Positions 1 through 64,000 of a DNA stretch of 64,000 nucleotides are shown piece by piece (within the stretch, counting starts at the first letter, position 1; each line of letters opens with the position of its first letter). The notes beneath the pieces were generated by a model that saw only the letters and a list, made by a program, of their open reading frames with translations, did not search any database and was not told where the DNA came from. This stretch comes from Dendrobates tinctorius. Taxonomy: Eukaryota. The stretch covers positions 5,890,001 through 5,954,000 of the forward strand of contig NW_027361819.1 of assembly GCF_039654945.1 (NCBI RefSeq). Reading direction: 5' to 3'. A program made the position numbers and the translations under genes.

Positions 1-20
1 TTGGTTTGATTCTTGATTGA

Positions 21-579
21 TATATGTGTATACCAATGGCGCTCAAGCGTACACCCACAGAACACAAAGCAGCAAGTAATAAGACAACACACCACTCAAG
101 TTGTCTCCATAAAATAATAATAATAAATAAACCTGATAGAAACTTGCGCTAATTAAATGTGTCTTGGTTAAATAAAGATATCTTATGAAGAAATCTATTA
201 CCTTTACTGAAGCTAAAAACTGGCGAGGCAGGGAAAAAGGTCTTCAGAATGCAGGGTGGATTTCCAGGTCCTTTCCCAATAATACTCCCCGACACAGGTA
301 TATAAAAAGTTACTGGAGCTAAAGGGTGCTACCTCCTAGCATGCCGCCGTCCCGGCCAGTGACTGGCGCGCAGCTGGAGGTGTATATCGGCAGGCTGTAA
401 GAGTACCAGCCGCCGCTTGCAAAAGCAGGCCTGCAAGGTCCAAAAAAGCTGAAGGACCTTGCGTGACGTCACAGTCACGTGATAGATCACGTGACAGGCA
501 AGAAAGCCCTATGGGGCGCTGATGGGGCCAGAAAGCAATGGCAAACCTACGCGTTGCGGAATTCACTGATTCTTTCTTA
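21..579 (-). mobile_element. Short Penelope-type (pLTR-like) insertion interrupting the URGCP/VLIG-like exon
   Basis: 15-bp direct repeat TTGATTCTTGATTGA at 6-20 and 580-594 (TSD). Removing it restores ...FNQESNQ. A relic hammerhead-like motif (TAAGAAAGAAT..ATTCCGCAACGCGTAGG, minus) lies at 546-579. Confidence 0.65.
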
Positions 580-1473
580 TTGATTCTTGATTGAACTGGT
601 CTTGGAATATGAAGTAGTAATTATTGTCACTGCCCCCGACATGTAATAAGAAGTCCCACTGTTGTTTTGTCAAATTTTCCATAAGTATGAACACAGCAGA
701 GGACACCTTTGTTAAAAACTCAAACTGCCTCATACTTGTCTGTAAATCTCCATTTAGATTGGCCAATGCAAAAGGGTTTTCAAGTGGATTCATGTCAATT
801 TGGTAGGCAGGGAAAAACCAAGATATTTCCACCAAACCATGTGAAATAATTCCCGGCATATCTCCCCAGTCCATCACTCTTTGCAAGCAATTATTCTTAC
901 TCCTCTGTTGAGCTGCAGTTAAAATTTGCTTCATAATCTCGGCTATAGACGTGCGTTGACTCTTGCCAAGACTTACAAAGGAAAAGACTGGCAAAGGAAT
1001 GTTTACGACACTGTCTTCAGTCAATGCCCTAAGTTCAACCAACGATGGAGAAACGCTTTCCATGATAATACTTCTCATTGCCCACAACAAAAATGTGCCA
1101 TCTCCTTCTTCCCCAGCTGGAAGGAGCAGAGGAACAGGGACCTGGCACATGGACATCCTTCTTATGATCTCTTGCCGTAGAAAATTGTCTGAGCAATGGA
1201 AGAGACCGCAGAGAACATCTAGAGGGTGGACAGGTCCTGATATGTTACCTGAAATGTCCTGCTGGTTAATATCAAAGCTTCTAAAAGCTTCTTGGATATT
1301 CAATGCCATGAGATGTCTTAGAAGATGCATAGGGATGTCCTTGATGGAATTTTAGGAAGCATCTGACATTCGCACATCGCAAATGATACTTTGGACGTTT
1401 GAAAGCGACAGTTTCTGTTGTATAAATGTACCCAGACCTAAATCTTCTAAAATCATCCTGAACATCGCATTAT
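580..1473 (-). pseudogene. URGCP: URGCP/VLIG(GVIN1)-like very large GTPase, N-terminal part of the large exon; disrupted
   Basis: Acceptor ttttttttccag at 1474-1485. Translation DNAMFRMILEDLGLGTFIQQKLSL...*NSIKDIPMHLLRHLMALN...VHPLDVLCGLFHCSDNFLRQEI..MSMCQVPVPLLLP...FLLWAMRSI..ISHGLVEISWFFP..ANLNGD matches URGCP/GVIN motifs. In-frame TAA at 1352-1354; the insertion at 21-579 truncates it. The exon probably continues left of the window. Confidence 0.8.
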
Positions 1474-2020
1474 CTGGAAAAAAAAAAGTGAGAATTTTAT
1501 AAAGTCATTGGGCAAAATAGGATAGTTGCTGCTATCAAAAACTGCCAACACCCCCGCCAAACCAAATTTTCTTCTCTGCCAAATTGGTGTTTCCATCATG
1601 GGTAAACTCTGAATCTGTTCATAAATCAGAACTTTGACATAAGACATCAAGGTAGGGCCTTCATCATACATGGTCAGCATGGATTGCCAGACCAATGTTA
1701 GGTCTTATGAGTGATGTCACCTAGATCGTTGTAAGACAGAATCAGATATTTGGGATTTTTTTATACTGTCTCATAAAAGATCAGTACTAGAGTTAAACCC
1801 TCACAGGGATCAGCATTTGGCCTTGTCCTTCTGGATATTTTTGTTGGACAGATGTATGAATTTGATAACCATTAGGGTGTCCATTGGAAAGCTGACCAAA
1901 CCTACCAACTGGCAGGAAAAGACTAGAGCTAATACATGAGTATGGGAGAGTCCTGATAACTACAGTATAATCAGCTCTAGCTGCTGCCAGTGGTGTAGAC
2001 GATCATAGACCGTGACTCAC

Positions 2021-2291
2021 CAGCTCTCGTCTCACTCAGGAGGCGTAAAATCCGGGGAAATAAATGTGGATTTTGTTTCAAATGTTCCAAAAACTGTTGA
2101 CAAGCGTCTTCCCCTCCGTCCAGTAATATGTTCAAGAGTTCTTCTGTCTTCCGCCTGGGATCATCCATCTGTTCCACAGCATTGTGCCTGAGGGTATAAC
2201 GGAGCAGCACCTCAATCTCTTCTTCCAGACAGGCCAAATTTGATTGAAGAATCTTCCGGAACACTTTACGCAACCTCTCCGTAGAGCTCAT
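2021..2291 (-). CDS. CARD (death-fold) domain exon, spliced in phase to the URGCP/VLIG-like exon
   Basis: MSSTERLRKVFRKILQSNL...RRKTEELLNILLDGGEDACQQFLEHLKQNPHLFP shows the CARD-like LL..L...GE.AC..FL..L pattern. Acceptor AG at 2294-2295; donor G|gtgagt at 2021/2020; phase 1 matches the acceptor at 1473. Confidence 0.72.
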
Positions 2292-2389
2292 ATCTGGTAA
2301 TAATAAGAGAACAGTTTGCTGAGTAAAGGCTTTTATTGCTTCATGTATATATACTGTATGGACCTTGGGATGGAGACATCTATTTCTTT

Positions 2390-2545
2390 ATAAATAGTAC
2401 AGTATATCACAGCTTTACAGACATCATCATCTCTGGCCCAATCTACATTTCCCATCAGTCTTTGGTGCGTGGGAGGAAACCGGAGAACGTGAAGGAAACC
2501 CACAAAACACAGGGAGAACATTCAAACTCCTTACAGATGTCATCT
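2390..2545 (-). mobile_element. tRNA-derived SINE fragment (same family as 57470-57725)
   Basis: Reverse complement of gtttgtatgttttcccc..gtgggtttcc..ttcctccca seen at 57550-57640. Confidence 0.55.
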
Positions 2546-3469
2546 GAAAAGTAGTGATTGTGTGATTGAAATGAAGCAGCACTATAACCTCAATGATCAA
2601 TTAAATCTGCATTATTCTCTTTCACTCAAACATAAATTTTCTTGATTGGTTGCATTGTCACACATCTATACTCTTTCTTCACTGTTTTACGCTTATGCTC
2701 CCTATTGGTAAGTTGTGTGTTTTGATGTCCTCTCACTATTCAAATTCATTTGAAAATGGCTGCTGCATTCCCTGCCTTGGCTTTTATACAGGCACTGATA
2801 GTCCCTCTTAATCAGCTGTACTATACCATGTGATGTGATAGCAAGGCATGATGGGGAAAACTGGCCAGCTACACGTGATGTCCGGTGATTCTTTAGCTGA
2901 TTCAATTTTTTGAAATGTATAAAATAACAACAGCCTCTCACATATTTTTTTTAATTCTCTGGCTTAAAGACGCCATCATCCTCCTCCTCCCTTCAATGTT
3001 TTTATTCTTTTAATATATTGCAGTCATCATGCTTACAAACTTACAATTGCTCATTTTGTCCTTCTACCCAGCTATGTCTTCTCTTTTGTCCCCTCTGAAA
3101 TCATTCCCCATTCACTCCTGACTCGGCTGCTCCCTCCTCCCCCTGTCACTGACTTTTGCAGTGATGACTCATGCAGGGAAAATTGACCTCCAGTTTCCAC
3201 ATAGAGCTTAGAAGGAATCATCTCATCAGTTATTATCCATGTGATGTCATAGACCAAATGGAAAAGAGAAGAATGATCTGGGTAGAAAGGAGGAATGAGC
3301 AATTGTAAGTGCACAGTGCTGTATAATATGATGACTGCAATATATTAAGAGGAGAACACTGTGATGGGAGGAGGAGGAGGAGGAGTTCTGATTTCAGTGA
3401 ATTTCTAAAACTTTGACATAAATTTGCATTGTATCAAATTTCTCATCTCTAGTAGAAATTGCTTTTAAC

Positions 3470-4050
3470 CAGATAAGATGGCAGCAGACTTCGGCAGTAA
3501 ACCTGGTGTAAGGTGGTTCTGTCAGTGGTCGAATGGCAGTTCTAAAACAACTTCCGCAAACAGGATTGGAGCAAGCTTCTGCATTTCCCAGAGTCCTAGG
3601 GTAGCCCTGGCCTTCACCCTATAACCCTTATACAGAGATTTGGACTTACACAAGGGTCCCGGGGCGAGGACGACAGAGCCAGCTGCTGTTCAGTGGCACA
3701 GGTTGGTAAAAAGGATAGTTAGGGAGCTGGGCCAAAACCAAGAGGGCATCAAAGGTACAAAATCATCAGGCAGGAGAAACGTCAATAAATAAATCGAGGT
3801 CAAAACAGGAAAGCACAAATATAGCTCAAGAGCAGAAGACACAGACCAAACCAGGGATGCACAAGCTATATCTGGCAGCTTCCAGCAGTAAGCTGAAAGC
3901 TGAAATAGGGTGAGGTGCTTTCCAATTGGCAGAGGCAGGGAGCTGATAACTCCAGCTAGAAAGCACAAACACCCCCTCACTGCCAGACTGTACGACACTG
4001 CAGGTCTCAGCCATGCAAATCTAAGAGGCTGGACAGAGCCTTCCAGAGCC
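3470..4050. mobile_element. Gypsy-type LTR-like fragment
   Basis: Sequence character resembles anuran Gypsy LTRs. Boundaries approximate; no TSD found. Confidence 0.3.
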
Positions 4051-4593
4051 TCTGGTTTCAATGTTCTCTTCTATCACCAGCGCCACCCGCAGAATGAATG
4101 CGAAAATGTGAAAAATACCAGTAAATAATATGCCACAATAATGCTGGAAAAAGGCAGAAAAAAGTCACGTGGCCAAAAACATTGAAAAACTGCTCAGGAA
4201 ATGACCTTAAAAATGATAGAAGAGAAACAGGAAAAAATGCCGGAGCTTCCTGAAAGAGCTTCCTGGGGAAACAGTCAGTGGGTTCTGTCGCTGGAATAAC
4301 CGCTGTCTGCACGTATCCTGTGGGAGGAAGCCGTGTCCTGATGTATGCTATGTTATGTGGCTTTCTGACTGGACGCTGCCCAGATTGCTCCAGATTCCAC
4401 TTATATAAAACATGATCTGCACTTTCTATTTTCCAACCAGACATTTTGCAAAACCTAAAGCCAAAAACCACTGAAAAGACCAAACACATGAAGAGCAGAA
4501 CGGCTTAAAAATAGAATTGAATGGCACTAGCTTTCAAAAGGTGTAAAACAATTTTTTTAAGGTGTTTTTGGGGCGGACTGATTCACAATACGT

Positions 4594-4850
4594 AGTGTTA
4601 CATAGGACTGCAGGTGACATCTACTCCATTATCTGTACTCAGAGAGTTATCACTGTGTTATCTGTGGTGTTACATAGGACTGCAGGTGACATCCACGCCA
4701 TTATCTGTACTCAGAGAGTTATCACTGTTATCTGTGGTGTTACATAGGACTGCAGGTGACATCTACTTCATTATCAGTACTCAGAGAGTTATCACTGTGT
4801 TATCTGTGGTGTTACATAGGACTGCAGGTGACATCTACTACATTATCTAT
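4594..4850. repeat. ~71-bp tandem repeat (about 3.5 copies)
   Basis: cataggactgcaggtgacat recurs at 4601, 4673, 4743 and 4815. Confidence 0.9.
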
Positions 4851-5123
4851 ATGAATAGGAGGTGGATGTGCAGTACCAGTTCCACTACAAGTAGAATGAG
4901 CAGCTTGGTAAGTGTTTCCAGCCAGCGGCCACTGCCATCAACACCGATAACAATTGTTTGGTGGGGGTGCCGGGTGTCAGATCCCGACCGATCAGATATT
5001 GATGACCTATCCTAAGGATAGGCCATCAATGTAAAAGTAGCGGACAACCTCTTTAAAGGATCGACCTCCATACTGTGCCCTTCTACAGCCCTCCCAGAAG
5101 CTTCTCCCCATTCCCAGTCTTAC

Positions 5124-5778
5124 TGGGGCCTTGTTCTCTGTAGGTTTCTCTTCTCCTGGGTGCAGGTCTTCCTTTGAGTCTTCTTCTGGGTGCAGGTCTT
5201 CCTTTAAGTCTTCTTCTGGGTGCAGGTCTTCCTTGGTGCCTTCTTTTGGGTGCAGGTCTTCCTTGCAGTCTTCTTCTGAGTGCAGGTCCTCCTTGGAGTC
5301 TTCTTCTGGGTGCAGGTCTTCCTTTGAGTTTTCTTCTGGGTGCAGGTCTTCCTTGCAGTCTTCTTCTGAGTGCAGGTCCTCCTTGGAGTCTTCTTCTGGG
5401 TGCAGGTCTTCCTTGGTGCCTTCTTTTGGGTGCAGGTATTCCTTGGAGTCTTTTACTGGGTCAGGTATTCCTTAGAGTCTTCTTCTGGATGCAGGTTTTC
5501 TTGAAGATTTCTTCTGGGTGCAGGTATTCCTTGGAGTCTTCTTCTGGGTGCAGGTTTTCCTTTAAGATTTCATCTGGGTGCATTTATTCCTTGGAGTCTT
5601 CTTCTGGGTGGAGGTTTTCCTTGGTGTCTTCTGGTTGCAGGTCTTCCTTGGAGTCTTCTTCTAGCTGCAGGTTTTCCTTTTATCCTTCTTCCATGTTGAG
5701 ATCTTCCGTGGAGTCGTTTTCTCTATCTCTGACGACTCGTCTTCTGCTGTTACTTGTTTTCTTCTCATTTCTTTTCTC
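5124..5778 (-). pseudogene. Degenerate acidic-repeat exon: 30-bp tandem repeat encoding (PEEDSKEDLH)n on the minus strand
   Basis: About 17 copies of the 30-bp unit. Pyrimidine-rich acceptor ttgttcctcccag at 5779-5791 and donor gtaaga at 5123. Variation between copies looks codon-like, but there are TAA stops and 1-bp deletions. Confidence 0.5.
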
Positions 5779-6183
5779 CTGGGAGGAACAATGAAGGAGC
5801 AGCTGCGGCTCAATAATCGCTGCCCTGTGAACACGGCGCAATCAGTAAGAACCCCGTCGGCTGGTTACATTAAACTCCGCTGCCCCTCGCTCTTTATTGA
5901 CACCCATCAGTGTTGGTGCGATCCCTAATTTTAGGAGTTTCATGTTGATTACAACAACCTGATCCAAGAGCACAATGATTGGCTGTAGCGCTGTCACCGC
6001 TGCTGCCAATCAACAGCAACCATAGCCCAGGTAGAGCAGGTACAGATCAGTGTGTTAGTTTACATTTTCCTGACCATCTGGCAGCAGCTGCACAGATCTG
6101 GTTTGTGAGGTCTCAATTCACTGACAGAAAGCAGACACCTCCGCCCTGCAGATCTCCTGGGTCGGAAACTTCTGGCTCTTCTC

Positions 6184-6296
6184 AAAGTGAAAGTGAAAAT
6201 TTCTCAGAGACGAATCAGTCAGCGCTGCCTGCAACGAAGGGGGAGGGGGATAATGTCCAGGAAAACGAAAAATATCTGAAAAGATCAAGTGAAACT
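6184..6296. promoter_or_regulatory. IRF-E/ISRE cluster upstream of the CARD-URGCP gene
   Basis: AAAGTGAAAGTGAAA at 6184-6198, GAAAACGAAA at 6261-6270 and AAGTGAAACT at 6287-6296. Confidence 0.6.
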
Positions 6297-6531
6297 AGAC
6301 AGATGATACCGTCATGGCCGAAAGTGTTGGCACGCTTTATATTTTTCCAGAAAAAGTATTTCTCCCAGATTATTGCAATTACACACATTTTGTTATACAC
6401 AAATTTATTTCCTTTGTGTTTATTGGAACAACACAACAACAACAAAAAAGAGAAAAAAAAAAGGCAAATTGGATATAATTTCACACTAAACCCCAAAAAT
6501 AGGCGGGACAAAATTGTTGGCACCGTCAACA

Positions 6532-7870
6532 TAACCTCTTTCCGACGTTTGGTCGTAATAGTACGCCCACATCGGAATTCCTTCCTTTGATGTTGGCTCC
6601 TGCACCGAGACCACATCTTTCCCGGCACATGTCAGCTGTTTTGAACAGCTGACATGTGCCTCTAACAGCCGCGGGTGGAATCGCGATCCATTCACTGTGG
6701 CTGTTAACCTATTACATGCCACTATCAATTTCTGACAGCAGCATTTAATGAAATCATGCCAGAAGTGCGTAACTAATCCCGCCCATCGGTGACCCCGTCA
6801 TGTGATCGCGGGTCACCGATGGGTTGGCATGACAACCAGAGGCCTCCAGCAGACCTCTATGGTTGTCATTTCTGGATTGCTGTGAGCGCCGCCTGGTGCA
6901 ATGATGGGCGATAAAAAGATCATATCTACACCAAAATGGTATCAATAAAAACGTCAGCTTGACGCGCAAAAAATATGCGCTCACCCAACCCGAGATCACG
7001 AAAAATGGAGACGCTACAGGTCTCGAAAATGGGACTTTTTTTTTTTACCAAAGTTTGGATTTTTTTCACCACTTATATAAAAAAGAACCTATAAATGTTT
7101 GGTGTCTATGAACTTGTAATGACCTGGAAAATCATAATGGCAGCTCAGTTTTAGCATTTAGTGAACATAGTAAAAAAAAAAAAAAAAAAAAACAACTGTG
7201 GAATTGCCCTTTTTTTGCAATTTCTCCGTAGTGGGAATTTTTTCCCTGTTTTCCAGTGCACAAAATGTTAAAGCCAATGGTGTCGCTCAAAAGTACAACT
7301 CTTCCTGCAAAAAACAAGCCAGCATATGGTCATTTTGACTGAAAAATAGAAAAGTTATGGCTCTGGGAAGAAGGGGAGCGTCAGGAGGTTATGAATTATT
7401 ATCCATTGCTCTGGGAACACAACCAGAGCTGGCCTACTGCTCCTCCAACCATTGGTTTCTGTGAGGCCAGGTCCTGCATGCAGTCCCACTCTTTCTCTGT
7501 GTATTTCCACCCCCCTTCAAGCAAATGGTCAGTTTTATTGCCTGCCATCACTAGCAGAGCTGAATGCGTTTTCCCTCCAAAAACCTCTTTGTCTTATAAG
7601 CAACACTCTCAAAGTCAGATTCAATAATACACATTAATCCAAGAAACATGAAAATTAGATTTCCAGGATCTGGGTACTTGGGGTTACGCATGGCAGTGTT
7701 TTGCGGCATTTAGGGCTATCAGAAACCTGGGAAATGAATTTCTGCCCACCAGCAAATCACAGACCTACCGTGTGTGGACTCTACAAAAACGGTAAATAGC
7801 AAGGGAAAAAATAATGCCAAAATTGTTGGCCTGTGAGCTTCCAGGCCAAAGATATGAAGGAAAGGAGTTA
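6532..7870. mobile_element. Non-autonomous TTAA-type (piggyBac/Kolobok-like) DNA element, degenerate
   Basis: Imperfect termini taacctctttcc / ggaaaggagtta. The 5' part is homologous to 58557-58660 and the interior resembles 21950-22610 and 28620-29280. Confidence 0.4.
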
Positions 7871-8309
7871 TCGATAACTTTCAAAGATATGGGTACCTCT
7901 CAGAAAACAGCCCATATGTGAGGTCAGCAAAGTGGGAGTTCTTAGTTTTATGACCGATGCATAAAACAGGAACGTCCATCTTTGGCATTCATTCAGAGCC
8001 AGGAGAGACAGCTGGACACCATGCTGGGGTTCTGGATCATTTCTTTGGGATCTCTCCTCCCCTTTATTGACAAGTCATACCTGCTACTGAGATTTAGTAA
8101 GTTTTTGTATTTTCATCCCATTTATTTCAGAACTGTTTGTACATACTTGTATTTTGTCTCTTTTGTAATATCTTTTGTATCTTTTGTAAACACTGCCGAT
8201 TCTTCCGGAGTAAAATTATAAATTTGCTAGCTTCGTTCTTCTTCTTCTTCTTCGATCCGACACGTACTCCACGCAAATTCACGATAACAAACAGGTGTCC
8301 GATTCACCT

Positions 8310-8526
8310 ATAAGGGTATATGCAGATGCTGCGGATTCTGCTGCGAATCCGCAGCGGGTTTGCCTCTGCGGATCTGCTGCAGATCCGCAAACATTGTACA
8401 GTACAATGTTATCCAATCGGTTTTCAAAACCACAGTGCACATGCTGTGGATTTTTCCGCGCGGATTTGCTGCGGTTTTAAATCCGCAGCATGTCAATTCT
8501 TTCTGCGGATTCCTCAGCGGTTTGAC
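8310..8526. mobile_element. Palindromic MITE fragment (GCGGAT/ATCCGC repeats)
   Basis: Internal inverted repeats of tgcggat/atccgca. Confidence 0.45.
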
Positions 8527-10948
8527 ATCGTGATAATATATATGAATCTAATGAAAATGTAGAGTCCCTGTGGGTAGAGATAAGGGGAGGGGGGAAAAAT
8601 AATAAATTACTGATAGGGGTTTGTTATAAGTGTCCAAAAATAATGGAAGCAACAGAGAATATCCTCATAAAGCAAATAGATGAAGCGGCGACTCAAGGAG
8701 AAGTCATTATTATGGGGGACTTCAACAACCCTGAAATACATTGGGGAACCTGAACCTGCAGTTCCAGCAAAGGTGATAGGTGTCTGACAACGATGAGAGA
8801 CAATTACCTTTCACAACTGGTTCAGGACCCAACAAGAGGGGGCACTGCTAGACCTAATATTAACCAACAGGCGAGACCGCATATCAAATGTAAGGGTTGG
8901 GGGTCACTGGGGGAATAGTGATCACAAATTAATAAGTTTTCATGTATCCTTTAATAAGATGTGTAGTAGAGGGGTTACAAGGACACTAAACTTCAGGAAG
9001 GCAAATTTCCACCGGATGAGAGATGATCTTGGTGCAATTAACTGGGACGATGTCCTGAGACATAAAAATACACAAAGACAATGGGAGACGTTTATTATCC
9101 TCCTGAATAGGAGCTGTGCACAATATATACCGTATGGGAATAAACCTGCGAGAAATAGGAGGAAACCACTATGGCTAAATAGAGCTGTAAGGGGTGCAAT
9201 AAGGGACAAAAAGAAAGCAGAGAATTACAGCAAGTAGGTAGTGATGAGGCATTAAATAAAAACAGAAAATTAAATAAATTCTGTAAAAAGCAAATCAAGA
9301 CAGCAAAGATTGAGACAGAGACTCATTGCCAGAGAAAGTAAAAATAATCCCAAAATATTCTTTAACTACATAAATAGTAAGAAGCTAAAAAATGATAGTG
9401 TTGGTCCCCTTAAAAATAGTCTGGGTGAAATGGTGGATGTGGATGAGGAAAAAGCCAATATGCTAAATGACTTTTTTTCAACAGTATTTACACAAGAAAA
9501 TCCCATGACGGATAACATGATCAGGGATAAAAAATTCTCTGTTAGATGTCACCTGCTTAACCCAGCAGGAAGTACGGCGACGTCTAAAAATCATTAAAGG
9601 TGACAAATCCCCGGGCCCGGATGGGATGCACCCCCGAGTACTGCAGGAAGTAAGCACAGTCATAGATAGAACATTATTCTTAATCTTTAAGGATTCCATA
9701 ATAACAGGGTCTGTACCACAGGACTGGCGTATGGCAAATGTGGGGCCAATATTCAAAAAGGGGACAAAAAGTGAACTTGGAAATTATCGGCCAGTAAGTT
9801 TAACCTCAACTGTGGGTAAAATCCTGGAGGGTTTTCTAAGAGATACTATACTGGAGTATCTGGAGAAGAATAACCTTATGACCCAATATCAACATGGGTT
9901 TACAAGGGACCGTTCCTGTCAGACTAATCTGATAAGCTTTTATGAAGAGGTAAGTTCCAGACTGGACCAAGGGAATGCAGTGGACGTGGTGTACATGGAC
10001 TTTTCAAAAGCTTTTGATACGGTGCCACACAAAAGGTTGATACATAAAATGAGAACAATGGGGATAGGGGAAAATATGTGTAGGTGGGTTAAGAGCTGGC
10101 TCAGGGATAGGAAACAAAGGGTGGTTATTAATTGAGCACACTCAGACTGGGTCATGGTTAGCAGTGGGGTACCACAGGGGTCAGTTTTGGGCCCGTTTCT
10201 TTTTAACATATTTATTAATGACCTTGTAGGGGGCATAGAGAGTAGAATTTCAATATTTGCAGATGACACTAAACTCTGCAGGGTATCAATACAGAGGAGG
10301 ACAATTTTATATTACAGGAGGATTTATGTAAACTAGAAGCTTCGGCAGATAAATGGCAAATGAGCTTTAATGGGGATAAATGTAAGGTCATGCACTTGGG
10401 TAGAACGAACAAGATGTATAATTATGTGCTTAATTGTAAAACACTGGGCAAAACTGTCACTGAAAAAGACCTGGGTGTATGGGTGGACGACAAACTCACA
10501 TTTAGTGGCCAGTGTCAGGCAGCTGCTGCAAAGGCAAATAAAATAATGGGATGCATTAAAAGAGGCATAGATGCTCATGAGAACATAATGTTACCTCTAT
10601 ATAAGTCACTAGTGTGACCACACTTAGAATACTGTGTACAGTTCTGGTCTCCGGTGTATAAGAAAGACATAGCTGAACTGGAGCGGGTGCAGAGAAGAGC
10701 GACCAAGGTTATTAGGGAGCTAGGGGGTCTGCAATACCAAGACAGGTTATTACTCTTGGGGTTATTTAGTTTGGAGAATCAAAGGCTTAGGGGTGATCTT
10801 ATTACAATGTATAAATATATGCGGGGACAGTACAAAGACCTTTCTAATGATCTTTTTACTCTTAGACCTGTGACGGGGACAAGGGGGCATCCTCTATGTC
10901 TGGAGGAAAGATGGTTTAAGCATACTCACAGATGCGGATTCTTTACTG

Positions 10949-10951
<3 letters not shown>
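8527..10951 (+). mobile_element. CR1 LINE family A, 5'-truncated, degenerate ORF2 (APE C-terminus + RT)
   Basis: [46 protein letters not shown] and FADDTKL motifs, with frameshifts and stops. Confidence 0.92.
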
Positions 10952-12545
<1,594 letters not shown>

Positions 12546-12614
12546 ATGGGCTATCAAATTTTTCAAATTTTCTGTTTTGTGAGTCATGCCTTCAGTTTGG
12601 TATGTAGATAGATA

Positions 12615-14240
12615 CAGTGAGAACAGAAAGTATTCAGACCCCTTTAAATTTTTCACTCTGTTTCATTGCAGCCATTTGGTAAATTCAAAAAAGTTCATTT
12701 TTTTCTCATTAACGTACACTCTGCTCCCCATCTTGACTTAAAAAGACCAGAAATTTAGAATTTTTTGCAAATTTATTAAAAAAGAAAAACTGAAATCTCA
12801 CATGGTCATAACTATTCAGCTCCTTTGCTCAGTGTGGAGGAGAAGCACCTTTTGAGCTAGTACAGCCATGAGTCCTATTGGGAATGATGCCACAAGTTTT
12901 TCACCCCTGGATTTGGGGATCCTCAGCCATTCCTCCTTGCAGATCCTCTCCGGTTCGGTCAGGTTGGATGATGAACGTTGGTTTTGCGCAATTTTCAGGT
13001 TTCTCCAGAGATGCTCAATTGAGTTTAGGTCTGGGCTCTGGCTGGGCCAGTCAACAATGGTCACAGAGTTGTTCTGAAGCCACTCCTTTGCTATTTTAGC
13101 TGTGTGCTTAGGGTCATTGTCTTGTTGGAAGGTGAACCTTCAGCCAAGTCTGAGGTCCAGAGCACTCTGGAAGACGGTTTCATCCAGGATATCTCTGTAC
13201 TTGGCCGAATTCATGTTTCCTTCAATTGCAACCAGTCGTCCTGTCCCTGCAGCTGAATGAAAAACACCCCCATAGCAAGATGCTGCCACCACCATGTTTC
13301 ACTGTTGAGATTGTATTGGGCAGGTGATGAGCAGTGCCTGGTTTTCGCCACACATACTGCTTAGAATTATCACCAAAAAGTTCTATCTTTGTCTCATCAG
13401 ACCAGAGAATCTTATTTCTCATAGTCTGGGAGTCCTTCATGTGTTTTTTAGTAAACTCTATGCTACTTTCATATGTCTGACACTGAGGAGAGGCTTCTGT
13501 TGGGCCTCTCTGCCATAAAGGCCTGACTGGTGGAGGGCTGCAGTGATAGTTGACTTTGTGGAACTTTCTCCCATCTCCCTACTGCATCTGTGGAGCTCAG
13601 CCACAGTGATCTTGGGGTTCTTCTTTACCTCTCTCACCAAGGCTCTTCTCCCACGATTGCTCAGTTTGGCTGGACGGCCAGGTCTAGGAAGACTTCTGGT
13701 GGTCCCAAACTTCTTCCATTGAAGGATTATGGAGGCCACTGTGCTCTTAGGAACCTTGAGTACTGCAGAAATTCTTTTGTAACCTTGGCCAGATCTGTGC
13801 CTTGCCACAATTCTGTCTCTGAGCTCCTTGGCTAGTTCCTTTGGCCTCATGATTCTCATTTGGTGTGACATGCACTGTGAGCTGTGAGGTCTTATATAGA
13901 CAGGTGTGCACCTTTACAAATCAAGTCCTGTCAGTGTAATTACACACAGCTGGACTCCAATGAAGGAGTAGAACCATCTCAAGGAGGATCACAAGGAAAT
14001 GGACAGCATGGGACTTACATATGAGTGTCCGAGCAAAGGGTCTGAATACTTATGATCATGTGATATTTCGGTTTTTCTTTTTTAATAAATTTGCAAAAAT
14101 TTCTACATTTCTGTTTTTTTTCTGTCAAGATGGGGTGCAGAGTGTACATTAATGAGAAAAAAATGAACTTTTGTGAATTTAACAAATGGCTGAGAAGAGT
14201 GAAAAATTTAAAGGGGACTGAATACTTTCCGTACCCACTG
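12615..14240 (-). mobile_element. Tc1-like transposon with both long TIRs and TA TSD; transposase frameshifted
   Basis: TA|CAGTG..AAAGTATTCAGACCCCTTTAAATTTTTCACTC and the inverted copy ending CACTG|TA at 14240. ORFs contain [27 protein letters not shown] and WPSQSPDLNSIEHLW. Inserted in a (GATA)n microsatellite. Confidence 0.93.
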
Positions 14241-14372
14241 TAGATAGATAAATAGAGAGATAGATTATATATAAATGATAGATAATAGATAAATAGATAA
14301 ATGGTAGCTAATAGATAGATAATAGATAGATAGAGAGATAGATAATAGAGAGACAGATAAATGATAGAATAA
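14241..14372. repeat. Degenerate (GATA)n microsatellite
   Basis: Runs of tagataga and gataatag. Confidence 0.75.
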
Positions 14373-14488
14373 GTAGCAGCTGGTAAACGCCTATTAGTTG
14401 TGATGTAAAAAATGAAAAAAACGTATACATCTCTCTATCCATGAAGAACGGCCACACACAGAGATTCCATGTAGTAAACATTCAGAAG

Positions 14489-14494
14489 TTTATT
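14489..14494 (-). terminator. Candidate polyadenylation signal (AATAAA) of the GBP gene
   Basis: tttatt on plus, about 720 bp downstream of the GBP stop codon. Confidence 0.35.
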
Positions 14495-15208
14495 CGTCCA
14501 TGTGCAGAAACACAGCAACATCTGATCGCTTGTCGTGTAACAACATGGTGGCTATTGATGGTGTGTGAGGGGCCGGTCCATGTGATGACGTATACAGCCG
14601 GTAGTAATGACGTATACAGCCGGTAGTAATATATGTAGATGTAACATCGTTACTAAGTGAAGAACGATTCTAATGACGCAGAGAGAACTGTAATCAGCGA
14701 TTGTTCTAGTGTACATATGGTGATAGGTGTCACAGCTGTATGTGAGGGGACTCACCAATCATGTGACCAGAGCAAAAGTTAAATTAAATGCCCCCTATGT
14801 GAAATTCAAAGAGGCGACTTTGGATAAAATATCGCAGAGCTGGTGTGGATGCATAAGTCCGCACACCCTGTAAATGAGAAGATCTATACAGGTGCATAGG
14901 GGCGGCAGTCGCACCCAGGTTCCAAGAGGTCCCTTCAGCTTGTTGGAGAGGACCCATGCTACCAGAGGTGCCTGATACGTAGGGGCCCTGTGGGAGATTT
15001 GCATTGGGGCCCACGAGGTTTGCGTTACACCAGTGGATCTAAGCATGACACACTGAGATGTCAGATGGAGGCGCGGGCCGAGCTGTGTACACAGGACAGA
15101 AGACATCTTTACCAGTGGCGTTGCCTTCTGGGCACTGTAGGGCTTTACGGCACGAGGGTGTGGGTAGAATTTTGCATGGTCTGATTGGAGAAACGATGTT
15201 TTGTGCTT

Positions 15209-15454
15209 TTATATTGATTTCCGCATTTTGAACTCTCTATACATCTGGCCGGCTTTAGTGTGGATCACCTTTCCCGCCATTTCGATAAGTGAGGGGGCAA
15301 CAGCGGAGACCACATTCTTCAACTTGTCAAGGACGGGTGTATACCATTGATGCTCATCCATCTTCTTCTCCTCCTCCACCTGCAAGTCCTCGATCTGCGC
15401 TTGGTACATGTTGGCTTGTTTGTGAAATCCCTGTCTCTCGTAGGAATCCCGCTC
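15209..15454 (-). CDS. GBP: GBP last coding exon (ERDSYERQGF...MYREFKMRKSI*)
   Basis: Acceptor gcacag at 15455-15460, phase 0; TAA at 15209-15211. Confidence 0.82.
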   Translation of the reverse strand, partial: ERDSYERQGFHKQANMYQAQIEDLQVEEEKKMDEHQWYTPVLDKLKNVVSAVAPSLIEMAGKVIHTKAGQMYREFKMRKSI

Positions 15455-16400
15455 CTGTGCACACACAATAAGAACGGCTGAGTATAACGCTATGGTAATG
15501 GAGCGCCCACTAAGTCTAAGTCAGGCAAAGAGGAGCACGAGTCAGTTACAATCATTATCCGGGCAGCTTAACCCTCAAGATGCTGCTGCTCACTCTGTCA
15601 CGTGCGTGCTCACATCCTCCAGCAATGTCATCCCACCAACGTCAGCCCCACTTTTCCCGGATAGTGGCATAACTTGTTGTGACCGCTGCAGCCAATCGTC
15701 TGCTTTGATGAAATAGTAAAGCCTACAGCTAAACAGCAGCCACTCATTGGCTGCAGAGATTACATGGGGCAAAAATTCACATCACTCTATGGGAAAAGTG
15801 GTGCTGTGCTCGAGGTGAGTGTACATTGTTTTTAATACAATTGGGGCCCTCAATCGATTAAGCTGGGGTTGTGCAATAGTTGCCCAGTGGGACTAAAAAA
15901 AAAAAAGAACAAACAAACAAAACACCTACGTAATAACAAAATGTTTTAAAGTATCTACAGTAAATGGTGAAACTCAGTAGTCCACACGTCCCGGATTACA
16001 TGGTGACTTTCTGTAGCGCTACTGATTGCTTTTACAGTGACAGCTGCAGATCACAAGATGAGCATATCTTCAGGATAGGGCACCAATGTCAGATAATGGT
16101 GGAGATAACATGTGGGTCCACCACTGATCGGCTGTTATCTGCTCTGGCGATGGTCAGATCTGATCAGTGCAGCTTCCTTCAATGTGTAGTGGTCGCTGAT
16201 GGGTGCTGCAGATCAGCTCCTTCTCTTGAATATACTCTTAATCTCCAGTATCCGGTAGCAGCTGCTACACAGTGAACGAAGCTCTCTGACCAATGTACAT
16301 ACATCTGGCTGCCGCTGAAGGAGTTATTATGAATTAATGACGTCATAAATGTCTCCTGCCTCATTCATACAGGACAAGGACACAGACGGCCAGCACTCAC

Positions 16401-16594
16401 CCTCTCCTTGTCTGCAATAGCTCGTTGAATTTGGGCAGCCATCAATCTATTTTCTTCCGCAAATTTTTCAAACGCGCCCATCACGTGGTTTTGTATATAC
16501 GCCTTCTCGTCTTCAAGCTTCTGATTCTTCTGGGATTCATTCATTTCATGCACTTTTTGCTCCATCTCTTCAATTTTTTTCTTTGCTTTCTCCT
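16401..16594 (-). CDS. GBP: GBP coding exon 9 (coiled-coil helix 12)
   Basis: ctgcag acceptor, gtgagt donor, 194 bp; EEKAKKKIEEMEQK...IADKER. Confidence 0.85.
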
Positions 16595-17804
16595 CTGCAG
16601 AGAGAATTGAGGATAGGACGGCTTTACCTGAAGTAGGGCGCCATATTGTCCGACTCAGCCCTACACAAGTTTCTAGACAAAGGGACTTTTACACGGTACT
16701 CTGCACAAAAGTTTTACATTTTCCTACTATATTACGTCTTCTCCAGGATTCCGGCCTAGAGATTTCCTAATGTAGGGATGTGGACTTGTCTTACCCTATT
16801 CCTACCTCTGAAGAGAACAGAGGCGCCATGTGAATATTGTCATGCAGTTTTATATGTAGAAGTAATGCGTGTCCAATGTAATGCATTATGGTGATACACA
16901 GTATGTAAAGTGTTAATGCGTAATGTGAGTACAGCATAAGATATAGAATAAGGATAATACGTATAGCGTATAAAATAGGAAATGGTTAAGTATAGAGCTA
17001 GTACAGTAGTGCTGATAAAAGGGAGGCACGTCCTGGTCAGAGGGAGTCCAGTGTCAGTGAAGAACCTAGTGAAGGCCAAGTTCACATGCGGTGGGCTGCT
17101 AGGGGCAGCATGTGTCGCTTGTTCCAGGCAGTGGATGGCATTACTGGGATCCTGAGCTGCTGCTCCTGTCACGCCCAGAGACCAAGATCTGGTATATGGG
17201 CTGCTGGACACATCGTAGAAAATGGACAGGGATGAGGATGGCTGGTCCTGGATGCATTGCCGAGGTGGATGAGAAATCCCAGAGACTGACAGAATCAGTG
17301 GACTTGGGGGTAGTCTAGGACGAGCTAGGGACAGGACTTAAGAGAAGTTGTGCTGAGAAGGAGGAAAACGTGAATAGTTGTGCCCTATTCCACATGTCAC
17401 CACCTGATGAACTTGGACTGTTTAGTAAAAGTTTGACTGTTGTAAAGAACTGGAGGCATTGGAGGCCTGAGACATACAAGTAAGTGTGATGCACCTCACA
17501 CCCTACATCACCCTGGGACTGGGACACCCCTTGTCTGTAAAGTGCCAGAGTGAAGCTGGACAGCAGCTCGGTCACGACTACCGCTCTGCGCCACTTTACA
17601 CTAGCATTGCTCCATAAGAAGGTTATAGGTAGCCGGATTAGACCCATGTACATGGGCCATTACTTCGATATACTATGTGTAGATACGAGTCTCTGATGAA
17701 GAGCAGAGAAATGTACAAGAGAAATTGTGAACGCAACATTGAGAAGCGGGAAGATCCTCTCAAGACTGTAAGAAGAACACCTACAACTATAAGCGATCGT
17801 TCAC

Positions 17805-17907
17805 CTTCAAGCTCCTTCTCTTTCTCAGTCAAGGCTTCATCGGTCTTCAGAATATTGATTTCAATGGATTTCCAAAGGGTCAGGTATTTCTGGAGCACAG
17901 TTTCAGC
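17805..17907 (-). CDS. GBP: GBP coding exon 8
   Basis: 103 bp; AETVLQKYL...ILKTDEALTEKEKELE; AG/GT boundaries. Confidence 0.88.
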
Positions 17908-18371
17908 CTATATGAATGAGAAATGTAAAAAGTATAAACTATTTGAACCATGAGAAAAGCGAATCTGAATCTTGTCCATTATGTGAAGCATAAATGGCCA
18001 TCGATGGCCATCAATAGATCAACTGGAAAGAGTCAGCGATCACCTGATGGAGGCATCATAGATATGTTGGTTACGTAAGGTCCCCATACATATTAGATGA
18101 AAGTCCGTTGAACCTGCCGATCGGGGCAGGACTGGACGACCATCTAATGTTTATAGGAGGCTCCTGATTCTCCTGAACAGATGGTGTCGGAGAACAGTAG
18201 GAATGAGCCATTGGAATTTCAGCACCTGATGCTTTTCTTTTCAGGGAAGATAAGCTGCTACCAGAAAAGTCCAACAGCGGTTTTCTTCTCTCTCCCCCCA
18301 CGCCTATGGAGGAGGCGGGAAAGTCAGCTATCTGATGAATGAATGTTCAGTTCTTATTCTCTACCACCAAC

Positions 18372-18584
18372 CTCAATGCCCTTCCTGGGTTCCATGTGAT
18401 ATTTTTCTTCTATTGCTTGTAAGTCTTCCTTGAATTTTTTATGGCCACCACGAACACTGTATGATCCTTTAGAAAAAGCTTCCTGGTTCTCCGCAGAATG
18501 CTTCTTAATCAGGACTTCACAAACTTCCCGGGACTTCTCCTCATTCATATTACAGAACTCATTCTTCTTCTGTTGGATCAGTTC
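18372..18584 (-). CDS. GBP: GBP coding exon 7
   Basis: 213 bp; ELIQQKKNEFCNMNEEKS...YSVRGGH...PRKGIE. Confidence 0.9.
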
Positions 18585-19210
18585 CTGAAGGAAAAAACCA
18601 CAACCTTCAAATTTTTGCTGGATAATTGGTTTTAAGAGTCAAGCTCAACTCAACAGCCATATATGGAGTATTTGGGACTGTTAAGGTCCAGTTGGAGATG
18701 GACTAGATTTGCTATGATTAATTAATAAATCTCATCATACTGGTGTGTTCACCGGATCTTAGCATAAAAGTGTTGCGCAAGCCATATGTTAGATATCATG
18801 ATTAAGGGAGCTTAGTCACCACAAACGCGTCGATATCACATTTTATGTACTGTTTACGCTGATGCTTTTTCCCTCTATTGAGCACGTTTTTCAGTGAACA
18901 AAGGAAAAGTTTTTTCACTACTTCATTTAGCTGGATCCTCCATTCCCATGATATAGAGCGCCTGCTGGAAGACAGGACCACTGTGAATGTGACTCTCCAA
19001 TAAAAAGACTCTGAGAAGAGAAATATGACCTTTATTTTTAGGTGTTAGGATGAGATGATTGAATCTGTTTAAAGCAAAACTAATTCTCTAATTTTACAAA
19101 ATATTTTGACCTAAATCCATTTTTTGTGTGATTTCCTCCCAGCAAAATGTTAAATCAAATTTTGTGGCCATAATTACAGCAGATTTGTTGATCACTAGTG
19201 TCGGACTCAC

Positions 19211-19491
19211 CATATATTCTTGGAGGAATTTCTGGTCTTTGTCTTTAAATGACCTTTTTAAAAAGATCGGAAGAGCTTCGTTCTCGCACTGCCGGCTCAG
19301 CTCAAGGAACTCGGTCAGGGTGTCGGTGGGGAAGACGACGCGTTCCTTCATCTTGTTCTCATAATATTGCACAGCCTCCTGGATGGCCGCCTTGTTCTCG
19401 ATGTCAGACAGGGTATGGGCCACGTCCTCCATGCAGGCAATATTGGATGTCATTATCGCCTCAGTGTACATCTCTGCCAGTTTACCAAGCT
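19211..19491 (-). CDS. GBP: GBP coding exon 6
   Basis: 281 bp; QLGKLAEMYTEAI..IACMEDVAHTLSDIENKAAIQEAVQYY..FPTDTL..FLKRSFKD. Confidence 0.92.
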
Positions 19492-19539
19492 CTGAAAAAC
19501 AAATGGAATGAATGGATGAACCGATGAGGTCTAGAAGAA

Positions 19540-20165
19540 GTCTGCTCTCAGGTGGGGGTGGTAGTATGCTCTCAGGCAGGGGGTGGTAGTGTGCTCTCAG
19601 GCAGGGGTGGTAGTCTGCTCTCAGTTAGGGATGGTAGTCGGCTCTCAGGCGGGGGTGGTAGTCGGCTCTCAAGTGGGAGGTGGCAGTCTGCTCTCATGTG
19701 GGGGGTGGTAGTCTGCTCTCAGGTGGGGGTGGTAGTCTGTTCTCAGGTGGGGGTGGTAGTCTACTCTCAGGTGGGGGGGTGTAGTCTACACTCAGGTGGG
19801 GGTGGTAGTCTGCTCTCAGGTGGGGGGGTGGTAGTCTGCTCTCAGGTGGGGGGGTGGTAGTCTGCTCTCAGGTGGGGGTGGTAGTCTGCTCTCAGGTGGG
19901 GGGTGGTAGTCTGCTCTCAGGTGGGGGGGTGTTGTCTACACTCAGGTGGGGGGTGTTGTCTACACTCAGGTGGGGCGTGTTGTCTACACTCAGGTGGGGG
20001 TGGTAGTCTGCTCTCAGGTCGGGGTAGTAGTCTGCTCTCAAGTGGTGGGGTGGTAGTCTGCTCTCAGGTGGGGGGGTGGTAGTCTGCTCTCAGGTGGGGG
20101 GGTGGTAGTCTGCTCTCAGGCGGGGGTGGTAGTCTGCTCTCAGGTGGGATGGTAGTCTGCTCTCT
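19540..20165. repeat. G-rich ~26-bp minisatellite (GGTAGTCTGCTCTCAGGTGGGGG)n in a GBP intron
   Basis: More than 20 tandem copies visible. Confidence 0.92.
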
Positions 20166-20215
20166 GATGGTTCTTCCCTTAGTAATGGACTCCCTTTTGC
20201 ACAGATATAACTCAC

Positions 20216-20464
20216 GGCTTCCTGTAACTGTGACGCTGCCGATCACTTTCTTCGCTCCTGCTTCCTGGAAGATATAGTCACAGAAATTCTTTGTCTGCTG
20301 CAAAAATTCCTTTTTCAGTTCACTCTCGGAAATGTTGTCCATGTTCTGCAGAACTTCCGTTTTCGCAGATGGCTGATCAAACACGAAGCACTTGCGCTTC
20401 CCGAAGTACATGCGGAGGCGTTTCCTGGGTCTGTTATAATCCTCGTCTCTGGGTGTCTTTTCCG
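20216..20464 (-). CDS. GBP: GBP coding exon 5
   Basis: 249 bp; YNRPRKRLRMYFGKRKCFVFDQP...FCDYIF...VTVTGS. Confidence 0.92.
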
Positions 20465-20578
20465 CTGCCGCGAAGAAGAGAAATGTGATGGCGTGACAGT
20501 CAATGGAGGACGGAGCGATCGCTGATGGCTCCCCCCGTGATCCGCTCCTTTATCTATAGGCGTCGTCTCGATACTTAC

Positions 20579-20766
20579 GGTTTCGCAGCTTCAGAGCGTT
20601 GTCCAGATATTCATCCTCCGTAATCTGTTTCCCACCAACGTTCAGCTTCAAATGAAAATCTCTCACGGCCCAAATGAAGATGGGGAAATGCAGGGAGAAT
20701 TCCGCCTCCTCGTCCTCATTGTCATGAGATTTCACCTTGATCAGTTCTGCAAGATCCCCCACAAAT
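20579..20766 (-). CDS. GBP: GBP coding exon 4 (G4 motif WAVRDF)
   Basis: 188 bp; FPIFIWAVRDFHLKL...ITEDEYLDNALKL. Confidence 0.93.
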
Positions 20767-23044
20767 CTATTCACGGTGGATAAGGAAATGCCGGATAATG
20801 GCTTATTACAAAATGTCTGAACTCCCCAAAACTGGGCTGACTAATGATCATTCCTTCATCGTTTGCCATTTATAAAAAAAAATCTCAGACCTCCTTGACA
20901 TTTGGATTTTCTTGGCCGATGATGAAGCCGGTTGTTATCATCAGTGGAAAAACCACCTGATCGGTGTTCTGAACTGTGGCAATATTCGTTGGTTGGGCAT
21001 CGGTCAAAATTCAATGAAAAGGTTGTCGATCATCCATTATGTTGGAAATTGCCCATTTTGGACAAATTTTACCCAAACTTTATTGAGATTTGACAATTTG
21101 CGCTGCGCTCCTACAAGGATGGCTAGCACTGTAAGGAAGTGAAATAATGCTAAAAGTTCAGTAATTTGGGTTTTGTTTGGTTATGTAATAGAATTTTTGC
21201 ATAATTAATTGCATGGGGATATGTCTTTTAACATAAAATGGGTGAACTGGGTCAGTAGTGCTAAATCATCATCAGTCATTTAGAATTTTACCCCCTTCCC
21301 AGCATAGAATGTAATGTCCTATTGTAAAGGAGAGAAGATGATGCCAGTACAACCCTTTGAAGATGTTATGGTTATATAATGTGTTGTTTTAAATGTAGTT
21401 TTATCTGGTTTGTGTGTTGCAACAGTGGTTTAGTTGCGGACAGGTTTAATTATTGGAACCAGCCCAGTATGGGAGGGGGTTACATTTGCACAAGGGAATT
21501 AATCTTGTTAGACAGACAGGGTTGAGTACTTGACAAGTAAATACTCTAAGTAAATACCTATGGTCTTGCTGGTCGCAGACATGTATGTGAACGGGTGTTA
21601 GTGTGCCGTAAGGGGAGACCATGCATAGGATAGCACATTTTGAAGGAAACGAAAATTAAGTGGCAGAAGGATTCCTGATACCAGACAAGGAGGCCTATAC
21701 TATGTTTGGGGATGAATGTATGGGGTGAGCTCAGGAACAGTGCTGCTATGGCTGCTGGTGGCCTGCTGATGGCTCCATGGCTGCCATGTTGGAAGTCCTG
21801 TGAAGCCCAGCCACATACTGAGCTTCATAGGAGATTGTGATTTTATAGTTACAATTATCGGTATTGTAGGAAACTGAACAAGTGACATCAAATCCGGTGG
21901 AGATAAAATAATACAGTAAAAGAAAATTAAAATTATTATTTTTTATAAAATGTATCAATATTTTAATCACGTATTAATAAACGTATTTGGAATCGCATTG
22001 TCTGAAAAAGTCCAATTTGTCAAAGTGGCAAAGTAATTCATCCGGTAAAGCCGCACAGAGGAAAAAAAAAGGCAAAACTCCAGATGTGCGCTTTTACGGT
22101 TGTCCTCTCCATGAGAATGCAACAAGAAGCCATCAAAATGTTATGCGTACCCAAAAATGGTGGCAATAAAAACGTCAGCTCGCCAGGCGGAAACCAGGCC
22201 TTCACACAAAGTCCATGGATGGAAAAGTGAAAACATTACTCGTCTCGCAAGACGACGACGACACAAATGAAAACTTTTGTTTTTGCAAGTTTCTGAATGT
22301 TTTTTCTCCACATAAATAGACTATTAGTCTTTGGTGTCTCTGTACTCGCACTGACCTGGGTAATCATATTGTCAAGTCATTTTTACCAAACTAAATCTTA
22401 CAAACAATGGCGGAATTGCAATTTCATTTTTCACCGCACTTGGAAGTTTGTTTCCTTTTTTCACGTGTTTCAGTACACTGTACGGTAAAATAAATTGGGT
22501 CATTCAAAATTACAACCCGTCCTGCGAAAAACAAAACCTTACATGGCGACGGAAAAATAAAAATGTGACGGCTCTTGCGAGCAGGGAACAACAAAATTAA
22601 AGAAGGGGTAAAAACAGAAAATTGCTAATACAAGGTTCGCAGCCCGATACCATCAGGCCAACTTTTTATACAGCCTATTAGTGGGAAGACAATCTAGATC
22701 TTTATCAGTAGTACTGCCCACTTTAAAGTTGTTGTTTTTTAAACAAGATATCCCCTATCCATAATATAAGGTGTAACTTGCAAATTGCTGGTGGTCCAAC
22801 CCCATCGTGAATGGAGCAAAGCATGCATTTGTGGCCTTTGCTCCTTCCAATGTCCATGTGACTGGTGAAAATAGCTGAGTGCCGTGCTCGGCAGCCCCGC
22901 AGACAAGCCACGATCCAAGCGCTAGCACCCAGTGAACAGCAAGTCATCCTTTATACCAAGGATATGGGGATAGCATGATTTTTGGGGGAATAACCCTTTA
23001 CGACACTGGTAAATGAAAAGTACATAAACTTTTTGTAAGGATAC
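20767..23044 (-). other. U12-type (minor spliceosome) GT-AG intron in GBP
   Basis: 5' splice site GTATCCTT (23044-23037). Branch-like TTCCTTATC at 20787-20779, about 14 nt from the AG. No polypyrimidine tract. Confidence 0.8.
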
Positions 23045-23154
23045 TTCAGCTTGTCTATGGCATCTTGGTCGATTGTACCCTTGCTGTTATACACCAGGGC
23101 ACTACTCAGGAGGACGGAGAGGCTGAAGATCCAGATGTCATTTTTCTTGTCTCC
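23045..23154 (-). CDS. GBP: GBP coding exon 3
   Basis: 110 bp; [36 protein letters not shown]. Confidence 0.93.
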
Positions 23155-23460
23155 CTGTTAAGAAAAAAAGAAATGAGTCCTGTGGTCATAGATAATCCAT
23201 GAATGTCTCGTGGATGACCAAGATCTGTCTTCCTGTGATTTGTAGAGCTTCCATACAACCAAGCAAAAGACATGATCACTCAGGAATCAAATAGCCTGCA
23301 TATCTTATATCCTTATGCTCTAAACATTGCTCTTGTTATTTTTCATCCCTAAGTTAGTAATAATTAGATGGTACTCTAATAATAATAATGATAATAATTG
23401 AGAATGATCCCACCACTCGGGATCTGAAAATCCACCGATTTTGCAGTCTCCTTGAAGGCC

Positions 23461-23650
23461 ATAGCTTCATAGTTTTGGATAAAGGTAGACTTAAGTCCTT
23501 TGAGTTCAACCTATAGCCTAACGTGTTGATCCAGAGGAAGGCAAAAACCCCATGAGGCAGACAAAAAATTCCTTACTGACACCACATACGGCAATCAGAC
23601 TAGCTCCCTTGATCAATGTCCCGTCACAGAATCTAGTGCCCATAGCCTAG
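23461..23650 (-). mobile_element. CR1 3'UTR fragment
   Basis: Reverse complement resembles the CR1-A 3'UTR at 47220-47420. Confidence 0.55.
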
Positions 23651-24234
23651 ATCTGAATATGCTTGTGGTTTCTCCTGTTGTCCAAGAACTGATCATGGAA
23701 GACTCCTATATGTACTATAGGGAAGCAGGAGGTAAGGTGCTGGACAGAAGGTATGTTTCACAGATGTGGGTGGCCTTGGTGATGTAAGCCCCAGAGACAA
23801 CTGCTTTGATAACAATAAGTTACTGAGAGGAATTTTAGTGGAACTGATTTTGGGTCTTGGATTTGGGAGTGACCAAAAGAGCTTGGGTGGGAAAGGTCAC
23901 TCTCATACATTCCAGCCCAGGCCTTGCAGGTCCTATATAAAGCAGCTGGGTTGGCTCAGGTTTGGTCTGTAGTGTTGGAGAGGAAAAGACCAATAACAGA
24001 CTGTGCCTGAGCATAAGCAGTGCATGTACTACTGGGTGGGTGAGACCATACTACTATATTGTGCCTACCCAAGAAGAAACAGATTTTGTTATTGAATTTT
24101 TTGGCTAAAGAAAAGCTGTTTACTTTATTTTAAAATTTTACGAGAGAAAATACATTTTACCGTTTGATACTAAAACCCGTGCCTGTGTGGACCCCAGTGG
24201 CTACCAAAGAGCATGGACCCCTACACTACCTTAC

Positions 24235-24362
24235 CTTTTCCACATCACCCAGACCTTCAGTGTCTAGCAGAACCAGGACGTGGTCTGGCTTCGTAGGATG
24301 AGGAACGCACCACATCCAGATGCCTTTGGTCTCAGCTTGGACATTGTAACCCAGGTTAAAAC
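24235..24362 (-). CDS. GBP: GBP coding exon 2 (switch I / G3 DTEG)
   Basis: 128 bp; [43 protein letters not shown]. Confidence 0.95.
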
Positions 24363-24520
24363 CTATGGAGATAAATTATTGATAATTAATGTTTTTCTTT
24401 TTTTCAGTAATTGCATAAATCTAAGTCTTCTTTCACATAGATTTTAGTGATTTTTTTTTGTGCAAACCAATATATGCTATGAGTTGAATTGATGATCTAC
24501 TTCTTTGGTGGGCCCCCCAC

Positions 24521-24698
24521 CTTTCTTGGCTCCAGCTAACTTGTTCATCAGGTAAGACTTCCCCGTTCGGTATAAACCGACTATTGACACCACCACCACC
24601 GGCTGGATGATCTTTGTCAGGAATTTTACGGCCTCGGGATTCACCGTCAGCTTTCCTTCCTTGGTGTTCTCAATCAGACACACCGGGTTGTCCATCAT
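24521..24698 (-). CDS. GBP: GBP first coding exon (P-loop GLYRTGKS); the spliced CDS is 1890 nt, 629 aa
   Basis: [11 protein letters not shown]...[25 protein letters not shown]. Acceptor ctgcag at 24701-24706. All 10 exons join in frame with no stops. Confidence 0.95.
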
Positions 24699-25714
24699 AA
24701 CTGCAGTAATAAAGCAAGTGTTAATAGGAATCAAAGTGTTAAACACATCGATAATGAATTATATTATTGCACTCGGTCAATTGGGTCATGTGTCATGAGG
24801 TCAATTGGGTCATGTGGCCATTTACCACATGACTATGGGGTAAGCGTTGGGCTACGCCAGAATAATATGGCAGGAACATAAGGTGCGTTTTGGCGTTAAG
24901 GGGCAGAGTGCGGATTATCTGATGTGGCTTGTAGTGCGTTGCACCGTGTATTCGGTCACAATTTTCCGTGAACCCAAGGAATGATGCTGACATTGCCAAA
25001 TGTGGTCTGAAGAGCAGATGCTGAGTTGACCAAGAAATGATTTGCTGTTGTGAGTAATGGGCTGCAGTGCGGTGGCATGGTGCATTGTCAAACAGGGAAA
25101 GGCTTGGTTCTGGGAAGTCTGTTTGGGCGGTGAAGGACATAAGCTTAGTTAGATACGTATCTGGAGGAAGGTACAACTTAGTGGAATAGAGAGAGTGTGA
25201 AACATCAGTCTGTGAGAAGCTGGTGTAGGGTGTGATTGACTGTCCTGAGGCTTGTGGTGTGGCCAGTGAGGTGTATTTTACTGAACAGGATTGTGTTAGG
25301 TGGGGTCCGGAGCTCATAGAGATAGGGCCAGAACGTTAGTGACACCCATCCTGTGTATGCACTGCAAGTTGTGCTACTGAGCTGAGTTTAGTGGTGGCAG
25401 GTGCTGTGGAGCACAGGTTCATGGAGAACCTGGCCTGTGTGGGGTCAACAGTGACCTTTTGTAGTGGTGGGATTCTACAGAAGTGATGCCCCTGAATTCC
25501 TGAGGACCTGTAACACCTGATGAAGAAGAGAAGAAGACTGTCATTGCAAAAACATCTGGATAGGAACTGAAAGATTAAAGAAGCCAATTTCTGTCCGATT
25601 CCCACAGAGCGCAGAACCCAGAGTCGTCTCGTTACTACAAGACGTCATCATAGAAGTGGTCACAAAGACTGTTACATTCTGAGCCCGGAATAGACTTTGC
25701 CTCTCACTAAAGAT

Positions 25715-26102
25715 AATGCCAGCACCGAGATTCAGCGCCGAGTCTCAGCAGTGAGCCTCAGCACCGAGTTTCAACGCTGAGCTTCAATGCCGAGCCTCAG
25801 TGGTGAGCCTCAAGATCGAGCTTCAGCACCGAGCTTCAACCCCGAGCCTCAGCATCGAGCCTCAAGATCGAGCCTCAGCACCGAGCTTCAACCCCAAGCC
25901 TCAGTATCGAGCCTCAGCACCGAGCCTCAGCATCGAGCTTCAACCCCAAGCCTCAGTATCGAGCCTCAGCATCGAGCCTCAGCACTGAACTTCAACCCCA
26001 AGCCTCAGTATCGAGCCTCAGCATCGAGCCTCAGCAATGAGCCTCAGTACCAAGCTTCAACACCGAGCCTCAACACCAAACCTCAGCACTGAGCCTCAGC
26101 AC
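25715..26102. repeat. Short-period tandem repeat (GAGCCTCAGCAYC-like)
   Basis: Repeated gagcctcagcaccga and gagcttcaacccc units. Confidence 0.85.
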
Positions 26103-26329
26103 CTCATATGTGACTGTGAATCGCTCAATCATTGGGTTACCAGCTCAAAACAAAGATGGTATTGTGTCGGTAAGAACGTTATGGACGCGACGTTCCAGGG
26201 AAAAGGACTGTAAACAACAGAAAAGGAGATAAAATCTTATTTATGTGATATTCAGCATTTGCTACAGGAAAGGCGCAGTCAGCATGTGAAGAGTTAACGA
26301 GCGCTGTTCTCCATACTCAGAGCAAAAGA

Positions 26330-27760
26330 GAAAGTGAAAGGAGAATGATCAAAGTTCAGGTCAGAGAAGGACTACAACACTCAGCAGAGCCAATGGCTGC
26401 TTCTTGGGTCCTATGTCTATATATATAGTCTCTTGCCCTCGGTGCTGCACCCATCACTTGCCGCTGTAGTCTCCTGTCCTCACGTTACCGACCGTCAGAC
26501 AGTCAGTACAGAACGCGATCCAGCGCCGCTCTGAGCAGCTGTCACCCGGTATATGCACAGGTGCAGCAGAGCTGAGTTTGCTGTCTGGTGCTCCCCATTG
26601 TGACAGCATTATATGAGTAAAATCTGTAATGTCAAACTCAACTCTGCTACATCGCACCATCAGAGCAGACAAGGTTCTCCCATAAGAGCGAAAACTGACA
26701 GGAGAAGCACCCCAAATAACGAGAGCGATTACCGGAGGATCCCGACATGGCGACGTCTGGAGCGAAGAGCGAACACTGGGAGATCCTGATCCTCGGCCGA
26801 TCCAGCAACGAAATATGTGCAGAACGGAGGAGACCTGAAAGTGAAAGGAGGGTGAGGAGGAGGTCACATCCTGATTACAAAATGGAAACCGTAGGCAAGT
26901 CTGTACCACTAACCTCAGCTGCTGCAGAACATCACAGTGTAGCTCAGCTGCTGCAGAACCTCATAGTACACCTCAGCTGCTGCAGAACCTAATACACACC
27001 TCAGCTACTGCAGAACATCACAGTGTAGCTCAGCAGCTGCAGAACATCACCATATATCTCAGCTGCTGCAGAACATCATAATACACTTCAACTGCTGCAG
27101 AACCTCATAGTACACCTCAGCTGCTGCAGAACATCATAATACACACCTCAGCTGCTGCAGAACATCACCATATATCTCAGCTGCTGCAGAACATCATAAT
27201 ACACACCTCAGCTGCTGCAGAACATCACCATATATCTCAGCTTCTGCAGAACGGAGGAGACCTGAAAGTGAAAGGAGGGTGAGGAGGAGGTCACATCCTG
27301 ATTACAAAATGGAAACCGTAGGCAAGTCTGTAGCACTAACCTCAGCTGCTGCAGAACATCACAGTGTAGCTCAGCTGCTGCAGAACCTCATAGTACACCT
27401 CAGCTGCTGCAGAACCTAATACACACCTCAGCTACTGCAGAACATCACAGTGTAGCTCAGCAGCTGCAGAACATCACCATATATCTCAGCTGCTGCAGAA
27501 CATCATAATACACTTCAACTGCTGCAGAACCTCATAGTACACCTCAGCTGCTGCAGAACATCATAATACACACCTCAGCTGCTGCAGAACATCACCATAT
27601 ATCTCAGCTGCTGCAGAACATCATAATACACACCTCAGCTGCTGCAGAACATCACCATATATCTCAGCTGCTGCAGAACATCATAATACACACCTCAGCT
27701 GCTGCAGAACATCACCATATATCTCAGCTTCTGCAGAACGGAGGAGACCTGAAAGTGAAA
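26330..27760. promoter_or_regulatory. Four IRF-E/ISRE motifs (GAAAGTGAAA) upstream of GBP
   Basis: At 26330-26339, 26837-26846, 27264-27273 and 27751-27760. TTCCAGGGAA STAT-like site at ~26193. Confidence 0.55.
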
Positions 27761-28080
27761 GGAGGGTGAGGAGGAGGTCACATCCTGATTACAAAATGGA
27801 AACCGTAGGCAAGTCTGTAGCACTAACCTCAGCTGCTGCAGAACATCACAGTGTAGCTCAGCAGCTGCAGAACATCATAATACACTTCAACTGCTGCAGA
27901 ACCTCATAGTACACCTCAGCTGCTGCAGAACATCACCATATATCTCAGCTGCTGCAGAACATCACAGTATAGCTCAGCTGCTGCAGAACATCACCATATA
28001 TCTCAACTGCTGCAGAACCTCATAGTACACCTCTGCTACTGCAGAACTTCATCATACACCTCAGCTGCTGCGGAACCTCA
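26818..28080. repeat. Higher-order tandem repeat: three units (spacing 427 and 487 bp), each a ~95-bp head plus a ~29-bp CTCAGCTGCTGCAGAAC minisatellite
   Basis: gcagaacggaggagacctgaaagtgaaagg recurs at ~26819, ~27246 and ~27733. Confidence 0.9.
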
Positions 28081-29420
28081 GTTCGCGGTGTTACATGTGC
28101 AGCATTGTAGTTCTCTAGGCCACGCCTTCTTCACGGTCACGTGACTAGAAGACATTCTATCTATGCAACCAATCACAGGCCTCAGCTTTCAGGTGACCCC
28201 AGAACAGGAGGTTAGGAGCAGCAGTCACTGACAGCAAGCAGAGGTGTGCAGCCTCATGAGGAGGAGGAGGAGGAGGCGTGCTGCTGCTGCTGCAGGTAAT
28301 CATGTCTGTAGTAATGTGCTGTGTTCACAAGAACTACAAGTCCCAGCTGAGGTTCTTGAGCTATGAGGCTGGCAGCCATCTTGTGACAGTGCTGTGGTGT
28401 CACTATGGCAACCAGTGTGATTGCGGCCTGTGGAGATGGAGGCCGGGGGTCACGGATCGGAGATGGAGGCCGGGGGTCACTGTGATGGAGGTCGGTGATT
28501 TCTGTCATTTATACTGTTACGTTTCTAGTTTTCCTCAGAGGTTATAAAATCTGTCGGCCGGGCGGGAAACTTGTTTTGGATGTTGAGTGTGGACTCCAGG
28601 AGCCGCTATTGAGTAAGTGCGGGAATGATTGGCCGACTATATAGCTGGCATCAATCTCCAGCAGCCGCGGCCATGAATATTAACCATTTAAAAGGAACAT
28701 GTACTGGTGCCCGCGCGCCAACTCCCATCGACACCCCCACAACGCGATCTAGGGGGACCGATGAGCCCCAACTGAGCTCCAGACAGGATCGGGATTCTCA
28801 CCATATACTGCAGCTGTGGTATTACCGTATATACTAAAAGCAAACGATCGCACGGTCAAGTTCCCCAAAGGGACTTAAAATAATGTAAAAAACGAAGATA
28901 AAACTTTTTAAAAATGTTAAAAAAATGTAGAAATTCAAATCATTCCCCTTTTTCTCCATTAAAAATAAACTAAAAAAAAATATATATATATATAATATCA
29001 CTGTGATTGTAAAAGTCCAATCTCAAAATCTGGAATTAATTAACCCGATTGATAAATGCAGTAAAGAGAAATGAAGATGCTGCAGTTGTGGGTTATCTTC
29101 TCACTTCACCTCTATAAGTAAGTGTAATAATGAGCAATGAAAGCGTTGTAAGTACACAAAGCTGACTGATATCAATAAAGACGTCAGCTCACTGAGAAAA
29201 AACCAAGCCCCATCCAACAGGAAGATAAAATGTAACGGGTCACAAAGGAAAAAAAAAAAAAAGTGCAATAATCTGAATATTTTGGTCATCACTTAAAGGG
29301 AACCTGTCAGTCGGGGCTTCATGTGGTGCTCTGGTTATATATTCACAATACAGACTACTGACAGATCACAGATCCCTCACTGACCCGTCCCCTAGTTTAC
29401 ACAATGAATACATGTACATA

Positions 29421-30607
29421 TGGAGCGCCCGCCAGGGCAGTGGGGATACTCGGTACCGGGCCGCTTCTTAAAGGGGCGGTGTCACAGCAGCGGTGACCCG
29501 GTCCATGGCCCTGGGCATCCAATAAAAGGGGTGTATTTACAAGGGAATGAGAAATAAAGAGTTTTTTGTGGTAAGAGTTTGTGATGCCACCTGTGGTATC
29601 TGATCAGTAGTGACCAGCGCTGCAGTGCAGATCCTCTGGGACTGATGTTGTGATGCAGCAGTGTTGGAATAGCTCTCCACAGGCAGAGCTGTTGTCCCAG
29701 GGCAGTTGTGGTTGGTTAAAGATGCAATGGCTGTGGATGGTAGATGCAGCAGTGCTGAGTGAGTGTTGAGGCAATAATTTAAAGGACACAGTGAGGTGCA
29801 GTTCCAAAGCTTTACTCACAGTTTCTGGTGCGCACAGATGCCCGCTTTAGTGCCGTGTCCTCCAGGTGAGGGGCTCAGTCAACTCCCAGGCAAAAGAAGT
29901 ACACCTTTCCAACACTCCCTTCAGTATGTGCCTTTCCTGGCCATCTCCACAGTGCTGCTTTCCACTTGCCTTCCCTTTCAGCACTTCACAGTCAGTGTCC
30001 CAGGCCAGCTGCCGCGAATCCTGTTGGACAACGTGACCCACTACGTTTCCTTGACTCCTTCTGGCTGCCTTTCCGGAGAAGATAACTGTGGTTGTTGGCT
30101 GTGGCCCCTAAAGTTATCACAGCTGTCGGCTTACTAGCAGAGTCCTGATGTCCACACCACTAGGTTAAGGGGCCGAGACCCTTCTGCGACCTGGATTCTC
30201 CCCCACCTGATGTCCCTCAGCGTGGAACGAGCCCCACGGGAAGCACTCTCCACCCGTGTCTCTGGGAGAACCCCTTTTCCCTTCAGGGAACTTTCTTCCA
30301 AAAACCCTTCTGTCCAGCAGCTCCTGACTAGGAGCTGCTCCAGACACGTCCTCTCACTTCCTCCCCCTAAGGGGAACTGTCCTAACTTTCTACAGTTCTC
30401 CCGCTCTAAACCTAAGCTCCACCCACCTCCCAACACCCTTCACGAACCAAGCAGGGGTCATATAGGGTGCCCTGCTGTTCTAAGCGTGTGTGGCATGCAG
30501 GTGTATGAGTGTGGTCAGGTGTCTCCATCTTACCTGGTTAGTGGGATACTACACCTCTAGATGAGGTGCAGTACCTCTGTGGCGACTGAACCCTCAGGGG
30601 CGCCACA
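29421..30607 (-). mobile_element. Gypsy solo LTR with 4-bp TSD (CATA)
   Basis: TG...CA termini; CATA at 29417-29420 and 30608-30611; homologous to the LTRs at 32610 and 48656. Confidence 0.88.
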
Positions 30608-31371
30608 CATACTGATGAAAAAAATCCCTTCTGCAGGCGGGTAATAACTGTGCTTGATGTTTTCCTGAGGAGTATAAAAAAAAATCATTTTTAAATTGGC
30701 GCTTGCACAGTAGCAGCCATCGGTGTATATAGAGCCAAGAGCTGCTACTGTGCAGGCTTGGTGACGCCATCTTGGAGGAGGAAAGTTTTTTTTCTTCTCT
30801 AGCAAGATGGCACTGCCGGCGAATGTGCAGTAGCAGCTCTCAGATCACCTCTATATACACCAATAGCTCCTACTGCGCAGGCACGGCGGGCACCATTTTA
30901 CAATTGATTTTTTTTAATACTCCTCAGAATAACCTCAAGTACAGTTATTAACTACACATTAAACATGCGATTATGCTGCAGCGCAGGGGCCACGGCCGGA
31001 GCCGCCTGCAGAAGGTTTTTTTCAGTATGTATATATATTCATTATGTAAACTACTGGGTGGGACAGTGAGGGATCTGCATTATGAATAACTAATCAAATC
31101 ACCACATGAAGAACCCCCCAGTGCCCCACCCAGAGCCCCACTCACAGCCCACCTGTCATGATTCCTCTGTTCAGAGTGTCTGGGACACTGCGATGGACAG
31201 CTCTGGCGTCCTATCCTGAGCTGGGGCATGCTGAGTTGTTAGTGCTTTGATAGGTCAACCAAGCTGTCAATCTGACTGGAAGGTGCAGAGACTTCCACAG
31301 GTGCTCCATATTCTTGGTAATTGACCTGTTGTTTAGGTGAGCTGTCTGGTTCAGATCATGGCCAGTCAAAA

Positions 31372-31667
31372 TGTGACGCTAGTCACAACCCACGACTAGG
31401 CCGTGAATAATCGCAGTCAGATGTTCCGTTTGTTATTGCCCCTTTGCATCTGATATTCCGTTGCTGACCTTTGGATCGTGTTCTGACTACCCGTTTGTTA
31501 TTGGCCCTTTGCTTATCTGCTGTTTCTCTGGCATTCTGACCTTGGCATGTGACCTAATTTGCGACATTGTATTTTCCCTTGGTTACTACATGATCTTTTG
31601 GTATTGGCCCCGGAACATCTGACTGCGCTTTTTCACGGCCCAGCCTTGGGTTGTGACTAGCGTCACA
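31372..31667. mobile_element. 296-bp element with perfect 21-bp terminal inverted repeats (TG...CA)
   Basis: TGTGACGCTAGTCACAACCCA ... TGGGTTGTGACTAGCGTCACA; imperfect pairing extends to ~35 bp. Confidence 0.65.
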
Positions 31668-33683
31668 CCAGCCTGTGGCACGAGCATGTCATTAACTAAA
31701 AGCTGAAAATAAAGATTAAACAACAACCACAAGAAGGATTTCATCACCAGGTATCAGTGTAGTCAGTATAACGGCGCCGACCTGACACTGTTTGTAGTTA
31801 CTGAGCACAATCGTGCTGACAGGTTCCCTTTTAAATAAAAAAACATGTAAGTTTGGTATCACTGAAATAATCAGACTGACCTGGACAGTGAAGGAGGGCA
31901 GAGGTAGAAAGGAATGGAAGGCAACTAGCCCACAGTTCTCATTCTTTAGTGTCTAACAGATTTCCATCTTGAGAAATAAAGAGATCAGAGAAGTAGGAAA
32001 GTTTGTTCCAGTGAAAGCATCAATTTAATAATATGGGAGCGGGGGGCTGGGGAGCAGGGGTCTACGCACTCTCCATATAGTGATATACAGCTGTATTGCA
32101 GTGACTGCCTTATTACAAGGCACATTAAATGCGGTATATCTACCCCAGTGCTGGTGACACAGTAGGGTAGGTGAGCATTGCTTTACTGCATGTTGTGCAC
32201 TCCCCTCCATCTCTATATTTAATTTGGAATCTATTTAGCTCCCATAGTAAAGAGAACGAACATGTAATACATTGTTCCTGACCTCACGACAAACTGCTCA
32301 CTGTGCATAGGACAAATAGGGAGCAGCCAGTTATCAATTAGTTCTCAAAAACTTCGGCACCTCCTGTATATTCATAAAAACATCCAAGTGCCAAATCCAT
32401 ATGTCCATGAAACATGGTCCGAATACTGCTGCAGAATATTCTTATGTAAAGCATCCTATAATTAACATTGCTTATAGATTACTAATAATATAATTAGGTA
32501 TTTACAATAATAATAGATTATAATGTTACATGCTATATATTGTTATCTTGGTTTAGTTTGAGTGTGATGTGACCGGTCGGGGCTGAGGAAACCTTGGGGG
32601 TGCAGAAAGTGGAGTGCCTGCCAGGGCAGTGGGGTACTCGGTACCGGGCCGCTTCTCAAAGGGGACAGTTTCACAGCGGTGGTGACCTGGTCCGTGGCTC
32701 TGGGCATCCAATAAAAGGGATATATTTACAGGGGATGAAAATAAAGAATTTGTAAATGTTCGTGACGCCACCTTTGGTATCTGGTCAGAGGCAACCAGCG
32801 CTGCAATGCAGATCCTCTGGGACTGATGGTGTGATGCAGTAGAGTTGAAGTAGCTCTCCACAGGCAGAGCTTAGTCCCAGAGCAGATGGAAGATGTTGAG
32901 AGAGAGAAAGATGTAGTGTGAAGCAAGGGATGTAGCAGTGCTGAGTAGGTGATGCAGGAAGAAGGCAGAAGACGCAGATGAATGCATTTCCAAAGCTTTA
33001 CTCACAGTTCTGGTGCACACAGATGCCCACTTGGTGCTACATCCTCCGGGTGAGGATCCAGCCAACCTCCAGGCAGCTAGAGAACACCTTTCCAGAACTC
33101 CCTTTCAGTATGTGCCTTCCCTGGCCGTCTCACAGTGTTGCTTTCTCGCCTCTTCATACACAACACCTCACAGTGTCCCAGGCCAGCAGCCGCGGACCTT
33201 ATTGGATAACATGCACAGTTCGTTTCCTTGCTCCCTTTTGGCTGCCTTTCTGGCAAAAATAACTGTGGTTAGTGACTGTGGCCCCTACAGTTTCCACAAC
33301 TGTCGGCTTGTTAGCTGAGTCTTGATGTCCACTCCACTAGGCTAGGTGCCGAGACCCTTCTGTGACCTGGATTTCCCCCACCTGATGTCCATCAGCGTGC
33401 AACGAGTCCCACGGGGAGCACTCTCTTCACCTGTGCCTCTGGGAATCCCTTTCCCACTTCAGGGAACTTCCTTCAGTCACCTTCCGCAGCAGCTCCTGCT
33501 AACAGGGAGCTGCTGCACACACATCCTCTCACTTCTCCCCCCAGGAGGGAACTGATCCTAACTTCCTTCAGTTCTCTTGCTCTTAACCTAAGCTCCTCCC
33601 AACACCCATCCAGGGTGCCCTGCTACTCTAGGGTGCGTGTTATTTTAAGAGTATGGTCTGGTGTCTCCAGCTTACCTGGTTGT

Positions 33684-34018
33684 ATGCACTAAAAGGTTGA
33701 AACAAGAGCGCAATAGGGTCTTATCCGGGTAAAATGTATAAATAGTAAAGGTATTATACTCACCTTCTCAAAGAGAAAGTAAAGCCTGTATAGTATGTCA
33801 GCCTGCTGCACGTCCAACGGTCCACAGCGGAACCGCACCACAGTTAATAAGGAATAAATTCTTGGACTTTAAGTGCGCTGCCAGACAATGTCAACCCCTG
33901 AAGAAGAAGCGTTATGCTTCGAAACGCGTAGGGATTAAAGGGTTAACTTTTTTAACCTTGTGTTGTTATGGAATTTGTCTGGCAGCGCACTTAAAGTCCA
34001 AGAATTTATTCCTTATTA
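33684..34018 (+). mobile_element. Penelope-type short insertion with 15-bp TSD and a perfect 44-bp inverted repeat
   Basis: AGCTTACCTGGTTGT at 33669-33683 and 34018-34032; inverted repeat 33845-33888 / 33975-34018. Confidence 0.78.
33895..33933 (+). ncRNA. Minimal type I hammerhead ribozyme (Penelope-type)
   Basis: CCC-CTGAAGA-A-GAAGC(gttat)GCTTC-GAAA-CGCG-TA-GGG: intact core, 5-bp helix II, 3-bp helix I and a palindromic CGCG in place of helix III. Confidence 0.72.
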
Positions 34019-34099
34019 GCTTACCTGGTTGTGGGACAATACATCTCTGGATGACCTGTAGTACCGCTGTGGCGACTGGACAATCATGGGCACCGCATA

Positions 34100-34509
34100 T
34101 CCTCACAAGATCTCCTTCTCTACTCCCCTCTTATCTCCTCTTCCAACAATCGCATACAAGATTTCTCTCGCGCATCCCCCCTACTCTGGAACTCTCTACC
34201 ACAACATATCAGACTCTCACCTACCATCGAAACCTTCAAAAAGAGCCTGAAGACCGACCTCTTCCGACAAGCCTATAACCTGCAGTAACCACCGATCCAC
34301 CAAACCGCTGCACGACCAGCTCTACCCTCGCCTACTGTATCCTCACCCATCCCTTGTAGATTGTGAGCCCTCGCGGGCAGGGTCCTCTCTCCTCCTGTAC
34401 CAGTCGTGACTTGTATTGTTTAACATTATTGTACTTGTTTTTATTATGTATACCCCTCTTTACATGTAAAGCGCCATGGAATAAATGGCGCTATAAAAAT
34501 AAATAATAA
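34100..34509 (+). mobile_element. L2-clade LINE 3' end
   Basis: Homologous to 50490-50900 (inverted). Ends in atgtaaagcgccatggaataaatggcgctat plus an (AAT)n tail. Confidence 0.75.
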
Positions 34510-35458
34510 CACCCCCGTTAAGCGAAGCACATCCGCGGGCTGAAACAGAACAAATTATGTTACAGGGGAACATACAAAAATATTTTGAACAGGCCTGTCT
34601 GTCAAGAAACAATGATCAAATACTACTTCCCTTCATGGGAGGTACTCTCTCTTTAACGTTGCTCAACATTGCCCTATCAAAAATACTCCTAATTAAATTA
34701 TTCTACCTTATACATTATACTGTTACATCTATCTATGCAAATACTGACATTTATTCTTGTCCCTAAACTACTTGGGTGACAACCGTGACTAAATGGTTCG
34801 CCACCTGATCTGGACACCTTGTCCCTGAAACAATACTTTTCCTATTCACTATTAGGCATTGCTACTTCTATAACATATTTTACAAAAAGTGCTTTCATTT
34901 CCTACATAACAGTAATGTCACACATCAAATGGTACCTGCTACTAATACCTATCACTTCCCATATCTACAAATGCTATACAGTAACTTTTCAATAGTCTTA
35001 CACAATATAAATACACATTTTACACTATAAAACAATCTATACATGGCATAATATTACAAGCATAATAACATTTTTATTAGTTACAATCAAAAGCTGTCAT
35101 CATTTGAGGTAAGTGGCAGATACTGTCCCAGCTGGGGTATCGTCTAATATCCCTGTGCAGTGTGGAGGACCTGCTCAAAACCTCCAACGTTGGTCTTGGG
35201 TGGGCTGCAAGACATATCTGGTCTCCCCCATAGACCTCATCTTCAGCAACACCTAACAGGCTTTTCTTCTGGTCTGTAGTTGTTGTGCAGTGATGAAATC
35301 TTGACATTTTAAAAGGTAAATGTAAAACCAAGAAGGAGCACCTTAATAGGTGCTGCTGACCTACATACAGTTAGAGTGTATGGATCACTCAGTGTTCATG
35401 ATCTGTCTTTTTTTTTTTCCTTCTTTACCTTAATTACTTATGAGAAAAACAAAGCATA

Positions 35459-35788
35459 CCAAAAAACCTCAGGAAAAAGATATTTGGGTCAACCAAGTCA
35501 AAGGAATACACCAAGATAGCATGACCCCTAAAAATTAACTTTTAATTCAATAATTACAAACTTTAGATAATCCCAACTTATAGGGTCCAGAGCAATAAAT
35601 CACACAAAAATTTAAATCAAATTGCAAGGGGCAGCTACGCTTGCCCTTATGGGCCCTAATAAGTCCCTTCCTGGCTGCGGAGGTTGGCACTCTAGTTGTT
35701 GGTGATGTGGCCCCTCCGCTTAACGCCAGTAGCCCTAGAACACTCTAGTTTTTAATTATTGAATTAAAAGTTAACTTTTAGGGGTCAT
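35459..35788. mobile_element. Short insertion with 14-bp TSD and terminal ~36-bp inverted repeat (Penelope-like architecture)
   Basis: AAAAACAAAGCATA at 35445-35458 and 35789-35802; inverted repeat 35521-35556 / 35753-35788. Confidence 0.7.
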
Positions 35789-36648
35789 AAAAACAAAGCA
35801 TAGCCTGATGAAACATTTTACCAAAAACCCTCCTGGGGTTAACTATTTACAAAATGCTAAAGTGGTTCTGTTCACTTTAATGGGGCTGACATGACAAGCA
35901 GCCTCCTGATGCAGTGGAAGCATTTGTGCTCTTTTGCTTCCAGGGTAAGATTTCTGGATGGCTGCGTCTTGTAGTCATAATAACTGCTGTAGCCACCTGG
36001 GTATATGCTGCTTGAGGAGATTCATCCGATATAAATCTCCCCTGGTCTTGGAGATGAGGCCGATGGTGGAATGGTTGCTGGTTGAGGCACTTTTAAAGGT
36101 GCAACTGCAGCCTGGGGAATTATCTGCATCGCTGCAGCTGGTGTCAGTTCTGCTGCGCGTGGAGTTGGTGGTGTTGCCGCCATTGCTGAGATTGTTGATG
36201 GAGCCGCTGTTGTCGCCCCCTGGTGTTCCTGTGGGGCTATTAGCTTGGTGGGGATCCTGCGTACATGGAGCGCGTACCATCCCCTATCACCTAGATGAAG
36301 GCGACATACACTTTTGGAAGTGCATTGAGCAGCAGGGTGGTTTGCTGGTAAAAGGGAAAAAAAAATCTTTTTAATCTTCTGCCTGAGCGAGTGTGAACGA
36401 GCTGAGTGTGAACTGAGCATAAGTGCGAACTGTGGTAAGTGTGTGACTTGTGATTCGGTGACTTTGGATTCAGGGGGTTTCCAAGGGAGGAATTACTGAA
36501 ATGTTTTTATTTTAGTAATACTTTTTATTTTATTAATACTTTTTATTTATTTTTGCTTATCGTTTTGTCTGGTGCAATCCCCATTAGGATGTTCTCCACT
36601 ATTGCCAATGCCATCCAGTGCACGTCTTGCCACATGTATGAAATCCTT

Positions 36649-38455
36649 AGAATCATAGAATCATAGAATCATAGAATCGTAGAGTTGGAAGGGACCTCCT
36701 GGGCCATCTGGTCCAACCCCCTGCTCAAAGCAGGATTCGCTAAATCATCCCAGTCAGATGTCTGTCCAGCCTCTGTTTGAAGACTTCCATTGAAGGAGAA
36801 CTCACCACTTCTCGTGGCAGCCTGTTCCACTCATTGATCACTCTAACTGTCAAAAAGTTTTTTCTAATATCTAATCTGTGTCTCCTCCCATTCAGTTTCA
36901 TCCCATTGCTTCTAGTCTTTCCTTGTGCAAATGAGAATAAAGTTGATCCTTCTACAATGTGACAGCCCTTTAGATATTTGTAGACAGCTATTAAGTCTCC
37001 TCTCAGTCTTCTCTTTTGCAAACTAAACATTCCCAAATCCTGCAACCTTTCCTCATAAGACAGGGTTTGCAGACCGGTCACCATTCTGGTCGCTCTTTTC
37101 TGAACTTGCTCCAGTTTGTTGATGTCTTTTTTAAAATGTGGTGCCCAAAACTGGACACAATATTCCAGATGAGGTCTGACCAAAGAGGAGTAGAGGGAAA
37201 TAATGACTTCACGTGATCTAGACTGTATGCTTCTGTTAATACATCCTAGAATTGCATTTGCCTTTTTTGCTGCTGCATCACACTGTTGACTCATATTCAG
37301 TCTGTGATCTATTAGTATACCCAAGTCTTTTTCACATGTGCTGTCACTTAGCCCTATTCCTCCCATTCTATATATGCTTTTTCCATTTTTATTGCCCAGA
37401 TGTAGTAATTTGCATTTCTCCCTGTTAAAAACCATTCTGTTAGTTGCTGCCCACTGCTCCAGTTTATTTAAATCTTTTTGAATCCTCTCTCTCTCTTCTC
37501 TAGTATTAGCTATCCCTCCTAGCTTTGTGTCATCAGCAAATTTAATCAGTTTACCCTCAATTCCTTCATCTAAATCGTTGATAAAGATGTTGAACAATAC
37601 AGGGCCCAGGACAGAGCCCTGTGGTACCCCACTTGAGACATCTTTCCAACTGGATGTGCAGCCATTTACGACCACTCTTTGGGTCCGATCACTAAGCCAG
37701 TTATGAATCCACCTAACAGTTGCCTTGTCCATTCCATACTTAATCATTTTTTCAATAAGGATTGTATGAGAGACTTTGTCAAATGCTTTGCTGAAGTCAA
37801 GATATACTATATCTACAGCATTTCCTTGATCCACCCAATCAGTGATACCGTCATAGAAGGAAATTAAGTTAGTCTGACATGACTTATTAGTTACAAACCC
37901 ATGCTGACTCTGTTTAATCACTTCATTCTTATCCAGGTATTGACATACATGTTGTTTAATAATTTGTTCAAAGATCTTTCCTGGTATAGAAGTCAGACTC
38001 ACCGGCCTATAGTTACCTGGGTCCACCTTCTTCCCCTTTTTGAAGATAGGAACAACATTTGCTCTTCTCCAGTCTTCTGGCACTTCTCCTGTTCTCCAAG
38101 AATTTTCAAAGATTATAGAGAGGGGTTCAAAAATTTCTTCTGCTATCTCCTTCAGTACTCTGGGGTGTAATTCATCTGGACCTGGAGACTTGAATTCATT
38201 TAGGCTAGCTAAGTGTTTCCTCACTATCTTTCTGTTTATAGATATCCTGGATTCTTCTATTCCCTTAATAGGACAGTGAATAACAGTTGATGTTACATTT
38301 CCTTTCTGAGAGAAAACAGATGCAAAATAGGAATTTAAAAGTTCAGCCTTCTCAACATCCTGTCTTACCATTTCATCATTTTCATCCTGTAAAAATCCTA
38401 TAGCATCTTTGACTTTTCTTTTACTTTTGACATATCCCCAAAGTATCACATATCC
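36649..38455 (-). mobile_element. CR1 family B, 5'-truncated but with an uninterrupted RT ORF (young copy), inserted antisense in CR1-A ORF1
   Basis: 587-aa ORF with [27 protein letters not shown] and FADD. Tail (AGAATCAT)n on plus at 36649-36684. Possible CCTT TSD. Confidence 0.95.
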
Positions 38456-41400
38456 CCTTGAACAGCCGGTCGAGGGTGTGCGAGATGTGAGCACGTTGTG
38501 CATTTGGAAGCCCAGATACTGGATCTAAATGTGCAACTGGCAACACTGAGATCCATAGACAATATGGAAGGAGTCTTCTGCTCACTGAGCAGACGCTCAC
38601 TGGGATAGATGAGGGGGGGATGCTAGGTTGGAGCTGCAGGACAATGAAGCAGCTAGCAGGGTGACAGAAGGTGGGGTAGAGGGAAGAGCGCCAGGGAGGC
38701 TAGTCCTGATCTGACACACCCCAATAAGTTTGCTAAGTTGGCAGATGAGGGTAATGTTAGTGCAGGGGTAGCACTGCTGCAGCAAGGCATGTCCTCTGAA
38801 AGCCGGAGGAGCGTCTGCTCCAGTAAGGGGGGAAATAGGAGAGCAGGGCAGGCCAGACAGGTTCTGGGAGTGGGAGACTCCATTATTAGGGGAACAGATA
38901 GGGCAATCTGTCACAAAGACAGGGATCGTTGAGCGGTGTGCTGCCTACTTGGCGCTCGAGTCCGACACATCGCTGATCGGGTTGACAGATTACTGGGAGG
39001 CGCTGGTGAGGATCCAGCGGTCATGGTGCACATTGGCACAAATGACAAAGTTAGAGGTAGGTGGAAGGTCCTTAAAGATGATTTCAGGGAATTAGGCTGT
39101 AAGCTTAAAGCAAGGACCTCCAAGGTGGTATTTTCGGAAATACTTCCTGTACCACGTGCCACACCAGAGAGGCAACGGGAGATTAGGGAGGTTAATAAGT
39201 GGCTCAGGAATTGGTGTAGGAAGGAGGGGTTTGGGTTCCTGCAGAACTGGGCCGACTTCTCAGTTGGCTACAGGTTCTACGCTAGGGACGGGCTGCACCT
39301 CAATGGGGAGGGTGCAGCTGTGCTGGGGGAGAAAATGGCTAGAAGGTTGGAGGAGTGTTTAAACTAGGGACGGGGGGAGGGTATTCCTTTTATAGGAGGG
39401 GAAGACAGTGCAGATAGAGACCTGGGCACAAATAATGAAATTGGGGGTGGGGGTGGCATGGGGGGTGGGGCTAGAACAGTTTATAATTTAAGAAAGAATA
39501 GAGGTACAGAGAGAAACATAAAGTGCATGTATACTAATGCCAGAAGCCTTGCCAACAAGATGGAGGAATTGGAGCTAATGTTGTTGGAACATAATTCTGA
39601 CATGGTGGGGATATCTGAGACATGGCTGGACGAGAGCCGTGACTGGGCGGATAATTTACAGGGCTATAGTCTGTTCAGAAATGACCGAACAAATAAGCGA
39701 GGGGGAGGGGGGTGTTTATATGTAAAATCATCCGTGATAATATATATGAATCTAATGAAAATGTAGAGTCCCTGTGAGTAGAGATAAGGGGAGGGGGGAA
39801 AAATAATAAATTACTAATAGGGGTTTGTTATAAATCTCCAAAAATAATGGAAGCAACAGAGAATATCCTCATAAAGCAAATAGATGAAGCAGCGACTCAA
39901 GGAGAAGTCATTATTATGGGGGACTTCAACTACCCGAAATACATTGGGGAACCGAAACCTGCAGTTCAGCAAAGGTGATAGGTGTCTGACAACGATGAGA
40001 GACAATTACCTTTCACCACTGGTTCAGGACCCAACAAGAGGGGGGGCACTGGTAGGCCTAATATTAACCAACAGGCCAGACTGCAGATCAAATGTATGTG
40101 TTGGGGGTCACTTGGGTAATAGTGATCACAAATTAATAAGTTTTCATGTATCCTTTAATAAGATGTGTAGTAGGACACTAAACTTCAGGAAGGCAAATTT
40201 CCAACAGATGAGAGATGATCTTGGTGCAATTAACTGGAACGATATCCTGAGACATAAAAATACACAAAGAAAATGGGAGACGTTTATTAGCATCCTGAAT
40301 AGGACCTGTGCACAATATATACTGTATGGGAATAAACATGCTAGAAAAAGGAGGAGACCACTAAATAGAGCTGTAAGGGGCGCAATAAGGGACAAAAAGA
40401 AAGCATGTAGAGAATTAAAGCAAGTAGGTAGTGATGAGGCATTAAATAAATACAGAAAATTAAATAAATTCTGTAAAAAGAAAATCAAGACAGCAAAGAT
40501 TGAGACAGAGAGACTCATTGCCAGAGAAGTAAAAATAATCCCAAAATATTCTTTAACTACATAAATAGTAAGAAGCTAAAAAATGATAGTGTTGGCCCCC
40601 TTAAAAATAGTCTGGGTGAAATGGTGGATGAGGAAAAAGCCAATATGCTAAATAACTTTTTTTCAACAGTATTTACACAAGAAAATCCCATGACGGATAA
40701 CATGATCAGGGATAAAAATTCTCCATTAAATGTCACCTGCGTAACCCAGCAGGAAGTACGGCGTCTAAAAATCACTAAAGTTGACAAATCCCCGGGCCCG
40801 GATGGGATACACCCCCGAGTACTGCAGGAATTAAGCACAGTCATAGACCATTATTTTTAATCTTTAAAGATTCCATAATAACAGGGTCTGTACCTCAGGA
40901 CTGGCGTATAGCAAATGTGGTGCCAATATTCAAAAAGGGGACAAAAACTGAACTTGGAAATTATAGGCCAGTAAGTTTAACCTCAACTGTGGGTTGGAGG
41001 GTTTTCTAAGAGATACTATACTGGAGTATCTGGAGAAGAATAACCTCATGACCCAATATCAACATGGGTTTACAAGGGACAGTTAGTCAGACTAATTTGA
41101 TAAGCTTTTATGAAGAGGTAAGTTCCGGACTGGACCAAGGGAATGCAGTGGATGTGGTGTACATGGACTTTTCAAAAGCTTTTGATACGGTACCACACAA
41201 AAGGTTGATACATAAAATGAGAACAATGGGGATAGGGGAAAATATGTGTAGGTGGGTTAAGAGCTGGCTCAGGGATAGGAAACAAAGGGTGGTTATTAAT
41301 GGAGCACACTCGGACTGGGTCACGGTTAGCAGTGGGGTACCACAGGGGTCAGCTTTCGTCCAGCTTCATTTTAACATATTTATTAATGACCTTGTAGGGG

Positions 41401-41748
41401 GCAATATTTGCAGATGACACTAATCTCTGCAGGGTAATCAATACAGAGGAGGACAATTTTATATCACAGGAGGATTTATGTAAACTAGAAGCTTGGGCTG
41501 ATAAATGGCAAATGAGCTTTAATGGGGATAAATGTAAGGTCATGCACTTGGGTAGAATGAACAAGATGTATAATTATGTGCTTAATTGTAAAACACTGGG
41601 CAAAACTGTCACTGAAAAAGACCTGGGTGTATGGGTGGAGGACAAACTCACATTTAGTGGCCAGTGTAAGGCAGCTGCTGCAAAGGCAAATAAAATAATG
41701 GGATGCATTAAAAGAGGCATAGATTCTCATGAGGAGAACATAATTTTT

Positions 41749-43937
41749 AATTGGAATACTTCTGCCTCAAAAGCTGGACCTTGGTCTGTAAGTACTTTCT
41801 CTGGATAACCATGGGGTCTACAGAAGTGTTGTTGGAATGCTCTGGCTGCTGTCCTGGCTGTCTGATCTTTGACAAGCACAACTACCAGGAATCTTGAGTA
41901 GTGGTCAACGATGGTAAGAGCATAAAGGTAGCCTGAGCGGCTTGGAACCAGCTTCACATGGTCCAGGGCGACCAACGCAAGTGGCTGCTTGGTTGTTATT
42001 GGCTGCAGAGGGGCTCTCTGGCTATCACGGTCCTTTATGCGCAGGTTACACGATCCGCACTCCCGACACCAATTTTCAATGGCTTTCCTCATACCAGCCC
42101 AATAGAATCTCTCTCGGAGCAAAGCTTCCAACTTCTTCCATCCGAAGTGTCCAGCTCCATTGTGGTATGCTTCCAGGACCATTGATGCCTCTCTCTTCGG
42201 GATTACCACCTGCCTGACCAACTCATGAGTGCGAGCATTGACATTCCTCCAACACAGCTTCCATTCATAGACGAACAACCTGCCTATGTCTTTCCACAAC
42301 TGCTGGGTTTCTTCAGGAGCATCTGACTCTGGACGTGAGTCAGCTTGTGACAGTAACTCCTTCACTAGGCGGACTGCAGGGTCATCATCTTGGGTTGCTG
42401 CCCAGTCATGATGAGGTAACGGATTCAGAGTGGCTTCTTTCAGGACAGACCTTCTGTTTCTTACTTCTTGGGCACGTTGGGCTGCAAGTGGCCGATGGAA
42501 GGGGGGTAACTCCACTTCTTCAAGTGCCTCAGGGTCTTCTCCGGCATCTGGCAGATTAGGCATTCTGGACAGCGCATCTGCATTGGCATTCTTGTGCCCA
42601 GCTCGGTACTTGATGGTGAATTCGTAGTTAGATAGCTGAGCCATCCACCGCTGCTCCAGTGCTCCCAGCTTTGCAGTCTCCAAGTGAGTCAACGGGTTGT
42701 TATCCGTGAAGATGGTGAACTTGGCTGAAGCTAGGTAATGCTTGAATCTTTCAGTGACTGCCCAGACTATGGCGAGGAACTCCAGCTTGAAGGAACTGTA
42801 ATTGTCAGGGTTCCTTTCTGTGGGACGCAGCTTCCTGCTGGCGTAGGAGATCACTTTCTCTTTTCCATTCTGTACCTGCAACAGTACTGCTCCTAGTCCC
42901 ACGTTGCTGGCATCTGTGTACAGAACAAATGGCTGGTCATAATCTGGGTAGGCCAGAACTTCTTCTCCTGTGAGAGCCATCTTCAATAGAGTGATGGGTT
43001 CCTCCAACACCTCAGTCCAGTCAAAGGTGGAATTCTTCTGTTTGGCTTTCTTGGACTGCCCCACCAGAAGATTTTGCATGGGGGTGGCTATTTCAGTAAA
43101 GCCTTTGATGAATCTTCGGTAGTAGCCTACCAACCCGAGGAATTGACGTACCTCATGGAGGTTGCTGGGCTTCGGCCAGTCCAGGATGACAGTGACATTG
43201 TCAGGATCTGGTGCCACAGCTTCTGCGCTCACTACATGACCAAGGTATTGGACCTTAGGTTTCTGGAGGTGGCATTTAGAAGGCTTCACCTTCAGGCCAA
43301 AATTAGACAGAGCGTCAAACACCTCAGCCAGGTGTTCCAGGTGATCTTCATAGGTCTTGGAGAAAACAATTACATCATCAAGATACAACAGGACTGTCTC
43401 AAAGTTCTTGTGTCCTAGACAGCACTCCATCAGCCATTGGAATGTTCCTGGGGTGGTGCAAAGCCCGAATGGCATGTAGTTGAACTCACAGAGTCCCATT
43501 GGTGTTGTAAATGCGATTTTCTCCTTGTCTGCCTCTGCCACGGGAACCTGCCAGTACCCACTAGTGAGGTCCAAGGTGGAAAAGTAGTTAGCAGTTTTAA
43601 GTGCAGCTAATGACTCCTTAATTCTAGGTAATGGGTAGGCATCTTTTTGTGTAATGCTGTTAATTTTCCTGTAATCAACACACATTCTCATGGTACCATC
43701 CTTTTTCTTTACAAAGACTATGGGAGCTGCCCAGGGGCTGCAACTGTCTCTGATAACCCCAGCTTCCTTCATCTCCCTCAACATACTCTTAGCACATTGG
43801 TATTGTGTTGGGGGTATAGGTCTGTACCTCTCCTTGATGGGTGGATGATCACCAGTGGGGATATGATGTTGAACCCCTTTTGCCTGCCCAAAATCTAGTG
43901 GGTGTTTACTGAATACCCGCTCATATTCCTGAGTCAC
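41749..43937 (-). CDS. pol: Gypsy pol segment (RT-RNaseH-integrase), truncated inside the integrase core
   Basis: ORF 41727-43937; its last residues derive from the CR1 junction. Confidence 0.85.
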
Positions 43938-45862
43938 TCTGTAAACTCCATTTTTTCGTAGGTAGGTGTAGAGTCAGTTCCTACCTGCAGTTGCTGAGAC
44001 CACTCCTCCTGCTGCTTTACAGGGCCATTGTCCTCCACCTGGTCGGAGGGGACCAAGGGCTCTGCTGCCTGCAATGCGTTGTTACTAACAGTGAGCAGCT
44101 TAGGAATTGTGGCATACCGAGATATTGTTGCCTCCTCCTCCCCACAATTCAATACAGGTACTCTCCCTTTTTGGACATCAACTACCCCCCTGGCTGTCAG
44201 GACAGTGGGCCGGCTGTCAGAGTACACTGGTTCCACCAATGCCTGGTAATCTTTACCAATGAGGCCAATGGCTGCCCGACACCAAACCAACATTCCACAT
44301 CTGGGAGGTATTGCAATTGGAAAAGGATCACTCACTCTGACACTGCCGATTTCTCCGCCACGGGTAAGTTCAGAATCAGCCCAGTACCTTTTGTAAAGAA
44401 TGTACGGCATGGAATCACCTGGGAGCCAGTGTCCAGCAATGCGTTCAAGGGGATGCTGTCAATCACCACTGGGAGGATGGGTCTCCCTCCCATGTACTTG
44501 GCTCTCCAGTTCCTTGGGCCTGGTGATCCTACTCCTGGGGGTTGGCCCTCTGCCCCAGGGGTTACTCGTTTAAAGGACATAATCTGGTGAAATGGCCTGC
44601 CTTGCGGCAGCGGCGACAGATGGGACGTCCTTCCTGGTCATAGCGATTGTTGGGCCTTCCTCGAAGAGGCGGGATCCTCTTCTTCCGCATCCATGGGACA
44701 TCCTCTGGACTGGAGGCAAGCTGGATCTTCTCCTTGGAGGACTCCTGCAGGGACTGCACGGTCTTAGCAAGTGTAGCCATCCCTTTGGTCAACTCCTGGA
44801 CCTGGAGACGCAGCTCTGCAGATGGATCAGGGTCCAGAGTCTGAGCATCAGCCTCCACGGGGCTGAGAGGGAAGGACGTTGCTTCCTGATGGTAGGTGAT
44901 CGCTGGGCGCCTAGGGGGTGCTGGACGGTTGACAGTTGTTTCTTGCAGCACACGGATGGCTCTGTCTTTGAATTCAGCAATGTCCAGTTTAGGGTTCTGC
45001 AGGGTTATAATGCGCAGCTGTGCTCTGTGGGTGCTAGACAAGAGTCCTTCAATAAACTGCTCCTTTAAGAGTCCATCTCCATCTTTAACACCATCTGGAT
45101 CAATCTGTCTGACAGCCCATAGCGCCTCCTGCAGGTTGAGTGCATAGTCCCTTACACTGTCCTGCGCTCTCTGTTAACAGCCAAAGAACCTCATCTTGAT
45201 TTCGGCTGCAGTACGGGTATCAAAGGTGCTTCTCAGCTTAGCCAGGATTTTTTTAACAGTCTCTTTGTCAGTATCCTACCAGGCATTCACTTCTCTCTGT
45301 GCTGCACCTGTCAGCTGTCCAATCAGAATATTCACTTTCTGGCTTTCAGTCAGAGGGTAAACTTTGAATAAACTGCACAGTCTCTCTTTAAAGTCACTCA
45401 GGGTATGGGACTCCCCGGAGTACTGTGGTAGCCATGCGGCTCCCGGGATGTAAGGCATAGACAACGGCATTATGGGGACCGCTGCGCCGGGTGCTGATGG
45501 AGTTGCGGCGCGGATGGGCTGGCGGCGGCGCCCGCCGCTGCGTTGGCGTTGTCCTCAGACATTCTCTCCCCCCCTAGTAAACGTTAGCCAGGGCCGGAGG
45601 TTGAGCAGGCTTACCGGCAGGGTGATCAGGAAATACCGGAGCTGTAGACCTCTGCTCACTTCTCACGTGCTTTTCTCTTCCCGCTCGGCGCTGCACTGTT
45701 CGCGCTTCTTGGCAGGCTCCGCCCATGAAGGTCCTCCCCTTCGGCTTCCCGCGTGTGCCAAGCAGCGGGGCAATGGCGGCAATGGCGTCAACAGCTCACA
45801 GTACAGTCAATGGCACAAACACAGTCTCTTGCACACAGGACCCGGGGGTACCGGGCTCCGAA

Positions 45863-45880
45863 ATCCTGTTCGTGACGCCA
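45863..45880 (-). other. Primer binding site complementary to tRNA-Ser(CGA) 3' end
   Basis: Minus TGGCGTCACGAACAGGAT, 3 nt inside the LTR end. Complement of ...ATCCTGTTCGTGACG-CCA, the vertebrate tRNA-Ser-CGA 3' end as recalled. Confidence 0.75.
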
Positions 45881-47422
45881 AAATGGGTCGCCCTCCCAGG
45901 GCTGTGGGGTACTTGGTACCGGGCCGGTATCAGCAGGATGTGTCACAGTAGTGGTGACCTAGACCGTGGCCCTGGGTGCTCATGTAAAAGGGAGAATTGT
46001 ATAGAGTTTATGGATAGTTCGTGACGCCACCTGTGGTGCTCGGCAAGATAGATGTTAGGCCGACGCTGCATGCAGTTCCTCTGGGACCGGTGGTGTGGTT
46101 CAGCTAAGATGGTGAAGCTCCCCACAGGTGGAGCTGTAGTCCCAGGGCAGTATAGATGTGTGTAGTGGATGGCACAGGGATGTAGCAGTGCCGGAAAGGT
46201 GACAGCAAGAAGACAAGAACACAGCGGGATGCAGTTTCTGTACCTTTACTTGGTAAATGCAGTCCAGGGTCCTGGTTACAGATGGTACCAGAGCAGGCTG
46301 GCCTGGAAGCAACTCAGGAATCTCTCACAGAAGGGATTTGAAGTCTCCTTATCTGGCACTTTCTATGAAGAACTCCCAGTACTCAATTACACTGAAGTTC
46401 CTCCTTACTCTCATCCCTCTAGACTCCCCGTATGGCAGACAGCTGTAGCCGCTATTCCTCTCCTGGCTCACTCCGTGCTGTTGTGCCTCTGAGTCTTAGG
46501 TGAGAGTAAGGCATTTACAGCTCTCTACTCCTCTGGTGTCTGTTGCAGGACCGTTAGTATCCAAACAACCGTGGAGACCAGGCTCCAGTTCATGCGATCT
46601 CACTGGGACTGAGCTCTCACCTTCCTCAGTCTCCCCAGCTCCTTCTCCTAGTCTGCACTCTTCACCCTCTCGGCAGAACTAACTAACTCCCTCCCCGGGA
46701 CCTCAGAGAAAAGCTCTTTCCCTAGTTTCGGTTCAGAGCTCCCTCTGCTGGCCCGGAAAGGGAACAGTGTTGCATGTGTTGATTAACTGTGAGAGAGACC
46801 CTTTATTGCCTCCAAGCCTGGCATTACCCTCCCTGGAGGAAGGCAAAGCCACTGTGGCGGCCATACTCCTGGGGGCGCCACACTTACACTTGGGGTTATT
46901 TAGTTTGGAAAATCGAAGGCTTAGGGGTGATCTTATTACAATGTATAAATATATGCGGGGATAATACAAAGACCTTTCTAATGATCTTTTTACTCTTAGA
47001 CCTGTGACAGGGACAAGGGGGCATCCTCTACGTCTGGAGGAAAGAAGGTTTAAGCATACTCACAGACGCGGATTCTTTACTGTAAGAGCAGTGAGACTAT
47101 GGAACTCTGCCATATGATGTTGTAATGAGTGATTCCCTACTAAAATTTAAGAAGGGACTGAATGCCTTTCTTGAAAAGTATAATATTACAGGGTATATAC
47201 ACTAGTTTCCTTAATATTGCGTTGATCCAGGGAGCTAGTCTGATTGTCGTTTGTGGAGTCGGGAAGGAATTTTTTTCCCCAATGTGAAGCTTACTGTTTG
47301 CCACATGGTTTTTTTTTGCCTTCCTCTGGATCAACATGTTAGGGCAAGTTAGGATAGGATATGGGTTGAACTAGATGGACTTAAAGTCTTCCTTCAACCT
47401 TAATAGCTGTTACTATGTTACT

Positions 47423-49823
47423 CTCCAGGAAACAAGTCATGCTCCGGATGTCCCCGGATGAGGTGGGCTTCAACATCCTGCCTGTTTACGAACAGATCGG
47501 GGGCTTTCCTAGAGTTCTGAAGAAAGACCAACCCCCCTCTCCAGGTTGAAACAGAGGACTCTGCCCCAACCCATAGGGTTCCAGCTCTCTAAGCGCTCTC
47601 CCCGGGCCTGGGATTTGCCTCTTAGATCCCACTCCGCTAAGGCCATCTTCTGTTTTTGCGTCCCTCTCCTCCTGTTCTAATTTTAGCACCTGCCTGCAGC
47701 AGAATTCTTTATTGGTGATGGGGAACCCCATTATGTCATTTCCCTCCTCCTCCCAACTGGGGATCTCCGGCCTGCTGCGCGCTGCGGGAGATGACGGTTG
47801 TATTGGGACTGGTTTCAGAATTCCTCCCCTGGGCATAACTTTCCTGTCCCAGGCGATGTCCATGACGACCTAGCCGGACTTTGGGGTTGGTGGTAACCCG
47901 ATGGGGCCTAGCAGGGCGTCCCATGTCCCAGGAGCGGCAGCCGTACCTGTACCTCCATAGCCGCTGTCATCCTTCCCAGGCTCTGGCATTGCAGGGACTG
48001 TTGCGGCAGGTACTGGTGACGGTGGTACCTGGGGACTGGCAGTGGGTACCAGTGGCGTTGGTACTAATGATCTGGCGGTCTCCTCCTGAGCAGCCTGACA
48101 TTTTTGTGCAATGAGAGCCTGCCACTGGCACAGACTCCTGCTCAGCTCCTCAATCTCCTGCTCCAGATGCTTCAGGTCAACATCCTCCACGGGGCTGGAG
48201 CCTGATTCCACAGAGCCGGGAGAAGGTTTCATTTCTCCTCCGCACTCCACAATCCTCCCTCCGCTCTCCATCATGGCCTCCTGGTGTACTGGCTTCTCCG
48301 CTTCTTTCTCGCCACTGAGCTTCTCTCCACCCCTGGGGGCGGTGCCTTTTTCCTTTGCTGCCATTCCAGGCCAGGATCCAGACCCCTCTTGAGGTCAGCC
48401 ATAATGCAGTTACATAGAAGTACAATCAAGGGAGGTTAATTCTGTTTCACGATCTTCCTTGGGTACCGCCCACAATGGCACACCTCACTGCACACCTCGT
48501 GGGACTGCCATAGCAGCTATCTTTACAGTCAAAATCACAGTCCAATAAATCTGTTCCTCTGCACATTTTGGTTTGTCATTTATCAATTCAGTCAAATCTC
48601 TGGCACACAGGACCTGGTGTCACTGTGCTTCAATATCCTGTTCTTGATGCCAAGCTGGAGCACCCGCCAGGGCAATGGGGTACTTGGTACTGGCTGCTTC
48701 TCAAAGGGGACAGTGTCACAGTGGCGGTGACCCGGTCCGTGGCCCTGGGTGTCCAATAAAAGGGATATATTTACAGGGGATGAAAATAAAGAGTTTAATA
48801 AGTGTTTGTGATGCCACCTGTGGTATCTGGTCAGAGGCGACCAGCGCTGGAATGCAGATCCTTTGGGACTGATGGTGTGATGCAAAAAAGTTGAAGTAGC
48901 TCTCCACAGGCAGAGCTTAGTCCCAGAGCAGATGGAAGATGTTGAGAGAGAGAAAGATGTAGTGTGAAGCAAGGGATGTAGCAGTGCTGAGTAGGTGACG
49001 CAGGAAGAAGGCAGAAGACAGAGCTGAATGCAGTTCCAAAGCTTTACTCACAGTTCTGGTGCACACAGATGCCCGCTTGGTGCTACATCCTCCGGGTGAG
49101 GAATCCAGCCAACCTCCAGGCAGATAGAGAACACCTTTCCAGAACTCCCTGTCAGTATATGCCTTCCCTGGCCGTCTTTGTTGCCTTCTCGCCTCTTCCT
49201 ACACAACACCTCACAGTCTCCCAGGCCAGCAGCCGCGGACCTTGTCGGATAACATGCACAGTTCGTTTCCTTGCTCCCTTTTGGCTGTCTTTTCGGTGAA
49301 GATAACTGGTTAGTGGCTGTGGCCCCTACAGTTGCCACAGCTGTCGGCTTGATAGCTGAGTCCTGATGTCCACTCCACTAGGCTAGAGGCCAAGACCCTT
49401 CTGCGACCTGGATTTCCCCCACATGACATCCGTCAGCATGGAACGAGCCCCACGGGGAGCTCTCTCTCCACCCTTGCCTCTGGGAGTCCCTTTCCCACTT
49501 CAGGGAACTTCCTTCAGTCACCTTCCTTCCCAGCAGCTCCTGCTAACTGGGAGTTGCACACACGTCCTCTCATTTCTCCCCAAGGAGGGAACTGATCCTA
49601 ACTTCCTTCAGTTCTCTTGCTCTCAACCTAAGCTCCTCCCACCTCCCAACACCCTTTATGATCCAAGCAGGGATCATCCAGGGTGCCCTGCTACTCTAGG
49701 GTGCGTGTTGGTTGTGTGTGTAAGATTGTGGTCTGGTGTCTGCAGCTTACGTGGGCATGGGATACTACGCCTCTGGATGAGGTGCAGTACCTCTGTGGTG
49801 ACTGGACCCTCAGGGGCGCCACA
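47423..49823 (-). mobile_element. Second Gypsy-related element: 5' LTR (48656-49823), degenerate PBS (48635-48652) and start of a gag-like coiled-coil/Pro-rich ORF
   Basis: TG..CA LTR; PBS-like atcctgttcttgatgcca; ORFs 47870-48364 and 47486-47863. Confidence 0.75.
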
Positions 49824-50489
49824 GAAGCAATTGCCTCTTGAGTCAGAAACAAGATATATTGAAGGGAATGTGTCACCTGCAAATTTATTTTTGAAGAAAT
49901 GTAGATTATTCATGCTTTTAATTAAAAAAGTACAAAATATGAAAATTAATTTAAAAAGTGTTGCTATTTTTCACTTCTTAACAGGGGGAGCAAGCTGGGG
50001 AAATTTGCCATAAAAATTTAGTGTAGTGCTAGCTCGCATTATGACTGTAGTAAAAGTGTGTGGGGTCAGCTAACATGTCTGATGTCTCCTGTGCGCCCCT
50101 TCTGGGTGTCTGTAGAAGGGACCTCCTGTCGCTGCTTGCACTGAGCGCTGTGAGTGGTGACAGGAGGTGAGCTGTGAGCTACAAAAAATGGCACCTGGCT
50201 CCCCCTCAGCTGTGACCTAGACAGCCAAGGGGACATGCCCGGTTTACAGCTGGAGATAGCCACAGTGTAGGACATGCGTTTAGACACTGGCTGCAGTCTC
50301 CTATGCTCGGGGGCTGCTATATTTGCAATAAGTGTTGTGATCAGACACACACACCAAAAAATAAAAATGGTCACCCCCCTAGCGGCTGAAGAAAGAAATA
50401 ATAAATAAAAAAAGTTAATTTTGTATTAGAAGTAATTGATTATCTAATCAATAATTATTAATACAAACGTAAAAATCGCTGCACCTTTT

Positions 50490-51360
50490 TGTTATTACTA
50501 TTATTATGCATTTATATAGCGCCATTTATTCCATGGCGCTTTACATGTGAAAAGGGAAAATATAGACAAGTATAATAAACATGTGTAAGACAAGGGACAC
50601 ACAAGTACATAAGGAGAGGGGACCCTGCCCGCTAGGGCTCACAGTCTACAGGGATGGGTGAGGATACAGTAGGAGAGGGTAGAGCAGGTCGTCGGGTGGT
50701 TCAGTAGACCGAGGATCATTGCAGGCTGTAGGCTTGTTGGAACAGGTGGGTCTTCGGGTTCTTCTTGAAGGTTTCCGTTGATGGTGAGAGTCTGATGTGT
50801 TGCGGCAAAGCTTTCCAGAGTATGGGGGAAGCACGGGAGAAGTCTTGTATGCGGTTGTGGGAAAAAGAGATAAGGGGGGAGTAGAGAAGGAGATCTTGGG
50901 ATGATCGAAGGTTGCGTGTGGGTACGTACCTATAGACCATGTCACAGATGTATGGAGGAGACAGGTTGTGGATGGCTTTGTATGTCATGGTTAGGGTTTT
51001 GAATTGGAGCCTCTGGGCAATAGGAAGCCAGTGAAGGGCCTGGCATAGGGGGGAGGCTGAGGAATAGCAGGGAGACAGGTGGATTAGTCAGGCAGCAGAG
51101 TGAAGAATGGACTGGAGCGGTGCCAGAGTGCTAGAGGGGATGCTAGAGAGTAGGAGGTTGCAGTAGTCGAGGCGAGAGATGATAAGAGCATGCACTAATG
51201 TTTTGAGGTTTCGTGGTTGAGGAATGAGCGGATCTGGGAAATATTTTTCAGTTTGAGGCGGCAAGAGGAGGCAAGGGCTTGGATATGTGGTTTGAAAGAG
51301 CGCAGAGTCGAGGATCACCCCAAGGCAGCGAGCATGCGGGACTGGGGAAAGAGAGCAGCC
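50490..51360 (-). mobile_element. L2-clade LINE 3' fragment
   Basis: LVHALIISRLDYCNLLL, TYKAIHNLSPPYI and FKKNPKTHLF motifs; (AAT)n-like tail near 50495. Confidence 0.88.
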
Positions 51361-52129
51361 ATCTTCCCTTTAACTCAACTTCAAAGCCACCTCACATTTC
51401 CATAGGAAATTGTTGTCTAATGAGTTTTTCTCTTTCCAAATCTCTATTGTTGGAACCTGAGGATGGAATAATTCAGTGTGAGGGAATTAAAGCTACAATC
51501 CCCACAAGGTGGTGACATTCACCACTCTACTAACAAGGAAGAACCACACTGTCCATCTCTGCCACAACACAGAGAAGAACAAATCTAAAGGTGGGAACAG
51601 AGTTACATATTACATGAGTTTGGCATGTATGCATTTACTTTTCTTTATGAGCACTTTATATTTTACCACTTTTTATTTGTTGCCCTCTGTTGATTCTGGG
51701 ATTTTTTGTCATGCTTATGTACTATGCATTAAGTTAGAGCTGAATGGGATAAGTATATTTAATTTTATAGTTGGTCTAATTTTACTTATGTATCAACTTT
51801 TTTATCTGTTTTTTATAACTTGGTGACGCCATGTGTGCACAGTGTTATATAACTAATTAATAATAAAGGTTTTTTCGTAATGATGTGCCTTACGTCATAT
51901 TTTTATTTTCATTCCTATGGATTTAGTAACTTTCTATATCTGATACCGAATGGTCTGCCATTCAACTTTTCCCAGCAGAGGAAATATTTTAATTAGGGGA
52001 ATTTTATTAATTTTATATACATTATCTTGTATATCTACTCTGCTGTGTTTACAGGTGGGAACAGAGCGCACAATAGGGTGACACCTTAGGGGGGGAGATG
52101 GTAGGAGAGGGCAGGATACCCTCACCTGG

Positions 52130-53180
52130 TGACAGGTACTACTCCTATGTATGCTATCATTGTTTCATTGTTGTTATTTGATATAGTTGACAGGCTGGAT
52201 ACTTACCACTATACTAACGAGGGAGAACCACCATTGTTTAATTGTTATTGGCTGCAGGTCTAATGTTCTCATTCTTGTTCCATTGTAGATTGTTATTATT
52301 GTATGTAATTGACAGCAGGATACTTACCACTATACTAACGAGGAAGAACCACCACTGCATATTTCTTATTAGCATCTGCTAATCTACAGCTCATTCTTGT
52401 TCCATTGTAGATTGCTATTATCTGATATAGCTGACTGGTGGGGATACGCACCACTATACTAACGAGGAAGAACCACCACTGCATATTTCTTATTAGCATC
52501 TGCTAATCTACAGCTCATTCTTGTTCCATTGTAGATTGCTATTATCTGATATAGCTGACTGGTGGGGATACGCACCACTATACTAACGAGGAAGAACCAC
52601 CACTGCATATTTCTTATTAGCATCTGCTAATCTACAGCTCATTCTTGTTCCATTGTAGATTGCTATTATCTGATATAGCTGACTGGTGGGGATAGGCACC
52701 ACTATACTAATGAGGAAGAACTGCCATTGTTTAGTTCTTATTGGCTGACATCTTCATGGGTCCAATGTCATCATTTTTGATCCATTGCAGATTGTTATTA
52801 TTCTATGTAATTGGCCAGCAGGATACTCACCACTATACTAACGAGGAAGAACCACCACTGCATATTTCTTATTAGCATCTGCTAATCTACAGCTAATTCT
52901 TGTTCCATTGTAGATTGCTATTATCTGATATAGCTGACTGGTGGGGATACGCACCACTATACTAATGAGGAAGAACTGCCATTGTTTAGTTTTTATTGGC
53001 TGACATCTTCATGGGTCCGATGTCCTCATTCTTAATCCATTTTAGATTGTAAAATTCTGTATACTTGATTGGAGGGGACATTTACCTCTGTGCTAAGCAG
53101 AAGGATCCCTATTATTCTATAGTGTTGATGGGCAGGACACTCGCCATTATACTCATAAGGAAGAACCACCACAAGCCCTG
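52130..53180. repeat. ~124-bp tandem repeat (about 8 copies)
   Basis: accactatactaa(c/t)gag recurs at ~52205, 52326, 52450, 52574, 52698, 52829 and 52953. Confidence 0.9.
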
Positions 53181-55404
53181 GATATTTTTGTTGGTCACTA
53201 CAAGTTTGGCTTTACCTCTATGTTTTGGCGGTTGTCAGAGTTTGTACATTTGGAGGATGACATCCACAGAACTGAGTGTCTGCAGATATCACAACACATC
53301 TTGAGGGCCTTTTCCTTGATAGTATCATAACAGCCAGCTGGAGATTCTCCCGCTGAGAGCCAAATTATAAATGGAATACAAAGATTCTGACGCCAGCTCT
53401 CATCTGGACCCCTCAGGATGGTTTTCCCTGGACCCTGGAGAAATGTCAAGAGCAGGTAGGAAATGAGAAGTTCTATAATGATCTGATGGTGGTAGGTCTC
53501 ATTCAGGCATCTGTCTTTCTCATATGTGAATACCGATGTCCATCCGTGTGATAGTGCTGGACCACATTTTCATCCGTGTCTGGTCAGTGTCTGTTTTACC
53601 ATCAGTAATTTTTCTAGTATGCAAACAAAGTGTCAAAGCTTCTCTTGCGAATTATAATGTTAAAATCAGAGACTGCATCAATTGTACACAGATGACATCC
53701 GTATGCTATCCACCGAGACTTGTATAGGTGATTTTGATCCATGAACAGAAAGCATGAAAACGTACATGTGAACAGCACCATAGGCTATAATTGGCATGTG
53801 ATCTAGTCATAAAAATACATCTAGAAACACATATGTGAAAAAGGATGTCTGATCGAGGCCCTGCAAAGACACGTCAACCCACAGCTTCCTTTTCATCGAT
53901 TTTCAGTTCTTATATCGTTGCCTTTTTACTTCTATCATTTCTTTCCGTTGCCTTTCCTGTCTCCTTTTCATCTTCCTCTCTCATACGTTGGTCAATGCTT
54001 CGGCCTATGAGTTGCTGTAGTGGTCTCAGGCCCATCTCCAGGGTCACTGCTGAGGTTTGGGAGGTTTCCGGCCTGCTGGAGCTTCACTAGATATATCCGT
54101 ACTGTGGGTGTAAGTTCTTTATAGTGATCTGGCATTAAAGAGTCCAGACAGTTTTTACTTTTTATTTACAAGAGAGAATTCATACCGGACTACAAATAAT
54201 ATCTTCCTGCGTTCAGGTCATTGTAATGGAGACTCATTGTGTTGTGATAATGGGACTCCACCTGCCACATGGAGACAAGATGGAAATGCCCCAAAAGTAA
54301 AATAAAAGGACAATTATAATTAATTGATAAAATCATTGCCTTATATAAGTGCCTATATAAAGATACATATCGCGCCACACTAGACGCAGGTTGCCGCTGA
54401 TGCCGCACACGTTGGGCTCAGTTCTTTTGCTTGGTAATGCTATAATATACGCTGGGTTACGTAATTATCTATTGTAGAGCTGTAAATGTATGTTTGGGCT
54501 AACCACTTATATTCAGTGGTGTAAGAAAGTAAAAGAAAATATTTCACCAAATATTAAAGAAAATAATGATTCTCCCATAGCACATATCCAACAGACACAT
54601 ATGAGGGCAGGGAAAAAAACAGTCTTCTATAATACACTTCCCAACTGTCCTACATGTGTTTGAACCATCCTGATATTTCAGATAAATTCCCACCAAATTC
54701 AGAACTAAACCAGGCAAAGTCATTCATTGTTATTGCACCTTTATCTTGAATAAAGTACAAATATTGCTCATCTGTTATTGTAGATTTTGTTCACATAATG
54801 TCCGGTTTGTTCATTTTTGGTGGGAGAAATAGAACCACATTCCGCACCATCCTCTATGACAATATAACACACTCCTGCTAACGACGAAGGACGCCATTAC
54901 TAGTCAGTGGGGTATATTTGGGGTGGTGGTGTCCGTCTGGGCCACAACACAGGTATGAACAGTCTTATTCCCACATTATTTCCTCTAGCAGGGTTCATAT
55001 CGAGTTTCATATAAAGTTATTTATAGTTTGTGAAAATTATTTTTCATTTCCCAATAAACTTTGTGGAGCCAATGGATAAGATCAGTCCTGGTCACATGAT
55101 GGATAGATGGCTCGTTACAAGACATGGCTCGTAACTGGAGGGTCTCTAGCCCTTGGGGAAGATTTATGAAGTGATTAGTTTTATGGCCATTCTCGCCTCT
55201 TTTTTGAAAACGTGATGCAGGTTTAGGCTGACGCTGGTGTTACACGACAGAATAACAATCGGTCACATTTTCATCCACAAAAATGTGACTATTCTTTTCT
55301 CACATGTCATCCATGTACAATTCGTTTTTATACTCGGCAGTTATTAATCATTTACAGTTTCCTATGTCCCAGAATTGCAATGTATCTGTAATAATTGGAT
55401 GCCA

Positions 55405-55697
55405 TGCTGTGGTTCTATACTGTGGCTATATCCCATGGCTCTGTCCTGTGGCTCCATTTTGTGGCTCCACACTGTGGCTCCACGCAGTGGCTCTATCCCG
55501 TGCCTCTGTCCTGTGGCTCCATTTTGTGGCTCTATGCTGTGGCTCCACACTGTAGCTATATGCTGTGGCTCTATACTGTGGCTCCACACTGTGACTCTAT
55601 ACTGTGGCTCCACACTGTGACTCTACTGTGGCTCCACACTGTGACTCTATACTGTGGCTCCACACTCTGGCTCTATACTGTGGCTCCATACTGTGGC
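55405..55697. repeat. ~15-bp minisatellite (CTGTGGCTCYAYA) inside a MITE-like element
   Basis: Tandem ctgtggctc units. Confidence 0.88.
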
Positions 55698-56199
55698 ATC
55701 CGATTTTGTTTCTCACACCCATAGAGTTGAATGGGTGAGCCTCATCCGGTTTCAGTTATGTCTCAGTATACTGCAGTTTTTTCACAGACATATTCTGAAT
55801 AAAAAATCGCCTATCTGCCGCCTCATGGAATAACAGGTCAGTGTGCTATCCGATAAAATATCAGATGGCACACGCCTGATTTATACGGTGGTCTGAGTGA
55901 GCCCTTAGTGGAAGGTGAAGTGCAAATTCAATGCCCAGATGAATTTACTGCTTTACATAGGAGACAAGATCGTCTATTGTAATCATTATAAATGGCTATT
56001 AAGGTCAAAACTCAATTATAAAATAATTGTAGAGCATGCTTCACCAATGGGCCCCATGGAGAAAAAATATACCACACTGTATAGTCTGCTACGCTTACCT
56101 GTACAGGTAAAATAATGTACCGTCAGACACTAATAGAGCGCTCCTCTGGTTTTCCTTGGGTAAGCGGAGCAGTAAAGATATTTTTAGCACACATGGGTC

Positions 56200-57475
56200 A
56201 CACTGTGGCTCAGTGATTAGCACTATATATGGTGATTCAGTGATTAGCACTGCATATGGTGGCTCGGTGATTAGCACTATATATGGTGGCTCAGTGGTTC
56301 ACACTATGGTGGCTCAGTGATTAGCAGTATATATGCTGGCTCAGTGGTTCACACTATATATGCTGGCTCAGTGATTAGCACTATATGGTGGCTCAGTGAT
56401 TAGCACTATATATGCTGGCTCAGTGGTTCACACTATATATGCTGGCTCAGTGATTAGCACTATATGGTGGCTCAGTCATTAGCACGATATATGCTGGCTC
56501 AGTGGTTTGCACTATATATGGTGGCTCAATGATTAGCACTATATATGGTGGCTCAGTGATTAGCACTATATATGTTGGCTCAGTGGTTCACACTATGGTG
56601 GCTCAGTGATTAGCAGTATATATGCTGGCTCAGTGGTTCACACTATATATGGTGGCTCAGTGATTAGCACTATATATGCTGGCTCAGTGGTTCACACTAT
56701 ATATGCTGGCTCAGTGATTAGCACTATATGGAGGCTCAGTGGTTCACACTATATATGCTGGCTCAGTGATTAGCACTATATGGTGGCTCAGTCATTAGCA
56801 CTATATATGCTGGCTCAGTGGTTTGCACTATATATGGTGGCTCAGTGGTTCACACTATGGTGGCTCAGTGATTAGCAGTATATATGCTGGCTCAGTGGTT
56901 CACACTATATATGGTGGCTCAGTGATTAGCACTATATATGCTGGCTCAGTGGTTCACACTATATATGCTGGCTCAGTGATTAGCACTATATGGTGGCTCA
57001 GTCATTAGCACTATATATGCTGGCTCAGTGGTTTGCACTATATATGGTGGCTCAATGATTAGACCTATATATGGTGGCTCAGTGATTAGCACTATATATG
57101 TTGGCTCAGTGGTTCACACTATATGTGGTGGCTCAGTGATTAGCACTATATATGCTGGCTCAGTGATTAGCACTATATAAGGTGGCTCAGTCAATAGTAC
57201 TATATATGCTGGCTCAGTGGTTTGCACTATATGTGGTGGCTCAGTGATTAGCACTATATATGCTGGATCAGTGGTTCACACTATATATGGTGGCTCAGTG
57301 GTTCACACTATATATGGTGGCTCAGTCATTAGCACTATATGTGGTGGCTCAGTGGTTTGCACTATATATGGTGGCTCATTGATTAGCACATATATGCTGG
57401 CTCAGTAGTTCACACTATATGTGGTGGCTCAGTGATTAGCACTATATATGCTGGCTCAGTGATAAGCACTATATA
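56200..57475 (+). repeat. ~30-bp minisatellite (GGCTCAGTG(G/A)TT(AG/CA)CACTATATATG(G/C)T)n, derived from a SINE head
   Basis: About 40 copies that run directly into the SINE at 57470. Confidence 0.92.
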
Positions 57476-57725
57476 TGGTGGTTTGCACTGGTGCTTTGCA
57501 GCACTGGGGTTCTGAGTTCAAATCTCACCAAGGAGATCACCTGCAGAAGTTTGTATGTTTTCCCCATGTTTTTGTGGGTTTCCTTTTGAGTTCTCGTGTT
57601 TCCTTCCACACTCCAAAGACTGATAGGGAATGTAGATTTTGATTCCCAATGGGGAAAGTGAACATGTACATAATGCTGTGGAATTAATGCAGTTATAGAG
57701 CTATAAAAGGGAGTAAAATAAATCA
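57470..57725 (+). mobile_element. tRNA-derived SINE
   Basis: B-box-like GAGTTCAAATC at 57514-57524, the gtttgtatgttttcccc..gtgggtttcc core and an A-rich tail. Confidence 0.7.
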
Positions 57726-58065
57726 ACATGGAGGCCAGGAACTTTTCCTGACATATTTGTTAAACATAAGGTTCCAACAAATTTGTACATGGCTCCAAAT
57801 GGGACACATTAATACCCAGTGATATTAGATGTGAATTCAGCAGATCTGCCGAAATCATTATACAGATAATAATGGTGTGAAATGTTGCAACCATGAAACA
57901 AAAACAGGAAATTCACAGGTTGCTAGTAAATGACTAAACACTTGCTGAAAACAGACAGGGAGGTGGCAGCTGCTACTGATGAATTTTCCCTAAATAGCGA
58001 GAATTAGCCTAAACATACCGAAGTGCGATGCCACAAAGCAGCCGAGTCAGCAAGAAAATGAGTTT

Positions 58066-58556
58066 ATATGTACTTGTGCTTCTCACAAAATTAGAATATC
58101 ATCAAAACGTGAATTTATTACAGTTCTTCAATACAAAAAGTGCCTCTCCTGTATTCTATAGAGTCATTACACACAGAGTGATCTATTTCACATGTTTCTT
58201 TCTGGTAATGTTGATGATTATGGCTTACAGCCAATGAAAACCCAAAAGTCATTATCAGTAAATTATAATAATTAACAATAAACACTTGTAAAGGCTCCTA
58301 AGTGTTTATAAAGGTCCCTTAGACTGTTTCAGTAGCTCCACAATCATGGGGAAGACTGCTGACCTGACAGATGTCCAGAAGGCTATCACTGACACCCTCC
58401 ACAAGGAGGGGAAGCCCCAAAGGCCATTGTTAAAGAAGTCGGCTGTTCACAGAGTGCTGGATCCAAGAATATTAATGGAAAGAGGAGTGGAAGGAAAAAG
58501 TGTGGTAGAAAAAGGTGCACAAGCAACCGGGATAACCGCAGCCTGGAAAGCATTGT
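58066..58556 (+). mobile_element. Tc1-like 5' fragment (TIR + transposase N-terminus)
   Basis: MGKTADLTDVQKAITDTLHKEGKPQ...RKKCGRKRCTS; cut by a TTAA-type element at 58557. Confidence 0.75.
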
Positions 58557-58812
58557 TAACCCCTTTTCGATGTCAGGTGTAATAGTACGTCGACGTCGGA
58601 CTCCCTCCCTTTGATGTGGGATCCGGCCCACATCTTTCCCAGGACATGTCAGCTGTTTTATTTCAGATAATAAGCATTCGTTAAATTAAAATTACTTGAG
58701 ACAAACCAAGGGGGAATTTGGAAAATATGAGGAACTGATAGACATGGGGGTCCTTAAAGTAGTCTATTCCTTAGGGAACTGTAGCCAGATAAACATCTCA
58801 AGTTGGGGGGAG

Positions 58813-60690
58813 TTACAGGAAGCAACCATAATTTAGCTGCTCATTCAGTCCCAGAGGGTGGCAGGTGTCCAATAAAAAAAATCCATTTTGCCTCCTTTTG
58901 CAGTAACATTTTGTAAAAATCTCCCCCCCAAGAGGGCATTTTAAGCTTGTCAATGCCCATGAAGTGAATGGCCCCAACATCCCCCCATGCATTCCATTGA
59001 TATGTCTCGCAATGGGGGTGTCCCTTTGGTTGCGAATATCTCCTAGGTTTTCACCCACCCATCTCCTGAATCCTCTGATCGTTTTACCGATGTAAGTCCC
59101 GCAGTCACACCGGGCCCTATAAATGATGCCTTTTGTTTTGCAGTTAATAAATTCTTTAATTTGAAATGTTTTTTTGAGTATTGGTATTGAAAAATTTCCC
59201 CCCCACCTCAATAGAGTCATAGGCTACACAATTTCCACATATATAGCAGCCTGCCAGTCTCCTTGGTAGCCAAGTTTCCAACTTAGGTGGAACAAAGTGA
59301 CTGTGTACCAGTCGGTCATTAAGAGTCTTGCATTTCCTATACGTTATTTGGGGGGTCTCCCCAATCACATCCCTTAGGTCCTTTTCCATTTTGAGAATGT
59401 TCCAGTGTTTGTTAATTATTTGACAAAAGGTGCCCCGCTATCAAAGGAGCAAATTAATTTGTTTTGGTACCCCCACTTCTTTCTCACAAGGTGTTAGCAA
59501 CATAGTTCTAGGTTGCTTGCTAGCATGCTGAAATGCCTCCCTCAACACCCGGTCTGGGTACCCCCTAGATAGAAATCTCTGTCTGAAATCATCAGCCTTA
59601 GCTTTATAGTCCGTATCAATGAAGCAGTTACATGTACGTCTAAGCCTAAGGTATTGACCCTTCAGTATACCTCTTTTCCGGGGGTAGGGGTGATGACTTT
59701 CCACCTCAATAGTGAGTTGGTGGCGGTGGGTTTCCTATAGACAGAAGTTTCCAAACTGTCACCCTTCACTGACTTCTTAATTAGTACATCCAGGAGCAGT
59801 AATTGCCTGTGATGTATCTCACAGGTAAACTTTAGCCCAATATTTTTGCAATTCAGAGATGTTATGAATTTTTGAATCGTTTCCTTTGTACCATTCCATA
59901 AGATGAAAATATAGTCAATAAATCTGGCCCATAGATTCACGTGAGCCGTGAATTCTTCATGGAACTCTGTAAAAACACTATCCTCCCACCAGCCCAGGAA
60001 CAAATTTGCATAACTGGGCGCACAGGGGCTACCCATTGTGGTGCCCCTGAGCTGGAGGATTTGTCCATCAAAACAAAAGTAGTTGTTCCAGAGTATGAAA
60101 TCTAGGAGGGTCACCACCAACTCAATATGAGCCTGAAACTGCCGGCCTCTTGTGCCAAGAAAATGCTGTACCCCTTTTTGCCGCAATCATGTGGAATTGA
60201 TGAGTAGTGGGCCTCTACATCAATACTGGCCTGCAAGACGTTAGGCTCCAGAGAAATACCTTCCAACCTGCAGAGGAGATCCATCGTGTCCCTGATATAG
60301 GAAGGGAGTCATATAACAAATGGTCTAAGGATATTGTCAATGTAAATACCTGTATTCTGACCAAGACTCCCAATCCCAGACACGATTGGTCTCCCCCTAA
60401 GGGGGTCCAGACCTTTATGGACCTTGGGTAAGGCATAGAATGTAGCTATTACCGGGTGCTGAGGGAGGAGAAAAAAGTGTTCATCTTGACTGATCAAGTC
60501 ATCAGTTCTAGCCCAGGATAGCATGGCCTTCAAATCAGCAATACATCTAGAAGTTTGATTCTGCATAACCCGAGCATATGTGGTTTGATCATCAAGGAGA
60601 GAAAGGCACATGTTTTTGTATTTTTCCACACTCATCACAACCACATTACCCCCCCTTATCGGAGGGCTTGAAGATTATAGAGTTATCCAT
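58813..60690 (-). mobile_element. Penelope-like retroelement (RT + Cys linker + GIY-YIG endonuclease), degenerate
   Basis: FYALPKVHK..GRPIVSG, GTTMGSPCAPSYANLF, RFIDY (DD mutated), VYRKPT, CGNC and NCKTKGIIY..C.C..YIGKT motifs; multiple frameshifts. Confidence 0.9.
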
Positions 60691-61269
60691 CTAAAAAATC
60701 ATGAGAACAGTGATCTATGTTGTGAATTCACTTTCTGGTCTACCTCTGGTTGCTGGTGAGGGTGGTGGAGCTGGTTGTATTGACAGAGGAGTCATGAGTT
60801 CTCTTTCTGGGCTCCCTCTGGTGGCTGCAGGAGGTAATGAAGCTGATCTAATTAACAGAGACCTGCCACTTGATAATGAGGACGACGATTGGACATCTGG
60901 AGTCTCTGACTGGATTTAAGACAGCCGACTCCCTCTATCCCTGCTGGTGATTTTTCCTGCCTCCTGAGGTCTTAGCTTGAGAATCCAGGGACTGAACTGG
61001 AAACTAAGTGTTCTTTGCTATTGTTCACATTTGATTTGGTTTTGTCTATTCAGTCTTGTGTGCTTAGCCAGCCCCGGCTGGGGCTGTGCTTAATTTCCAT
61101 CCTTATGTTACTGTTTGTGCCAGTTTGCTTTTTGCCCCTTATTAGATTGGCCTCTTTTTGCTCTGTTTTCAGAATATGCCAGAGTGCTGATATAGTCGGT
61201 GAAGTCTAGTGACTTCAGGGTTTTTTTTGCTATCAGAAGTGCTGGACATTTTTGCAGGGTATTTTTGGC

Positions 61270-61636
61270 GTGATTGCAGACAGTATCTTTCCTTTCCTGT
61301 CCTTTCTAGTTAGTGTGGGCCCCATTGTTTGCTCAACCTTTTTTCCTACCTGTGTTTGTGTTTTCATCTTGTCTCACCGACAATATATGTTTTGGGGGCT
61401 ATCTATTCCTTTCGGGGTCTGCTCTGGGGCAGTTTAGATTTCCCCTTTTCTTGCTTTAGGCTTATTTAGTCCTCCGGCTGTGTCGAGGCATCTAGAATCA
61501 TCGTAGGTACGCTCCACGGCTACTGCTAGTTGTGTGGACAGGATCAGGGGTCTGCAATCCGCTTAGTTACCAACCTCTCTGGTTTTCTGTGGCTTAGCTT
61601 GGTCTTATTTTCCTCCTCGGTGACCCAATCATAACA
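61270..61636 (+). mobile_element. Gypsy LTR 3' fragment
   Basis: LTR-like composition ending ...atcataaca; left boundary uncertain. Confidence 0.35.
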
Positions 61637-61709
61637 GATCTGTTCCTTAGTGAGATTGTGCCTATAATGACTCTGACTATATTCTTTGATGTCTTTAGTG
61701 CTTAAATTT

Positions 61710-62079
61710 ATATGCAAATTGCCTCTTCAGAAAGAAAGAGGACTTTTACTCTACAGCGCCACCTATTGGTAGTAGCAATCCTACAAGTCAAAATCAACCC
61801 TTTAACGAGTCTTTTAATATGACTTAGGATAAAAGCCAAATCAGAATCTCAATTTGCAGACACGGTGTTTCGCGCTATTGGCTCTCATCAGTGCAAAGTA
61901 TGAGATCTGATTTGGCTAGGTGAGAGGCTCTGGACTGAGGTCTAAGGGGTAACGTTTCTCCTTGTGGAGAGTGACATGCCAGCTCTGGTTTGTCAAGGTA
62001 AGGAGGCTTATTTGCCGTACAATGCTCCTCTGGGAAAATAATATGCAAATTGCCAAAACGTTACCCCTTAGACCTCAGT
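61710..62079 (-). mobile_element. Non-LTR retrozyme / satellite-2-like unit (~331-bp monomer) with a short inverted tail
   Basis: Direct repeat ATATGCAAATTGCC (contains the octamer) at 61710 and 62041. Contains a hammerhead. 62056-62079 is an inverted copy of 61934-61957. Confidence 0.78.
61834..61917 (-). ncRNA. Type I hammerhead ribozyme
   Basis: Minus strand: AGCCAAATCAGATCTCA-TAC-TTTGCA-CTGATGA-GAGC(caata)GCGC-GAAA-CACCGT-GTC^TGCAAA-T-TGAGATTCTGATTTGGCT. Intact core, GUC site and long helix I; predicted cleavage between 61859 and 61858. Confidence 0.85.
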
Positions 62080-63522
62080 GGCAGCTATAACCCTTTCAAA
62101 ACTCAGACACATACCTTGCTTGGCTCACACCTTGAACCTGGTGGTGCAGTGCTTCCTCAATAATTATCCAGAGTTAACAGGCCTGCTCCAGAAGGTCCGA
62201 AGACTGTGCTCGCACATCCGCTGGTCGCCGGTACACTCCAGTCGTATGCAGAAGCTGCAGCGATTGCTCCACCTTCCCAAGCACCGCCTAATTATCGACA
62301 TTGCAACAAGGAGGAACTCCACCCTGCACATGGTTGAGCGGCTGTGCGTAATGCATTTTTGGGAGGATACACGGGCAGGCACTTTGAGGGCAGACATGGA
62401 GTTGACAGGTGTGCAGTGGTTGAAGCTGAAAGACCTCTGTAAAGTCCTTCAGTGTTTTTTGAGGAATGCACATGGCTGGTCAGCGCAGATGACGCCATCA
62501 TAAGCATGAGCATCCCACTTATGCGTCTGCTCATGCAAACTTTGACGCACATTAAGGAGCAGGCGTCTGCAGCCGAGGATGATGTGGAAGAGGAGGAGGG
62601 AAGCCTTGATGACAGTCAGCCATTGTCTGCTCCGGGAACTCTCCTGGACGAGGTGGAGGAAGAGGAGGATGATGATGGGGATGATTATTTAGGGGAGGAG
62701 GATGCTTCTCGTGGGGCAAGAGAAAATGTTGGCGTGGCAAGGTCTGGTACAGGCTTTGTGCGTGACTGGAGGGATGTGGGTTTGTCAGAAAGTGCTCCTC
62801 CACCCAGCACTCGCAGTGCATCATTGACACTGGGAACATTGGCCCACATGTCAGATTATGCCTTGTAGATCCTAAAAAGGGACCCCCGCATTGCCAAAAT
62901 GATGAACGATGACGACTACTGGTTAGCCAGCATCCTGGATCCATGCTATAAAGGCAAATTCCAAAACATCATGTCACAGGAGAACCTTGACCTAATATTG
63001 GATAACAAACAAGCAACTCTGGTAAACCGGTTGGTTGAGGCATTCCCAGCACACAGCAGCCGTAGGGGCCGGGGGCAACTTGGAAGAGGTGTTGGTGGTG
63101 CACACATCAGAAGTGGCGTTGGAGACGGGTTTCATGACCATGTTGTGGACTGATTTTTCAAGTCACGCTCACACAACTGGTAATAAAACATCTATTGAAA
63201 GTGACAGGAGACAGCACTTGTCAACTATGGTTACAAACTACTTCTCGTCCCATATCAATGTTCTCCCTCACAGGTCATTCCCATTTGACTATTGGGCTGC
63301 TAAACTGGACACCTCGCCTGAATTGGCACATTATGCCTTACAGTAGCTCGCTTGCCCAGCTGCAAGTGTGCTATCGGAAAGAGTCTTCAGTGCTGCTGGA
63401 TCAATCCTCACAGAAAAAAGGACCCGTCTGTCAACCCAAAATGTGGATGACCTAACCTTCATTAAAATGAACCATGCATGGGTTTCCAAGGATTTTGTCC
63501 CACCTTACCCTGATGACACGTA
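62080..63522 (+). mobile_element. hAT (ZBED/Ac-like) transposase relic with C-terminal dimerization domain
   Basis: HIPCLAHTLNLVVQ, DIATRRNST, YWLASILDP and FDYW..PELA..A...LACPAASVLSERVFSAAG..RTRLS motifs; stops and frameshifts. Confidence 0.9.
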
Positions 63523-64000
63523 GGTTGCCAGAAAAATGGCTTTCTTTGGTCCTCCTCTTCCTGGGACTTGACCAATTTCGCCTTTAGCAGCAGATGAATG
63601 TCCCACATCAACATATGGCATTTTGTAAACCTCCCTAACTGGGCAGCCTCCTCCCCCCATTGCCAGGGTCACCACCTAGCGCACGCAGCCGTGCGAGTGC
63701 CGTTGCCCTGGACAGGTGGGTGGGCTGACTCTTGGGCGCGGGCACTGGCACAGGGTCCCTCATAGTGCAATCAAGTGTCTCTGACAGTGGGGGTGCACAC
63801 CCGCTGTCAGACACACCGCCGTACTATGAGGGGCCCAGTGCCAGTACCGATGCCCATGAGTGGGTCCCCCTTGCTTGGGCAGGGCCCCAGCATTTGCAAT
63901 GTTTACCTCTCCCTGCTCCTCCGCTGTGTAGTCTGGGCTGTCAAATCCTTCACTGGGACTGCCAGTTCAAATTTGGTGAACTGATAGATGATGGTTAAGA

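Follow-up and report, generated by a model that had tools for sequence, protein, structure and literature searches.

The described systems that come closest to the gene considered here are the GVIN1/VLIG-1 and URGCP family, CARD6, the CARD-only proteins of primates, and human GVINP1. CARD6 joins a CARD to a URGCP-type region that has no working GTPase, and the mammalian protein is reportedly interferon-inducible and structurally related to interferon-inducible GTPases. The primate CARD-only proteins CARD16/ICEBERG, CARD17/INCA, and CARD18 are encoded by short frames made by premature stops. They arose from caspase-1 duplicates while the parent survived, and both their expression and their binding have been shown. 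Human GVINP1 is an interferon-type giant GTPase gene that has been disabled by stops in one lineage and kept in relatives.

The window analyzed here, a stretch of 64,000 nucleotides from the poison frog Dendrobates tinctorius, contains the beginning of a gene that shares the URGCP, URGCP_GTPase, and GVIN1 Pfam domains of the GVIN1/VLIG-1 and URGCP family, as well as its giant terminal coding exon. The frog subfamily to which this gene belongs differs from the larger GVIN/URGCP group in length (~1400 aa versus 1650-1900 aa), is 30-45% identical to it, and carries a CARD that sits at the edge of the Pfam cut-off (20.7-25.9 bits). Like CARD6, the gene combines a CARD with a URGCP region, but CARD6 is an old conserved gene that keeps this region, whereas the D. 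tinctorius frame stops 40 codons after the CARD in a truncation that is lineage-specific and young. The resulting CARD-only frame is also likened to those of primates by its origin in a premature stop, yet in this instance there is no duplicate, no intact parent is left, the parent is a GTPase gene, and the product is a predicted peptide only. Compared with GVINP1, the locus belongs to another subfamily, and its inactivation, with three lesions only, is far more recent. The interpretation favored here, with a probability of roughly 0.7, is that the locus is a young unitary pseudogene or null allele, and that its CARD-only frame is an incidental by-product.

Gene layout and reading frame

The initial annotation of this DNA had proposed an open CARD exon that splices in phase to a URGCP/GVIN-like exon, with an in-frame stop that would leave a 130-aa CARD-only protein. 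The features on which this proposal depends are as follows.

2021-2291, minus strand: CARD coding exon, with its ATG at 2291; 271 nt, or 90 codons plus 1 nt (phase 1)
1474-2020, minus strand: intron separating the CARD exon from the giant exon, from splice-site reading and orthologue exon mapping
580-1473, minus strand: opening segment of the giant URGCP/GTPase exon, with copy 1 of a target-site duplication as its last 15 nt
1352-1354, minus strand: lesion 1, an in-frame TAA at codon 131, which encodes Cys in six orthologues

The acceptor AG of the CARD exon is located at 2293-2294, directly before "AT ATG", in a polypyrimidine/AG context that reads TTATTACCAG/AT ATG. Its donor, at 2020, reads CTG/GTGAGT, with the GT occupying 2020-2019. 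The acceptor of the giant exon (T10CCAG/A) ends at 1474, and the exon begins at 1473. The intervening intron is 547 nt long in D. tinctorius, as opposed to 2.5 kb in Ranitomeya variabilis and 12 kb in Phyllobates terribilis. Once spliced, the frame passes through 90 CARD codons, a split codon, and 39 further codons before it reaches the TAA at 1354-1352, giving 130 aa. The content of this frame is 90 CARD residues and 40 linker residues, which is little beyond a CARD.

Past the TAA, the frame is open for another 262 codons (1351-566) and then meets a TGA at 565-563. These 262 codons match the Pfam URGCP profile at 2e-63, covering profile positions 1-214 of 299. The URGCP_GTPase and GVIN1 domains are recorded on the continuation of the giant-exon frame, and the GTPase P-loop GVQGTGKST is intact in the D. 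tinctorius copy. Sequence beyond the window start is given on locus piece L001 from assembly GCA_039654945.1, which is 100% identical to the window and on which window position equals 11331 minus the L001 position.

Most of the proposed gene structure holds up. The splice sites and the joined frame check out, the TAA is present in the spliced translation, and the claimed fusion of a CARD to a URGCP/GVIN-type GTPase agrees with the Pfam CARD and URGCP matches. Likewise, the expectation that coding sequence would lie mostly in one giant terminal exon corresponds to the observed pairing of a small CARD exon with a giant terminal coding exon, as in orthologues. The lower bound placed at 580 can be retained only in part. 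Homology does stop at this position, because a 559-nt insertion starts there, but the exon has not ended: 580 marks the insertion edge, and the exon resumes at window positions 20-1.

A predicted CARD in the first coding exon

Taken together, the Pfam match and the structural matches predict that the CARD exon encodes a death-fold CARD. The exon scores 25.9 bits against Pfam PF00619, for which the cut-off is 23.9, and the CARDs of orthologues score just under this value (20.7-23.8 bits). When modeled with AlphaFold (AF2) from an alignment of 22 frog and shark sequences, the domain forms six helices with a pLDDT of 81.8 and a pTM of 0.68; the single-sequence AF2 model is poor (pLDDT 59). Foldseek comparison of the CARD model with the PDB places CARDs on top (ARC, BinCARD, RIP2, ASC, caspase-1, ICEBERG, NOD1, NLRC4, CARD8, and Apaf-1), although these matches are weak, with E values of at least 0.14 and no PDB match at E <= 0.001.

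The leading matches found by VIA-align have Z scores of 9.8, 9.5, and 8.4 over 74-85 residues, including BinCARD (Z 9.8 over 85 residues, rmsd 2.3) and the caspase-1 CARD (Z 9.5), with ICEBERG at Z 8.3 and 25% identity to the frog CARD, and scores below about 13 are not decisive alone for a helical bundle. CARDs account for 30 of the 32 best VIA-align rows, and the remaining two are designed proteins, one of which was built on the Apaf-1 CARD. A phmmer search of PDB sequences gave nothing significant. Overall, the HMMER and structure-prediction check that had been recommended for this exon comes out in favor of a CARD, by virtue of the Pfam score above threshold, the six-helix model, and structural neighbors that are CARDs.

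Orthologues and genomic neighborhood

An exhaustive search with the CARD yielded five matches, among them the family representative. One match was strong, a 1396-aa Leptodactylus protein, which has a CARD-like N-terminus followed by URGCP and URGCP_GTPase domains. The same search also returned Callorhinchus XP_042201481.1, a protein named CARD6 by NCBI that has Pfam CARD and URGCP domains and 37% identity to the CARD described here. A word search from the Leptodactylus protein recovered one "up-regulator of cell proliferation-like" protein of ~1300-1404 aa per hyloid species, with orthologues in P. terribilis (1404 aa), R. variabilis, Anomaloglossus baeobatrachus, Rhinoderma, Eleutherodactylus coqui, Leptodactylus fuscus, Engystomops, and Bufo. 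The sole D. tinctorius protein of the subfamily in this search is 1256 aa long.

Ranked below these in the word search come GVIN/URGCP-like proteins of greater length from frogs, turtles, and alligator, a Pfam CARD being present in many of them. The CARDs of these frog, turtle, and alligator members align with the CARD described here, sharing the motif GE-AC--FL-HL----FP. The fusion of a CARD to a GVIN/URGCP protein is already widely annotated and is not a new architecture. A literature search for CARD-URGCP/GVIN fusions found nothing on them.

Both P. terribilis and R. variabilis have the two coding exons seen in D. tinctorius, and in both species these are fully open. The giant exon of Anomaloglossus likewise translates without interruption, and an open but unannotated CARD exon is found upstream of it. 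The CARD exon and both splice sites are conserved in these three species, and in every orthologue the CARD exon is paired with its own giant exon. At the protein level, the CARD is 89% identical to the dendrobatid copies, and the URGCP part shares 89% identity with R. variabilis and 82% with P. terribilis. The neighborhood is shared as well. In R. variabilis, the gene is found with GBP upstream and perforin downstream. In the D. tinctorius window, a GBP gene (about 24758-15200) lies upstream of the gene and shares its strand, and perforin is downstream of the gene both in D. tinctorius, where it is on the other strand, and in Anomaloglossus.

Given the shared exons, the GBP/perforin synteny, and the occurrence of one subfamily protein per species, the D. 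tinctorius locus is the single-copy orthologue of the ~1400-aa hyloid CARD-URGCP-GTPase gene rather than a decayed duplicate. The hyloid orthologues can be read without a break from start to stop codon; in D. tinctorius, the frame is interrupted by two nonsense codons and a 559-nt insertion, and 8 codons have been deleted in frame.

Lesions in the D. tinctorius copy

In addition to the TAA at codon 131, the window includes an insertion with its target-site duplication.

21-579, no strand assigned: lesion 2, a 559-nt insertion inside the giant exon at codon ~386
580-594, minus strand: target-site duplication copy 1, TCAATCAAGAATCAA
6-20, minus strand: target-site duplication copy 2, an exact 15-nt direct repeat of copy 1

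Codon 131 is TGC in R. variabilis and P. terribilis, and its conversion to TAA needs two base changes. The 559-nt insertion, which is absent from all orthologues compared, brings in the in-frame TGA at 565-563. Excision of the insertion along with one repeat copy leaves a continuous frame of 1384 codons with no frameshift, in which codon 131 is the sole internal stop. Past the window start, the giant exon continues for ~1000 more codons (L001:11311-14315). An exon truncated at 563 was considered and rejected, since the exon resumes after the insertion. Searches with insertion-derived queries (from 1-99 and from 140 upward) produced no second copy in the window or in four fetched loci and no Rfam or tRNA match, and inspection of the insertion by eye revealed no terminal inverted repeats and no poly(A).

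The third lesion is located beyond the window start, where TAA replaces GAA 12 codons upstream of the ancestral stop. This change removes the last 12 residues, and the tail EELYMECPYLIH is conserved in Ranitomeya, Phyllobates, and Leptodactylus. The TAA at codon 131, the insertion with its TGA, and the second TAA leave the locus without an uninterrupted GTPase frame. Being single-copy, carrying disabling lesions, and having intact orthologues in the same neighborhood, the gene fits the definition of a unitary pseudogene.

These observations bear on the chance that the gene is intact in the animal and that the lesions are artefacts of assembly or sequencing. Although a single assembly was examined, an explanation of this type is extremely improbable when it must account for three independent lesions of different kinds, for a stop codon two base changes removed from TGC, and for an insertion bounded by a perfect 15-nt target duplication. 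Furthermore, Logan contigs from four runs of the probable source sample contain 100% of the sampled words of 1300-2300. The possibility of an error in the assembly at the TAA, which the initial annotation had raised against its own proposal, is unlikely in light of the two-base difference and these contigs.

Two other observations concern the sampling of the locus. The lesions are seen in the assembly of one individual, and they could belong to a segregating haplotype. Also, the index includes one run from the same species that covers about 563-1300 only and two small runs that cover 14-18% of 1300-2300, which could be due to RNA, capture, or chance. Among the runs listed as containing this stretch, none is catalogued as RNA.

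The public gene model

The public model of this locus is RefSeq XP_073403328.1, a protein of 1256 aa that matches the post-stop piece at 254 of 255 residues.

1328-1330, minus strand: start codon of XP_073403328.1, the first ATG after the TAA

The model is without the CARD and the first 138 residues of the orthologues, and it stops at the premature TAA without reaching the conserved tail. The sole single gap that reproduces it is 544 nt long, spans window positions 566-23, and has ends that read either GT..TA or AG..AT. Neither pair of ends is a known splice type. At the gap, XP_073403328.1 has 10 extra residues, NQESIRKNHI, which are without counterpart in six orthologues and which are present because of the 559-nt insertion with its 15-nt repeat. 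The break is hidden in the model, whose start codon lies past the TAA and which crosses the insertion by means of a nonconsensus intron. RefSeq annotates the locus as protein-coding, and this annotation counts against its classification as a pseudogene.

If the RefSeq model were correct, the locus would still make a 1256-aa CARD-less URGCP-like GTPase from which the insertion is spliced out as an intron. The model does translate exactly from the genome with the one 544-nt gap, the GTPase motifs are intact, and the omega value described below is unrelaxed. Nevertheless, such a protein is very unlikely, because its intron would use ends outside the known splice types and leave behind ten residues that every orthologue lacks, the CARD and the first 138 residues would be missing, and the conserved tail would be lost at the premature TAA. 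In addition, translation would have to begin after an upstream ORF of 130 codons. If the RefSeq intron is real, its junction would lie ~790 nt downstream of the TAA, which would make the transcript a target of NMD.

Age of the break

Changes on each branch were polarized with P. terribilis, and the branch of R. variabilis, in which the gene is intact, served for comparison. In the post-stop region, the D. tinctorius branch has 71 nonsynonymous and 49 synonymous changes, corresponding to an omega of 0.38 (95% CI 0.26-0.55). This value lies significantly under the neutral expectation (p = 6e-7) and matches the 0.44 of the R. variabilis branch. Codons 1-130 have 11 nonsynonymous and 8 synonymous changes on the D. 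tinctorius branch, for an omega of 0.37 that is nominally below neutrality (p = 0.04). Under neutral evolution, the ORF would be expected to gain about 160 stop-creating substitutions per unit of divergence. A single extra stop without any frameshift is thus in keeping with a neutral phase of ~0.5-2% divergence, compared with a branch dS of ~0.067.

Constraint acted on the gene along most of the D. tinctorius branch, and the break is recent, as indicated by a frame that is otherwise open and by an omega on the branch that equals that of the intact orthologue. The initial annotation had suggested that dN/dS of the CARD exon be compared with that of the post-stop region. The break is too young for this comparison to discriminate, as both regions carry the same constraint from the time before it. 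Partial use of the gene to the present day would likewise be compatible with such a long open frame and with an omega that has not relaxed.

Candidate promoter and fate of a truncated transcript

A motif scan of the region upstream of the CARD exon identified two elements.

6183-6198, no strand assigned: tandem ISRE/IRF motif, AAAGTGAAAGTGAAA
6261-6270, no strand assigned: second ISRE/IRF-type motif, GAAAACGAAA

The tandem ISRE is 3.9 kb upstream of the CARD exon. Approximately 200 nt around it are ~96% identical to the corresponding R. variabilis sequence (L003:4470-4680), whereas neighboring noncoding DNA is 88-90% identical. This block is a candidate interferon-responsive promoter or enhancer that may drive the gene. 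Because a conserved tandem ISRE is present upstream, interferon inducibility of the locus is plausible.

Transcription of the locus would by default yield the 130-aa peptide composed of the CARD and linker. The TAA lies in what is the last coding exon of all orthologues, and it would plausibly escape NMD by the exon-junction rule. The 3' UTR beyond this stop codon would exceed 4 kb, however, and long 3' UTRs can themselves trigger NMD.

A functional role can be imagined for such a product. Interferon would induce a stable truncated transcript, and selection would keep the 130-aa CARD protein as a decoy that titrates either the CARD partner that the GTPase once had or other CARD assemblies, much as ICEBERG/CARD16 acts on caspase-1. 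Nothing is broken in the CARD exon, its start codon, or either splice site; the nearly invariant columns of the CARD are all preserved; and the CARD fold is confidently predicted, with the caspase-1 CARD and ICEBERG among its best matches. The conserved tandem ISRE, the placement of the TAA in the last coding exon, and the omega of codons 1-130 on the D. tinctorius branch are also consistent with a CARD-only regulator. That omega, however, equals the post-stop value, and so it reports on the time before the break and says nothing about specific retention of the CARD. Moreover, the species has no parent or paralogue of the subfamily left to regulate, the 3' UTR that follows the TAA may destabilize the mRNA, and the locus has two extra lesions of the sort that neutral decay predicts. 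A word search with the CARD exon among 50-157-aa candidates found no CARD-only relative on record, and one with the post-stop piece among 144-458-aa candidates found no fragment relative; both results bear on relatives of these lengths only. Overall, a selected CARD-only regulator is unlikely, and the decoy idea has no support beyond the intact exon.

It is quite unlikely that the locus offers a snapshot of a CARD-only regulator born without duplication, in which nonsense mutation of a terminal exon would produce an inducible 130-aa CARD in a single step. Were this true, the CARD protein would be expressed and would interfere with CARD signaling, and the useless GTPase exon would be just starting its decay. 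A functional CARD-only gene would likewise be expected to retain its CARD exon, its splice sites, and a conserved ISRE.

Concluding remarks

The evidence is best accommodated by recent loss of the whole gene. The conserved hyloid gene consists of a CARD exon and a giant exon that encodes a URGCP domain, a URGCP-type GTPase, and a GVIN1 tail, for a protein of ~1400 aa, and it is located between GBP and perforin. In the D. tinctorius lineage, or at least in the assembled haplotype, three independent lesions have recently put this gene out of action. Its candidate promoter, CARD exon, and splice sites have stayed intact, and the locus may still be transcribed. Any 130-aa peptide made from it probably has no selected role, and the insertion and the second nonsense codon fit decay of the whole gene, not a gene tailored to produce a CARD alone.

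Recognition of this probable young unitary pseudogene or null allele corrects the public gene model, since XP_073403328.1 is shown as intact despite the three lesions and omits the CARD exon. For the biology of the poison frog, the locus represents a very recent, lineage-specific loss of a conserved CARD-GTPase gene of innate immunity. It also provides a usable natural knockout with which to explore the function of an unstudied CARD-GTPase subfamily. If the CARD-only frame is expressed, the locus would additionally be a rare dated example of the origin of a CARD-only protein.

Candidate promoter and neighboring genes

The CARD exon of the CARD-URGCP locus is preceded, at a distance of 3.9 kb, by a candidate interferon promoter, a tandem ISRE/IRF motif within a block of about 200 nt. 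The block shares about 96% identity with Ranitomeya variabilis L003:4470-4680 (L003 being the corresponding locus of that frog). Farther upstream, on the same strand as the CARD-URGCP locus, lies a multi-exon GBP gene. The gene order GBP, CARD-URGCP, perforin is also present in R. variabilis.

Upstream features in the window
6183-6198 and 6261-6270: tandem ISRE/IRF motif, candidate interferon promoter
~15200-24758, minus strand: multi-exon GBP gene; three frames of exon size match Pfam GBP and GBP_C

Repeats

The window is rich in repeats. One minisatellite array, with a period of 30 nt, is situated between the CARD exon and the candidate promoter. The two CR1-like copies are in opposite orientation and near-identical (98% over 631 nt), and a SINE-like conserved core (…GGTTTCCTCCCACGCACCAAAGAC…), recognized only by eye, occupies the intron directly upstream of the CARD exon.

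Repeats in the window
2430-2530, minus strand: SINE-like core
5089-5743: minisatellite array, period 30 nt
9626-11633, plus strand: CR1-like reverse transcriptase
12819-13913, minus strand: Tc1/mariner-like transposase remnant
25668-26135: minisatellite array, period 13 nt
26818-28078: minisatellite array, period 29 nt
36740-38503, minus strand: CR1-like reverse transcriptase
41727-43937, minus strand: Gypsy-like pol ORF, 736 aa
55389-55726: minisatellite array, period 13 nt
56171-57360: minisatellite array, period 27 nt

Public gene models

Over the 559-nt insertion in the giant exon, the RefSeq model XP_073403328.1 leaves a gap of 544 nt (window 566-23, or L001:10765-11308 in the D. tinctorius locus). 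The ends of this gap read GT..TA or AG..AT, which are non-consensus, and its length falls 30 nt short of the insertion plus one copy of the flanking repeat. The gap has no simple explanation either in true splicing or in reads derived from an allele that lacks the insertion. Positions 100-137 fall within an AT-rich stretch of the insertion; the later searches used the sequence on either side of them.

The CARD itself is under-reported by public models of the CARD-URGCP subfamily. The R. variabilis model begins at Met42, and the entire CARD exon there (L003:9878-10148) is open with the same ATG. In Anomaloglossus baeobatrachus, the CARD exon (L004:7328-7597) is open yet carries no annotation. 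Beyond frogs, the Callorhinchus milii protein XP_042201481.1 (507 aa), named CARD6 by NCBI, has both Pfam CARD and URGCP matches, which connects CARD6 with the URGCP/GVIN family among the cartilaginous fishes.
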